Origin: Amoebophrya sp. A120
Taxonomy: Eukaryota > Protista > Dinoflagellata
DNA length: 64,000 nucleotides
Assembly (NCBI GenBank): GCA_905178155.1
Contig: CAJINV010000017.1
Location: 1,403,290 to 1,467,289, forward strand
Direction of reading: 5' to 3'
The translations under genes and the position numbers were made by a program. This document shows positions 1 to 64,000 of the stretch, piece after piece. The notes below the pieces were generated by a model, which was not told the DNA's origin, ran no database searches, and saw nothing but the letters and a program-made list of their open reading frames with translations. Position 1 is the first letter of the stretch. Each line of letters starts with the position of its first letter.

Positions 1-38
1 TGGATTTTCTGCTGGCCAGGAGCGCGTCGCAGCGTGAG

Positions 39-3000
39 ATGGTGGTCGGGGATGAGTTCTTTGATCTGGGAGGTGTTTTCAACAGTGCGAAAAGAGGCAG
101 GGTGAATGTTGAAAGCCCGCCCATGGTCTTCACTCCCGGAGGTGGAAGGTCACACGGAATACGCAACAAGGACAATGTAATGAGTTACTTCCGACCGGCC
201 GCGGCCCGTGGTCCAGACGGCACGCCCTCCTCCATCCTGGAGCGCAGCGAAAGTCGGTTGCGGTTGAATCCCGACCCGTTTTCCGCGATGGACGACGACG
301 ACGGAGATCTTTTTCGCAACAGCTCCATGAACTCCCTAACGCCCGGGGCCGTTCCGTTCGACTTTCGTCCAGGCGAGATGAACTCGCAGTCGCTGCCCCC
401 GGTAAACTTCAACTCCACACAGGCATCCGAAATTGACCTTGCTGAGGGTGGAGATGCTGCAGGCGCGTTTTCAATTCACGGGGAAGATCAGGGCTTTGCT
501 GCGGGTGTGCTGGCGGGCGGAGGCGACTTTTGCGACGACTTTGAAGCTGGTGCCGGGGGAAATGTTGACGAAGACCGCCTCAGCACCGGTAGAAGTAGCT
601 TCGGGTTGAAATTCAACTTCAAGGATCCGGCAGCAGGAAGCGGAAGTCGAAGTGCGCACGGGCAGCAGCGGCCGCCTCAAAACGATGGTCGACAACAGAA
701 CCAACTGGACCCCCGCAGGATTTCCCGGCCCTCACCAAATGCAAACGAGCAGCTACTTCCAGATAGCATGCAAAGACGGCGGGACTTGTTCCACACGGTG
801 AAGAAATTTGAAGCCAAGGACAACCTTTTCCCCAAAGCCTCGCCGGTTACCGGTTTCCCCAACAACCTGCAGGACGAAAGCGGTCTCGCGTCGGGGAAGC
901 TGCGAAACAAAGGCAGCACATCGATGGACCAGCAGCAAGTACAACCGGGAACAGGGAAGCACCGGACGAAGAAGCAGAAACGACAGCGGAAACTGGAACT
1001 GCAGCAGCAGCGCGCGTTGAAGAACAAAAGCGCGCTGGTGCTGTCCGACGCTCAGCTAGAAGCTTGGCAGACGGAGGAGAACCGGCGGAAGATCACCCAC
1101 ACGTTGGTAGTCCGCCCGGAGATGGAAACTTCGCTGCGGTTCGGGGGGCCTTCTATTAGCACAGCTGGTGGTCCATCAGGCGTTCTTTCCTCGTTGTACT
1201 CCGCAGCGCATCTTCCGGGGAGCAAAGTCCTCCCAACCTGCACCAGTTTGTTGAAAAACCGGCCGAACGCGCGCCAATACGAGAAGTTTCGGACACAAAA
1301 ACACTTGTACTATCTCGATCACCCAGACTTGTTCGTCTCCGCCGAGCAGTTGCAGGACGGAGAGGAGGAATTGAAACACACTTTCGCACGCTGGTACACG
1401 GGCTTCCAGCAGGGAAAACCGCCCCTCGTTGGGAACAAGAATACGAAATCCATGCTCGATCTGGATCAGTTAGGATTGGTGTGGAACAAAGCGGCAGGGG
1501 TTGACGTGGCGAGACTGCAATTGTTGAAGCAGGGTGAAGGGGGTGTTGGTGGGCGTGAGTTTGTTAACCAAGGAGATGACAAGTGGGGTCGAAGCAGTTT
1601 TGGGGACAGAAACAGCGACTTCATCATTGACGACCACAATAACGATTACGACGCTCCTGGTAGTGCAGGAGCTCGCGCGCGATCAGTACAGAATCAAGAC
1701 ACGAACAGGAGCTTGGTTTCGCCCTCCTGTGTAGTTGACCAAGGCGGATTTGATATGACCGTACACGATGATGAAAAGCGGTCCCATTCTCCCCCGAAAA
1801 AGCGGATCTTTTCGGAGAAGTTGTTCGTGCCGAGCGAAATGGGCAGTCAGCCACCGGTGGTGGATGTCGAAATGAACAGTCAGCAACAAGTTCTTTCGGA
1901 TTTGCTGAAAAAAGGAAGGAACCACGATTTCGATTCCGAGCAAAATCGAGGTCGTCACCTTGCAAACGTGACGCCGGGCGCTGAACATCAGGAGGTTGTT
2001 CCTGGCGTAGGCGTTGATCAAGAGCGAAACAAAACCAGCAACAACGCCAGCCAACCCGACCGCATGCTGTTCAGCGCCAGAGCCTTCCGACCGGATGCTT
2101 TCGGTCATCAGTCCGGATTTCTGGACTCCCAGCGTGGCCTGTGTTCGCAACCCGACGCATCGTATTTCGTTTCGCAGCAAGACATGCCAGTGCAGCCCGA
2201 GTCTTCGCAGCACGGTATGATACTGGACGCACAGGCTCAGCGCGCTTTCCTCAACGAGGGAAATTTCTCCGGCAAAGACAGACCTCCACTTTCGCCGATT
2301 TTCTCCGACATAGGGTCTCGATCTGTAGTTGGCGGTGCAGCCGCTGGGGGTTCAGAGAGAAGTGGACGCAGCGGGTCTCCTGTGCGAGGGGACGAGGTTC
2401 TTCCCAGGAACCAGCAGAACAGTGCGCCGCTGTTCTCCTCCGCAGCTTTCGAACCTGGGAGCCTGGTTCCGAGCGCGGAGCCCGTGTCCGATAGGAAAGA
2501 AGTAGAAAGAGTTGCGGGAAACCAGGCTGTTGTTCACAACTACAGCAACAAGATGGAAGAAAGTCAAGACCTCCAACTCCACTTCGAGAACGAGCCAGGA
2601 GAACATGATAGAGGTGAATTGCGAGGTCGCAGTCCCTTGCGCAGGTCACAACCGTCCTCGTTGATACCACAGTATAATCAAGAGGCGCGTGCTGTCAGCA
2701 GCGGGGATGGTTGCTCACCGAAGGAAGGCGGCGGAAGAGGAGTGGTCCATCTAGTACTATCTGGCGATCGAAGACCAGACCAACTGATAGCTCCTGCCCA
2801 TCAGCAGCATGATCATGTTGAGCAGACGCGTCTATCGGCTGCCGGCGCTCGCGGGCCTCCACACCGACGCGGCAGCTTTGGCCAGGTAATCACCTCCGCG
2901 GCGCAGAATTTGATCCCGGGAACGGCTGCTCGAAGGAGATTCAACATCGCGGCGGACCATCAACCACGACGAGCAAGCCGAGATATGAGCAATGATGGAG

Positions 3001-4148
3001 CTGATTTTGAAGACCTGTCTCCGAACCAAATTGCGGACCAGCAGAACTTTTACATTCCCTCGCCCGGGTTTCTTTCCGCGGACAAATTGTCGCAGCGAGA
3101 CGATGAGGAGCAAGCGTCCTCCGGTCGTGGAGGGCCAGCACGGGAGCAGCAACAGGGTGGCACCAGGAGCCTCTTGAAAGGAAATGCACGACAAGGGGAA
3201 GTATCAGCAGCAAAGATGATAAGTCCGCAACAAGCACCTGGTGCTGCAGAAGCAAACGCGCAGCTGCGACAGCTTGACCATCGTGAAGAAGATGCTAATA
3301 TCGATTTGATTCGCGACAGAAGATCGTCGCAGTTTCAACGCAGAAGCTTCGCCCTGTGGCGGAATTCGCCTGCTGGGCGGGGTCTTCATGATTTTAACAT
3401 CAGCGGGCCGGAACTGGAGGAAGAGCAGCTTGTTGTCGACGCAGAAATCATGAACAACGTCGGTTCACGACAGGAGCAAGCTTCAGCTGCGTCAACATCA
3501 CAAATAAACATGCAGAGCAACCCCCGCAAAAGTAGAGCATCGGGAGGAGGAGCCGAAAGAACGCCGGGGGGCCGCTCCATTCATCTCCAGAAGAAAACGC
3601 GAGGGGGAGACGTCGAAAATGAAGCAGATGCTGGTGGTCATGATGCGCCTCCCTTTGATGTGCAGCACGAAGGTGCGCACGATGATGTCGTCCCTCAGGA
3701 GCATTTTTTGGATGAAGGCACAGCTTTCGACCACCAGGAAGGCGGCGGTGCCGACAACTACATCAGCCAGGTAGATTTTATGAATTATCCCACGCCCGGC
3801 GGTAACCACTCCCTTCCGTCCTCCTCACCGTCGCTAAAATTCAACTTTCTTCCCGGAAAACCCAAAAACCCAGTAATTCACCGACCCCAGCACGAAAACA
3901 AGCTGGCGAAATTTCTGGGCGAAAACCCGCCGCCGGTACTGCTGGAAAAGTTTTTGACCACGGATACGGAAGATGCCGATAATTGCGGACTTACCAGAAC
4001 TTGTGATGCGGAGTTCGCAGCGCTCGCGTTTTACGAGTTGCTCGAGCTGCGAACGGAGGGCAAGGTGGAAGTAGAACAAGAAGTCGCTTACTGCGATATT
4101 CAGATTTTACCATCACCACTCGGAAGTGCGGGCGGGTTTAATTTGTGA
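39..4148 (+). CDS. Rad21/Rec8-family kleisin-like protein, probably 5'-truncated by the window edge
   Basis: The C-terminus AALAFYELLELRTEGKVEVEQEVAYCDIQI matches the Rad21/Rec8 winged-helix motif (A..FY.LL.L.....i...Q...Y.DI.i). The rest is a long disordered linker. The frame is open from position 3, so the N-terminal kleisin domain probably lies upstream. Confidence 0.7.
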   Translation: MVVGDEFFDLGGVFNSAKRGRVNVESPPMVFTPGGGRSHGIRNKDNVMSYFRPAAARGPDGTPSSILERSESRLRLNPDPFSAMDDDDGDLFRNSSMNSLTPGAVPFDFRPGEMNSQSLPPVNFNSTQASEIDLAEGGDAAGAFSIHGEDQGFAAGVLAGGGDFCDDFEAGAGGNVDEDRLSTGRSSFGLKFNFKDPAAGSGSRSAHGQQRPPQNDGRQQNQLDPRRISRPSPNANEQLLPDSMQRRRDLFHTVKKFEAKDNLFPKASPVTGFPNNLQDESGLASGKLRNKGSTSMDQQQVQPGTGKHRTKKQKRQRKLELQQQRALKNKSALVLSDAQLEAWQTEENRRKITHTLVVRPEMETSLRFGGPSISTAGGPSGVLSSLYSAAHLPGSKVLPTCTSLLKNRPNARQYEKFRTQKHLYYLDHPDLFVSAEQLQDGEEELKHTFARWYTGFQQGKPPLVGNKNTKSMLDLDQLGLVWNKAAGVDVARLQLLKQGEGGVGGREFVNQGDDKWGRSSFGDRNSDFIIDDHNNDYDAPGSAGARARSVQNQDTNRSLVSPSCVVDQGGFDMTVHDDEKRSHSPPKKRIFSEKLFVPSEMGSQPPVVDVEMNSQQQVLSDLLKKGRNHDFDSEQNRGRHLANVTPGAEHQEVVPGVGVDQERNKTSNNASQPDRMLFSARAFRPDAFGHQSGFLDSQRGLCSQPDASYFVSQQDMPVQPESSQHGMILDAQAQRAFLNEGNFSGKDRPPLSPIFSDIGSRSVVGGAAAGGSERSGRSGSPVRGDEVLPRNQQNSAPLFSSAAFEPGSLVPSAEPVSDRKEVERVAGNQAVVHNYSNKMEESQDLQLHFENEPGEHDRGELRGRSPLRRSQPSSLIPQYNQEARAVSSGDGCSPKEGGGRGVVHLVLSGDRRPDQLIAPAHQQHDHVEQTRLSAAGARGPPHRRGSFGQVITSAAQNLIPGTAARRRFNIAADHQPRRASRDMSNDGADFEDLSPNQIADQQNFYIPSPGFLSADKLSQRDDEEQASSGRGGPAREQQQGGTRSLLKGNARQGEVSAAKMISPQQAPGAAEANAQLRQLDHREEDANIDLIRDRRSSQFQRRSFALWRNSPAGRGLHDFNISGPELEEEQLVVDAEIMNNVGSRQEQASAASTSQINMQSNPRKSRASGGGAERTPGGRSIHLQKKTRGGDVENEADAGGHDAPPFDVQHEGAHDDVVPQEHFLDEGTAFDHQEGGGADNYISQVDFMNYPTPGGNHSLPSSSPSLKFNFLPGKPKNPVIHRPQHENKLAKFLGENPPPVLLEKFLTTDTEDADNCGLTRTCDAEFAALAFYELLELRTEGKVEVEQEVAYCDIQILPSPLGSAGGFNL

Positions 4149-5315
4149 GAAGATACGGCCAGCACGGGCTTCGTTACCGTTGGCGTTGTAGTTATACACT
4201 CGGAAGTACTAGTAGGAGCTGGTTTGTCGTGCCGGTATTTGCTTGTGTCTGTGTTGAGCACACCGAAGCTATATCAAAAAAATTGATGATAATTTTAACT
4301 AAAAAAAACTTTCTGGACATGGTTGAGCTGAAATTTGACGTATTTTGTCCTGAGAAAAATTCAACATCACGTAGACAGCAATAGATAGACGTAGACAGCA
4401 ATTTGAGATTTTTCAGTTCTTGAGTTTGTTACTTAGCCGAAGATCAATTATACGCAGAACAATGGGTAGGTCCCTGCACCTACTGCTAGAGCCGCCTCGG
4501 CCTCGAAACTGCTAAATATAATGAAACTAGTTACACCAGACAGAGTATCCGTGTACAACTCTTCCGTCCCTATTCATCACCACCCAGAATGAAATTGTAT
4601 GGACACTGAAGAAAACCTGTCAGGTTTTCTGAAGTTGAAATTGTATTCACCATGTATCGATTGTGCTCTAACGCCTGACAACCTCAAGCAATTGATTTGC
4701 GGAGTTTGTTTTATTATCCCGATGCCGCCTCTCTCCTTAACTCGTGCGTGTTGGCATTGTTTACACTTTCGCGGCGACTACAGGTGAAGGTGGTCGCAAA
4801 CAGTAAAAAACACAGCTTTTCGTGCTTGGTCCGGTCGTGTCGTTACGTGTCGTTCTTTCGTCAGCGATGTCGTCCATTGAAAGTTTTGGTCGTTCAGACC
4901 GTTCATCGTCGTTCATGTGCTCATCGTCTACTCCTTACAAAAGATAGCATTTTAGAGTCAGGATCATGTCCCTCAATGATTGTTCGACGACGTTGCAGTG
5001 TCATTACATACAGATGATACAGTTCGTGCAAAAATTTATGAGAGCAAGAACTCCACACGGCACTTCTGCACATCGGTCGCTAGTACGTACTTCATCGTGG
5101 TGCTGTGTGTTCTACGCAGCTGTCGTGGTTGATGTCGCTTTGTTCACTAACCAACTACTACTCAGGACCCCAATCAAAAATGTATTTATCTATCACTGTA
5201 GTGCATTTCACTTTACTATGACCATGACCTTGCCTTCAGCTCCTTTTCGAGAAAAGCGCGCGATTTAGGGAACTAATTTGAGTAGCTCACCCCCGCAACA
5301 TTACAAACCGGAGCC

Positions 5316-8300
5316 ATGGCGTCCGATCTGCTCAATTTCGACGTGGAGATGGATGCCCTCTTCGAAGAGGAGCAATTCGAACGCAAGGGGGATTTCTGCT
5401 TACGGATTTACGCTTTATCCGAATTGACCAGTCTGGACACGCTCGCAAGGCTACGGACCTGCGTAAAGACCCTCGACGAGAAAGACATGCCCGACAAAAC
5501 CATGGTCACGCTGAGCGGCGTTTCGGGTGGCGCGTTGCAGTTTCTGCTCGATAAGGGAACCAGTTGGGTGGACATTGTTTCGCGGGAAGTGAAGGACAAG
5601 GGGAACAAGAAGAAAGACCAAGCTGCCGTCGAAGACGATAAGGATACTAAAGCAGGCTCATCTACTTCCTTAGTTCCGGGGGGCGATGAAAGTGAAAACA
5701 AGGACAAACCACCGAAGACTATTCGTGAGGAATACGACCCGACCGAGGGAGAAGCAGGCCTCCTGAACGACACGACAAGGGGGCTACTTCGGAGTAAGAA
5801 ACCACGGAAGTCGAAGTCCGCTTCCCCGGACATCGGCGACAAACACAACCGCGAGAAAAGGAAAAAAGACAAAAAAGAGAAACAAATCAAGCCGGAGTAC
5901 AGCGAGAATTTGTTCATCAACGAATCATTGTCCCCGCGCGCCAGGAAAAGAGATAAAATACTGTACGGAAAGGACGAGCTGGATTATGTGAAACCGGGCG
6001 TGTGTTTTGGCATCGTGAAGAAGGAAAAGAAAAGCATTCTGAAGCAGCCGCTGTCGACTACTAGTACTAGAGAAGATGCGAGCGGTCAAGGAGGAGGTCT
6101 TGAAGGGTTAAAAGAAGGCTTTGTAGAAGGCCAAGAGCAGCAGGATGATATAACACAGACAGGCACGACAACTTCAACTACCGGAGATCAACATCAGCAG
6201 GGAAACCAGCCCCGCACGCCACCGCCCCAAGTTCGACAACTCCCGCTTTCGCCAACTGGAGCTACTAGTGCAACTGCGACTTCTGCCCCCCAGCAACCAG
6301 GTCAACATCTTCAAGAGCAGCAATCAGCTGAGGGGGTAACACTCCCCCCAATCAAGCAAGAGAAACCCCAGACACAGGAACAGATCGAGAAAACCATGCA
6401 GAAGGAGCTCGCAAAGGAAATGGCGAAGAAGCAACTTCTTAGCAGCAAATCCATCGTAGTGAAAGACACGAGTGAAAAGGCAATGCCGAAAGCCCCGACC
6501 TTCGGCGCTCGCGACAAGGCCGCGGCGATGGGACGCCCGATCACGCCGATCGGCGGAAATAGTACTAAAGACCAAAAAAGCGTCGAGTTTAAGGATTTAG
6601 ACGAGGAGGGGAGGCCAATTTCCGCCGGAAATTTCACCGGACAAGAACAAGCAGATAGCAAACCGAAGTACGACACAGAGACGCTGACCGACGTAGACAC
6701 GAGCTACTTGCACAAGGACTGGAACATGCAAGAAGCGGAGAAGGAGACGAAGAAGTTGGATAAGTTGAAACCGCAGCCGAAATTCGGGTACACGCACTTG
6801 ATGTGCATGGGCGTCCACGAATTTCACCACGGGTTGCGGAATTTGGAAACGTGCATCGAGAGCTACTTGCGGAACACCACCCACAACGCAAACGCCGTTA
6901 TGTTGAACAGCAATTTGCGGTGCAGGGAGGGAGGCGTGTTTGATTCGCCCGTGAACATTCTGCCGAAATACCACGTGGAAACCGTCGGCCCCGCGGGTTT
7001 CCGGATTGGGTTTCTAGGATTGGTCACCCCGGATACGAGGTTTTGTGCGTTGTCCACCGAGGTGAGCAAAAGGTCCGCAGTGACCATGACGGCGACCAGC
7101 ACTAGTCCGGCGGTGCGGCTACTGACAAGTGGGAGAGGGAGTTTTCTGAACAGCAGGGGTGCTGATGGAGATCAAACGGAGGACGAATCGAAGGCGACCA
7201 ACGAACTACTTTCCAGCACGGTGCTCGACCAATCGCCGGAAGAGGTGACCACGTCGCACGGCGGGAGTCTGTACCAGAAAAGACGAGGTGGGATGATGTT
7301 ACAACGCAGCAGCAGCACGTTATTGCAAGATATCGGCGAGGTGGGGAGTGTTGAGAACAACCCAAATTTGCGGTTGCAGCAGCCAGAAACCGGGGATCTG
7401 GCGGATATTGGCCGTGGTCCACCTAGTACAAGCGGAAAGCAAATCACGTTTTCCCCGAATTCGCCGAAGAGCCGGCGGATGATGTCACAAGACCAACGCC
7501 AGGGCTCGCTTGGGTTGGAAGAGGAGGACGGCGTGTTTTGGCTGCCCAACGACAAGAACCGGGGTAGAGGACAGGCTCCTCCCGCCTCCATGTCTGCCTC
7601 TCCAGGAGCACAGCAAGAGACTACTTATTCCACTACGCAAAGTAGACCTTCCGCAGACGTCGATAAGGCAGTAGACCATGGAGGTTCCAGCGCGGATTCC
7701 TACGTGAACCCACAGGAAGCGCCAACAGGCGGTAATAGGCCGATGACGCCGGACGACAACGCTTCGTCCTCCTCTCGGGGCAGAGACATCGCGGTGAGAA
7801 GGGGAGCTGCAGGTTTGGCGCCCAGCGTCAGTAGTGACCACAATTCCGCGGAGGGAAGCCAGGAACTGCAGCTGTCTGGCAGCGGACAGCAGCAGCTCAA
7901 CAGCGGACATCAAGGAGCTCCTGCTCGTGCGACAGAAGGGCAACATCAACCTTCTGCTGCAGCCGCAAAGACATCAAAGCGTGGCGCGTTCATGTCCTCC
8001 ATGCGGTCGGGGAGCTCCTTGAGCTTGGACGAGCCCCTGGATTTACCGGTGGACGCCGGCTCCGCCGACGGTGCGGACCGGATCAGCCAGGATATCGACG
8101 ACGGAGGGTTGGTGGAAAAACCCGCCGATGTTGTTCCGGCACAGGTTGGGGCGAAGCAGAAACGCTTACAGATGCGAGCGAGGAGTGGTAGCAGCATTCT
8201 AGATGAGCCGTTTGACCAAGAGATCGGAGGTGCGGTCCAAGAATCGCACGAGCAAGACAAAAAGCCAACCGGTGCCTCGTCAAAACGCCTACAGATGCGG

Positions 8301-11300
8301 GCAAGAAGTGGTAGCAGCATTCTAGATGAACCGTTCGATCAGGAGATCGGAGCGGGTGGCCCGGTTGAGCTGCAGCAGGAGCAAAGCAAAAAGCCAACCG
8401 GTGCAGCTTCGAAGCGTCTGCAGATGCGGGCGAGGAGTGGTAGTAGTATACTCGACGACCCGTTCGACCAAGAGATTGGTGCACAACAGGACCACCAGGA
8501 CATTGCAACTGCTGAGCCTAGTGCTCCTTCTGGCAATAAGACATTAAAACCCGCTCTTTCGGGTCAATCAAAACGATTGCAGATGCGTGCGCGGTCGGGG
8601 AGCAGTATTCTTGACGAGCCTTTCGACCAGGAAGTCGGAGCTGCGAAAGGGGACCAAGAAGAGCAGCTTTTCCCCGCGCGGCCAAGGATCTTCAAATCGA
8701 TCGAAGAAGCCTCCGACGAGGCGGACCAGGACTCGCGGTCCGCCGTGGATTCCGGGTCCGCAGCGCGGAGCGGCAAGCTGAAGCAGATCGAGTGGGCCAG
8801 TGACGTGCGCTTCGGCTCGGACGATGAGGACGCAAGAATGCAGCAGAAAGCTGGAACCGCAATTATCGGTACTAGTGCTGCTTCGAGGGGGCAGGGAAAC
8901 AAGCGGAAAATCTTCACGGCCGCGCGGTCCGGAAGCAGTTTGCTCGACGTACCATACGACTTAGAGATCGGCGTGGCGCCGGAGTTTATTCTGATGCAAC
9001 AGCAAGACACGGGTGCTGCTGGTTCAGGTTCTGCCACTGTTCCCTCTACACAGCAAAACGCGAAGCGGAGAATGTTTGGCACGGGGGCGACGCGGAGTGG
9101 CAGCAGTCTCGCGCTAGACGAACCCTACGACGTAGAGATCGGTGGTCCGGTACTGGGACCGCCAAATCAACCGCAGCAAGCCGCCGCTAAGCGCCGAGCG
9201 ATGATGCGGGCGCGCAGTGGCAGCAGTGTCTTGGACGAGCCGTATGATGTTGAAATAGGTGCGGCTGGTGTCGGTGCTGCAGCAGCTTTAACCAAGGCTG
9301 CTCTGGCCAAGAAGGCCACTTTCGACAGCATCCAAGAAGAGGACCAGGAGGACCGTCCGGGGAGCGCCCCCGGCGCAGCAGGAGGAGGAATGGTCTCATC
9401 TGGCCAACAGGCTACAACAGGAGCAGGAGCTCCTGGTGGAACGAAAAGCCGGCGCAGCGCATTTTTGACGAACAAGGCAACGCGGTCGGGGAGCAGTTTG
9501 CAGCTCGACGAACCATTCGACGTGGAAATCGACGAGGGACAGCCTGCTCTTGACAAAGACGCCGACGCCGGTGAACAGCCGACCCTTGGCGGAGGTGCAA
9601 GAAGGCGCGCGCTGTTCGACAAGCGCCGGTCCGGCTCCAGTGTGCTCGACGAACCCTATGACGAGGAGGTCGCGGCAGAACTACAAACGGGAGCAGACCA
9701 GCAAAAACCCTCCTCCTTTGCGAAGCGCGGGCGGATGTTGTCGGGTGGGCGCAGTGGGACTTTGTCGAATCTAGCAGAGATCGATGAGGGGGACGAGGAG
9801 CAGAGATCCACGGAAAGCAGTGGCCAGCAATCCGGGAAAAAACGGTTCGGACCCTCCAGGAGCATCGAGTGGGCCCCGGACGTGGTGTTTGATAAAGATA
9901 ACGCCGATGAACAAAACGGCGACAATACAGAACCAGGAGAACAGCAGCAGCTCTCTGGCCCGCCGGGAGGGAAGCGAAGGTCCTTCGCGGGCGCCACGAG
10001 AAGTAGCAGCAGTTTGATGTTGGACGACCCGTACGACGTTGAGATAGACCAAGGACAACTAGATGCAGCTGATGAGCTCACAACAACTACCGCGCCAAGG
10101 CAAGCCAGACCGAAGCAGGGGATGAAGTCCTTGCGCACGAGATCCGGCAGCAGTTTGATGCTCGATGAGCCGTATGATATCGAGGTTCTGGGCGGCGATC
10201 AGCCGCACAGCACCTCCAAACCATCCGTTGGCGAGACGAAGCGCTCGTCCTTTGGTCGACGCGCACAAACCGGTTCTTCCACCGCTTTGCAAAAAATCGA
10301 GGAGGGCAAAGACGAGGACCAAGAGTTCCTAGACGCTTTCGCCGACGAAACGGAAGAAGTTATCGGAGCTGCTGGCGTGTCGGGAACAAAACGAGGTGCG
10401 TTTCGTGTTTCCAAATCGATCGAATGGGCCGCAGATGTGCAGTTCGGGCAGCAGGAGGAGGACCGCGCTGGACAAGAAGAACTAGATGGCACGACAGTAT
10501 TAAACCCCGCTGCCGCCCGTAAACGGCGGTTCATGGCCGCGCGGTCTGGTAGCAGTCTTCTGGATGAGCCGTTCGATGTGGAAGTTCTGGAACATCAAGG
10601 GCCTTTGTCTGCTGCAGCGGCGGGGGGAATGAAGCAAGAGCAGCAAATGAAGCGAAAGAAGTTCATGTCAGCCAGGTCGGGCTCCTCTTTACTCGACCCG
10701 GCGTTCGATGAGGAGGTCCCTCTCGAGATCGGGGAGCTAGACACGCTTGCACCAGTCATGGATCCGAAAAAAGCTTCTGGTACTCAACAGCAGCAAATGC
10801 GCTCCAAAGCCTTCCGACAGGGAAGGTCCGGGAGCAGCTTGGCACTCGACGAGCCGTTCGAAGTCCTCGACGAGACGAAGGAGTTACAGGGTGTGGATTT
10901 CTTCCCGCTGTACCCAGTGAGAGAGGATACAGCGGAACAACAAACCACTCCCGGTCAACATCAGGATCGCAGACTCGCACCTATTCTGAAGAAAAAGCAG
11001 TCTGGGTCGACGCAGGACCAAGAATCCGCGAGTGACAGCATGTCGCAATCCAGTAAAATCCAGGGTGGTACGACCTCCGCCGAACAACAGAGCAAGTTGT
11101 TTGGTGCGCAGAACAACAAATCCTCTTCCTCCACCACCGGGGGCGGTCCACACGCGAAGATCTCCGCGGACCAGATTGGAACTGCCGATGATCAGGACCA
11201 GCCCTTGCTGGAATTCCAGGAAACCCGTTGCGCGGCCAATGAAGTCGTCGGGCAGGCGCTGAAACGGACCTCCGCCGTTGATGCGGTTATCGCGTTGACA

Positions 11301-14300
11301 CACCAGTCTACCGCGGAAGATAAGGAATTGATGCGGACGGAGCCCGACATCGACATCCTGCTGGGCGGGTTCGAAAGAGAACCACTCGAATGGTACGTGG
11401 ATGAAAACGGAAAATCCCTGGGGCAGGAGTGGGACCCGGTGATTCAGAAGTTCATCGCGATTCAGGGCCCGGACCGACTGGCGGTGAAGCCCGGACCGGA
11501 CGCGGTTTCCGTGTTGGATCTGTGGCTGGTCCCGGATAATGATGAGGTACTGCAGCAAGACGCACCGAGACCGCCGATTGGGGACACCGAAGAGGACGAG
11601 ATCACGGAGTTCGACGACGAGCAGCTCACAGAAGTCATGACGCCGGACCAGAAGTTGCTGCAAAAGATGAACCGGTTTCCGACCGTCGAGCAAAGATCTC
11701 CAAGATGGAACCAGCAGCGGACCATGCCGTCGCGGACCGGTCGCCGGCTGGTGATCGGCCGGCATAGGCACGTGAAATTGGTCCCGACTCGGGCGCACAT
11801 GAAAGACTACGACGAGAAGGGCTTTGAGCCCGATGAGGAGTTTTCGACGATGCTGCACAAGTACCAAAAATTCTTGAATTTGGAAAACATGAACTTACTC
11901 CAGTGGACGGATTACGACGATCGGCTGGCGAAGGTCGCGAGTTGCGAGGAAGATTCCTTCGACCGCATGCGGGAAATGGCACTGGCGGAATACATTTCGC
12001 TCGTCCAGAGGATGGACCGCGGGCGCAAGCTGGGTCGGAACACGACCGAGGACGAGATCAAAGCACTCCGTGCCGTGGAAAACGTCATCGCCGCCGGGCG
12101 GCCGACGGTGCACGAGGAATCGGTTTGCTCCGGGACGGACAACAGCCGAAGGCCAAACTGGACTACCAAGGACGCGGAATGGCGGCAATGCACGTTTCAC
12201 AGCCTGGTCGCGGACTTGGTTTTACCCGAGTTGGTCGGTGCGGACGCGAGGGATAGGACTTTACTTTTACTACCTGCGACCCACTACCTCTCCTTCGTTT
12301 CCGGTGGGAAGGATTACGGGTTAGACGACCCCCGGTTCACGCGGTACGAACTGCTAAAAGAGTTCATCCCGCCAATCATCGACGATTTTCCGGAGGGTAC
12401 CCCCGCGAGTGAGAGGAATAGGCCGAAGGATTTGAGCAATCAAAAGCGAGCGGAGTTGAGATTGGTGAGGTTGAAAATCTCCGGTTTGGATTTGCTGAAG
12501 TTACTGTATGAGTCCGAGGCGTTCCTCCGCGGGACGAACAGCTACCTCCAGTACGACCACAGCGCAATTTGCATCAACGATTTCACGGACCTGAACTTAC
12601 CGAAAATTTCCGACAAGGACATGAAGCGCAACAAGTTCCCGGGGTTTCCCGGGAAGAAGAAGAAGATGAAATCAGCTGGTGGCAACGCGAGTTCCTACGC
12701 ACCCTCCACCGCGGGGGATGTGGAGACGCACACCGGGGAATCGACGCTAGCGTGGCGCGAGGAGCAGGATAGGATCGAGGAGGAGGCGAGATTGGCGGCG
12801 TTGGAGAAGGTGGAAGAGGAGCAGATTGAGGAAGCATTCTTATCCGTGATGGAGAACGCACGGGCGGATAGGATGGAGGCATGCGGGGGCGTCCTTGGAT
12901 TCCCGGTGTCTGGTGACAGTTCCGAAATCTCCGGCTACGATCCGGACGAGAGGCTGGAGGGGTGGGCGTCGAGCAGTGAAAAAGCGGCAGCGGAAAATAA
13001 GAAAGACGACGATGACAATTCCGAAAACGGTGATAAATCACCTGGCGGTTCCGACTCCGGCGGAGACATGTCCGGGCTAGACCCGGACGACGACGAGAAC
13101 AAATTGTCGAAGTCCAAGGAGAAGGACAAAATCGATTTGTTGGACGCTGAGTCTTTACTTCCCTCCACCGAATCCGACCACTACGACCCGAATGAGATGA
13201 TCAAAACGAAGGTTCCGGCGGATTTCCAGATCCTCTCCGTCTTCGGGGAGCAGTTTGATCGCTCGCAGTTTTACCAAATCGTCGTGCCGGGGACTTTATT
13301 GCTCCACGAAACGGCGAAGCCGGGGGACCACAGACTGGTCCAGCCATTGATCGTTGGCGGACAGAGGAAGGTCAGGCCGCGGAAGCGGCAGAAAGCGCAG
13401 TTAGAAGAGGAGGAGTCGAGTGAGGATGAGGACGAGAAGCGTCGCCGGTACAATGCCGCGCCGCCGGTTCGCGACCAGGTTTACAATTTGTTGAAGGACC
13501 AAGTTGCGCCGAGACAGCTCGGGAAGGAGAGTGTGAAGCCGATCGTGGAAAATTCCCCGTTGCTGGTCGAGTTGGTTCTGAAGCATTTGCTGCAGGATTT
13601 GTGGGAAGACTTGTCGCCCTTCTGGTCCAAGTCGAAGAAGTTCACTTTGGGCGGTTTGAAGCCGCTACCGAAGGATGGCGATATCGATGAGTCGAAACTC
13701 CCACCGATCGTCCGGGTCCGAAGACGGCTGCACTTGATCCAGCAGATGCAGAGAGGGGAGAAGTTGTACGACATGGAGGACCCGATTGAGGTCCGGAAGG
13801 ATAAGCAGATGTTGGAGAAGCTCGTCAACCTGCTCGACAGCGAGCGAGATGTCGCGCCGGAAGAGCTGGTGGAAATTTTGGAAAAGTACCAAAAAGACAA
13901 CGTGTTGGCGAATTTAGACCCGCGTTTGTTGAAGCGCGCTCTGAACGAGCGGCTGCCCGCGCCCATGTCGAAGTGGGCGACTTTGCGGTTGCAGGACGAG
14001 CCGAGTGGCACGGAGGAATCGTCGTCCGCGACTGGCGGTGAGCGGTCGGGCTCAGGACAGGAAGATGGAGAGAAGGAAAAGAGACCTGCAAGTGGTGATC
14101 AGGGTTCCGTCGCGAAGTCGGTGGGGACGGGAGAAAAAGAAAGTTCCGCCGGCGGGGATAAAGATCAGAAATCAGAATCCAAATCCGACAGTCAGAGTTT
14201 GAAGGACAGCCACTCACAGAAGGATTCGGACAGTAGAAGTTTATCGCAGTCGCAGAGCCAGCGGGGATCGCAGAGCTCCAAGCAGGTCAGCAGCAGCGCC

Positions 14301-14996
14301 ACGCCGGGTGGCACGAAAGGAGACACGACTACTTCGGCCGCGAGACAGGTCGAGGCCAGTGCCGGCCGGAGCAGGCGGTCTGGCGCTAGCAGTAAGTTCA
14401 GCAGAGACGATGAATTGGAGAGGATTGAGGAGGAGAATGTGCTCGCTCGGTCGAGACAAAGCTCAAAAGACGCGGCGGAAACCGTTGTCAGTTCCGCGAC
14501 CGGCACCACCGGAGCTGCTGGTGCAATGAAGGAAGGAACAAAACCTGCGAAAGAGTCCACGACCCCGAAAGACTCCCACTCCGCTTCCGGAAGATCCACA
14601 GGGACTAGTCGAAAAACTGGTCGCACCCGGGGATCCCATAAGTCAGGGAAGGAAATCGACCCGAATGCGTACCGTGGCATCGAGTGGAACGGGGTGCGGA
14701 TCGCAAAGTCTCTTTCGCCGGAAAGGGAACAGAAGAGACGGGATTTGTTCTTTTCTGATGACACTCTGGTGAGTGAACTAGAAAAGGGCATGGAGCAGAT
14801 GGCTAGAAGGATGAAATTCTACAAGAAACAAACGCCGAAGGAATTGCTCTACGAGATGCAAAAGCGAGCGGACACGGGGAAGCTGGGGAGGCATTTGGTC
14901 TTCAACATGCCGTTGCTGTCTGGGTCAGAAACGGAGCTGGAGAAAGCCCGAGAAAAAATCGACCCGGTCATGAGCACCAGCGAATTAGAAATGTAA
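5316..14996 (+). CDS. 3226-aa protein with a split, degenerate 5'-nucleotidase/calcineurin-like metallophosphoesterase fold and a large repeat insertion
   Basis: Single ORF. Motifs in the expected order: MGVHEFHHG (cf. GNHEFD), MLNSNL and RIGFLGLVTPDT (~6800-7040); then, after ~1390 aa, VDAVIALTH and DIDILLGGFER (~11275-11380); then a C-domain-like LVRLKISGLDLLKLL. Confidence 0.65.
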   Translation: MASDLLNFDVEMDALFEEEQFERKGDFCLRIYALSELTSLDTLARLRTCVKTLDEKDMPDKTMVTLSGVSGGALQFLLDKGTSWVDIVSREVKDKGNKKKDQAAVEDDKDTKAGSSTSLVPGGDESENKDKPPKTIREEYDPTEGEAGLLNDTTRGLLRSKKPRKSKSASPDIGDKHNREKRKKDKKEKQIKPEYSENLFINESLSPRARKRDKILYGKDELDYVKPGVCFGIVKKEKKSILKQPLSTTSTREDASGQGGGLEGLKEGFVEGQEQQDDITQTGTTTSTTGDQHQQGNQPRTPPPQVRQLPLSPTGATSATATSAPQQPGQHLQEQQSAEGVTLPPIKQEKPQTQEQIEKTMQKELAKEMAKKQLLSSKSIVVKDTSEKAMPKAPTFGARDKAAAMGRPITPIGGNSTKDQKSVEFKDLDEEGRPISAGNFTGQEQADSKPKYDTETLTDVDTSYLHKDWNMQEAEKETKKLDKLKPQPKFGYTHLMCMGVHEFHHGLRNLETCIESYLRNTTHNANAVMLNSNLRCREGGVFDSPVNILPKYHVETVGPAGFRIGFLGLVTPDTRFCALSTEVSKRSAVTMTATSTSPAVRLLTSGRGSFLNSRGADGDQTEDESKATNELLSSTVLDQSPEEVTTSHGGSLYQKRRGGMMLQRSSSTLLQDIGEVGSVENNPNLRLQQPETGDLADIGRGPPSTSGKQITFSPNSPKSRRMMSQDQRQGSLGLEEEDGVFWLPNDKNRGRGQAPPASMSASPGAQQETTYSTTQSRPSADVDKAVDHGGSSADSYVNPQEAPTGGNRPMTPDDNASSSSRGRDIAVRRGAAGLAPSVSSDHNSAEGSQELQLSGSGQQQLNSGHQGAPARATEGQHQPSAAAAKTSKRGAFMSSMRSGSSLSLDEPLDLPVDAGSADGADRISQDIDDGGLVEKPADVVPAQVGAKQKRLQMRARSGSSILDEPFDQEIGGAVQESHEQDKKPTGASSKRLQMRARSGSSILDEPFDQEIGAGGPVELQQEQSKKPTGAASKRLQMRARSGSSILDDPFDQEIGAQQDHQDIATAEPSAPSGNKTLKPALSGQSKRLQMRARSGSSILDEPFDQEVGAAKGDQEEQLFPARPRIFKSIEEASDEADQDSRSAVDSGSAARSGKLKQIEWASDVRFGSDDEDARMQQKAGTAIIGTSAASRGQGNKRKIFTAARSGSSLLDVPYDLEIGVAPEFILMQQQDTGAAGSGSATVPSTQQNAKRRMFGTGATRSGSSLALDEPYDVEIGGPVLGPPNQPQQAAAKRRAMMRARSGSSVLDEPYDVEIGAAGVGAAAALTKAALAKKATFDSIQEEDQEDRPGSAPGAAGGGMVSSGQQATTGAGAPGGTKSRRSAFLTNKATRSGSSLQLDEPFDVEIDEGQPALDKDADAGEQPTLGGGARRRALFDKRRSGSSVLDEPYDEEVAAELQTGADQQKPSSFAKRGRMLSGGRSGTLSNLAEIDEGDEEQRSTESSGQQSGKKRFGPSRSIEWAPDVVFDKDNADEQNGDNTEPGEQQQLSGPPGGKRRSFAGATRSSSSLMLDDPYDVEIDQGQLDAADELTTTTAPRQARPKQGMKSLRTRSGSSLMLDEPYDIEVLGGDQPHSTSKPSVGETKRSSFGRRAQTGSSTALQKIEEGKDEDQEFLDAFADETEEVIGAAGVSGTKRGAFRVSKSIEWAADVQFGQQEEDRAGQEELDGTTVLNPAAARKRRFMAARSGSSLLDEPFDVEVLEHQGPLSAAAAGGMKQEQQMKRKKFMSARSGSSLLDPAFDEEVPLEIGELDTLAPVMDPKKASGTQQQQMRSKAFRQGRSGSSLALDEPFEVLDETKELQGVDFFPLYPVREDTAEQQTTPGQHQDRRLAPILKKKQSGSTQDQESASDSMSQSSKIQGGTTSAEQQSKLFGAQNNKSSSSTTGGGPHAKISADQIGTADDQDQPLLEFQETRCAANEVVGQALKRTSAVDAVIALTHQSTAEDKELMRTEPDIDILLGGFEREPLEWYVDENGKSLGQEWDPVIQKFIAIQGPDRLAVKPGPDAVSVLDLWLVPDNDEVLQQDAPRPPIGDTEEDEITEFDDEQLTEVMTPDQKLLQKMNRFPTVEQRSPRWNQQRTMPSRTGRRLVIGRHRHVKLVPTRAHMKDYDEKGFEPDEEFSTMLHKYQKFLNLENMNLLQWTDYDDRLAKVASCEEDSFDRMREMALAEYISLVQRMDRGRKLGRNTTEDEIKALRAVENVIAAGRPTVHEESVCSGTDNSRRPNWTTKDAEWRQCTFHSLVADLVLPELVGADARDRTLLLLPATHYLSFVSGGKDYGLDDPRFTRYELLKEFIPPIIDDFPEGTPASERNRPKDLSNQKRAELRLVRLKISGLDLLKLLYESEAFLRGTNSYLQYDHSAICINDFTDLNLPKISDKDMKRNKFPGFPGKKKKMKSAGGNASSYAPSTAGDVETHTGESTLAWREEQDRIEEEARLAALEKVEEEQIEEAFLSVMENARADRMEACGGVLGFPVSGDSSEISGYDPDERLEGWASSSEKAAAENKKDDDDNSENGDKSPGGSDSGGDMSGLDPDDDENKLSKSKEKDKIDLLDAESLLPSTESDHYDPNEMIKTKVPADFQILSVFGEQFDRSQFYQIVVPGTLLLHETAKPGDHRLVQPLIVGGQRKVRPRKRQKAQLEEEESSEDEDEKRRRYNAAPPVRDQVYNLLKDQVAPRQLGKESVKPIVENSPLLVELVLKHLLQDLWEDLSPFWSKSKKFTLGGLKPLPKDGDIDESKLPPIVRVRRRLHLIQQMQRGEKLYDMEDPIEVRKDKQMLEKLVNLLDSERDVAPEELVEILEKYQKDNVLANLDPRLLKRALNERLPAPMSKWATLRLQDEPSGTEESSSATGGERSGSGQEDGEKEKRPASGDQGSVAKSVGTGEKESSAGGDKDQKSESKSDSQSLKDSHSQKDSDSRSLSQSQSQRGSQSSKQVSSSATPGGTKGDTTTSAARQVEASAGRSRRSGASSKFSRDDELERIEEENVLARSRQSSKDAAETVVSSATGTTGAAGAMKEGTKPAKESTTPKDSHSASGRSTGTSRKTGRTRGSHKSGKEIDPNAYRGIEWNGVRIAKSLSPEREQKRRDLFFSDDTLVSELEKGMEQMARRMKFYKKQTPKELLYEMQKRADTGKLGRHLVFNMPLLSGSETELEKAREKIDPVMSTSELEM
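8001..10870 (+). repeat. 15 dispersed copies of a coding repeat RSGSS(x1-2)LDEP[FY]DxE[IV], plus 3 copies of IEWAxDVxF
   Basis: Counted in the translation of the 5316..14996 ORF. Codon usage differs between copies, so conservation is at protein level. Confidence 0.9.
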
Positions 14997-15947
14997 ACAT
15001 AGACATACGTTAGTACGAGTTTTGGTTTCAAACCTATTTTTCTCGGTGAGATCATTTCTCAGCTCACAGTGGGCTTAGCCTCGTGAGCGAAAGCTTTGCA
15101 GTACCTAAATTTTTGCACGCTTATTCCACGTGAACATTCATATTCTTATTCATGCATACCTTGACATTAATGCAAACATACCTTTACCATACCAGTCATG
15201 GAAAAAACCATTTACCATCACCACGCATATCATTAAAACAAATCGATATCGATCATCTACCCCTTAACGGTACTCCATTCCGCGCATGACTGCTTTTATT
15301 CCAAAGAAAGGTTATACCCAAGGAGCTTGTTTAATATCATCGGCGCGTCCAAGTCCAACTCCGACTCCCAGCGCGGAAGACGGAGCGTTCTCATGTCTTG
15401 TGGCGCCGGGGCCGGGTGTTTGCTCTACCTTCGTTTGAGTTCATTCTGTCCATCACCATCTGCTGCGTCAATCTTTAATTGCTACCATCGGTGACGTTCT
15501 CGAATGCAATGCGGCTTGATTGTTTCCCTCTATGACAATGCTCGTGGTCTTTGTTTGTCCGTCATTCTCAATAATTTCTTGGAAGTGTCTGTACTTACCT
15601 AAACTGGTTTTCGTCTACTTTTGCTTCGGTGCTGTTTGTCGGTTCCGCGAGCATTCCTCTCGAAATTATTCATTGCTGGCGATTGTTTTTTTTTCCCATG
15701 TATCACTGCACAGTTAAAGAGGGTCGGTGTAGTCGTTGTCTCGGTTCTGATTTTTTTCCTACATTTCGTATTTGCCCAGTTCGGTTTTCAATTGTGTGTA
15801 TATGTCGCCTGCAACGTAGACGGAGTTGTGGTTCTGGTTGTTCAACAACACTTTTAAATTTGATTTCGAGTGTCTGGTCTCTCTGTTGGCGTCGCCCAGT
15901 GACAGTGTCGTAAGCACTCATATGTAGTGAGGTCACCGAACGGTTCT

Positions 15948-16663
15948 AACCAGGGAGTTTTTTTGCCATCTACCCTCAAAAACGGCCGGCAGTTTTCAAG
16001 CGGTCGGAAGTGTTTTTGAGCATAAAAGGTTTTCACTTATCAAGCGGCCGGGGCGTTTGCGGCAAAATAGCCCGGGCGGATTCTATCGATTCGCACTGGA
16101 TAAAACGACGCAGGGGAGCCGGCAAAAGGGGCGCCCTTCTGAGGCGCCCGCCGCCTTGGTTTCTGGCGATTTGGGGCGCCCAAAAAGGGGCGCGCAAAAA
16201 ACGCGCCCAAAATCAGAACAGCGAAACAGCATGGCACGGCCGCGATTTCGGAGCATTTTGGGCGGCCGCGAAAGCGGCCGCCTTTTCGCCGGTTTCAGAG
16301 CCTGGGAAGCTTTGCAAAAAGCGCCGGCGTGAAAAATAAAAACGCGAAAAAGAAAAAGCGCCCCAGACGCGCAAAGCCAATCCGCATGCTATGGGCCCGA
16401 TTTTTCTTCGCTTTTTGGGCGCCCCCCGTGGCACCCGGATCGGCCCCATAGCATGGGGGCTGGCTTTCGGGAAGGAATTTCGGGAATTTGCCAAAATTTG
16501 CGATGTTTCCCAAGTGGCCGCCATACCGTGCGGCATAACGTTACTCGCGGTGGTATGGTGAGCCCATAAAAAGCAAAGCCGCGGCCAAGGCTGCGGTCGG
16601 CAAAAAAACGCCCACGACCTCACTACCCCCGCCCCGGCGGCTATATTTGGTAATTTCCTGGTT
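15948..16663. repeat. Compositionally distinct, palindrome-rich block; possible MITE-like insertion or poorly polished sequence
   Basis: The ends AACCAGGGAGTT and AATTTCCTGGTT form a 10/12 inverted match. Internal hairpin GGCGGCCGC-GAAA-GCGGCCGCC (~16261-16282) and a 15/16 inverted repeat (16385-16455). No convincing TSD. Confidence 0.3.
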
Positions 16664-16724
16664 GTGCAGCTATCGAAACTCGAAAGCGTACAAGGACGAT
16701 CTCCATAGAAATTACACAGTAAAA

Positions 16725-19390
16725 ATGTCTTTCCACCTTTCCCAGATCGATTTCGGAATCGATCCGGCCCGAATCAAGCAAAACTACCGTCAGCAACTCG
16801 ACAACGCGAAAAATCTCTCGACATCTGGGAGTAGCAAGCACGCCAGCGCTTCGAAGAACCCCACGCTTTTGGAGCACAGTGCGATCGAAGAGGAGCGCGA
16901 AAGGATAGCGAATTTGGACCTGGAGAAAGTGGACCAATGGCGCCAGGGGACCCCGAATCTGCCGCATTTCGCCGTCCCGGACTTCGACGCACTGCACAAG
17001 ACCGGGCAAGGCTTGTTTTTTTCAATAAGCGTGATGTTTTTGATGTCTTTACTAACTTCACAATTTTGTTTTTGATCATGTAGAGCAGCTCGATGTGCAT
17101 GACAGACTCCATCTGTGTTGTCAAATCTATTACGCATCACAACTTCCAACCAACAGGCACAGTCGAAAAGTGCGATGGCGCATGATAAACGGGGTGCGGG
17201 TCGAAAACACCGATGAGCCGGCGAGTTCCTCCAGTATGAGCTTCGGCAGTTACGGGCAGTCTGTGAACAAGCCAGGTTGTGCCAGTCCTCTAACCGCGAG
17301 GTCTGCGGCCAAGAAGGCGACCATCACGAAGGAGTTTGACGAGGGCGAAGGGGGACGAACGCCAAGAATCCCAGAGCCGAAACTGATGTCCTTTGAGAAG
17401 TTGACAAGAAGAGCGAAGTTCGACCAAAAGACGAGATACGAGGGTATTTTTATCATGATGGGAACATTTGATGTTGCAGGAGCTGCTTGTAGTTGGCGGC
17501 AAGATTCACCAGCTGCCTATGGGCGCCGCTATGGTGGAAATTATACCGCAACCTCAACCTCTCCAGGTAAAGTGTGCCGGTTTCGCGCTTTGATGAATGA
17601 TTGCTACACGACGATGTACGAGCGGCGTCTGTTTTATGGATCTGTCAGGCTTGAAATCGTCAAAGTTTAGATAATTTGTAATGCATAAAATGCATGACCC
17701 GAGGCACGTGTGTTGCAGAGCAGGCAAGTGAGGCCGATTGTAAGCCTGTTTGGGGTTACAGCTCGAGCTGCTAAAGTAGCAGGAGAAAATCGCTCGTCTT
17801 TGCCTAAACAGCATGACAGAGTGGATTTAGGGACCACCGAAATTTGTCTTGCACCACTTGGAAACTGGGTTCCAACTGGCATCCATTTTATGCATGACAA
17901 ATTATTTCAACTTTGTCGATTTCAACTCTGACACATCCATATGTTTCTGATCAACTACTACCTGGAAAACGACTATGGGAGTGTCAGGATCGAAATCGAC
18001 AAAATCGAAAAATTTGTGATGCATAAAATGTAGGGCACGCGACGCCTGTATTGGGGGGCAGGCAAATGAGACCGATGGCAAGCCTGCATAGGGGTATACA
18101 ATGCGTTGCCAGAGTAGCATGACAGGAGCAGTCTGCTTTGCCCAAACAGCATGACAGACTGGATTTTGGTGGTCCCGAAATTTGTCATGCGCCACTTGGA
18201 AACTGAGGCCCCAACTGGCATCGATTTTGTGCATCACAAATTTTTCGATTTTGTCGATTTCGATTCTGACACTTCCATAACGACACACTATCCGTCCACG
18301 AAGTCGCTTCTGCTGAGAAAAAAGCGGGCTACTCCGGCCGGGAGCCGCAGGTGTGGTTCCGGAGGGGGAGGATGAAAAAATTTGCGGCGCGGGATCGCGT
18401 GGAGCCGGGTCTGTTGCAGCCGTTGCAGGATGAGGATTGCGTGGAGCTGAGGGATTTTTCGGTAAAAAATATGGAGTTTGTTTGTTGTTCAATGTAAAGA
18501 TCCATGTATGGTATGCCAATCGATTCATGTTTTTTGCGTTTATCTTGTCTTGTATGTGCACGTGAAGCACTTCTTGCTTGACAAATGGTTCTTGTCAATC
18601 CTTTCAGGTAAACGCCCCGATCATTCTGAACTCGCAAGAATTCTTCATCTACGATGCCTGTGCCTTCACCCGGGAGTTCTTCAAAACGCACTTGAACACG
18701 GAGTTAGCGGTGTTGGAGACAGAACACCTGGAGAAGGTCGTGCAACTTGACTCGCCAAAAGCAGGACGAGCCGAAGTTGCGGAGACTGAAAAGCCAGAGT
18801 CAGCAACTTCTAATAGTAATTGCAAAAAAGCTGCAAAAGAGCAGGAGGAGAAACCGAAGCCTGAGCCAGCGAACCGCTCTCCGGATGAGTTGGCAAAGTT
18901 GCTGCACCGATTAATAGGAAAATTGAGGAAGGCACAGAAAACGCTGCGGGAGGTACTACTTCTACTCGCTTGAAAAATTTTTGTGCAAGGCATACACAAT
19001 GCGTCGATTCTGCGTTGCAATTGGAAACGATAGGAAGTCTTCCAGGTCGATGATCCGGGTGAGTAGAAGTTTGTCTTTGTGGTGCAAAAGAGTGTCAGCA
19101 CTCTGTCTAAATTACAAAATTATCAGACCTTCCGCTACTTTGACGCGGAGAAGGACCACGTGCTTTGTCTCAACGACTTCAAAAAGCTCCTCACCCACTA
19201 CGGCTACGATTTGTCGAAAGAGGACACCGGTTTTCTCTTCCGGTACTTCTGTTCGGAAAAGAATGAAAACGCGGCTTCCTTTTCGGACTTCGTCGCGGCT
19301 GTGAGCGGGGATAAGGACGTTGGGGGAACTGGCGGCGCAGGGGACAAGAAGTGGTATGGGGAGGAGACAGAGCAGCCGACGATTATTTGA
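16725..19390 (+). CDS. DM10-domain + EF-hand protein (EFHC1/RIB72/calcyphosin-2-like, probably flagellar), 7 exons
   Basis: Exons 16725-17005, 17157-17443, 17567-17634, 17947-17973, 18285-18461, 18608-18952, 19127-19390. The spliced product gives a continuous DM10 motif (KVCRFRA..ERRLFLINYYLENDTLSVHE..DFSVNAPIILNSQEFFIYDACAFTREF) and an EF-hand (FRYFDAEKDHVLCLNDF). Intron 1 is GC-AG; introns 3 and 4 are non-canonical. Confidence 0.85.
17635..17941 (+). mobile_element. Introner-like element 1 (non-canonical intron with terminal inverted repeats)
   Basis: 58-bp TIR (TATGGATCTGTCAG... / ...CTGACACATCCATA, 7 mismatches), flanked by the direct repeat TGTTT (17630-17634 and 17942-17946). Removing the element plus one DR restores ERRLFLIN. 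Confidence 0.92.
17974..18279 (+). mobile_element. Introner-like element 2 (same family as element 1)
   Basis: 56-bp TIR (TATGGGAGTGTCAG... / ...CTGACACTTCCATA, 3 mismatches), direct repeat ACGAC (17969-17973 and 18280-18284). The interior is colinear with element 1. Removal restores LENDTLSVHE. Confidence 0.92.
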
Positions 19391-20706
19391 TAGTACATCG
19401 GCAGGAACGACAGAAAATAGAAATTGAGATTTGTTTTGGAAGATGAAAAAGTAAAAGCCGTTCATCGATATGGATTCTGTAATTGTATGATGTCCCGCTA
19501 CAACAACTACCGAAAGTTTCAAGCCTACTTTTGGCGATCAACTCTGCAAATATAAAGTCGATTATAAAAAAAGCAAATTTATTAAGATAGCACAGGAGCC
19601 GCTGTAAAATTATCGAGAACGATCCGAACTAGGACTGACCACATGCGATAGATTTCAAAAGCTGGAACCATGACGAATGAGCAGAAGTGAAACTACGCGT
19701 TGCTGATGACGAAGACCTTTGTGTAAAACGAAAGCCTCTTCATGAGCAAATTTGAATGATTATTTTGAGTACCCGACGACCCTACAGATAAATCACCCGC
19801 AGCTGTGATGCAATTTATGCGCCAAGCGGGCTTGCGCCAACCTCCCTTGCTGCCCTAAAAAGTAACTGATACCCTTGTCTCTCTCTACTTCTCTGTGCGA
19901 TGCTGCAGTAGCAGAGGTGGACCAACGTAGATTCATTCTCGTCAAAAATGGTAGGGGAGAAGGTCATGACAAGACGAGATCTTCAGCGGATCATGATCAT
20001 GCGAATTTCCTGCGTGCCGCGATGAAGAGGACTTCAGTGACGATGGATCAGATCTACTACTTTGCCCTTGTGCGCAAGCGCGTTGAAGATCTTCAATGAG
20101 GATCGCTGCTAGAAACCAGCATTAGCACGTGAAAAGGCACAATACCTTTCTCTTTGTTCCAGGGTGATGTGAATATTCATGGGTGCCTTTGGTAGTCACT
20201 TAGGGTACCCTCTGTACAACAGCTCGACCAAGGACGCGTTGACTTTCGTCGACCTTAGGCATTTAGTCTTAAGCAAGCTGCTACGGCAAAAAAGAAAAAC
20301 ACTATTTACGACCTAGTGTATAAAAAAGCGAACTACTTTTACCTATTTCACACTCCTCGATACCGATTTCTTTGCGCCTATAGAATAATTGTCGACCACT
20401 TTTAATAAGCGCTGTCTGCTTAGAACGAGCTTACCTGAGCATTTTCACACTTACAGTTACAACCAGTTTCACCGAAATAAACGAGGAAGTAGAAAAAATT
20501 ATCCCAAAAATTCGCTTCTTTTACTCGTAGAAAGTACTATCGATTTGCAGCTAACCCCTACACCACTCTTACAATACTACACACTTTCGAATTTCAATTT
20601 CCGTTTATCACTTTTTTTGAAACAATAAAAAGATACCACACTACTTTTTTGTGGCATCCCTGTACTGAAAACCATCACAAATTCGCAATTTGGCACGGCC
20701 ACCGCC

Positions 20707-23700
20707 ATGGCAAGTGCAGTCGCAGCCCCTACCGCTGCAGACATAGCTGTTGATACGGCTACAACAACTCCTGCAGCTCCGGTACTAGAAGGTCCTGAAA
20801 GTAGTACGCCGGCGGCAGTCGTGCAAGCAGCCATGATGCCAGAGCACCGGGACACCACTGGAGCAGCCATGCCAGCGGCTCCGGCGCCTGTCCCTGTGGC
20901 TCCGGTGACTGGGTTCGTGCATCAAGTCACTTCCGAGTCGAATGCTACGAGCGGTGCGGACGCTGTAGTGCTCCCTGTAGTTGTGAACAATACCACAACC
21001 GCCCCTGCAGCTGCGGCTGTCGTGCCTAATGTGGACGATGTGCAGCAGGTCGTCCAGGACGCTGGTGGTGTTGGCACGACGTCCGCGTCGTCTCACCCGA
21101 ATGCTAGTAGTGCCGCGCCTGCAATTCCCCAGCACGACCAAGCTGCTGCTTCCGGACAACCAGCTGGCACGACGACGGCGACCCACTCCCACCACCATCA
21201 CCACTCCACCGCAGCTGCCGTCGAGAAAACCACCACCGCTCTGGGTTTAGAGCAAACCACCAACAAACTGGTCGAATCGCTGCAGGTCTACGGGGTCGGG
21301 CCGCTGTGTGCAGTGCAGAAAGCGATCTTCGGCCGGATTGCCCACGGCAACGGGACCACCGCGTCGGGCGTTCTGGGCGAGCAGGTGGCCGCGATGAAGG
21401 TGGCGAAAGTGGTGCAAGATACTGGTGCTCATCAACCGGGAGGTAGTACAACCAAAGGAGGAGCAACTGGCGCAGCGGGGGCAGCGCATTATGCGATGCA
21501 AGATATGCAACCCGGCGTAGTTGGTGGAGCCCCTAGCCCTCCAACCACAGCGACAACTACTGTTCCTACCGCGATTTCCACCCCGGTTAGCAGCCAGGTC
21601 ACTTCTGGCGCCGCGTCCGCCGCTACCCAAACCGCCACGTCCGTCATTGGTAATGCGGATGCCACGGGTTCCCACGCTGCCTCGACGGCGAAACATCATT
21701 TACAGCAAATCGCGATCAACGACGCTATGGTGCAGCTGAGCCACCCGTCTCTGACCGAAGTTGTCCACGCGGCGCAAGTCGCCGGCCTGCACGCCGCAGT
21801 GTATGGTGGTTTATTCGGCGGAGTAACCAGTGTACTGGTTGCGGTTGCGAGCGAATGGCGGAAGAACCAGGTGGTCGTTGAGGAGGCGGGTGCTGTGGAA
21901 GAAGCTGCGGACTCGGCAATGCAAAAGGCCGCCCCAGATGTTGAGAAAGATAGAGGCACGACAAAAATTCTGAGCACCTCCTGCGAAGATGAGATCAAGA
22001 CCGAGCCGACAGGGGCGCTTTCCGCATCTGACAGCTCCGTTGAGGAGGCGAAACATGAAACCGACCCAGTTGAGTTGGCGACGGCTCGTGTAGTTGGGAT
22101 GATGAATACTGAGGACACGACTTCTGTGATGTTGAAGAAGGACTACAAACCTGACGATCTTCAAGCCGGAGAAGTCTCCACTCCCCCCGAAATCACGTCT
22201 ACCTCGTCCATGGAGACCACGGTTGGGGCTCTCGAAGACCATGAGCCGGAATCCGGGTCATTCACGGTTGAAACGCCAGCTAAGGACGGAGAGTTCGGAG
22301 AAGATGGAAAGGAGGGAGCCCCCACCGATCTTAACGACGCTAACCTGAAACCAGCCACAGTTCTCCAACAGAAATTGCTTCAGGAGGAGAGGAGGGCGAG
22401 GGCGTTGAGCAACATCAGCGCTACCGCTACTGGTGGACAGATGAATAAGAGGGAAGACAGTGGAACTACACCAGGCACCACTGGTACAACCGCTACCGCT
22501 CTTAACAAAAAACCGCCACTCCACCAAATCGCTTTGCGCGGTTTCGTCCAGGGCGCCTTCCCGGCGGCTGTTTCCGCTGCAGCAACGAGTGCTACGACCG
22601 ATATTGTTCTGCTCTTCAAACTGCACGAGGCGCTGCAACACACATTATCTTCGACCTACATTTACGCTTTGCAAGTCGCTTCCGCCGTGGACCACACGAC
22701 GAGTTACATGTTTCTCCTGCTCCCTCTCCCCCTTCCGGCCGTGCATTTGTCACCGTCTTTTATGTTCACGAATGGAAACACGTCGAACTTGCTCGCCGCA
22801 ACGACACTAAGTTCGCTGAACGGGTCGATCGCGGCACACCACTTAACGACCGCCGTTACTGTCGCGGCTGCTTCCGGCGCCTTGGCCGGGGGGTTAGTCA
22901 TGATGGGGTTGGACCGGTACAGGGGGGTGCCGTTGAAAAAATCGTTGACGATTTTCACAGCTGGTTTGCTTGGTAACATCCTTGGTGTGCTGACGATTGG
23001 TCCAGTGGGGGGTGCGTTGACCGGCGTGGCATTTAGATTATTGGCAGAGGAGGGAATTCGAATCCCCCTGCAGGAGTGCATCCGGCATTTGTGGACGCAC
23101 CAAGTGCCGAGAGCGGTTGGGTTTGTGACCGAGGAGATGCGGGAGTTTTGGGAGAAAGTGAACGAGTTCCTAGTGACGGTTCAGGAGAGCGACTTAGTGG
23201 AGCGCGGGTCGCGGTCCTGCGAGAGCGGTCGTTTATTTATTTCGGGCAGGAGTTGCTGCTTGGGCCCGGCGGAGTTCCTGTTTGCTGCGAAGGGAAGATG
23301 CGGAGGTGGGGGAAAAGAAAAGCAGTTTTCGAACGGACGTGTGGAAAAAGAAAACAAGCAAGCTCTAAAACAGTCTGGCGGAGTGACCGACGAAAAGTCC
23401 GCCCAACCCGAGTCAGCGGCACAGAACCTGGCGCCGGGTAGTCACGAAGAACAGGTTAACGATCACGAAATCGAAACCGAAAACCTTGAGTCCGCCGGTA
23501 CCGGGGGGTCTGAAAACGAGACCTCCGATAAGAAACAGCAATTAAAGCCACTGGTCACGTCGTGGTTTGAGTACCCGGATTTTTCGTTGCTTGAGCAGTC
23601 CGGGAAGGCGGTTGCCGAATCCTACGTGTGGTTGGAGGAAACTTATTCTTCTGCGAAGGAGAGAATCCACAGGATTTGCGCGACTGGGGCTGAAAAAGAA

Positions 23701-24081
23701 AAAGGAGAGCAGCAGCCGGGTTCGTCTTCCTCGGTGGCCGATGTTCACGTCGACGCTGAAGGTAAAAAAGCTTCTGCCGTGGATGATGTAGTAGAGGGGA
23801 ATCTCGATCTTGATGGTGAGAAGACATCACGTGGCGGCTTGCACGTGCCGCAAGAAGAGATTGAAACCGCGAATGCGGAAGCGGATGGAGCACATTGTGG
23901 AGGCTCAAACGCAGCTGGTGCTGGTCTTGCAGAACAAAAATCTCAGGCTAGTACTGAAACGGAAGTGCCCGACGAAGCGCAGCAGGAAAAAGAGGCAGAG
24001 GAGGATGGGCCTAAGGTCCTCGGTGACGAAAATAATGAAACTGCCACTCACCCTGCAGAATCCGTCGGAAGCGATGAATGA
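20707..24081 (+). CDS. 1124-aa Ala/Thr-rich hypothetical protein with Gly-rich hydrophobic (putative transmembrane) segments
   Basis: Long intronless ORF with a GCCACCGCCATGG start context. Hydrophobic stretches AAVYGGLFGGVTSVLVAV, AAASGALAGGLVMMGL and IFTAGLLGNILGVLTIGPVGGALTGVAF. Confidence 0.75.
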   Translation: MASAVAAPTAADIAVDTATTTPAAPVLEGPESSTPAAVVQAAMMPEHRDTTGAAMPAAPAPVPVAPVTGFVHQVTSESNATSGADAVVLPVVVNNTTTAPAAAAVVPNVDDVQQVVQDAGGVGTTSASSHPNASSAAPAIPQHDQAAASGQPAGTTTATHSHHHHHSTAAAVEKTTTALGLEQTTNKLVESLQVYGVGPLCAVQKAIFGRIAHGNGTTASGVLGEQVAAMKVAKVVQDTGAHQPGGSTTKGGATGAAGAAHYAMQDMQPGVVGGAPSPPTTATTTVPTAISTPVSSQVTSGAASAATQTATSVIGNADATGSHAASTAKHHLQQIAINDAMVQLSHPSLTEVVHAAQVAGLHAAVYGGLFGGVTSVLVAVASEWRKNQVVVEEAGAVEEAADSAMQKAAPDVEKDRGTTKILSTSCEDEIKTEPTGALSASDSSVEEAKHETDPVELATARVVGMMNTEDTTSVMLKKDYKPDDLQAGEVSTPPEITSTSSMETTVGALEDHEPESGSFTVETPAKDGEFGEDGKEGAPTDLNDANLKPATVLQQKLLQEERRARALSNISATATGGQMNKREDSGTTPGTTGTTATALNKKPPLHQIALRGFVQGAFPAAVSAAATSATTDIVLLFKLHEALQHTLSSTYIYALQVASAVDHTTSYMFLLLPLPLPAVHLSPSFMFTNGNTSNLLAATTLSSLNGSIAAHHLTTAVTVAAASGALAGGLVMMGLDRYRGVPLKKSLTIFTAGLLGNILGVLTIGPVGGALTGVAFRLLAEEGIRIPLQECIRHLWTHQVPRAVGFVTEEMREFWEKVNEFLVTVQESDLVERGSRSCESGRLFISGRSCCLGPAEFLFAAKGRCGGGGKEKQFSNGRVEKENKQALKQSGGVTDEKSAQPESAAQNLAPGSHEEQVNDHEIETENLESAGTGGSENETSDKKQQLKPLVTSWFEYPDFSLLEQSGKAVAESYVWLEETYSSAKERIHRICATGAEKEKGEQQPGSSSSVADVHVDAEGKKASAVDDVVEGNLDLDGEKTSRGGLHVPQEEIETANAEADGAHCGGSNAAGAGLAEQKSQASTETEVPDEAQQEKEAEEDGPKVLGDENNETATHPAESVGSDE

Positions 24082-24678
24082 GATAGAGACTGAAGCTTGA
24101 TACTATTTAGTTTTGTCCCATTGCGGACGTCGTGCTTTAGCACGACCTGGAATGACCGACTCCAGGAGGGATGCGTCATCCGATAAATTCCAAATCCTAT
24201 CAAGATAGGAAAGTACTAACTTCCTTACACTAGCAGCAGCATCGCTGCTGATCCTCAAAGGAGGATCTTCTGAATCTTTAATTTCGACACACGACGAGTG
24301 CTTCATAGCACCGAAATTGCACGACCTGTTGCTTGAGAGCACAGGGATTGGACTAGATGAAACGCATATTTTTTCATCTTCTTTCTTGTAGGTACAGACT
24401 CTCCGTTTGACGCCTGCAACGTTCTTGTAAGCCATATACGATGAAAAAGTTTTATATTTATAGCCGATTGCTTTTTTGCTTGGACGAATGTGTGTCAGTT
24501 TAGGGTCACATGCAAAGGTGCTGCCTCTGACAGTGACAGCAATGGAAACTTGAGGATGGGCATGATTGACTTTGGAAAGATCATGACACGTGATGCAAAC
24601 GAGCATCGAGCTACGAAAACAGTATTTTTTCATCTTGGATAATGTTGCCTACAAATTGAACGGCACTACTATAAAATG

Positions 24679-24788
24679 ATACTTACCTGCTCCTGCGGCT
24701 GCGGGGGGCCACTTCTGAGAGGAGGTGATTATTGCCGGCGGTTCGACGAACAACAGTTTTTCTGCTCAGTCTCAACACTGTGTTTTTT
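24679..24788 (+). ncRNA. Candidate divergent U1 snRNA
   Basis: Begins ATACTTACCTG, the exact U1 5' end. Followed by two strong hairpins, a small hairpin, a U-rich AGTTTTTCTG tract, a final hairpin and T6. Lacks the canonical U1-70K and U1A loops, and could instead be a minus-strand splice donor. Confidence 0.3.
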
Positions 24789-25273
24789 CCGAGTCACCAG
24801 TCCCCGATCACCTTCGACGGATCTCCAATTCAGTTCACGTACATTTCAAGAGATCACGACGCAAGATGGCATTTCGTGTCCCGCCTAAGATCGATCCAAG
24901 ATTAGTTGTCATATTAAACTGCCACATGCAGACAATGTCGTTGATTGAATGACGTGCACGAGCTTCTATGATTGAAGAACAGTCATGCGTGGTTTGTTGG
25001 GTTTTTTTTATTTCCAAGGAAGAGCGACAACCAAAAACAAGAACTCTGATTACAACGTAAGTACTTATAACCACACGTCGAGACACCACGAAAGCCTAGT
25101 ATAGTACTTACGCAAACAACGTTTGCCTTACGCGACTTCTTTATTTTTTCATCGGACATCAACGCATGATCGGTCAATAAATAGTGCGTTCAATATTCTT
25201 ACATTCATAGTGTAATAACACCTCCTACCTCGTCTTTTTGCTCTGCAGCCCTGTATCCTGACCAGGAACAGCA

Positions 25274-25927
25274 ATGGCGCCCCCCGTGATTGAAGATCCT
25301 GCTCGAAAAGTGCACCAGTACGCCGCCGGTAGCACTGCGCAGCTGGTTCCTCCCGCTGCGGTCCGCGCGGAGAGCCTGCAATCCCTGCACTCTTCCATCG
25401 GCATGCACCTGCTGGAGAATTTTGACTCGATTGTGGCGCGCCAGGTGAATACGTTGTCCATCAACGCGTGGGAACTGTGCGGCATGAAGAAACTAGGGCA
25501 GGGAAATGAGCTCTTCGGCGTTGGAAAGGGGTTGAAGTTGAAGATTTTGAGTTTCCTCGGCGACGAGGATATGTTTGACGACGAGGTCGACACATTATTC
25601 GCCGAAAAAATCCAGAAACAGCAACACCAAGACCACGAAAAGCGTTGCAAGGCGGTGCTGAGGAAAATAAAACGGGAAATCACAAAAGCAGTGCAGGCAG
25701 ACCACTGTACCAAAAGCAAATGCTTTTGGTGGCGGGCCGACGCACTGGACACGGCGGCCTATCCCACGGGGCCGCAAACGCCATCGGACGCGCGAGTTGG
25801 CTCGGGCGATCAAACGTTTTTCGACTTTAGCGATATGAGGATGATCCGCTTGATCGAGCAGACCGGGCTCACCGTTGTCTGGTACGGGATATACGATGGG
25901 GGTTATCTGCTGGAAATTGGATGGTGA
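25274..25927 (+). CDS. 217-aa hypothetical protein, paralogue of 26890..27603
   Basis: Shares TAQLVP..AVRA.S, ARQ.N.LSIN.WELCGMKK, LFGVG.GLKLKIL.FLG, HEKRC.AVL.KI and terminal GY.L..GW with its neighbour. Confidence 0.8.
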   Translation: MAPPVIEDPARKVHQYAAGSTAQLVPPAAVRAESLQSLHSSIGMHLLENFDSIVARQVNTLSINAWELCGMKKLGQGNELFGVGKGLKLKILSFLGDEDMFDDEVDTLFAEKIQKQQHQDHEKRCKAVLRKIKREITKAVQADHCTKSKCFWWRADALDTAAYPTGPQTPSDARVGSGDQTFFDFSDMRMIRLIEQTGLTVVWYGIYDGGYLLEIGW

Positions 25928-26889
25928 GTGTGGTATAGATATAAAGTAGAAGAAGTAAAAGACAGGCACGAAGAAGCTGAAGCGGAAGCCTCTCCAGGCA
26001 CAACCGCCAGCACCATGCGCACACGACATAACGGACCGACAATTTTGGTTTTGCTTATCCTCACCAGGCGCCCGCACGCGGTGTTGGATTTGGAACTCGC
26101 TGTATGAATGAATTTCCGTTTCGCAATCCTCCTCCTCGTTGGTGACGAGGACGAAGATAGGATCCTTTCTTTAAACGATCAGGAAAGGTATTTATTAAAG
26201 CGCAAGCAGTAGATCTAGGTGAATTATGAGGCGCATGATTTTTCTTCTGCGGTATGGGACATTGATAGGCAATCTGTTCGTTCTCGCGATCCGTTCTACG
26301 TTTACAATGTACATCACGGAGAGCAGAACCTCATACATGAAGATCCTATCTGATCTCTGTCTTGTCGTGATACAGCTCATCTTTAACCTTCTGATCTACT
26401 TTATTGATATCAAACACAAACTCGTGGTGTAGTACATGGCTTGCTCCTTCTGCTCCGACGAGCATGAAGATCGATGCACCATCCTTGAAGAAGATCCGAT
26501 GTGTTATGTGATGTAAGACACAGAATTTCTGCCTCGGATAAGTCATACAAAGCAAAAGCCTGCTCATGGAATGTGTCGTCAGCCCCACAGCTATTTCTGC
26601 GCCAGGGTGAACGCACGTGTGCACGTTGTAGCATTTCTCACATACAACGAATTATCATTATGGAGGACACAAGTAAGGAAAAATAGGGAGCTATCAACAC
26701 ACGACTACATTAGAGGCACGACATACATTTTTTCGAAGTACACAAATTTTTGACTTGTGTCACTTCGACTACGCGTCCTAGCGCAAGCACAACAGACGTG
26801 CTGTTCTCCATTTCTGTGTAAGTTTTCAAACCTCCACGACCGAATATCCATTTTGTCAAAACTTTCTCTCCGAAACTGAATTTTGCTGC

Positions 26890-27603
26890 ATGTTCCGACT
26901 GCTAGCTACTCGCTTGTTTACAGACACCAGCTCCGAAGACAAGATGCCAGCAGCTTCTGATCGAAGTGGGGAAGAAAAGCACGACACCGCCAGCACCACG
27001 GCCCAGCTCGTGCCATTGACCGCGGTCCGTGCGAAATCCGCCAAGGAGATGCAATTTCAGATCGGAAAGCATGTCCTGGAAAACATCGACACCATTGCGG
27101 CGCGCCAGATCAACAAATTGTCGATCAACACCTGGGAGCTGTGTGGGATGAAGAAAATGCGTTGCGGATCGTCTCAGCTTTTCGGCGTGGGGCAGGGGTT
27201 GAAGTTGAAAATCTTAGAGTTTTTGGGAAATGACCTCTCCGCCCAGATTGCGGCCCACGTGGATACGTTGTTCACGGAAAAAGTGCGCAAGGCTCAGTCA
27301 ATCCGGCATGAGAAGAGATGCGTCGCGGTATTGGAGAAGATCATGAAAGATATTTGGGGTAAGGTTGAGAGCGGTCACGGGTACACCAAGAGTATGAATT
27401 GGCTGTGGAACAATGGAGAGGACGCCCTTTGCAAAGTTGCTTTCCCCGATGGTGGAGAGCAGGTCGACGTCCATGCATTTTTCGCCTTCGACAATCGCAA
27501 AATGGAAAAAATGATCAAAGACGCTGGCCTCGAAATTAAGGCTATTACTTGGTGCAGCGTGTCGCACTCCCAATATGGTTATCGGCTACAACTTGGCTGG
27601 TGA
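26890..27603 (+). CDS. 237-aa hypothetical protein, paralogue of 25274..25927 (may start at ATG 26943)
   Basis: Colinear protein similarity to the upstream ORF with many synonymous differences. Confidence 0.8.
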   Translation: MFRLLATRLFTDTSSEDKMPAASDRSGEEKHDTASTTAQLVPLTAVRAKSAKEMQFQIGKHVLENIDTIAARQINKLSINTWELCGMKKMRCGSSQLFGVGQGLKLKILEFLGNDLSAQIAAHVDTLFTEKVRKAQSIRHEKRCVAVLEKIMKDIWGKVESGHGYTKSMNWLWNNGEDALCKVAFPDGGEQVDVHAFFAFDNRKMEKMIKDAGLEIKAITWCSVSHSQYGYRLQLGW

Positions 27604-28985
27604 TAAAGAATCACGCCGGAGGTCAAACAAGTTGATCGAGCCCGATATGGAGGAACAGGAAAGCGTTCATCTTTACTTTGCTATAGTAAAAAGTTTTTTT
27701 TAAAGTTGTACTCATTCCATGGTGTTGTACGCGAGTTCCGTAGTCGTTTTGAAGAACTATACCTATGCTTTTTTGTTGTTTATCTTTCAATAGCTACAGT
27801 GGAGGACCCAATCTGATCACGATCTTGCCTTTTCGGTGGATGTGTGCAGCTCACCCACCATCACCCATGCTGTATTCACGACAGTCAAGACCTTCTGGCT
27901 GTACCCCAATGACGTGGTCACGAAAGGACGAACCGAAGACTTTCCGCATCGCTCTGCAACGAATAGAGCGGCTGTATTTAGTTGTTGAGACAGACACAGA
28001 TCGGCGACATAGCATCAACAATCGAGGCCGTACGTACCGCTAATCGTCTTTTGTCCAAGGAAGCAATCTATAGTTCTCTGCCTTCCCCCTAAAAGAATCA
28101 CAAAAGCACATTATCGCGTTACCAAAACAATGTGGACATGCCGAAGGCTATTTCCATTCTAAAGCTAAAGAGCCCGAGGCAGATACTTGAATAACCTTAA
28201 CCTTGAGAAAACGTGTTTTCACATACATTAATAAAAAAACGAGGATTTATTTCGTGGTGGCAAAACCACTTGAGTCCCCTACTACGTACGTCTAGACTGT
28301 CACAACTTCCAGCTACGAGCAGGAAGTAGAGGTTCTATTTTTGGGAAAGCCACCCTTAACCAGTGTCCAGTGGTGGTAAAACCACAGATATGTTCCCCCG
28401 CACGAGCAGCTAGACGTTCCGCAAACTCATTTTTTTTCGCGCAAGAAGAACAACAAGAAAAAATTGTCGAACCGTACCTCCACAAATTCAGTGGACTCAT
28501 TCTGAATGTACGATTTGTTTGCCCGTTTTCAAGAAAAACAAAAAGAAATAATGGGTCGGGAAACATTCTTGGTAAAGAGAAAGAGTAAGGCACGTACGAG
28601 AATCCTGTAACTGTTCTATAATCTATTTTGTAGCTTGCAGTTTGGTACCTTTTTCGTGTTGCGTTCCTTTCTTGAGTCGGAGAGCTGCTCAGGTCTGAGA
28701 GATAAGGAGTTGCTAGACGAAATCAAGAAAAAAAAACAAGAGAGACAAAGTAGATGATCTGGTGCTCTCGAGAGACAATCGAACACTTTGCGATGTCGTT
28801 ATGCTGTCCTTCGTTCATCTACTGAGCAAAACGAGGACATGAAGCCGTCAGATTATCGCCGCAGAAGTATGCAATATGGAAACTCAGCAATATTTTTAGG
28901 CAAGAACGTCGAAGGGACGTGCCGGTAGTACTGAAAAGCAGCTTCATCTACCACCCACCAAACAGCTTTTTCAAACACAAAAGCC

Positions 28986-30942
28986 ATGGTCGCCCAAGAG
29001 CAAGGCCGCGCCGAGCGCATCGCGCAGCTGCAGCTGATGCTGCAAACGGCGGAGAACAAATTGCCTGGCTGCAGCAGCTCCACCAGCGGGGCCTCATCCG
29101 CGAAAAATATGAACGCCGCCAATTTCTACCCCAAGAAGCAGCAGTTCGTTTGCACGAAGCAGGGGCAGCGGCTCTACTCCGGAAGATTCGGCGACGGGGA
29201 GAAAAACAACCACGAGCCCAGAGCATTTACCCGTACCTGTCTCCGCCGGGAAGAGGACGCAGCAGTGATGGAGACGCTGAAGCTAACCGCTTCTGGAGCA
29301 GCGAACGAAGGAGGGGAACAGCAAACCGTTTTCGGTCTACCCTCGTGGTCCCCGCGAAGAGGGGGTGCGGGGCATATTACGACACGGCGGAAAGGAGGTC
29401 TATTCGCGACCGGGGAAGCGGGGAACCGGAATAAGATGGAAACTGTGCGATCGCTGTTGGGAGGAGACGAGGACAAGATGCAGGTACAGTTTTTCTTTGA
29501 TTTTAGGTTTTTTTTTTGTTGCAGCATAGTACCACGTGCTCAGGTTGATTAGGAGTCAAATGAAGCATGAAAGTCGGCAAGAAAAACCCCGATTTCGATA
29601 TTGAACCACAGTCCACCCGCAAGCTCGCACCACCATCCCGTCCGGAAGACATAGACACCACGTGCACGAAAACGCACTTCTTTCCCGCTACTCGGTCCCA
29701 GCAGAAAACCACCTACAACGTGGCGCTCGACGGCCGCAGTCTCCAGTTCGACGTGACCTGTCTGACGAAGACGAGTTCGAGTCTGAAACGGTACACGCTG
29801 GTCTACGATTTGTTTGACAACCAGTTGAAGGTCGTGATCCCGGAGTACGCGGTGAAGGACGGACTTGAGCAGGTGGACGCTTTTGGAAATTTCGTGAAGA
29901 AGGGCTACTACCGGAATGGGGAGAAAAACAACAAACTCTTCTCCCCGACAGACTTCGCTTCAATCGGCGCGGAGTTCGAGCTGCAGGGCTTGAAATTCCG
30001 CGTGGAAGGGATGTGCCCGTTTGCGAGCCAGTACTTGGAACGGAATCCGAGTAAGAGTAAGGAGGTTGCTGCTGGTGCTGCTCAGGAGGAGGTGCCGAGT
30101 GCGGCAGGTGCTGCAAATACGACAGCGAAGCCGGAACTGTCTGCTACCACCGTTTTCAAGATTCCCTCTGTCGCCTCCGCTGCCGCAGCGCCGGTTTCTG
30201 AGTCTACGTTGAGCCAGATGCTGAAACAGTTGATCACCACGATGCAGCAGCAGGACCCGCGAAAACTGTTTCGGCAATTCGACAAAGAAAAGGACAACGT
30301 GCTGTGCTTTCAGGATTTTCAGGTAGGATTTCCCTTCATGATCATGTGATAAAAGTTTCATGCAGTTGGTTTAAATCAACATGTTGCAATCTCATGGCAT
30401 TTGTGAAGCACAATAGCAAGCGAAAAGAACACTTCAATCCAAATCAGGCCCTCCTCTTCGCCTACGGCTACCGTCTCCGTGCGGTCGACGCTTCCCGCCT
30501 GTTCCACTTTTTCACTCCCGCTCCGTCCACTGCGATCAAATTCGAGGAGTTTCTGAAAATCTTACATCGGGATTACGCGAAAGTCGATTTGATCGAACTC
30601 ACTCCCTTTTCCGAAGAACAGTTTCTGAATTTGAAAAAGTCGGTTGACGAACTGCAATTCCAGAAAAACACGAGGAAGAACTTGCAGCAGATGGCATCAC
30701 TTGTCGCGAGAAGCTCCTGGAAGCACCAGATTCTGCAAAAATTTCGACAGCGCGAGAAGTCCAACGTGTGCTTCGTGTCGGCGGCGGAGGTTTGCGACGC
30801 GTTTTCGATCGCAACGGGGGTTGGGTTCAGTGTGGAAGAAGTGGAAAACGCGCTGTGCTTGCTGTACAAAAAGGAAGATGTAGAGGCGAAGATTTCCTAC
30901 GTGCGGCTCATTGCCGACTTGGAACGGGTGCATTATGGGTGA
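28986..30942 (+). CDS. Second DM10-like + EF-hand protein, 3 exons
   Basis: Exons 28986-29483, ~29702/29705-30322, 30448-30942 with GT-AG introns. DM10-like YTLVYDLFDNQL..FVKKGYY..TDFASIGAEFELQGLKFRV..CPFASQY. Its EF-hand FRQFDKEKDNVLCFQDFQALLFAYGY parallels that of the 16725 gene. Confidence 0.75.
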
Positions 30943-31849
30943 GTAGAGGCGTGGCACCGTTCTATTTTTTGTGGTGCGGAAATTTGATTGACAACGCCAA
31001 TGAATTACTACCCATTTTGAACTTTCATGAACGTTCTCGCGCCACCCATAGTAGTACCACTGCGTGGGGTGAACAAGACGTTCGTACTTGAGCTTAACTT
31101 TTTTACTGTGCTTTTTTTTTCGTGTAAAATCTAGAATGCAACTGCGTACCGCTGAATGAAAACTTAATGATACCAAGAGTTGAAGAACGAGAGTGCCAGT
31201 GCGAGAGTTGAGCTACTGTTTTATCGAAATTTACACAAACAACGTGACGCCGTGTCTCTGACCGATGCGGCAATGAATTGTTTTTATGTTTCTTTTTCAA
31301 CGAACACAAACTTATTTCACTTGAACTTTTCGAGATTCACGCAGTACGGACTACGGTGCTGGCTCGCGGGAGCAAGCAGAAGTCTTGAGCTTACCTTTAT
31401 TTGAGAATACAGAACAGAACTTGACTAGTAGGGATGACGAAGTAAAAGTCAATGACTGAGAGCTAATTTTTCAAAATGAGAATCTTTCCTGAAGAAAACA
31501 AATTTAGGAAGAGCTTTGACGTCCTGTCGTTTGGACAACACAGTAAATTCATTTTCTCTTGTCACTCCTTGTCCTTGGGCCGCCTGGCGCGACTTTCAAA
31601 AGCGCTCGAGCTGAGCAGCCGTTCTCGTTCTGCCCTGTTCTTTGTGCCCAGAGCAAACAAGATCAGACGATGATGGGATCAAGCAGGAGGTCCAGGATTT
31701 CTTCGTTCGTACTCGGTCTCGTTCAACATCATATAGATGTGTAGTTTTGTTCAGATCGGTCGGTATTCCTTGCGCAGCAGAGATCGCATGGTCTCATATC
31801 TCGCTGCTTGCCTTTCCTCCACATAAAATCGTACACGAATGAAAATAAA

Positions 31850-34054
31850 ATGACAACCATGACCACCACGACGCCTCCGGTCCCGCCCGAGAAAACTATT
31901 CGCTATGCCAACCGCAATTCCCCGGAGCGAGTCCAGGAGGACGCGGTGGACGAGCAGCTGAAAAAATGGTTCCTTTTTACGCCTGAAGAACTCCTGAACC
32001 TCTCAAACCATCTGCTCAAACAGATGCAGAAAGGGCTGGAAGAGCACGGGTGCCTGATCCAGATGCTCCCGACTTTTATCGAGAAATTCCCCACCGGGAA
32101 AGAGCAGCAGGACTGCATCGCAGTGGACCTGGGGGGAACAAACCTCCGGGTGATGCACGTGAAACTCACGGGGAAGAACGGGGAGTACATCACCGGTGCG
32201 ACCCGGAAGAAGAAAATCCCACGGAAGGCGCAGATTGGAACGCACAGGGATCTGTTTGGATTAGTCGCGGAAGAGATCGGGGAGTTACTGAAAGATGCAA
32301 ATTTGGTTCCTGTAGTAGAGGGTGCAGCTGCAACTGGCGCAGGTGCAGCAGCAGCAGCTCCTGTTGGCGGAGGTTTCCTGGGAAACACGAACAATGAGAA
32401 TGACGCTTTTGACAATAATGTCAGTAAAACGGACCATGTGAACATGAACGATCCGGCTGGTCCTGCGTTCAGTAAGATCGGGTCATCACCAAACTACGTG
32501 AAAAACGAAACCGTTTCTCTGTCCGAAACGCCGACGCCCGTGACGCAGCCACCGAAAAATCCGCTGACAAGCCTCCCTCCGAGCGCAACTACGACGCGCC
32601 AGAGAACCAACTCCTATCCTCTCGGTTTCACCTTTTCCTTTCCCCTGCACCAAACGGCGCTCGGCTCCGGCTTGTTGACCAACTGGGCGAAGGGGTTTTG
32701 CGCGACGGGGGTTGTGGGCGAGGACGTCTGTGAGTTGCTGGAAAATGAATTAAAAGCGCGGAACATCCCCGTAACGGTCCAAGCGTTGATCAACGACACT
32801 GCAGGGGCGCTGATGTCCGGCACGCTGAAAGAGCCAGACTCCTGTGCCGTCGGGGTCATCATTGGGACCGGGACAAACTGTGCGTATTTGGAAAGGGTAG
32901 ACCGGATTCATAAATTACATTTGGAGGTGGAGAGTGGAGCTGCTGCTGGTGCGAAGGGAGCGACGTCCTTCTCTCTAGCAGAGTGTTTCTCCTCTTGCTG
33001 GGAGCCGACAGTTGGCAGCTTTTTCAGAACTGTGATTCCGGGGATCTGCGGGGCGAGCGCGTCGTCGTCGTTGATGAGTAGTAGTTCTGGTGAAGCAGGA
33101 GCAGAATCGACGGTAGCAGGGGGCTCTTCGTCATCTTCATCAACAGCACGCATCAACAAAGAAGCGAAGAACCATCTTCATCACAACCTGATGTGCATCA
33201 ATTGCGAGTGCGGCGCGTTCACCGACACGGGTCTCAGAAGGACGAAAATGGACGAAGATCTAGACGCAGAGAGCAGCAACGCCGGCGCACAGCACATTGA
33301 GAAGATGATAGCGGGGCACTATCTGGGCGAGTTGGTGTTTCGAACCTTGGTGGAATTGCAGGAATCCGGAATGGCCTTTGTGGAGGCGAAGGAGCACGTA
33401 TTTATTCTTGAGATTGTCCGCTTCTATGTTCATGTTGCTTTATGGTTGATGCTCGATCAGTCATGCGTTTTCTTGTCTTATGTTTCTTTCATCATCGGAA
33501 CCACGACTGATGTCGATGTGTGAGAAAATACTAGCAAGATCAAAACCTTTCAGGGTCTCCTCTTTTCCGACCACCCGCACACGGTTTTCGAAACGCACAT
33601 GATGGCTTCCACAGTCGCCAGCCCCTACAACGACGGCCGCGGGGTGCTCAGGCAGATTTTCGGCCCGGCGACATGGGATAGGAAGATGTCCTCAGGGACA
33701 ACATCAAACGCTGATAATGCCAGTAGAAGAGACATTCTCACACTGTTCAAGGTGTGTTCTGTCATTTCCGGCCGATCGGCGATGATGGCCGCCGTGATGA
33801 TAGTGTCCATGGTCCGGCAGATTCTCTCCGGACAGCCGGAGAGGAAGGAAATTGTCATACCTGTGGATGGTACAGTGTACAAATCGTTTCCGAAGTACAA
33901 GGAGAGACTCAATGACCACTTGATGAGCTTGGTGCAAGCTGCGCCGGACATTCCGAAGGATATTGTCGTGGTTTTGAAGGATGCCTGTGAGGACGGGAGC
34001 TGCATCGGTGCGGCGGCGGTTTTGGCTGCGGCCTGTAGGGAAGATAATTCTTGA
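31850..34054 (+). CDS. HK: Hexokinase, 2 exons
   Basis: MLPTF, AVDLGGTNLRV, PLGFTFSFP, WAKGF, LINDTAG, IIGTGTNCAY, EKMIAGHYLGE, PVDGTVY, EDGSCIGAA. GT-AG intron 33398-33553 (phase 0). Confidence 0.95.
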
Positions 34055-34538
34055 GGTTTGGACTTTGAAGTTGGACGATGGAAAATTTTCTGTGATCATC
34101 ATGCACACGCGCGTGCGAATGCGCAACCAAATAGGGAGACCGATCTTTAACGGAACGCAAAGTGGTGTCAGCCATCGTTTCTGTTGCCCGTGTATTTTTT
34201 TGAATTATTTGCGATTTTTTTCACTCTGTTTCTATTTCGAGACTTCAACTTCTTTCTTCGGCGTTTTTTTGCAAGTAGAACAAGCAATGAGTGCATGATA
34301 GTATCTCTATGAGGCTGCTGAGGAGGTGCTGCAAACTACGACGAGGGTGAGAACTGTGGCTCTAAAACCGGTACTAGTCTGGCAAACTCGAGAGACTCCG
34401 GCACCGAGCGCTTGTTGTCGTTTAAGTTTTCTTGCTACTTCCTAAGAATCCACCTGAAGAGTGCAGCGCTGAATCTTGCCACTCTAACCCCCCGCCCCAA
34501 TCTCGGCAAAAAACAAAAGTCACTGCCCACCCGCCAGA

Positions 34539-36535
34539 ATGCGCCTCGTACTCTCGTGCAGGAGACATTCCGGCGCCGCTGCGTCCCGGCCCCTGCTCAC
34601 AGCGGCCACCAGCCGGCACAACGCAGCAAACACGTTTGCCGCGGCGGCTACTTCAACGTCGTCCTCAAGTTCGCGAAGTAGCAGACAGCCTAGCAGAGCA
34701 CGTTTTTTCTCCACCACCAGCAGCTCCAACAAAGTCTACAATACCGCCGACGAAGCGGTGAAGGATATCCAGGACGGACAAACGTTGCTGGTCGGCGGGT
34801 TTGGGCTTTGCGGGATACCAGAAAACCTCATCACCGCGGTGCAGAAGACAAACGTGAAGGATTTGACCTGCGTGAGTAACAACTGCGGAGTGGACGATTT
34901 TGGGTTGGGTGTTCTGCTGCAGACTAGGCAGATCAAAAAAATGATCAGTTCGTACGTCGGGGAAAATAAAAATTTCGAAAAGCAGTACTTCAACGGCGAG
35001 CTGGAAGTGCAGTTGACGCCGCAAGGGACGCTGGCGGAGAAGATCCGGGCGGCCGGGGCGGGCATACCCGCGTTCTTCACTCCGACGGGGGTGGGGACCA
35101 TTATGCAGGAAGGAGGGTACTTACTAAGGAGAGGGAAATCTTCGAAATCTGTCGAATTGATACTGTTGTCACTTCGTTCTGGCATTGTTGATGGTCGCGC
35201 ACCACAGCTCGTCGTTCTCGTTTCTCAGTATTAGTTGATAATTTATTTGATCAAACAAACGATAGCCACAACATTCCCAGGTTTCCCATCCGCCAGAAGT
35301 CCGATTCCAATACCGAGATCCTCAGTGGCAAGCTCGAATCCCGGACTTTCGACGGAAAAGAGTACGTCATGGAGCTCTCTCTACCGGGGGACTTCGCGTT
35401 GATTAAGGGCTACAAGGCGGACATGCTGGGAAACGTGATTTTCCGGAGCACGGCGAACAACTTCAACGGAATCATGGCAGCGGCGGGGAAAACCTGCATC
35501 GTCGAGGTGGAAGAGATCGTCGAGACCGGGACGTTTTCCTGCGACGAAATACACCTCCCCTCGATCCACGTGGACCGCCTGGTTCTGGGTGGGACTAATT
35601 ACGAAAAACGAATCGAGAAGACGGTGTTGGCCGACCCGGGAGATGGGTCAGAGAAGAAGCTGAAGCCGGAGAGGGAAAGGATTGGGAGGAGAGCTGCGCT
35701 GGAATTTAGGGATGGAATGTACTACATCTTCAGTCTTGAGTTTCTGCTTCATCATTTTGATGAGGGCAATTAATTTGCCTTGATTCAGGGACGACGTGAT
35801 GAACTTTTGATGCTGCAGCGCAGCATGCGCCATGTGAGGACCTCGAGTTACATAAAAGGTGTGCGCACCAGTGAGAGATCTCTGCACTGGCAGCTCCTGT
35901 CAAAACAAACCTTTCCCCACAGGTACGCCAACCTTGGCATCGGTATTCCCACCCTCGCGGCGAATTTCGCGCCGAAAGACGTCAACATCGTTCTCCACAG
36001 CGAAAACGGATTGCTCGGGATCGGTCCCTACCCCAAATCCACTACCGAAGTCGACCCGGACATCATCAACGCGGGCAAGGAAACCATCACGATGATCCCC
36101 GGCGCCGCTGCCTTCGACTCGGCGGCGAGTTTCGCGATGGTCCGGGGTGGGCATGTGGACATCACGATGCTGGGGGCGTTGGAAGTCTCCCAATTTGGGG
36201 ACTTGGCGAACTGGATCATTCCCGGAAAAATGATGAAGGGCATGGGTGGTGCGATGGATCTAGTCGGGTCCGGCGGGAAGACGAAAGTGGTGGTTACCAT
36301 GGAACACACCGCGAAGGGAAACAAGCCGAAAATTCTGGAGAAGTGCACCTTGCCGTTGACGGGCAAAACGTGCGTGAATTTGATCATCACGGAGATGTGC
36401 GTGCTGGAGGTGGATAGTGAGAAAGGGTTGGTTTTAACCGAAATCGCTGACGGATACAGTGTGGAAGATGTGAAGGCGGCAACCGGAGCGCCGGTCAAGG
36501 TGTCGGACGCGTTACAGCCCATGCGGCAGGCGTAG
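34539..36535 (+). CDS. OXCT1: Succinyl-CoA:3-oxoacid CoA transferase (SCOT/OXCT family; ASCT activity possible) with a mitochondrial-type presequence, 3 exons
   Basis: [51 protein letters not shown] (catalytic Glu), [10 protein letters not shown]. Introns 35117-35280 and 35719-35922. Arg/Ser/Ala-rich N-terminus. Confidence 0.93.
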
Positions 36536-37087
36536 ATAGTGCTTGCGCAGCGGCTAATGTTGCCTGAGTGTAGTTCTTGCGCTGACGAATTTGTGAATGC
36601 TCGTCGTTCTGTGTAACCAAAACCATACAATTGCCACCGGGTTTCTTTTTTTTTCCTCTGCCAAAACTACGTGTAACCAAATGCCTTTCTAGAGGGCGGT
36701 AAGGCTTCCTCCAGCACCTCGTGCTGGAAGATATACGCGACGATCATGAAGAACTTGTACCCGCGAATTCCTTTCCTCGTGCAGAATTAGCAGGAATCCT
36801 GAAAAGTATCTATCGAGCGAAGACATAGACTTTGACAGTGACATTTTGCCACAGTCTGAATTTGTGTGTTCTGTGCCTTGCCCGTGCACGCTCAGGACTG
36901 AAGTATTTGCTTTTCAAGCAGGTGAGTGTGAAATTATCATTTTTGAAGACGCAACATCACACAGTTCTCCGCAAGCAAGGCTTAGTACCTTCCCCATCTT
37001 CAAGCCCCCGATAAAGTAATTCTTGCGCAATCACCAACATGAACATCGGAGCCGACTTTTGTTTAGTATAGAGAAATAAAGAGCAAC

Positions 37088-38659
37088 ATGGCAATCGGTA
37101 CCGATTTCTCCACGACGTCTCCGCAACCAGCGGAGACCTCCACAGCGAGCTCCTCACCAGTGAATCCCCGCGTCTGGCAAGGGTCTTTCATAGTTGAAAC
37201 CGCGAACATGCGGCGGAGGGAATCGCCGATGTATGTGATGACGAACCCCACACTCTCCGTCGCCTTGATCCCTGATTTACCTACCGAGGAGATTTTTTGC
37301 GATACAGAAAGGAAAAAGCTGAAAGCCGGGATTCTCTGCCTCTACTGCCCGGCACAGAACCATTGCAGTTTGTCCATGAACGAGAACTGCGACAGCACCG
37401 TCAGGAAGGATATGCTGGAAGCGTTGAGACGGATCGCGAATGGGTCGGGGACTGCTAAAGAAAACAAGAACAACCAGAACACTTTCGCGACAAACGCCAC
37501 GGTCTTCGACTTGCTGACGACCAGGTCATTAGCGATTCCGGTCTCAAACGGGCAGTTGATGCTGGGCACCTGGCAGGGGGTTTATCTTTTCTACGATAAC
37601 TACTTCTGTTCTGCGGAGCAAAACGGGCCGCCAAAGGTGTTCTGGGCGTTGATAGAGGGGGCGGAGTATGAGAGGACGGAGTATTCGGCGAATCATGCTG
37701 GGAGTTTTTCGCTCGGGACCTATTTGAAGGAAACCACTCTATCTAACGAAGAGGAATCAGATTCCCAGTTTCACTGCCTAACGCACCTCCACACACACCA
37801 CACATCCGCGAGCTTGTGCTTGAGGGATAAAGAACAACAAGCATTCAAAGAAAAGGGAAACTCTCCCGAGAAGCATGATCCGAAGAAGCCGAAGCAAGCG
37901 AGGCGCATTGCCGCGTTGGCGAAGCAGGGACAAAAGAGCAACTCCGTCGATCTGGAAAGAGAAGTCATGAACGAAGTGGTCCTGGACCGGTGGAACGACG
38001 AATTTTTCGAGCACACGTACGAAGGCCGGGACGACATGACTGGCCACCTGAAATGCACCTTGCTCGGATGCTCAACCATACTGGATTTGAATTCGCAGGG
38101 CAGAAGCAAAAACGCCGTCTTGAACGAGCATCGGGAGGGGCGGTCGCTGAGGAAAATCTCGCTGGTGCACGTTTTGTACAGTTCGCAGAAGATCAAGAAG
38201 AGTTTGGAAGAACAGGCCGCAGGAGCTGCCGCACTAGCAGACTCTAGTACAAATTCTACTGCGCCATCCAACAAACAGGTGGTAGAGATAGTGATAGACG
38301 ACCCCAGCAGCTCGTCTGCTCCGATAACGGATGTCACGGAGCTCGTGATACAGCATGTAATTGGTCGCAGCTCTGCATCTACTGCGGCCACAGCTCCTGC
38401 CGTGCTTTTTGTCGGTGTCTCGGGTCCGGCCAGGTTGGTCACAAGCAGGTCGAAGTTTCCGGTGGATACGTTGAAAGCGCTGTGTGCGAGGGAGTACTGG
38501 TATCACCTGCTGCCTTCCTCCGCGATGATACCTCTCGGTGGGTTGCGTTCATTTGACAGTGGCACGAGGACCGCTGGGGAAGAACAGGATAGGTTTTTTG
38601 TGGTCACTCAAGCAGGACCAAATACTTCAGCTATCAAACTGACGCTTGTTAGCCTGTGA
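37088..38659 (+). CDS. YjbQ/UPF0047-family protein with tandem (two clear, probably three) YjbQ-like domains
   Basis: Domain 1: SLSMNENCDSTVRKDM and SLAIPVSNGQLMLGTWQGVY. Domain 2: HTSASL and HTYEGRDDMTGHLKCTLLGCS. Remnant domain 3: ITDVTELV...SAMIP. Confidence 0.75.
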   Translation: MAIGTDFSTTSPQPAETSTASSSPVNPRVWQGSFIVETANMRRRESPMYVMTNPTLSVALIPDLPTEEIFCDTERKKLKAGILCLYCPAQNHCSLSMNENCDSTVRKDMLEALRRIANGSGTAKENKNNQNTFATNATVFDLLTTRSLAIPVSNGQLMLGTWQGVYLFYDNYFCSAEQNGPPKVFWALIEGAEYERTEYSANHAGSFSLGTYLKETTLSNEEESDSQFHCLTHLHTHHTSASLCLRDKEQQAFKEKGNSPEKHDPKKPKQARRIAALAKQGQKSNSVDLEREVMNEVVLDRWNDEFFEHTYEGRDDMTGHLKCTLLGCSTILDLNSQGRSKNAVLNEHREGRSLRKISLVHVLYSSQKIKKSLEEQAAGAAALADSSTNSTAPSNKQVVEIVIDDPSSSSAPITDVTELVIQHVIGRSSASTAATAPAVLFVGVSGPARLVTSRSKFPVDTLKALCAREYWYHLLPSSAMIPLGGLRSFDSGTRTAGEEQDRFFVVTQAGPNTSAIKLTLVSL

Positions 38660-39354
38660 CACAGGTGGCATCTTCATCGTGATGAAGAGTCGTGCAGAAA
38701 GTTCCTGTACTCCACTAAAGCCGGCCACGAACGACCAGCTGAGCCTAATTTCTTGCCTCTACAACCGTTTCGCACGAGCAATCCAATCAACTCCAGGCAG
38801 CACTGCTGAATTCTAACCGCAGCCTCTCACTGTTCGGAGAACCAATTTTGTTTTCTGAGTAGACAAGTACTTTACTGATCCGGAATGAGGACGTAGCTGC
38901 CTCTTAAATTTTGATTTTCGATACGCATGGAGCGAAGAGGAAGACCTGTGAGTGATCTGACAAATACAAAGAATTTTTATTAGCTTTTTCTTGCCCTTGG
39001 GCTTCTTGGTCCGAAATCGTTGCACAGGATCCATTCATGAACCCATTCGATCTACTCTTTCGCCCCATTTTTTCTATATCGTCTTGATCGCCCCAAGGTA
39101 TGTCTCGGAAACGGAATTCATCACGCTTAATAAGAAATTGGGATCTTAGAACTTATTACGACTAGAGTTTTTGATTTGATCTCACTGTTATCAGAGGAGA
39201 GTTTCATTTTTCGAGTAAAAAGTAGCGACAAGTTGTAAGTAAGTCTAAGTATAATCTACCAACAACGCGCACAAGCCTGTACATGTTCTGGCTCTACCAT
39301 ATCTATTCTCTTCTTCTAGTTTGAGACTTTTTTCCCACGACGCCTAAAGCGACC

Positions 39355-41631
39355 ATGGCGACCTCTTCCTCCTCGAAAGTTTGTTATTACGAGCTCCTCG
39401 GTGTTTCCCGCAAAGCTGATGACGCCGAGTTGAAGACCTCCTACCGCAAGCTCGCGCTCCGTTTCCACCCGGACAAGGCGCCGCAGAACAACTTGACAAA
39501 TGAGGAGGCGACGCAGCGGTTCCAGGCACTGAACGAAGCGTACGCAACTCTGTCCGACCCGCAGGAGCGCGCGTGGTACGACGCGCACAGGGAACAAATA
39601 TTGTATGGGGACGATGACGACAACGAAAATGGCGTGGACCCGTTTGAAAAGCAGCTGAATTTGTGGAGTTACTTCCGCTCCAGCTGCTTCCAGGGGTTTT
39701 CCGACACGGATCCAAAAGGATTTTTCATCGTGTACGAGGAATTGTTCCGGAAAATCGACATTGCGGAACAGGACTACTACTCGGATGACAGTGAAGAGGA
39801 AGAGGGGAACAATTCTAGTTCATCGTCGAGTAACCCAAATAATAAAGGGAATAACAACAACAAGAATAAATCCGCAGCTAGCTCTTCCAAAAAAAACACT
39901 TTCGCGCCTGCTTTCGGCAAATCCGGCGATGATTGGGCGAGTAGCACTTCCAAATTCTACTCCCACTGGCAGAACTTCGCGACGAAAAGGCCTTTTGGTC
40001 ACGCGGACAAGTACAACCCAAATGAGGCGCCGAATCGGAAAGTGAGAAGATTGATCGAGCAGGAGAACAAGAAGTTGCGGCAAGCAGCGAGGCAGGAGTA
40101 CAATGAGAAGGTGCGGAAATTGGTGGGTATTTGTATGCGCCGGGACCCGAGATTTGAGCAGTTTGAGAAGGAGAAAGCAAAGAAACAAAGGGAAAAAACG
40201 GAGAAGTTCGAGAAACAGCAGCAACTGGATTTAGAGAGGAAAAAAGCGGCGAGATTAGCGGCGAAACAAGAGGAGATTGAACGGTGGGAAGAGGCGGAGA
40301 GGTTATTGCGGGAGCAGGAAGAGAAGTACGGTGGAGGTCTTTTATCCGGTAATGAGGTAGCTACAGACCCAGATGATGTTCAATGTCGCAATGCAAGTCG
40401 GACGCCGCGAGAGGAACAAGACGAACAAGACGCGGACAATTCCCCAGCACCGCAGGTGTTCGTGTGCGAGCTCTGCCGCAAGAATTTCAAGACGGAAAAC
40501 CAGTTCTCGGCCCATTGCAAGTCGAAGAAGCATTTGCAAGCGGTTGCGGCCATGATGGAGGCGGTGGAGAGCAGTGAGGGGGAATTAGTGGAGGACGACG
40601 AAGACGATGCTCCAATGGACGACGAGGATTCTGACACGTCGGAAGAAGCTGCTGTAGAGAGGCAGCAAGTAGGAGAACAGCGGCATGACGATGACGAAGA
40701 CCCCGATGACAAAAGCTCTGCACCAGCGAGCCCCAGTTCTTCCCAACCGTCACCAGAGAAAAATCGCAGAAAAAGTAGAAGGCAAAGCACATCTAGCAAA
40801 GGTAGTTCGCGGTCTGGGACTCGGAGGAGGAAGGACAGCAAGACAACGGAACAAGATTCATCTGACGAGAGCAGCGACGACGATGCATTCTTGTCTAGGT
40901 TTGCGAACCTGAAAACGAAGCAGAACAGCTGCAAGGCTAAGAACGTAGACGCAGCCAGTGACGTTGATGATGAGGTTGATGAGGAGGCTGAGGACAGCCA
41001 AGAGCCTTCATGTAAGAAGAATCTGAATTTCAGCCCTTCGAACCGTTCACGCGCTGCTGGCCAAGACGCGGGAGAAAGCAGTCCACCTGCGGTTGCAGCA
41101 AAAGCAGAAAACGACACTTCAGGTCTCGACAAAAGTAGCGAAGCTGCAGGCAACAAGAACGATGCAGTCCCAGCAAGCGTAATCGACAAAATATCGTCGC
41201 CAGCGGACGCCAAAGACAGCGACGACGCAGGCGATGTTGAAGATGTTCCGAATGGTAACGAAGGGGACAATGTTGAAACTTCACTACCACCAACCGACGA
41301 CACGACTAAGAAAGAAAAGCGTAAGCGCCGGCGCGCAAAACCTCCCGATGATGGTGCAGCAAATAACCCGACCCACCGGTCCGTCCCCGCGCAGTCTGGA
41401 GACAGTTGGCCGGAGGCGGCTGCGTCAGCCGTGATCCTCTGTGCGTACTGCCGACAAACGTTTTCGACAAAAAACAAGCTCTTTGACCATCTGAAGAAAA
41501 ATCCGACGCACATGGCGCTGAAAACCAACGCGTCCGCGAACTCGAAAAAGAATCACGACGCGATGCTGGCGAATTTTGGGGTCGGAAATGGTGGGGGGAA
41601 GAAGGAGAATAACAAGAGGGGGAATAGGTGA
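39355..41631 (+). CDS. DNAJC21: DnaJ subfamily C member 21 / Jjj1-like J protein
   Basis: J domain with HPD and [11 protein letters not shown]; zuotin-like [21 protein letters not shown]; two C2H2 fingers ([13 protein letters not shown] and [13 protein letters not shown]). Confidence 0.9.
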
Positions 41632-42554
41632 CAGTGGAGAAGATGAAATTCTCGTCGGCTGAGCGGTATCACTATCGCTTCAACTGCTCCAACTGCTACT
41701 AAAAGAGTTCAAAAAAACTATGTTGGAGACGCAGAGTAGGAGTATGAGAACCGGCATGTCGCACTTCGCCTAAGCATACTGATTGTACAACGACGGACCA
41801 ACGACATGATCAACAGAATTGACTACAAACTGGGCGTAGTAGTCAGTAGAACGAGAACTTCCTTGTGCTCGCGTTCGTCGAGCTATCGGGAATAGTATAA
41901 TTAGTGTGTTCCAAAAATTCAAGAAAAGGCAGTGCTCGTGTTCCTGCATACGATGTGCCATCCGGCAGTCGACACGCTTTTGTCTTGATCATCCTTGTTG
42001 TATCGTTTCAGTGTGTCAAACTCATGAGCATCCATGATCTTGAATGAATTAGATCACTCTTTCTTTCTTTCTTTCTTTCTTACCATGCCCGGGCATGGCT
42101 TCAAATGTTCAAGGCCCTAAAAGTTCCGTTGCAATCCCAATTTCTTCTTTCTCGATTTGATCTCGCAATAAGACAACAGCTGAGCATGAACAACTTGTGA
42201 ATTATAAGATCTAGGACGTTGAAGATAAAAATTTAATACAACAACAAGCTCTGTAAAACAAAACAAAACAATCATCTATTTCTTCAAAAAAAATAAATCA
42301 TCTGAAAATAGTCTTCTTGTGCTGCAAATTCGATGGAATTTCCGTTGTATGAATTCTGTAATGCGCAAATCTATATTGAAAAGGAAAAAGTAGAGAGTCT
42401 AGATTTCAAGACTTTCTATGTCAGCAGGATAAATTTTTAATTTTTATCCTTTCAAAAAGCAAGTATGATTTCGTCTAAGTCTCAGCATCGATTTTTTTTT
42501 TTCTTCTGATCGATTTCACAGTCTATTTCTGACCTTCGCACACCTTTTCCATCC

Positions 42555-45500
42555 TCAAATCCACCCTGCCGTGCCCCGATTCGCATTGCCACCTTGGTCG
42601 TCCCCAAGCCACCCGGTCCGCCCGTTGGCCGCGTCATGTCGGTTGACCTGGGGATTTTGTGGGGGACGAGCACCGGGACCAGCATGATATTGTTGCATTC
42701 CATGCCATGCAGCGCCGCAGGGATAAAGAGTAGAATTATACCTGTTGGGGTGCCCCCCGCCCTGGGGCACCCGCTCTGGGATGGTGCCTGGGTGCCGGCC
42801 GCAAGTGCTCGCCGTCCACGACGCGTGCGGCCACCAAGTCCGTGTCGGAGGAGCACCGCGCTGGATGTAGTGGTTGCGCCATGGACCGGATGGGGCTGAC
42901 GTGCTCCGACCTGTGTCGCCCTTCGTCCACCGATGGGTGGTGGCCCTCCTGCCGGCATGTTCGTGTGGTGAGACCGAGCGGTTTGTGTAGGGAGGGTGGA
43001 CCTGGATGTTGTGGAGGGGAGAGGGAGCGACGACACCACCAAGGGATCCATGCATTCCATACCAACAAGCAACAGAATATTGAGGGTTGGAATTATACCT
43101 GTTCGGGGGGCCCCCACCATGGGGCGCCCCCGATCTTGTCTCGCGTAAATGTGCGCCGTTTCGCCTCGCCGTAGCGTGCAGCCGGCGTCGTGCTCCGGTG
43201 GGTGTCCCAAAGTGGCCATCTCCAGCAGGTCGTGGTTGGGTGGAACCGTGCAAATCGGTCGAGGGGCACGTGGGTTCTGAGTCGATGTGGTTTCCGGGCA
43301 GTAGGGGTAGGCTCTGGTGCGGCTGGTAAGTGACCTGTGTGGTCGAGGGGAGAGCAACAACGGCCAAAGGAGGACACTGTAACACGTCAAGTCCCAACGA
43401 ATGATGCGCATCAATGACATGATAACTATACCTGTTCGGGCACCCCCCACCTGGAGGTGCCCGGGTCGGTGTCTCGCGTGGGTTCGTAGGGTTTGATTGC
43501 TCCGGCGATGTAGAGCATGTCCAGCTGGTGGGGTACGCCGCCGGGTGGTGCGGGTGAGCGTGTGCTTGGGCTGGGGTACAGGGCCTTGACCAAGATGCTC
43601 TGCTCGACTGTAGATGGGCGGCATGGGGTGCCGGGCGGGAGTCGCGTTGCGGCGGTTTCTGTACAGGGATATAATGAGCGAGGGAGGCCGGGTCTTGTGG
43701 AACGTGCAAAAAATTCCTGATGTTCATCGCATTGCTAGTTTCTGTGGGCAAGCAAGCATAACAATAAGAATACCGGTCAGGACCCCCCCACGCCCCCTCC
43801 ACAGCCCCGCGCCCGCGGTAGTGTGTTTGGGGGGGAGAAAGCGGTGGGCGGAGTCCTGGTGGCGCTTTGTTTGCGCTGAAAAGTTCGGCCCCGGCATTGC
43901 GTTGTTGCGTCTCGTCCTCGGTGTCGCTGTCCCAGTCTGCATCGTCATCGAGCTCCCCGCCCGGCTGTAGCGCGCGTCGCAGCAACCTGATGAACTCGAT
44001 GCCCCAGCACGGGTCCTCCTGCAGTGCCGCGGACCGGAATTCGCCCGGGTTGGACGGGTCTACCACCCGGAGGCTCTGAAGGGCCGGGCACTCCTGTACC
44101 AAGTGCGCTGTCGTTGCTGCCGGTGGGCTCTGTGTCCGCCCTTGACAAAACGGGCAGGCGTAGTCTCTACCGGTTATGTCCGAAACCAGCAGGCCCATCC
44201 TTGCCGCGTTGTAGGCGACTTCGTCCGCCCTCGTCGCGTGCGCCACGCTGTCTATCGGGTTTGCCGCGAAGTTGGACACCTGGCGGAGTGTCACGCAGGT
44301 CTTGGACCCTCCTGTCTGTTTTCCCCTGTCCTGCAGCTCCTTCTTTTTCTGTTGCCGCAGGGACCTCGCGACTTCCCGCTTGGCCTGCCTGTGCGTGACC
44401 CTCGCACCGACTTCGGTGTAGTCGGTTTGCTCCCTGGCCATGGTCGCGAGCTTGTCCGCGACCTCGTTGCCGTCGACGACCTTCCTGTGCGACTTTGTGA
44501 ACACCAGCGACAGGTGTCCCGCGGGTCCTAGTTTCTCTAGGGCGTCCCGTAGTGTTTCGTAGAGCAGCAGGTCACTGCCGTCCCGAATTCTTGGGTTTTG
44601 GAGCGCCTCGAGATTGGACTGCGAGTCTGTGACCACGACCGCTGTGCGGACTTCCCCTGCCGGTCTCTCTGCTACGGTGGCCAGGGCCCCCAGCAGGGCT
44701 GCTCGCTCCGCGTCGAACGAGTCCCCGTAGGACGTTGTTGCCCAGCCGTACTCTCTGTACCTGTCCCACGCGTCTTCGACCACGGCCGCGGCACATTGGA
44801 AGTCCTTGACTGAACCGTCCGTGTACAGCGAGACGTCTGCCGCTGTGGTGAGTTGTCGCAACTCCTCGTCCGTCGTTCCGGTTGTGCGGACCGTTAGCCT
44901 CCCGGCTTCTTTTGCGGCGTGTACTGTGCTCAGGCCGTTCTGCGGGAGTGCCCCGGGTTCCGCTAGAACCTCGCACCCCTCCGGTAGCGCCGAAGCCCGT
45001 AGCGCGTCGGCTGCCGCCGTCACCCAGTCGACCTGCCCCGCTGCCGCTTCGACCTGCTCTCGCAGCGGGTCCGTTTTCTCCCTCGACATGCCACGCGCTA
45101 GCAACGCGGCAGCTTCTTCCTTTGCCAGGTTTTCGAGTGGTTGGAGTCCTGCCTCATGCAATGCACAGTCGCCGTTCGTTGTCCTCGGGAGCCCTAGTAT
45201 GCTCCTGGCCGCCTGCTTGTGGAACCTGTCGAGCTCCTGCTTGCACTTTTGTGGTAGTGCGAAGTAGTACGAGCCGAGGCCGTACCGGACTAAGCTTTCA
45301 CAGAATAAACGGCAGAAGACTCGGACATCTGCTGTGCGTGTCCACGGGAGCCGCGCGAGTGCCCGCACCGCTACCATGCGGCGCCGCAACTTTCCTAGCA
45401 TTTTCTCGGTGTGCTTGCGAAATCTCATTTCGCGGTCTAGCGTGATGCCTAGGAATTTTGGATGCGACTCATACGGCAGCTCGGTGCCCGCTCCGCTGTG

Positions 45501-46643
45501 CGTGTACAACTTCAGCTCCTTCTCCTCTTGTTGGAACACCCGCTGGAGCACCGTCAGTGTGCACTTCGTGGGTGAAAGCGACATGTTGTTCCGCCGGCAC
45601 CAGTCGTGTAACCGGTCCAGCGCCGCCTGTAGCTTTCTCTCTGCTTCTTCGGGATCATCGTACTCGACCGAGATTGCGAGGTCGTCCATGTACAAGAAGA
45701 CCTCGCATCCCGTGCCCTCCAATACTTCCGCGAGCTCGAAAAAGTCGCAGAAAACCGTGGGCCCGATGACCGTCCCCTGTGGTACTCCTTGCGGGATTTT
45801 GTGCACCTCGCTTCGCCCTCCTGCGTACTCGACGACCCTTGTGCGGTCGCCGCAAAAATTCCGCGTCCACCTGACTAGCAACGCGTGTTCTGCTCTTTTG
45901 TCCTCCGGGAGGCGCGCGCCATTCTTTAACGCGTGGCGCGCGTACTTGTGCCTGTTCACTCGGTCGAAAGCGGTCTCCAGGTCGATCAGCACCAAAGCTC
46001 TGCGCTTGCCGGCGCGGAACGTCTTCTGTGCCCTCGCGGAGAGCGTAGCGACGTGCTCCGCCGCCCCTCGGTGCTTGCAGTCGCCGTACTGCAGGTGGGA
46101 GCGCACGGGGGTCCCTGCTTGTGCAAACAGCAGCCTTGTGCGGTTTTGGACGCATCGCTCTAACAACTTGGCCAGGATTGGCGTCAAAGCTACTGGGCGG
46201 TAGGAGCTCGGTTTGTCGACCGGTTTGGACGGCTTCAGCAGTGGCTTCAGCAGCTCCCGCTTCAGAGTTTGCGGTGTTCCCCCTGTGTTCACACAGTCGG
46301 AGAAAAAACCGCGAAGGAACTTTTTTCCTGCTGTGGGCAAGTTCTTAAACTGTGGCCCCTTTAGCCCGTCCGGGCCCCCCGCCGACGTTGACGACTGCGA
46401 GACCAGTGCTGCTTCTATCTCGTCGAGCGTGAACTCGATCCGTGTGCTTGGCTTTATCTCCTCGTTGAAGATTTTCTCGGCTTCTCTTTTCGCGGTCTGC
46501 TCCTCTGCTTCGTCTAACGTCGGCAAGGAGGCGTAGTGCTTTGCGAAGACCGTCGGCAGCCCTGTGGCATGGGACTCGCCCCCGAACTTTAGCACTTTGG
46601 CCGCCCCCGTGACCGGTCTGCCGCCCGCTTCGAGTTCTCGCAA
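42555..46643 (-). CDS. Retrotransposon pol, C-terminal part: RT, RNase H, CCHC finger, Pro/His-rich tail
   Basis: AGGPDGL, YRPVALTPILAKLLER, DLETAFDRV, GVPQGTVIGP, YMDD (45681-45692), KFLGITLD. RNase H YTDGS..E..TDSQS..SH..GNEVAD. CPFC..H....C. In frame with the upstream ORF across a single TAG. Confidence 0.92.
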   Translation of the reverse strand: MRELEAGGRPVTGAAKVLKFGGESHATGLPTVFAKHYASLPTLDEAEEQTAKREAEKIFNEEIKPSTRIEFTLDEIEAALVSQSSTSAGGPDGLKGPQFKNLPTAGKKFLRGFFSDCVNTGGTPQTLKRELLKPLLKPSKPVDKPSSYRPVALTPILAKLLERCVQNRTRLLFAQAGTPVRSHLQYGDCKHRGAAEHVATLSARAQKTFRAGKRRALVLIDLETAFDRVNRHKYARHALKNGARLPEDKRAEHALLVRWTRNFCGDRTRVVEYAGGRSEVHKIPQGVPQGTVIGPTVFCDFFELAEVLEGTGCEVFLYMDDLAISVEYDDPEEAERKLQAALDRLHDWCRRNNMSLSPTKCTLTVLQRVFQQEEKELKLYTHSGAGTELPYESHPKFLGITLDREMRFRKHTEKMLGKLRRRMVAVRALARLPWTRTADVRVFCRLFCESLVRYGLGSYYFALPQKCKQELDRFHKQAARSILGLPRTTNGDCALHEAGLQPLENLAKEEAAALLARGMSREKTDPLREQVEAAAGQVDWVTAAADALRASALPEGCEVLAEPGALPQNGLSTVHAAKEAGRLTVRTTGTTDEELRQLTTAADVSLYTDGSVKDFQCAAAVVEDAWDRYREYGWATTSYGDSFDAERAALLGALATVAERPAGEVRTAVVVTDSQSNLEALQNPRIRDGSDLLLYETLRDALEKLGPAGHLSLVFTKSHRKVVDGNEVADKLATMAREQTDYTEVGARVTHRQAKREVARSLRQQKKKELQDRGKQTGGSKTCVTLRQVSNFAANPIDSVAHATRADEVAYNAARMGLLVSDITGRDYACPFCQGRTQSPPAATTAHLVQECPALQSLRVVDPSNPGEFRSAALQEDPCWGIEFIRLLRRALQPGGELDDDADWDSDTEDETQQRNAGAELFSANKAPPGLRPPLSPPQTHYRGRGAVEGAWGGPDRYSYCYACLPTETSNAMNIRNFLHVPQDPASLAHYIPVQKPPQRDSRPAPHAAHLQSSRASWSRPCTPAQAHAHPHHPAAYPTSWTCSTSPEQSNPTNPRETPTRAPPGGGCPNRYSYHVIDAHHSLGLDVLQCPPLAVVALPSTTQVTYQPHQSLPLLPGNHIDSEPTCPSTDLHGSTQPRPAGDGHFGTPTGARRRLHATARRNGAHLRETRSGAPHGGGPPNRYNSNPQYSVACWYGMHGSLGGVVAPSPLHNIQVHPPYTNRSVSPHEHAGRRATTHRWTKGDTGRSTSAPSGPWRNHYIQRGAPPTRTWWPHASWTASTCGRHPGTIPERVPQGGGHPNRYNSTLYPCGAAWHGMQQYHAGPGARPPQNPQVNRHDAANGRTGWLGDDQGGNANRGTAGWI
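42648..43773 (-). other. Four GT-AG intron-like units in the retrotransposon 3' region (43659-43773, 43335-43431, 43002-43098, 42648-42741)
   Basis: Donors CG|GTATTC, CAG|GTATAG, CAG|GTATAA (x2). Acceptors CTGTACAG|A, CCACACAG|GTC, ACATCCAG|GTC, ATCCCCAG|GTC. These resemble host intron ends in this window. Lengths 115, 97, 97 and 94 nt. Confidence 0.6.
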
Positions 46644-46646
46644 CAG

Positions 46647-49600
46647 CTAGAAAGCGCCGCTCGTTGTTGCCTGCGCCTTCTCTGCTTTCTCCCGGAACTG
46701 CTTGCGCCGCCTCTCGTTCTCTGCCTCCCGCACGGCCCTGTTTGCTCGCTTCGTCTCCTTCTGCCAGCGGGCTCGCTCGTCCCCGACCTGTGCTGCGTGA
46801 GCCCGGCGGGCGCATTCGTTTCGGCGAACGATTGCGGCCTCGAGCTCCGTGGGCTCGTGGTGCTTCCTTCGTGGCCTCACTTTCTTGGGGTTCACCGAGA
46901 CCCTCGGAACGGCCTTGGCGGTCGCCGCTACTACTGCTTTGCGAAACAGCTCGGCCTGCTTGGTCAGCGGCGTCTCCTCCGTCGGTGTGTTGGCGGTTAG
47001 GAAATTCGTGAACTCCTCGCGGTACAGGTCCCAGTCGGCTCGCTCGAATACCAGCTTCGTTTGCTTCCGCGTTACTACTGTTTCGTTTTCCTCTGACAGG
47101 GACTCGACGACCTGGGTCGGTGTTGGTAGCTGCGGGCCTGCGAAGAACGACTGCACCAAGGGAACCGCGGCGACCCAGCTCGTCACCCACTTCCCTAGCC
47201 GAAAGCCCCGGGGCTCGGTCGCCTTGTTGTTTGCTTGCGCCTTCTTTTCCTTTCTCTGCTTTCTGCGCGCCGCTCCGCTCGTTTTTGACGGCGCTTCGCC
47301 CTGTTGCCGGCCTTGCGCGCCTGCTGTGCCGCCCCCTCCGAAGAGGGAACCGCCGGCCCCTTTTTTGCCTGTTGCGCTGGTTCTCCCCGCGCCTGCTGCT
47401 TCTTCTCTTTTGCCTGTCTGGTGTGCAGAGCCGCTGCCCGCGGCGCTGCTCGTGCTGTTGCTGCTTGCCCCCTGGGCTCCTGCCCTCGCCGCCTTCTGCG
47501 GGATGCAGAAAACCAGCGCGCTGTGGTCGCTCGCTAGTGGTACTACTGCCGGGCCGTTTGGCTGCACGGCATATGCCCGCGCTGCTAGTGAGTCAGACAT
47601 CAATAGCCAGTCCGGACTGGTTTCCGAGCTGGGTCGCGTTGGCGTCTCCCGGTTCGCGAATGTTGCGAGGCCTTGGTCTAGTGCAAACTGTTCTACGTCG
47701 CTTCCTCTTTGGTCGTCCCGCTCCGCCGGTGGGAAAACTACTGCGCTGTGGCCGTTGACATCCCAGCTGAGAAAGACCTCGTCCCCGTTCTTGCCCTTCG
47801 GCAGTGGCAGTCCCTTCGCGCCGGGGGCGGTGTACACTGCTGCACCTGTGAAAGCTGCGTTCTTCGCTGTGCCACTGTAGACGTGTGCGGCTGCTAGGTT
47901 GTGCCGACCTCCTTCTTTCGTGTTCCACTGAAAGCCGTCCTTCGCGTCTTCTGCCTTTGCGTTTTTGTGCGCTACGACGGCGGCGCCCCCGTATGTGGCG
48001 TTTCCGCCGCTGCCTGACGTTGCGGGGGAGAACGATACCAGCACGAACTCGTCTCCCAACAAGCGCACGAACTCGCCAAACTCTTCTTCTGTTTCGCACC
48101 AGTGTTCCTGCAGGAAGATGAGGGAGCTGTCTACCCCCCGGACCAACCTCCGCAGGCCTGGCGCTTTTGCTGCTTTCGCTTTTTCTGAACGGACGCTCTG
48201 GCAGTTCCACTGCACTCCTACCTCTCCGGCCCATTCGGTTCGGGGTGGGAGGTCCGGAATGGCGAAGTCTAAGGTCACCTCTCGTGGCGCCTCCTGGACG
48301 TAGCCCGCCTTGTAGTGGGACATCTGCGCCGGGCCCCCGCCGGTGTGTATCCCCCGCGGGTAGGCTGGCAGCATCACGCGCGTGACTTCCGGGTGCTCTT
48401 CTGCGGCATGGCTCAACATACCCTTCAGAGCGTTGACCCGCCCTACCTGGTAAACCCTGTTGGCGTTTGGGTCTTCCCGGCAGATCGTGCACTCGTACCG
48501 CTTGTCCGGCGTCCCTTTTTCCGGCGTAATGTCGTGGCAGAGAAGTTCCGTCGTCTTGTCGAAGCGATGGCTGCAGGGCGCTGTTAGTGGCCTGCCCCAC
48601 GCGTCCGCGCTGTCTTCCTTCGCCTGTTCGTCCTGGGACGGCGCTGGGCGTGCCGGCCTGCTGCTGCTACTGCTGCTGCTCGTTGCCCCCGCGTTCGGCT
48701 GCTGTTGCCTCTGTTCTCGCTGCTCGAGCCTTTGCCTCCCCGCAATTGCTTCCGGGCTGTCTTCGCCGTAGAAACGCTCCCGGACCTGTTGCTCCGTCAA
48801 GACGCCTCTGTTGACGAGGCTCCGCTTGCTCTCCCCCGGCATCAGGTCGACGGCGCCGTTCCTGTGGGTGCGTGTCCACATGATGTCGTCCTCGTCCTCC
48901 ACCTGTACGAAAGCGGTGCTTACGCCCCTCAGCGTGTTGCTGGGGTGAAGCCTCGGCGTTTTGTTTCTCTTTTTTTCCCTCTCCTGCGCCGGTCTCGCGG
49001 GCGGCTCGTGCCTCTGCTCCTCTCTTTGGTCTGCTCTTCTTTGCGACGCCTGTCGTTCTGTCTCGCGGCCGCCGGCTCCTTGTGCCGCCGCCTGGCCTGT
49101 GGCTTTTGTTCCTTTTCCCTTTAGCTTTGCCGGAGGGTTGACGAGGTCATTGAACCTGGTGGACACACTGTCTACCGCTTCTGTGACCGTGTGCACCGCT
49201 GCTGCGACGTCCGCCGCCGCGCTCAGCAGACCGAAGCCCGTGTTCTGTGCCAACTGCCTGAGCAGCGCGGCCGTTTCGCCGCTTCGGCCGTCCCCCTCTC
49301 CACGCCTTTCTTTCTCGCGCTCTGTGCCCCGGCTTTCGGTGGCGGCCGGCGGGGTGCTTTTTTCCTCTTTTTCGGCATCCCCTGCTTCTTGCAAGCGCTC
49401 TGCTTTTTCGCAGTGCGTGTGCCAGGGGCTGCGTCTGCCTGTGGCGCGGTCATACACCAACAAAGCGAGCGCGGCACTAAAGGTCAGCAACATGGCGTCG
49501 AAGACGTGTGCCGTCGTTGCGACCTGGGCCCCCAGGCGGAGGAGGTGTTCCTCGTCCAGGGTCAACGCCAGGCCCCTGGCGAGTTTGTCTTCTATCCGCC

Positions 49601-50408
49601 CCCGGAGCTCCGGCGCTAGTGGCTCCGGCTGTATCAGCCACTTTGCCACTAGGGAAACCAAAAGGGCCGAGATCACAAAAACCCCGAGCAAGTGACTGTA
49701 GTGGTATTCTCTTCGCAGCACTACGTATTTGGTAACGGGTGGCTGGGGATGGGGTGGGGGCCAGCTGCTGCTTCCCCCCGTCGCTGGGAGGCGCCCGTCT
49801 TGCCGGAGCGGCACCCTCGTTACCGGCGGTTTCCCGATGTCCTTCGGACCGCTCGCCGGCTGTTGCTCGGGAGGCTGCTCCTCTTCATCGCTGCTACCGT
49901 CTGCTTCCGTCTTGTTCCCCTTGCCCGCGGACAGCTGCGGCACCATGGCGCTACGTAGCTGCCCTGGGTAGACAAAAGTTTGCGGGGATACGACCAGCGG
50001 CAGCTGCGCGTAGTGCTGCTGGTTGATCCAGGGGTCTGGTGGGATGTCTGGTGGGGGGAGCCCGGGCGGAGCTTGGTGTGGAGGCATCGCGAAAGCGGGA
50101 TATTGCTGCTGGCCGCCCAAGTAGGCACCGCTCTGGCCTGCCGGGTGTCCCTGATACAGCGCAGTGTCCCCGCGGTGAAAATGCTGCGGCTGGCCGCCCC
50201 CGCGGTAGAAGTGCTGCTGTTGACCAACGCCATAAAACTGCTGGTCGTATCCCTGCGTCCCGCCTCCGGGGTGCCAGTAGCCGCTCCAGGCGGTGTTGCT
50301 TTGGGCGCCATGGCCGTGATACTGGGGTGCCCTGCCCGCGCTGGGGTTGCTGGAGCTGCTGCTGGCGCCGCCTCCCCTCGCGATCATCGGGTTACCCGCC
50401 CCGCTCAT
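46647..50408 (-). CDS. Retrotransposon pol, N-terminal part: Q/G/P-rich leader, two hydrophobic helices, C2H2-like finger, AP endonuclease
   Basis: APE motifs QWNCQS, IFLQEH, GGAAVV, VYTAP, WDVNGH, PTR...PDW, SDH (~48215-47520). CTIC...H....H. The first ATG is at 50408 (the track starts at GTG 50435). Confidence 0.88.
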   Translation of the reverse strand: MSGAGNPMIARGGGASSSSSNPSAGRAPQYHGHGAQSNTAWSGYWHPGGGTQGYDQQFYGVGQQQHFYRGGGQPQHFHRGDTALYQGHPAGQSGAYLGGQQQYPAFAMPPHQAPPGLPPPDIPPDPWINQQHYAQLPLVVSPQTFVYPGQLRSAMVPQLSAGKGNKTEADGSSDEEEQPPEQQPASGPKDIGKPPVTRVPLRQDGRLPATGGSSSWPPPHPQPPVTKYVVLRREYHYSHLLGVFVISALLVSLVAKWLIQPEPLAPELRGRIEDKLARGLALTLDEEHLLRLGAQVATTAHVFDAMLLTFSAALALLVYDRATGRRSPWHTHCEKAERLQEAGDAEKEEKSTPPAATESRGTEREKERRGEGDGRSGETAALLRQLAQNTGFGLLSAAADVAAAVHTVTEAVDSVSTRFNDLVNPPAKLKGKGTKATGQAAAQGAGGRETERQASQRRADQREEQRHEPPARPAQEREKKRNKTPRLHPSNTLRGVSTAFVQVEDEDDIMWTRTHRNGAVDLMPGESKRSLVNRGVLTEQQVRERFYGEDSPEAIAGRQRLEQREQRQQQPNAGATSSSSSSSRPARPAPSQDEQAKEDSADAWGRPLTAPCSHRFDKTTELLCHDITPEKGTPDKRYECTICREDPNANRVYQVGRVNALKGMLSHAAEEHPEVTRVMLPAYPRGIHTGGGPAQMSHYKAGYVQEAPREVTLDFAIPDLPPRTEWAGEVGVQWNCQSVRSEKAKAAKAPGLRRLVRGVDSSLIFLQEHWCETEEEFGEFVRLLGDEFVLVSFSPATSGSGGNATYGGAAVVAHKNAKAEDAKDGFQWNTKEGGRHNLAAAHVYSGTAKNAAFTGAAVYTAPGAKGLPLPKGKNGDEVFLSWDVNGHSAVVFPPAERDDQRGSDVEQFALDQGLATFANRETPTRPSSETSPDWLLMSDSLAARAYAVQPNGPAVVPLASDHSALVFCIPQKAARAGAQGASSNSTSSAAGSGSAHQTGKREEAAGAGRTSATGKKGAGGSLFGGGGTAGAQGRQQGEAPSKTSGAARRKQRKEKKAQANNKATEPRGFRLGKWVTSWVAAVPLVQSFFAGPQLPTPTQVVESLSEENETVVTRKQTKLVFERADWDLYREEFTNFLTANTPTEETPLTKQAELFRKAVVAATAKAVPRVSVNPKKVRPRRKHHEPTELEAAIVRRNECARRAHAAQVGDERARWQKETKRANRAVREAENERRRKQFREKAEKAQATTSGAF

Positions 50409-50679
50409 GTCCCACCCTGGGGGGCACTTCGCCACGGGCAGTTAAACCATGGAGCCCAACCGGGGCGGAGGTCGTGGTTATGATTTTCTGTTGCTGCGCG
50501 CGAAGACGTCGGTCCTGTCGCCTGGAGGTCAGTCTGCTCGTGCGACGAAGCCTACACGCGTGTAGATCGGCCTCGGCGCGGAGTGAAGAGGAAGATCGGC
50601 GGGAAGAATCACTGCTACTGCGGAGCGCCGTGCGGTTCTGCTGTGTCGGCTCGCGCTCGGAGGAGGATGGACGGGACTG

Positions 50680-51290
50680 GCGCGCGCGGAAGAAGAGGCC
50701 CTGCCGAAAGAAGGACGTGTCCCAGCCGACAAACGGCTTGCCTTGTTCCCCTCTAAAACTGGAGCACTGCGGTAAAACTGGGGCCCCGGGGAGACCTTCG
50801 CTGTTCCGCCTCTGTGTTCGCCCCGCCTTGTCCCTCTCTAAAACCTCTCCTTTGGTGACGAGTAGCGCGCGCGGAAGAAGAGGCCCGGCAGACGGACAGC
50901 AGACCGACGTGTTCCAACCGCAGACGATGCCGCTCTTCGTCCCGCCGGGTGGCGCAAAACGGCTCGCCTTGTTCCACTCTAAAACCGGAACCCGGGAGAG
51001 ACTTCTCTCTTTCTCCTCTTTGTTCGCCTCGCCTTGTCCCACTCTGAAACCTCTCCGTTGGACACGAGAGGAGCACGCGTGGAAGAAGAGGCCCGGCAGA
51101 CAGAAAGAAGACGCGTTCCAGCCGCAAAAGACACTACTCTTCGCCCCGTCGTGTGGCGCGACGCGTCTCGCCTTGTCCCACTCTAAAACCGGAACGCTAT
51201 TTGTAAACTCGACGGCGTGATTGGGTCGCGGGAAAATCTTCACCGTCTCGCCTCTACGTACGTCTCGCCTTGCCCCACTCTAAAACTGGC
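50680..51290. repeat. Degenerate ~185-210-bp tandem repeats inside the retrotransposon
   Basis: GAAGAAGAGGCCC at ~50689, 50874 and 51082. A CCTTGT(T/C)CCACTCTAAAAC-like motif recurs six times. Confidence 0.75.
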
Positions 51291-51695
51291 GGCTGAATGT
51301 CGTAACAGCAGGTCGGGCAGCAGCAGGAAGATGGGTGTTGCTGAAAGAATGCGCTGCGCACAAGAACTGCGTCGCCGGGTCCTCCGAAAGAGGACGAGGA
51401 CCACGGTTGTGGCGAGGCTGCCGACCTCGGGGGCTGGCTGGCTGATTGTGGTGGTGGTGGTTTGGCGGAATTCCGGTCCCGGGAAGTTCTCGTTTGTCTT
51501 CAGACGCGACGGCACAGTCGAACTTCCCCCACGAAAGCGCTGCCGAATCCGCAAAAACTACAGCGTTAGGGCGTGTCTGAAGGAAAACAGACACCCTTTC
51601 ATACCAATCGGCGGTCACTGCCTGGCGCTGAGGGGCCGGCTGGTGCTGTGGAGCTGTGGACGGAAGTCTTCTCGTGCGGTTTCCCCTCGTTCCGG

Positions 51696-51971
51696 AATCG
51701 AAGCCGGCGGCCGTTTACGCCTATAAATTGCCGATTTGGTTGCGGACTGGTACTGCTTTTCCTGTGTTTTTTCGGCTCCTCCTTGGTAATCGAAGCCGGC
51801 GGCCGTTTACGCCTACAAATTGCCGATTTGGTTGCGGACTGGTGCTGCTTTTCCTGTGTTTTTTCGGCTTCTCCTTGGTAATCGAAGCCGGCGGCCGTTT
51901 ACGCCTATAAGTTGCCGATTTGGTTGCGGACTGGCGCTGCTTTTCCTGTGTTTTTTCGGCACCTCCTTGGT
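51696..51971. repeat. Three near-identical 92-bp tandem repeats inside the retrotransposon
   Basis: AATCGAAGCCGGCGGCCGTTTACGCCTA... starts at 51696, 51788 and 51880. Confidence 0.95.
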
Positions 51972-52873
51972 TTTTTCCACTTTTGTTGACGTCAAATCGG
52001 TGCACTCGGGTCGTCAGAAGGCGTGCTGGTCTGCTGCTGCTGCTGACAATCAGCTGATGCTGGCGATCTGCGTGGAGATCAGCGCGGAGAAGCACTACTT
52101 CCCGGTCTCTGCGTCCGACGCCCCCGACCGCCCCTCGCCGTGTTTCGTTTCTGTTTCAGGCGCCCCCGACTGCCCCCAGAAGTACTGCCACTGAGGAGCC
52201 GGCGCGATGCTCACTGCTACGAGAATATTGGCGTCGAGATCTGCAACCTCGTCTCCCGAAGATGCCCGCGAGAGGGCGTTTGTCTTCAGACACGACGGAG
52301 CAGTGGTTTTTTTCCGAGATAAGCGCCTTCTGGTTCGCCCGAAAGTCGCTCTTGGGTCGTGTCTGAAGGAAAACCTACGCCCTTGCTCCCTGCCGGTGTT
52401 GTGTGGCCTCGGATAAAGACGCTTTACGGATGGAGGAGCGGCTGCTGCTGGTGGACTGCGCGCTGCGCGGGGGTGGGAGCGCTGCTGGGCGCGAGCCTGG
52501 ATGCGTCCAGTCGGTGCCGCCGTGCCGTCGCGACGGTGCTGCAGGATCTGGGGGGTAAAGATGTAAGTCGGCACAGCCAATAGCCCGTCCCTACGGGGCG
52601 CGTCGCAGGGTGAGAGATGCGCGGGAGACCATTTTTTGCTATGAAGTTCTTTACTTTTTTTGAGCGCAAAGCCGCTAGAGTAAACATACAACCTGCTTCG
52701 TGGACTTGGATTGCGTTGTGCCGTCCAGCTGTCCGAGATCTTGACTGGCGCCGCGCAGAACAACGCTGCCTCGTGAATGTCGGCTATCGCTGCAAGGTGA
52801 GGCGCTGGTGGTGGGGTCGTGGGCAGGTCGGGGTCGTTTCACTACCACCAACACGGCCGTGCTGCGCCGCTCA

Positions 52874-53554
52874 CTACTCTACGACCTGTGCCCCTTCGTC
52901 GACCGTGCCACCCGTTTCTCCTACTCGCCTGCTCTGCCTCAGCGCCCGCACCTCACGCCGCAGCTCCTCGTTGTTCTCCCGTAGTTGATCAAGTCTGTCG
53001 GCCACCTCCTTTGTAATCTTCTCCTCCAACCGGACCAGGAGCAGCGGGAGCGTCGAGCTGCCTGAGAATGGACTGTAGATTATGCTCACGACAAACGCCT
53101 TTGCTTCCTCCGAATTGCTAGCGATCCACTGGATGCGGATATAGGCTGCGGGCTCCGTCTCGTGGTCGTGCAGAAGGTCCTCCAGTGCGTTCGGCAGCGT
53201 TTTACTTGTAAGGAGACCCCACGGCGTTGATCCGTCAACGCTCAGAGCGACGAGCGGGTGCTGGGTGTTGAATCCATAGAGGAAATTTGCGTAGTCTCCG
53301 CGCTGCTTGGGTTGCCCCCTCAGCTCCCAACAAATGTCGGCCGTCGCGCGTCCCTCGTAGTCTTTCTCCTTCCGGACCAGAATTACGGGGTTCTGGGGGG
53401 TTAGCAAAAGCGGCACATGTGCAACGTCGGGAAGGTGTTGCCTCGTCTCCACTGTGCTGTTTTGAAACTCCTCCAGCTCGTCCTCACTGATGATGCCCCG
53501 CCTCACCAATTCTTCAAGCTCCGTGAGATCTCGACTCCTGGACAAGCGGGGCAT
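52874..53554 (-). CDS. 226-aa upstream ORF of the retrotransposon (SHOCT-like N-terminus, C-terminal coiled coil)
   Basis: ATG-initiated and same sense as pol. LTELEELVRRGIISEDELEE resembles a SHOCT motif; heptad region LEEKITKEVADRLDQLRENNEELRREVRAL. Confidence 0.6.
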   Translation of the reverse strand: MPRLSRSRDLTELEELVRRGIISEDELEEFQNSTVETRQHLPDVAHVPLLLTPQNPVILVRKEKDYEGRATADICWELRGQPKQRGDYANFLYGFNTQHPLVALSVDGSTPWGLLTSKTLPNALEDLLHDHETEPAAYIRIQWIASNSEEAKAFVVSIIYSPFSGSSTLPLLLVRLEEKITKEVADRLDQLRENNEELRREVRALRQSRRVGETGGTVDEGAQVVE

Positions 53555-54697
53555 GCGGATTGCGTGTTGCGCGACGGCTCGCTTGCTGTGTTGTGTGATG
53601 TGTGGATGGCGGCTCGAGTAGTTGGCACGTGAAGCAGCCTGCTGTCATAAAATCACCAACGACGGGCCCCGGGTATTCCTCGTGACAGGACGCCCGGACT
53701 ATGTCGGACCGCCTTGGATCACTGAAAATTGTGCTGCTCTATGATATCCACCACCAGCTGGCCACACCACACAATTATGCTGCTGTAGCTTGTTGCTGAC
53801 CTGCACTTTTCCCCCTAGGTACTCGCGAAATCACCACGAACAAACCCCGGACGCCTTCCGCTGACGTGGGCGCCCGGACTATGACGGTTCGATGTGGTTC
53901 ACTAAACTTGTTTGGGGAGCTGGGCCGAGGCGTTGTTGTTGCTTCTTACTTTGTTTTGGTGTAATAGGAAGAGGGGTGGCGTCATCTGCCGGCGTCTTGT
54001 TACTGTCGCTGCGCGTTGCCTCCACCCACCGATGAGTATGCGCGAAGGCACTATCAGGCCTTCCACTGCTCGTCTGTCGTTGGCGGCAACTCGGAAAGGG
54101 AAAAGAAAATAGCAGGACAATGCCACTGGGTGGTGGAGTGATGGTCTGGGTCAGTGGCCGGGGGTAGGCATGTTCTTTCGGTTTACAACAACTTACAACA
54201 ACTTACTTTCGCCAAGCCCATTATAGCGGTATATGCAACCTACTTACTGCTACATGAAAAATCACTAGTGCATTAGATCACTCTTTCACACAAGCTCGAC
54301 ATGGATCTAAGTATTTTTTTTTTAGACAAGAACAAGGTCAAGGATTCACAACTTTTTTTGAACACGAACTATAAAATATTAATTTGTGCATAGCAGCCTC
54401 TGCCTCATCAATCAGGATCTTCCACTGTCTGATGGTTCACATTCACGTCGCTTATTTCTTCCCTCTTGCATAAGCCTCAAATTTCTGCAGAGCTGTTCAG
54501 GACTCGAGGTTGCAGGATTTAGATTTAGGGTCAAACAAAGGGTTTAGCTTCAGGACTCCGATTTCGCTTTCGACGATTGAAAGGCATAGCGCGAAGAAGT
54601 AGCAGCGCGGCACTCTTTGTGTTGTAAAGCCTGACACGACTACGCAGCTGTTGCACAACTTGGCGCCCCATCTAAAGAAAAAGAAGAAGAACATACA

Positions 54698-57600
54698 ATG
54701 ACCGGCTCAAATACTAGCATTGTCCCATCGCGTGTGTCGGGCCCGGGCGAGGACCACTGGCTGTGGCTGCATCAGTGTGATGGATTGCGCGCGCAGTTGC
54801 GAGAGGCGAAGTGGGAGACGACATCAGAAGAATCGCATTACGTTGATTCCAAGACTGGGTCGACGTACGAGGGAGATTTCGACCGGGTAAGAGGCGGTCC
54901 TCACGGGTCGGGGCGGCTTGTATGTAGGAACACGTCTCCTCATTTTGAGTTCGAAGGTAAATTTTGCGAGGGGGAAGTTGCGGCTGCGGGCGAGTGTTGC
55001 ACAATCAAGTGGCAATGGCATCGGCAACGCTATTCACGACAGGAAACACAAACTACATTCTCGGCGAAGCAGACTCCAGTTGCAAGAACAGAAACTTACG
55101 AAGGAGCGCACCGCGGTGGTCTCCGTCATGGGCATGGCGTGAATACAATCAAGAAACACGGGACAGCGGACATCATCTATCATTATCAAGGTGAGTTTTG
55201 TGATGGAATGCGGCACGGCCGCGGAAAGGAGAAGATACACAACGCGTCGACGGAGACGGTGCCAGTCCCAGTGTCAGATTTGCTCGAAAACACGACTAAA
55301 AAAGTCACGGAAGTATCTGTTCCTGCTCGATGGAGTAGCGTATACGAAGGAGAGTGGAAAAATAGCGCAAAGTGCGGCTTCGGGAAGTACCAATGCAAAA
55401 GTCCCTTTCGAGATATCAAAGGACAAGACTGCCTCTCGCAAGAGACATATCAAGGCCAATGGGAAGCCGACTTGTGGCACGGGCACGGCGAATGCCAAAA
55501 GATAGAGACACACAAGAACTCAGCGGGGGCTGACATTTTGGTCATGGTCCGAGAGTATTGCGGCATGTACGAGCGAAACAAGGCATGTGGTGCAGGTGTT
55601 CGAAGAGTCAAAAAGCCTGACCACTCTTCAGGCAACCTTCGAATTGTTTTGGAGTACGACGGCGAGTTCAAGAACGGTGAGCCTCATGGCCATGGCAAAA
55701 AGAAAGAGTTGCTTTGTGAGCAAACTGCACTCACTGACTATAAGGCTACTACTTTTTATTCCTATTTCACCGGCGAATTTCGGGACGGTAAACAGCACGC
55801 GGGCCTAGAAACTTGGACAACGAACCTCGGCGTTGAGTGTTCCGTTCGTTGGGGGAACGGCGTTCGTCATGTTGAATCGAAGACACACGTAGCCCAATCT
55901 TATTACATACCAGCCACTCGTGCTCGTCCCTCTCCCTGCCCGGAAGGAACAGAGGCTGCCCATGTAGGCGCGAGGGAAGCAGCCCACGCTATCGCCATTC
56001 CGTCAGGACGAGCTCCTCATCAAATTGTTGGCGAAAGTGGTGCGGTTGCGGTATCCAAAATAAAGGCAATCTCGTCGGGACAAGCACGCGACGGCTTAGA
56101 TCAAGAGACGAAGCTGAGCCAACATCCTCACGATTCGAGATCATTGGACGGCTCCGTTTGTGTCTCGGAAGGAAGCACAGAGGGGTGCAAAACTCCAGAG
56201 AAAACGTACACCATGCATTTGCAAACCATCAATCCTGCAGGTTGGAGAAACGACGCATCGCGAGGAGAAAACTTTTACGTCAGGGTGAACCCAGATAACG
56301 GAGAAGAGCTTAATTACGAAGGCGGTTGGGATTGGCACGAAGGCGGCATGCACGGCCAAGGAAAATTAAGTCGATTTCCTGATCACCGCAATAATAATAA
56401 AAGTGATGAATCGGCGCAAATAATTATTGAAGGTCAATTTTGGCACGGAGATTGTCCGAACGAGTTTTGTCGTATCACGAAACCTAAACTGCCGAACGGA
56501 GAGCCCGGGTTCGTGCTCGAAGGTCCCCTCGTCAACGGCAAAATTCAGGGGCGTGGCGTTCACTTTTCGAAAAGTTTGTCCGGACTCCCACGATACGAAG
56601 GCGAGTTCCTAGCAGGACTGTATCATGGAGAGGGAGTTCTCACTGACTTTTTGCCGGATAGAAGAACTGACTGCGTAGATCAGTACAAAGGCAGGTTCCG
56701 TAGCGGCTACAAGGACGGCTACGGTGAGTCAACGATGATATCGATAATAGAAGGCCGACCTCAGTCAGCCATTGAGTGCCTTGGAGGCTATTTCGACTAC
56801 TTCAAAGACGATAGGCGAGAAGGCTCCAGTCATCTTCATGCGACTTATCTGCCGCAGTTCTCCGAGCAGTCCATTGGCGAGTGGAAGAATAACAAGATAC
56901 AAGATGGACGCGGGTTTTACAAGCTAAAAGAGCGCAGCACTTCCGCGGAGAGGAGATTGATTCGTGAGCACGAGTATAGCGGTGATTACCTGAACGGCAA
57001 GCGTCACGGCCGCGGACGCCAAGAGGAGACGGTGCACGTTGAGGCAGCACCTGGAGGTGCAGCTCATACCCCTTTCACAACCGTCTACGATGGAGAATGG
57101 CGTGATGGCAAGAGGTACGGCCGGGGCACCGCAACAACAGTAGACGGCGACGTTTTCACCTGTCTCTGGGAGGATGACAAACCTGCGCCACGTGTCGCCT
57201 TTCATCAGTGCCGCCTTTGCGATGCAAAACTTCCGAAGCTAGCAAGCGATGAAAAAGCACAAGGAGCATCATTGCAAGGAACGTCTGATCCGCTGCAAGC
57301 TTTGCAAATCACAGGTGAAGGCCGGGGAAATGGAATATCACATCCAGAACAAATGCGCGAAGCGGCAGGTGGAGTGCGAGCTGGGCTGCGGAGCTGTGTT
57401 CGCAAAAGAAAAGCAAAAGCACCACCAAGCTCACCAGTGCCCCAACCGCGAGATCTTTTGCGAAAACGTCTGGAAAGACGTCCGCTGCGACTGGGCCGGC
57501 CTTTTCGTCGATTTCGAAGCACACAAAGATCACGCCGCCTGCTGTCCTTTTGCCATGCAGAGCTGCGAGTGGTGTCTGGAAGTTCTGCCCCAGTTCCAGC

Positions 57601-58826
57601 TAGCCAGCCATACCTGCACGCCCGTATTTGAAGCCGACACTTGCGCTTGCTGTTTTCGTTCGTTCGCGGAGCTGCGCGAAGTCGAGAAGTCCCCGCCGGC
57701 GATTTTACTGGACGCGGACGGTAAACGGACATGCAAACACGAAAAGGAGCACTTCTGCATGCAGTGTGCAGAGAAGCAGCAAGCGCTGCGTGCCGAATGC
57801 ATGATCTGTCGGGCCGAGTTTGCAAGCATCACAGCACTGAGTGAGCATTTGTTGCTCGCGTCGGCGGAGACACAGGTGAGGAAGCCGCCTCTGATTTTTG
57901 GCGTGAACTCCTTTTTGGACAGTGTTCATTGGATCTCCCCGCTCGAAATTCGCTTTACCCACGACAGCGTCCGAGCTGTCTTTCGCCCATTCGAAGCAAA
58001 GATCCGGGAGCCGGGCACAGTAGGCGCGTGCACGAACGCAGTGGCAGGACGAGATGAAGAGATCACTAGCGCGAAAGCGACGCGGGCACCGTCTCTAACA
58101 ATGGGCGAGAGCGCGGGTGTCCTTGCAGCGAACAACAAGCATCAGCCCAAGAGAAAAACCATTTTCCGCGAGCACTGGTCGATTCTCGACTCGGCCACCG
58201 AGCTGATCCAGCGAAAAACCGCCTCAACTTCCCAAGTGCCGCCCGAACTAGAACTGCTCGAAGTTTGTTGGCACGAAGACCAGCTTTACTTGGCCGGCAC
58301 GGGGAACAGGCGCCTCACCATGTGGCGCATGCTGGTGGTGTTGAGGCCGGGGGAGTGGCAGAAGATCAAGGTGAAGGTCGTCGACAAAGCTGACCCGGCC
58401 GTGAAATTTGAGCAGAAACTCACGACCAAGTGTGCCGGCCTGTGGATTGACGTGCGCGGTTGTGGCGTTGTGGGGCGGCGGTTGGAAGAGGGGGCGGCGG
58501 AGGAGCCCAATGCGGTGGGCACTCGATCGCTACCCGGAGAGGCCGCTGTGATGTACACCGATCCCGGCATCCAGTGGCAGCAGGCGATTGATGTAATTCT
58601 ACAACGAGGAGGCAGTGCTGTAGAAGTGGCAGCAATCGCAGCGCACGCAGATGGTCGCGACGAGCAGGAGCAGCACGTGGAGGAGAACAAGAGCGCGAGT
58701 CCGTCGCGTCTACTAGGGAGAAGTGCTACATCCCCTGCTTCTACATCTCCTGATGATCATGTGGTGGTTGACGCATCTTCGGATGACGCATCAACTGGCA
58801 AATTCGACGACGTGGCGTCTGAATAA
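54698..58826 (+). CDS. MORN-repeat + TRAF-type zinc finger + RING-like protein, split by a frameshift near 57241 (possible pseudogene or sequence error)
   Basis: Many YEG.[WF]..G..HG.G MORN repeats in 54698..57200. The TRAF-like finger CRLC... continues as MKKH...C in the 57249..58826 frame. RING-like CACC...CKH...HFCMQC...CMICR. Confidence 0.75.
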
Positions 58827-59975
58827 CGAGTCGTGCTGATGAATTGTTGCAAGTTCTTACTGCTGTAATTATTTTTAGCATGGAAAGAAGAAGACGAAGA
58901 TCAGGCTCAGGATCTTTATGTGGAGACGCAGTCGTGGCATCGTCACTTCTTATCGCTCTCCCAGTTCCTCCCAAAGTCACTCCCTATTTTTCATTCACTG
59001 TATTGTTAAAAATCATAATCGGACAAGACATAGGAAGAACCCATACCCACATACCTTTAGTTTCGCGTCATGTCATTGATGAAACCGAAAATCCAGACGT
59101 CGCTGCATTGATGAAGGCGACCCACGTTCTCTGGCTCACTCGCCATCCGACATATCGAACGAAAGGAGCACAGCGCTCTGTTGTTCCGCTATTCAGATGA
59201 ATGAGTACTCGACGTGTTGTCCTCGCGAGAGAATTTTTAGTTGAGTCCCCGAAGGATATCATCAATCTTTGTTTGAGATCATGACATTGTTCTTCCTGTG
59301 CTCTTCGTATAAAGTGGTAGTGACCCCAGTAGCTGATGAAGCAAGACGATGCCCGAAGTGAGCTGAAGCCTTCAGACTAAAAAAGCTCTTTCGTTGTAGT
59401 ATGTGTTTACGTTTTGCGGTCTCGACGTACAAAACATTGTCTGCAGCCCACCTCGTACAACAATCTGAAACCGTTCTCGACTGCTCGTTCGCAACAAAAT
59501 AAAGCCTTATCTCGTGCTATTGCCGGTCTTCTATGTGTTATTCGTCCGTCTATGTGTGAAAGTAAGCCCGAAGAAGTGCCGTTTTTTACGCCCCAATAGA
59601 CTCCAATAGCCTCCCTCCTGCGTTCTTCATCAAGACTGCAAGACTGCAAGATTCTCGCAGGAACGAGATAATCCACCCACTTGTGACAAACACAAATAGC
59701 AGCTCACCCAAGGTCCGGTGACAATCCACCTTTTTTTAGCAAGCACGTCCTGGGAAGAGGTTTTTCAGCGAAGAACCGACGTGAACTAAGAAGCATAGAA
59801 GAACTGGTAGAATCAGCTCAACAAACCAAAGCTCAAGCTGCTAAACTGCATCCACGAATCCACAACAAACCCGTAGCCTTTTTTTTCTCTGGGAAGAAGC
59901 ACAGAGGGGAAGAACGAGGTTCTGTTTGTAGCATTTCTTTTCTTGAAAGACAAGGAAAGAAAACAAGCAAAAAAG

Positions 59976-61339
59976 ATGTTTCGAAACACGTTTCAGTCCG
60001 GGTTTCTGTCCATTCTGTACTCCGTGGGCTCAAAACCACTGCAGATATGGGACAAGAAGGTAAGAAGGGGGTTCCCATGCAAGACGTGCATCAAGAATAG
60101 CTTTTTTCATGCGGGAAATGCTTTTGAAAGACCTTCTATCGCTCGTCTGCATAGTTCCCAAAAAAAACCTATCTCAGGTAAGAAACGGTCACATCAAGAG
60201 GTTAACCGACAATGACATCCAGAGTTCGGTGTTGGAGATCATGGGAACGAACGTTAGCACGAACTTCATCTCCTGCCCAGCCGACCCGAAGCGAACACTC
60301 GGCATCAAGCTTCCGTTCTTGGTCATGATCATCAAAAACTTGAAGAAGTATAGTTTGAAGTTGTTATTTTATTTTTCCTTTTGACGACGTAAGGATTATA
60401 TGGATATGCTATAGAACCTGAACTTGTCACGCTGCGCAGGCGCAGCGCATTACAACTTTGTCGCAGCAGCCCATTTGTGATGCAGAAGTGCGATAGACAA
60501 ATGCATTCTGTGATACAACAAAATTGCCGACTACAGGTACTTCACCTTCGAGGTGCAAGTGTTGGATGACAAGAACATTCGCCGCCGCTTCCGGGCCTCC
60601 AACTACCAGTCCACCACCCGCGTCAAGCCGTTTATTTGTATAGTTTGCTATTTAGCATTAGATCGCGCATGGGAAATTTTGTGGACCATAATGCGGTTGA
60701 TATTTTCTGATGTTCGCTCCGATGAGTTGCATTTGTGATGCACATAATTCCACTTCAAAAACAGGCACGATGCCAATGCGATTGGATGAAGGATGGAACC
60801 AGATTCAGTTTAACTTGTCCGATTTCACCCGCCGCGCCTACGGAACCAACTACATTGAGACCTTGCGGGTACTTGTGATTTTCATTTTGTGTTTGAAAAA
60901 AACACGACGCATAGGCATTCCAACAAGTTTTTCTATTGCATGAAGTCGTCAGTGATAAATGACTTTGACAGACTGGGTAGCGCTTGTGTTGAAGATGAAT
61001 TTCTGATGCGAAAGTAAGCATAACAAACCCTTTTTCTTTAGGTGCAACTGCATGCCAACTGCCGAATCCGCCGCATCTACTTTTCCGACCGATTGTACTC
61101 CGAGGAGGAGCTGCCCCCGGAGTTCAAGCTCTTCTTGCCGGTCGCGAAGGGGTAAGCAACTTTTTTCTGATTGTATTGCGGAAATCGCATGACCAGCCTG
61201 ATTACGATTGCTAAAGATGCATGACAAAGACAAACGTCAATGAAGAAACATCTGGTTTTCTGTGAATACAGGTGCAGCATCACAAATAATTCACACTTAC
61301 AGCCAACAAGCCCCGGCTGCGGCACCGGCGGCGGCGTAA
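59976..61339 (+). CDS. CFAP20: Cilia- and flagella-associated protein 20 (BUG22)
   Basis: [36 protein letters not shown]...[17 protein letters not shown]. Exons 59976-60059, 60178-60347, 60537-60637, 60765-60868, 61042-61151 and a tentative 61303-61339 (otherwise it stops at 61155). Confidence 0.95.
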
Positions 61340-62079
61340 GATCTGACTCTGTCTACGATAGAAAAGTGTGAAGATGCAGAGTTGTGGTAGAAGCTGACGG
61401 AGCGTTGCAATTTCATGAAGAACAACATTGACGGGCACCACAGAGGATTTCTTTCGATGAAAAATCTATCTACTACAACGGAAAAAATTGGAACAAATTG
61501 TATCGACGGAAGAAAGAAGCAGAAGGGAGCATAGGGAAAAAGACAGAAACCAGAGGTAGGTACACGATTTGATTTCTATCTGCCCATTGGTAATTGTAGA
61601 ATGAAAACGTATGGAATATCTGTGCAAACGTAAATTGTAAGCGTAGCGTCCGACGATGACGAATTGTGACAAGAATACATTATCAGGTACCAAAAACGAC
61701 TGCAAGACGAGAAAGACAAATTACACGATGAAGCAACCGAATTGCTTCAAGCGCTTCTCGTTTCATCTCGATAACAAGCTGCGGTTTATGGTACCGTGAA
61801 AATACCGATTGGTGTCAGGGCCTTCATCTGCTGGAAAAAAGATGTCACGACAACTGCAGCAGCAACACACTTTCCACCCGCTCCACTTCTTTCACACCAA
61901 GTAACACGGACTTCTTCCAACTGGAACAACTGACGAGAAAGAAGAAAGTTCCTTCGTGCGTACAAAAAAAATCTGCAACAAAATCTTCATGTAATTGGGA
62001 CCGTTTTGCCAGCGCTATCCTGCTCATCACAAAGCGTTACAATATTCTTGTAAAAACACCAGAGCACTAATTTTTTACA

Positions 62080-62640
62080 GTAGCAGATCAGACACTCGTA
62101 AATCAGGTTTCTATTCGCGCAAAAGGTTTCAGTATGGCTTTTACTCTAATATCAGACACACAGTTTACTAGCAGATAATCATCAGACACAAAAAATCAGG
62201 TTTCGCTAGCAAAGGCTAAGAGCACAGTTAATTTGGTATAGAATCAGACAAGAAGAAGCGAGCCTGTCTATTTCATTTAGAGGCGAGAAGTAGATGAATA
62301 GCAGGGGAAAACTTCTAGAATCAGACACTTAATTGTTTCCGTTTATCAGACAAAAAAAGAACTTTTAGGTTCGAATCATCCGGTGTAATCCTAATCTTAA
62401 TCAGGCAGAAATAGAATCGTGGCAGACAACTTTAGCAGTTTAGCAGAATATTAGCAGATGAAGTTTTGAAGTTTTAGTTGCACAGCAGATTTACAGCAAA
62501 ACTCAGACTCAAGAATCCTAGTAGAACAGATCAGACAAAAAACGATTTAGCAGGTTTCGAACTCGACGTCCAGATAGTTTTCCACTATCGACGAGCAGAA
62601 TACAGCAAATTGCACAGAGAAAAAAATCAGACAAGGTTTC
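62080..62640 (+). repeat. Cluster of dispersed ATCAGAC/ATCAGG and AGCAG motifs with A/T tracts
   Basis: About 11-12 same-strand (A)ATCAG(AC/G) copies at irregular spacing in ~560 nt of ORF-free AT-rich DNA. Confidence 0.65.
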
Positions 62641-64000
62641 CTCTATAGTTTAAGTTTTTCAGAACGCGAGCCGTTCCTTGAAGTTAATGCCCCTAGTAGT
62701 ATTCAACTTGTAAAACTTTCACTATGTTGTGATTACAGATACGAGCACAACGCGATTCACCTACGTTGTTTTTCAGTATTACGCCGACGTATGCTAGCAG
62801 ACTGCAACAAAATGCGCTCGTGATCGTAGGAGTTACCTTTATCCAAGGGAGCTGCACGACTCGGGCCAAGTAGTGCTATTGAAATTTCTTATACTGAAAA
62901 TCATTCCAGGTTTATTCGCCTCGTGTCTGAAATGTAACTCAGTTATTGCGCTAGTCGGCAAAAACCTCTAGTCTAGTACTTCTCAGGCTACAGACAGCGC
63001 GTGATGTTTTACTTCATTTGAGCTCCGTTTATTATCAGCTGCACTACTTCTAAAGTACTACAGTTTTCTCCTTGTAAATTTCGAAAGCAGTACTCTGTAC
63101 AGGCAGTCGTGGGTTATCAATAGACTCTTCGTTATTCCAGAGACAGACATCGAGGATAGAGGCAATCGCAACAGCAAAAGAACGAAGCTCTGCACCCTAA
63201 TAACCTTTTGGTCGAGCAGCGCGCAATTGAGTTACGGGGCGAAAAGGAAAAGAACTACATGTTTGAAGATCAATTGCGATTCAAAACAAAAAGCGTCAAC
63301 AGCAAGCGAATATCCCCGTCTATGTCAGAAGGATGAAGAAAATGTCCAAAATATCCCGCAAAACAAAGTAAAGCCTCACCTTAGCTGGAAAGCCTCGCGC
63401 GTTGTTTTTCCACGTTCGCCCGAAGGTCGTCGAGGTCGAATGTGTATCTATATATCATAGGTAAATACTGAGGCATTGTTCTTAGTCGTTGCGTCCTATG
63501 TATTTGATCATAGGGCCAAGGATCGGTATAATTTTGAATCTGCGATACTTCGGTCTACAACTTCATTTGCCTCGGCCGCATCTAGTACTTGCGACTTTCG
63601 TTGTCACGAAATCGCCCATCGGTTTCGTGCGCATTGAAGATTTTTACAGCGTACTTTAAAAAAACTTATCGTGCAGCCTGCATGAAAACGAGGCATCAAC
63701 ACGCCACTTCGTCCAAGTGAGTTTTCGTTTGTCGGTCATCACGTTACTGCGAAGGATGTAGAAGTGCGCATTGTAGTACACATTTTACAGCTTGGGCCCC
63801 TGTTAAATAAGCGGCCGCGTAAGCTCTTTGTAATTGGTGCGTATTTCGCGTCTCGGATAATTTCACGAACAGTGCAGTGCACACCCTGAAACTTTCCCCA
63901 GGGTCGCAATATTTGGCAGCTTTCGCGCCCGCCGGTCGCAAGAACAAAAGCGGGCCAGCGATCCATCGTGGGTTGGCGCAGCTTTTGTGGCAGCGCCTTT

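Follow-up and report, generated by a model that had tools for sequence, protein, structure and literature searches.

The window, i.e. the whole stretch of 64,000 nucleotides that was analysed, contains a full-length non-LTR retrotransposon, which lies antisense to the surrounding host genes. A 16-bp direct repeat occurs at the two ends of the element and nowhere else in the window, and a self-comparison of positions 42401-53500 against the window gives no long terminal repeat. The element and its parts are the following (coordinates are those of the window):

42064..54271 (-): full-length non-LTR retrotransposon, 12,208 bp, defined by the flanking 16-bp direct repeat and by domain hits
54272..54287 (-): target-site duplication, 5' copy, GAAAGAGTGATCTAAT
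52874..53554 (-): ORF1 candidate, 226 aa, C-terminal coiled coil (weak coiled-coil Pfam hits, all below cut-off)
42555..50408 (-): ORF2/pol frame with a long N-terminal extension, APE, RT, RNase H, CCHC and a tail of ~470 codons
47517..48215 (-): AP endonuclease (APE) domain (PF03372 E 0.0012, PF14529 E 0.056; both below the curated cut-off)
45438..46214 (-): reverse transcriptase (RT; PF00078 E 7e-22)
44436..44837 (-): RNase H (PF00075 E 0.0003, below the curated cut-off; aligns with relatives)
44088..44156 (-): C-terminal CCHC-type finger
42064..42647 (-): terminal exon, in which every frame reaches its stop (42636, 42557, 42484), and AT-rich 3' UTR
42064..42098 (-): 3' terminal palindrome (42098-42083), then the GAAA-repeat tail
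42048..42063 (-): target-site duplication, 3' copy, adjoining the GAAA-repeat tail

The strong RT hit and the weak APE hits (E 0.0012), together with the 16-bp target-site duplication, the lack of LTRs and the GAAA-repeat 3' tail, are those of an APE-type non-LTR retrotransposon (LINE); APE and RT families are also present in six of seven relatives. RNase H is located downstream of the RT and is followed by the CCHC finger, as in the I group, and based on this domain order we assign the element tentatively to the I-group APE non-LTR retrotransposons with RNase H (Ingi/L1Tc, I, Nimb). Its nearest protein hits are 22-29% identical. The traits of Penelope-like elements (GIY-YIG endonuclease or none, telomerase-like RT, pseudo-LTRs) are not found in it; APE and RNase H are present instead. 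In the present copy ORF2 is interrupted by a single in-frame TAG (46649-46647). An A-run near 42500 was considered as a poly(A) end, with the +1 isoforms as non-stop messages, and was ruled out, as the element ends at 42064. The APE-RT-RNase H-CCHC order, the target-site duplication, the 3' stem-loop and the short-repeat tail are shared with I-group LINEs; the difference is that the present ORF extends about 470 codons beyond the CCHC finger, through four intron-like units:

43778..43858 (-): hairpin A, long, about 25 bp, ending 4 nt upstream of donor A (-47.6 kcal/mol, z -1.75 for 90 nt)
43659..43773 (-): intron-like unit A, 115 nt, GTATTC...CAG, weak sites, open in the pol frame alone
43432..43658 (-): exon 1, 227 nt, no stop in three frames, hairpin B at its end
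43463-43437 (-): hairpin B, at the end of exon 1
43335..43431 (-): intron-like unit B, 97 nt, GTATAG...CAG|GT, open in pol and +1, three stops in +2
43099..43334 (-): exon 2, 236 nt, no stop in three frames, hairpin C at its end
43133-43103 (-): hairpin C, at the end of exon 2
43002..43098 (-): intron-like unit C, 97 nt, GTATAA...CAG|GT, with the best-scoring donor of the element
42742..43001 (-): exon 3, 260 nt, no stop in three frames, hairpin D at its end
42772-42748 (-): hairpin D, at the end of exon 3
42648..42741 (-): intron-like unit D, 94 nt, GTATAA...CAG|GT

The coordinates of the four units and the donor spacings of 342, 333 and 357 nt agree base for base with the original prediction. 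The 3n+1 lengths (115, 97, 97, 94) are also correct; as the units are duplicated modules that share a phase, the four lengths do not count as independent observations. Segmentation by T content, which is blind to splice sites, returns exactly four blocks, from 43772, 43430, 43097 and 42740, each of which begins at the T of a GT and stops 4-18 nt short of the AG; T content is 26-34% in the units vs 10-12% in the exons. Compared with nine host introns, the fraction of T in the first 20 nt is 0.46 vs 0.42 and that of G in the last 20 nt is 0.09 vs 0.11. Using a splice-site scoring model built from these nine introns, the donors rank 1 (C), 2 (D), 11 (B) and 74 (A) among 523 GT sites, and the acceptors 8 (C), 9 (D) and 63 (A) among 961 sites. 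Relative to the host GT/AG consensus, C and D are strong, B is moderate and A is weak, and acceptor-like sites stronger than that of unit A lie elsewhere in the element. Two of the nine host donors are GTATAG, as in unit B. All units (94-115 nt) are shorter than the nine host introns (118-204 nt) and have fewer TGA[TC] per kb (5.0 vs 19.6); no branch point was identified in the units, and the host introns gave no clear motif to match. T in the units favours third positions of pol codons (57 of 114 vs 41.6±4.2, P 0.00025), as expected if a U-rich RNA has to remain translatable. A k-mer model from the nine host introns (units z 2.5-3.2) was dropped, since host intergenic DNA, the antisense strand and many chunks of the element score equally well, and an enrichment of ATGC in the units was discarded as chosen post hoc. 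The window holds no further copy of the units, the tail shows no trace of an intron having been precisely lost before, and a comparison of the tail with Rfam (E<=5) matches no known ribozyme or other structured RNA.

As originally noted, there is no stop triplet in any sense frame of the three exons (723 nt); the antisense strand has 17. The exon lengths (227, 236 and 260 nt) are all 3n+2. Zero stops are reached in none of 5000 mononucleotide shuffles (mean 13.3), in none of 5000 dinucleotide shuffles (mean 9.9) and, when codons are shuffled so that the pol frame stays open, in one of 5000 (mean 6.9), giving an overall P<=0.0002. Among T-matched 240-nt windows of ORF2, 5 of 231 are stop-free in all frames. 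Based on the shuffles and on the small number of such windows, T-poverty does not explain the depletion in the exons. Concerning the reading frames, the pol frame is open through the four unspliced units to a TGA at 42557-42555, the second (+1) frame is open through the last three units, from 43723 to a TGA at 42484-42482, and the third (+2) frame runs into GTA TAG/TAA in each of units B, C and D; this pattern of open frames is the one originally noted. The +2 frame is stop-poor across the whole element (16 stops in 2146 codons, with open runs of 416 and 358 codons); the strong signal is therefore that of the +1 frame, which has 82 stops in 2146 codons and a longest run of 188 codons across the element vs 413 open codons in the tail. 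Shuffled units are open in the needed frames in just 0.055% of cases (P 0.00055). The frames that cumulative splicing would read contain two stops in 930 codons, both of them the TAR of a donor, vs five in 182 codons of the frames never read (Fisher p 0.0018).

The 50-nt rule (a junction more than 50 nt after the stop) is broken by one of 16 isoforms, or one of 34 including exon skipping, vs a mode of nine and a minimum of two for shuffled exons (400 shuffles), a count which carries the same signal as the exon stop depletion and is not independent of it. The sequence statistics support the proposed immunity to premature-stop decay to this extent; it would be incomplete in that four of the 16 isoforms stop early, at the TAR of a donor.

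Upstream of every donor a GC hairpin is predicted, which ends 4-6 nt short of it; none of the nine host donors has one. Among 1963 windows of 40 nt over 7.9 kb, hairpins C and B take the top two places for stability and D the seventh; the z-scores of A (-1.75) and D (-1.6) are modest, and D refolds in a longer context. Covariation among three sequences is weak (two of nine pairs, matched in 45 of 500 shuffles), and residues beside the motif swap as complementary pairs (A/C, V/H) between families, as a hairpin predicts. The upstream hairpins, the target-site duplication and the diverged relatives are additions to the original prediction.

In a phmmer search, 2 of 42 hits cover the tail, and both are Amoebophrya A120 gene models (P0008 and P0009). 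The A120 loci concerned are CAD7942268.1 and CAD7950931.1. For three units, these relatives keep the donor motif NRY[NS], the acceptor motif QV and the lengths of 94, 97 and 97 nt, their GT/AG being deduced from amino acids and not from DNA. P0009 has the same length and ends as unit B, whose interior is just 14/32 identical; P0008 matches unit D in 23 of 31 codons at equal length. Both models read unspliced across all three units, and as outlined in PMC7789003 they come from a transcript-based pipeline which keeps the longest ORF, so they show retention but cannot show splicing. The GT-aligned T blocks, the host-like donors and the conservation of motif and length speak for the host-like, frame-rotating sense introns first proposed, whereas the two unspliced models speak against them. 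A resemblance, seen by eye, of the P0008 N-terminus to a +1 reading of a unit-B-like block found no support from BLASTP. The proteins P0001, P0010, P0011 and L001 terminate at most about 75 aa past the CCHC finger; L001, a clade relative without the unit array, was the sole match among 79 candidates in a metagenome scan, and none of 168 candidates with the unit motif in such a scan is a relative. No relatives of the element are found in the viral contigs or prokaryote genomes scanned, and protein word searches with the tail, run with length limits that left out the two short A120 relatives, gave no match.

On balance, and with moderate confidence, these sequence features lead us to read the four GT-AG, T-rich units as spliceosomal introns that hairpins damp and that are retained part of the time. 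They would lie in a translated tail that is decay-safe in all frames, and the unspliced RNA would be the copying template. The hairpin 4-6 nt upstream of each donor would damp its use, and the intron would frequently be retained. The unspliced RNA, with the pol frame open throughout, would be the template for target-primed reverse transcription, and the introns would survive copying for this reason. Each splice would take out 3n+1 nt and shift the ribosome by one frame; selection against premature-stop decay would have cleared stops from every readable frame, and almost any splice combination would still end translation in the last exon. The benefit may lie at the RNA level, where contact with the spliceosome would make the transcript resemble a host mRNA (export, stability, silencing escape), and the tail peptide would be a tolerated by-product. 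Modules of intron plus exon (3n) may be gained or lost by duplication or recombination at the common hairpin-donor segment, and such gain would refill introns lost whenever spliced RNA is copied. In a bolder form, which we put forward tentatively as falling short of probable, this would be a LINE family disguised as an intron-containing host gene: the hairpin-gated array would count splices modulo 3, with unspliced RNA serving as the genome and spliced RNAs as messages that escape decay whichever frame is read. A daughter lacking an intron would be viable because each of its exons is open in three frames, and duplication of modules would restore the intron.

The units may instead be decoys, which recruit splicing factors at donors that the hairpin blocks and that are almost never cut; they would license expression or prevent premature 3'-end cleavage, and the open frames would insure against rare splicing. 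The unspliced state of both A120 models across three of three units and the hairpin before each unit donor but no host donor agree with this. So do reports that introns in human cells shield from HUSH even without splicing (PMC8770142) and that U1 inhibits premature termination of unspliced EVD RNA (PMC5580714). We nevertheless consider decoys unlikely, since clearing two extra frames over 723 nt requires splicing frequent enough for selection, and the acceptors and lengths are conserved as well. Still less probable is a tail that is never spliced and codes twice, for the pol extension and for an overlapping 413-codon +1 ORF with repeated hydrophobic stretches, the GT/AG being by-products of protein repeats (GGGxPNRY...QV). 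The relatives are indeed proteins whose pol frame is open and whose spacing keeps the frame, units A and B both encode PxRYSY but with synonymous codons, and T at the second codon position of the +1 frame gives hydrophobic runs. Yet the tail pol frame lacks the codon bias of the element (log-likelihood -0.2 to -1.0 vs +0.24 to +0.38 for controls, of which two of three windows fall in the training region), Pfam gives no family in the pol or +1 frame of the tail or on P0008/P0009, and the ESM Atlas has no tail hit >=0.8 (best 0.79). Substitutions between the families are radical, the complementary residue swaps beside the motif fit a hairpin, and the T blocks start exactly at GT. No slippery heptamer for programmed frameshifting precedes a hairpin; the one candidate, at 43831, is inside hairpin A. 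Judged by its sequence, the tail does not look like a genuine protein domain, and the combinatorial pol C-termini once suggested are not supported, given the missing codon bias and Pfam match and the radical divergence between families.

The units could also be functionless baggage, brought into one copy by capture of a host pre-mRNA or by introner insertions and later duplicated. Many introner families are described in Amoebophrya A120, some attributed to non-LTR elements (PMC12130899), and the clade relative L001 lacks the array. This reading is already disfavoured and has very little probability: the target-site duplication encloses the units, diverged families have them in common, a late insertion would leave open the spliced frame only whereas all four units can be read through unspliced, and the exon stop depletion (P<=0.0002) also counts against it. 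Least probable, and hardly to be expected, is back-splicing, by which each 3n+2 stop-free exon would circularise into an endless ORF for rolling-circle translation. All three exon circles are stop-free across the back-splice joint and have two ATGs apiece, and such circles require exon 1 to be open in +2, as it is, a frame that linear splicing never reads. However, by a composition-based estimate this openness has a chance of roughly 1 in 5 regardless, the two-frame openness of the units (P 0.00055) is left unexplained, and the resulting peptides have no apparent use.

Partly retained introns in a LINE bear on a more general problem, as copying via its own mRNA should erase sense introns, with Penelope-like elements as the cited exception. 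The literature search returned no LINE with such an intron array, and L1Tc transcripts are described as unspliced in the title of one paper (PMC1874656). Penelope-like elements are reported to keep spliceosomal introns after retrotransposition, which is termed highly unusual (PMC8557442; PMC4209133), and the reason is called unknown in one of these sources (PMC8557442). On the reading favoured above the present LINE would likewise be an intron-keeping retroelement, but Penelope-like elements have another RT class and a GIY-YIG endonuclease; Penelope and Chlamys-3 have a single 5' UTR intron, whereas the present LINE has a 3' array of intron-like units, which lie behind hairpins inside an open reading frame and would rotate that frame. 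For the Ty1/Copia element EVD, a full-length RNA with a retained intron and a spliced RNA with another fate are reported (PMC5580714). Retroviruses, too, make both spliced and unspliced RNAs. EVD and retroviruses are LTR elements, and the one intron of EVD sets the Gag:Pol ratio; in the present LINE, all catalytic domains are located upstream of the introns and splicing therefore cannot alter them. In human cells, introns are reported to mark RNA as self for HUSH, and intronless cDNA to mark retroelements (PMC8770142). Escape from HUSH, shown in human cells, is a possible purpose for the unit array. We know of no equivalent of the HUSH pathway in dinoflagellates, the group to which the host, probably a marine parasite, belongs.

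A LINE family that keeps four introns and shows a selection footprint in three frames would open two questions to testing at a single short locus: by what means a retroelement selects the unspliced RNA for copying, and whether introns are acquired by retroelements so as to be taken for host mRNA. U1 snRNA is reported as not detected in A25 or A120 (PMC7789003), which counts against the intron reading; if spliced, the units would offer strong, structured GT-AG substrates in this lineage. Amoebophrya introners are also described as repeated intron-sized units with hairpins (PMC7789003). Introners have inverted repeats within the intron and non-canonical ends and are scattered over host genes; near-identical dispersed copies of this kind, with terminal inverted and direct repeats inside the intron, are not found in the window for the present units, which are GT-AG, have an exonic hairpin and repeat jointly with their exons. 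What the four units have in common is one 56-nt segment of 70-75% identity, most of which is exonic.

The array lies on the minus strand, within a non-LTR retrotransposon whose 3' tail contains four intron-like units separated by exons 1–3 (723 nt in total):

43773-43659, minus strand, unit A
43431-43335, minus strand, unit B
43098-43002, minus strand, unit C
42741-42648, minus strand, unit D

Pfam searches detected a reverse transcriptase (RT) domain in the element (E 7e-22), with weak matches to RNase H and APE. The four units are part of a full-length insertion, since a 16-bp direct repeat (54287-54272 and 42063-42048, with no third copy within the window) flanks the 12,208-bp element that contains them; its 3' end is a palindrome followed by a GAAA-repeat tail. 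The A-run near 42500 is internal to the element, and the stops for all three frames (42636, 42557 and 42484) are found in its own last exon. Judged by domains and ends, the element is an I-group-like LINE. ORF2 of this copy is broken by one in-frame TAG between APE and RT (46649-46647, minus), most simply a nonsense mutation, with readthrough as the alternative.

The coordinates, lengths, spacings and open frames of the original prediction were all reproduced. The 723 exon bases contain no sense stop triplet and 17 antisense ones. Shuffled exons contained on average 13.3, 9.9 or 6.9 stops depending on the scheme; none of the 5000 shuffles was stop-free in either of the first two schemes, and 1/5000 was in the third, in which the pol (ORF2) frame was kept open. 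Among T-matched 240-nt windows of ORF2, 5/231 lack stops in all frames. The +2 frame of the element has 16 stops in 2146 codons; openness is cheap there, and the weight of the stop depletion thus rests on the +1 frame (82 stops in 2146 codons), whose longest open run is 188 codons vs 413 in the tail. The four 3n+1 lengths were also correctly predicted, but they count as one fact only, because a single module is repeated in phase. The array is real, beyond chance and common to diverged families.

Searching 1.84 billion representatives with phmmer yielded 42 matches, two of them in the tail: P0008 (CAD7942268.1) and P0009 (CAD7950931.1), both gene models of Amoebophrya sp. A120. Going by the names of such relatives, the host is probably an Amoebophrya-type syndinian. 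Compared at the protein level, NRY[NS] at the donor and QV at the acceptor are preserved in all three of their units, whose implied lengths are 94, 97 and 97 nt; identity is just 14/32 for the interior of B and 23/31 for D. In P0008, a D-like unit follows a C-like exon end and an extra unit lies beyond D, so modules appear to have been gained, lost or shuffled as wholes. Both models read through the units unspliced. According to PMC7789003, gene models for A120 derive from alignments of transcripts and proteins, with the longest ORF retained; they therefore point to retention and would not reveal splicing. More distant clade members (22-32% identity) end at most about 75 aa past the CCHC finger, and L001, a related LINE with RNase H, lacks the array and has only a short 3' UTR; by these comparisons the array is a trait of the family, not of the clade. 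The 3' UTR of L001 (1359-1555) carries a TGAATC-repeat tail, and this LINE is inserted into AT-rich repetitive DNA.

Concerning the likeness of the units to introns, two-state T segmentation of 43960-42500, supplied with no splice information, returned exactly four blocks, each starting at the T of a GT and ending 4-18 nt ahead of the proposed AG. A host matrix was built from nine introns chosen by eye as restoring open frames, all nine being GT-AG, in genes we take from their sequence to be CFAP20, SCOT, hexokinase and an EF-hand gene. With this matrix, donors C, D, B and A rank 1, 2, 11 and 74 among 523 GT sites, and the acceptors rank 8, 9, 46 and 63 (same order) among 961 AG sites. Base composition along the units tracks the host-intron pattern; at 94-115 nt, the units fall below the length range of the nine host introns (118-204 nt), and no branch point was found in the four. 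A k-mer test of intron likeness was dropped as non-specific.

All four donors have a stem upstream, its 3' arm ending 4-6 nt before the donor, whereas none of the nine host donors is preceded by a hairpin. Among 40-mers from 1963 windows over 7.9 kb, hairpins C and B top the stability ranking and D comes seventh; A has a longer stem than the others. Dinucleotide-shuffle z values are -3.6 and -2.2 (C and B), -1.6 (D) and -1.75 (A, 90 nt). When B, C and D are compared, 2/9 pairs are altered on both sides, matched in 45/500 shuffles, and three sequences cannot reach significance.

Frames readable after upstream splices contain 2 stops in 930 codons, both a TAR within the donor, vs 5 in 182 codons for never-read frames (p 0.0018, to which phased T content contributes); this distribution fits cumulative splicing. 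Twelve of the 16 possible splice combinations terminate in the last exon and four at a donor TAR. A junction lies >50 nt beyond the stop in 1/16 combinations vs a mode of 9 and a minimum of 2 in 400 exon shuffles; the 50-nt decay rule comes from animal work and may not be that of the host. Shuffling leaves the units open in the required frames in 0.055% of cases, and T within the units is biased to the third pol-codon position (57/114, P 0.00025).

From this anatomy and these statistics we infer splicing, its gating, the choice of template and a benefit. Our preferred reading, which we consider slightly likelier to be right than wrong, is that the units are spliceosomal introns in a translated tail, damped by hairpins and partly retained. 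The hairpins would reduce donor use, unspliced RNA would be the template for copying, and spliced RNAs would be protected from premature-stop decay whatever the frame; the element would gain at the RNA level, and module duplication would make up for intron loss. If true, such a strategy would be new among LINEs.

Decoy introns, rarely spliced, are a less probable explanation that deserves some weight. That the units are dual-coding protein repeats is improbable: the codon bias of ORF2 is not carried into the tail and the tail matches no known family in Pfam or the ESM Atlas, so its peptide looks tolerated, not selected. We give still less credence to neutral baggage, and least of all to circular RNAs with rolling-circle translation. 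Retention as predicted for partly spliced introns resembles that of Penelope-like elements, which keep introns (PMC8557442), and of Copia EVD, whose full-length RNA retains its intron (PMC5580714), as far as the consulted portions of these sources go, although the element belongs to neither. The units are not introners as described in the sections consulted of PMC7789003 and PMC12130899. Searches of the open-access literature, judged mostly by title and start of abstract, turned up no LINE bearing an intron array at its 3' end.

ORF1 and ORF2 are separated by a 2.4-kb spacer with two more T-rich, host-like GT-AG intron candidates:

52689-52548, minus strand, spacer intron candidate, 142 nt, T-rich, GT-AG
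51604-51442, minus strand, spacer intron candidate, 163 nt; acceptor 51442 ranks 3/961, donor 51604 ranks 8/523

Also in the spacer, an inverted-repeat pair (CTTCAGACAC ... GTCTGAAG) around ~85 nt occurs in two copies (52368-52284 and 51582-51498, minus) and recalls the hairpin introns of Amoebophrya. The spacer also holds three tandem repeats of 92 nt (51696-51971; 96-97% identity) and a degenerate 204-nt repeat (50675-51290). A 295-codon ORF (51279-50392, minus) without a match in Pfam overlaps the start of ORF2, whose N-terminal extension before the APE domain (50408-48300, minus) is unusually long (~730 aa) and includes stretches that are Q/G/P-rich, hydrophobic or zinc-finger-like. Two bulged hairpins in the 5' UTR have a 13-nt motif in common (53883-53871 and 53703-53691, minus); an Rfam search gave no match, and a packaging signal, a priming signal or an undescribed ribozyme are possible. 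Elsewhere in the window, several host junctions read AG|GT at both ends (60060, 60536, 35280 and 35922), and the acceptor of CFAP20 intron 1 is directly followed by GTAAG, a perfect donor. An intronless host ORF of 3236 aa (5286-14996) contains many RSGSS(I/L)LDEP(F/Y)D repeats.
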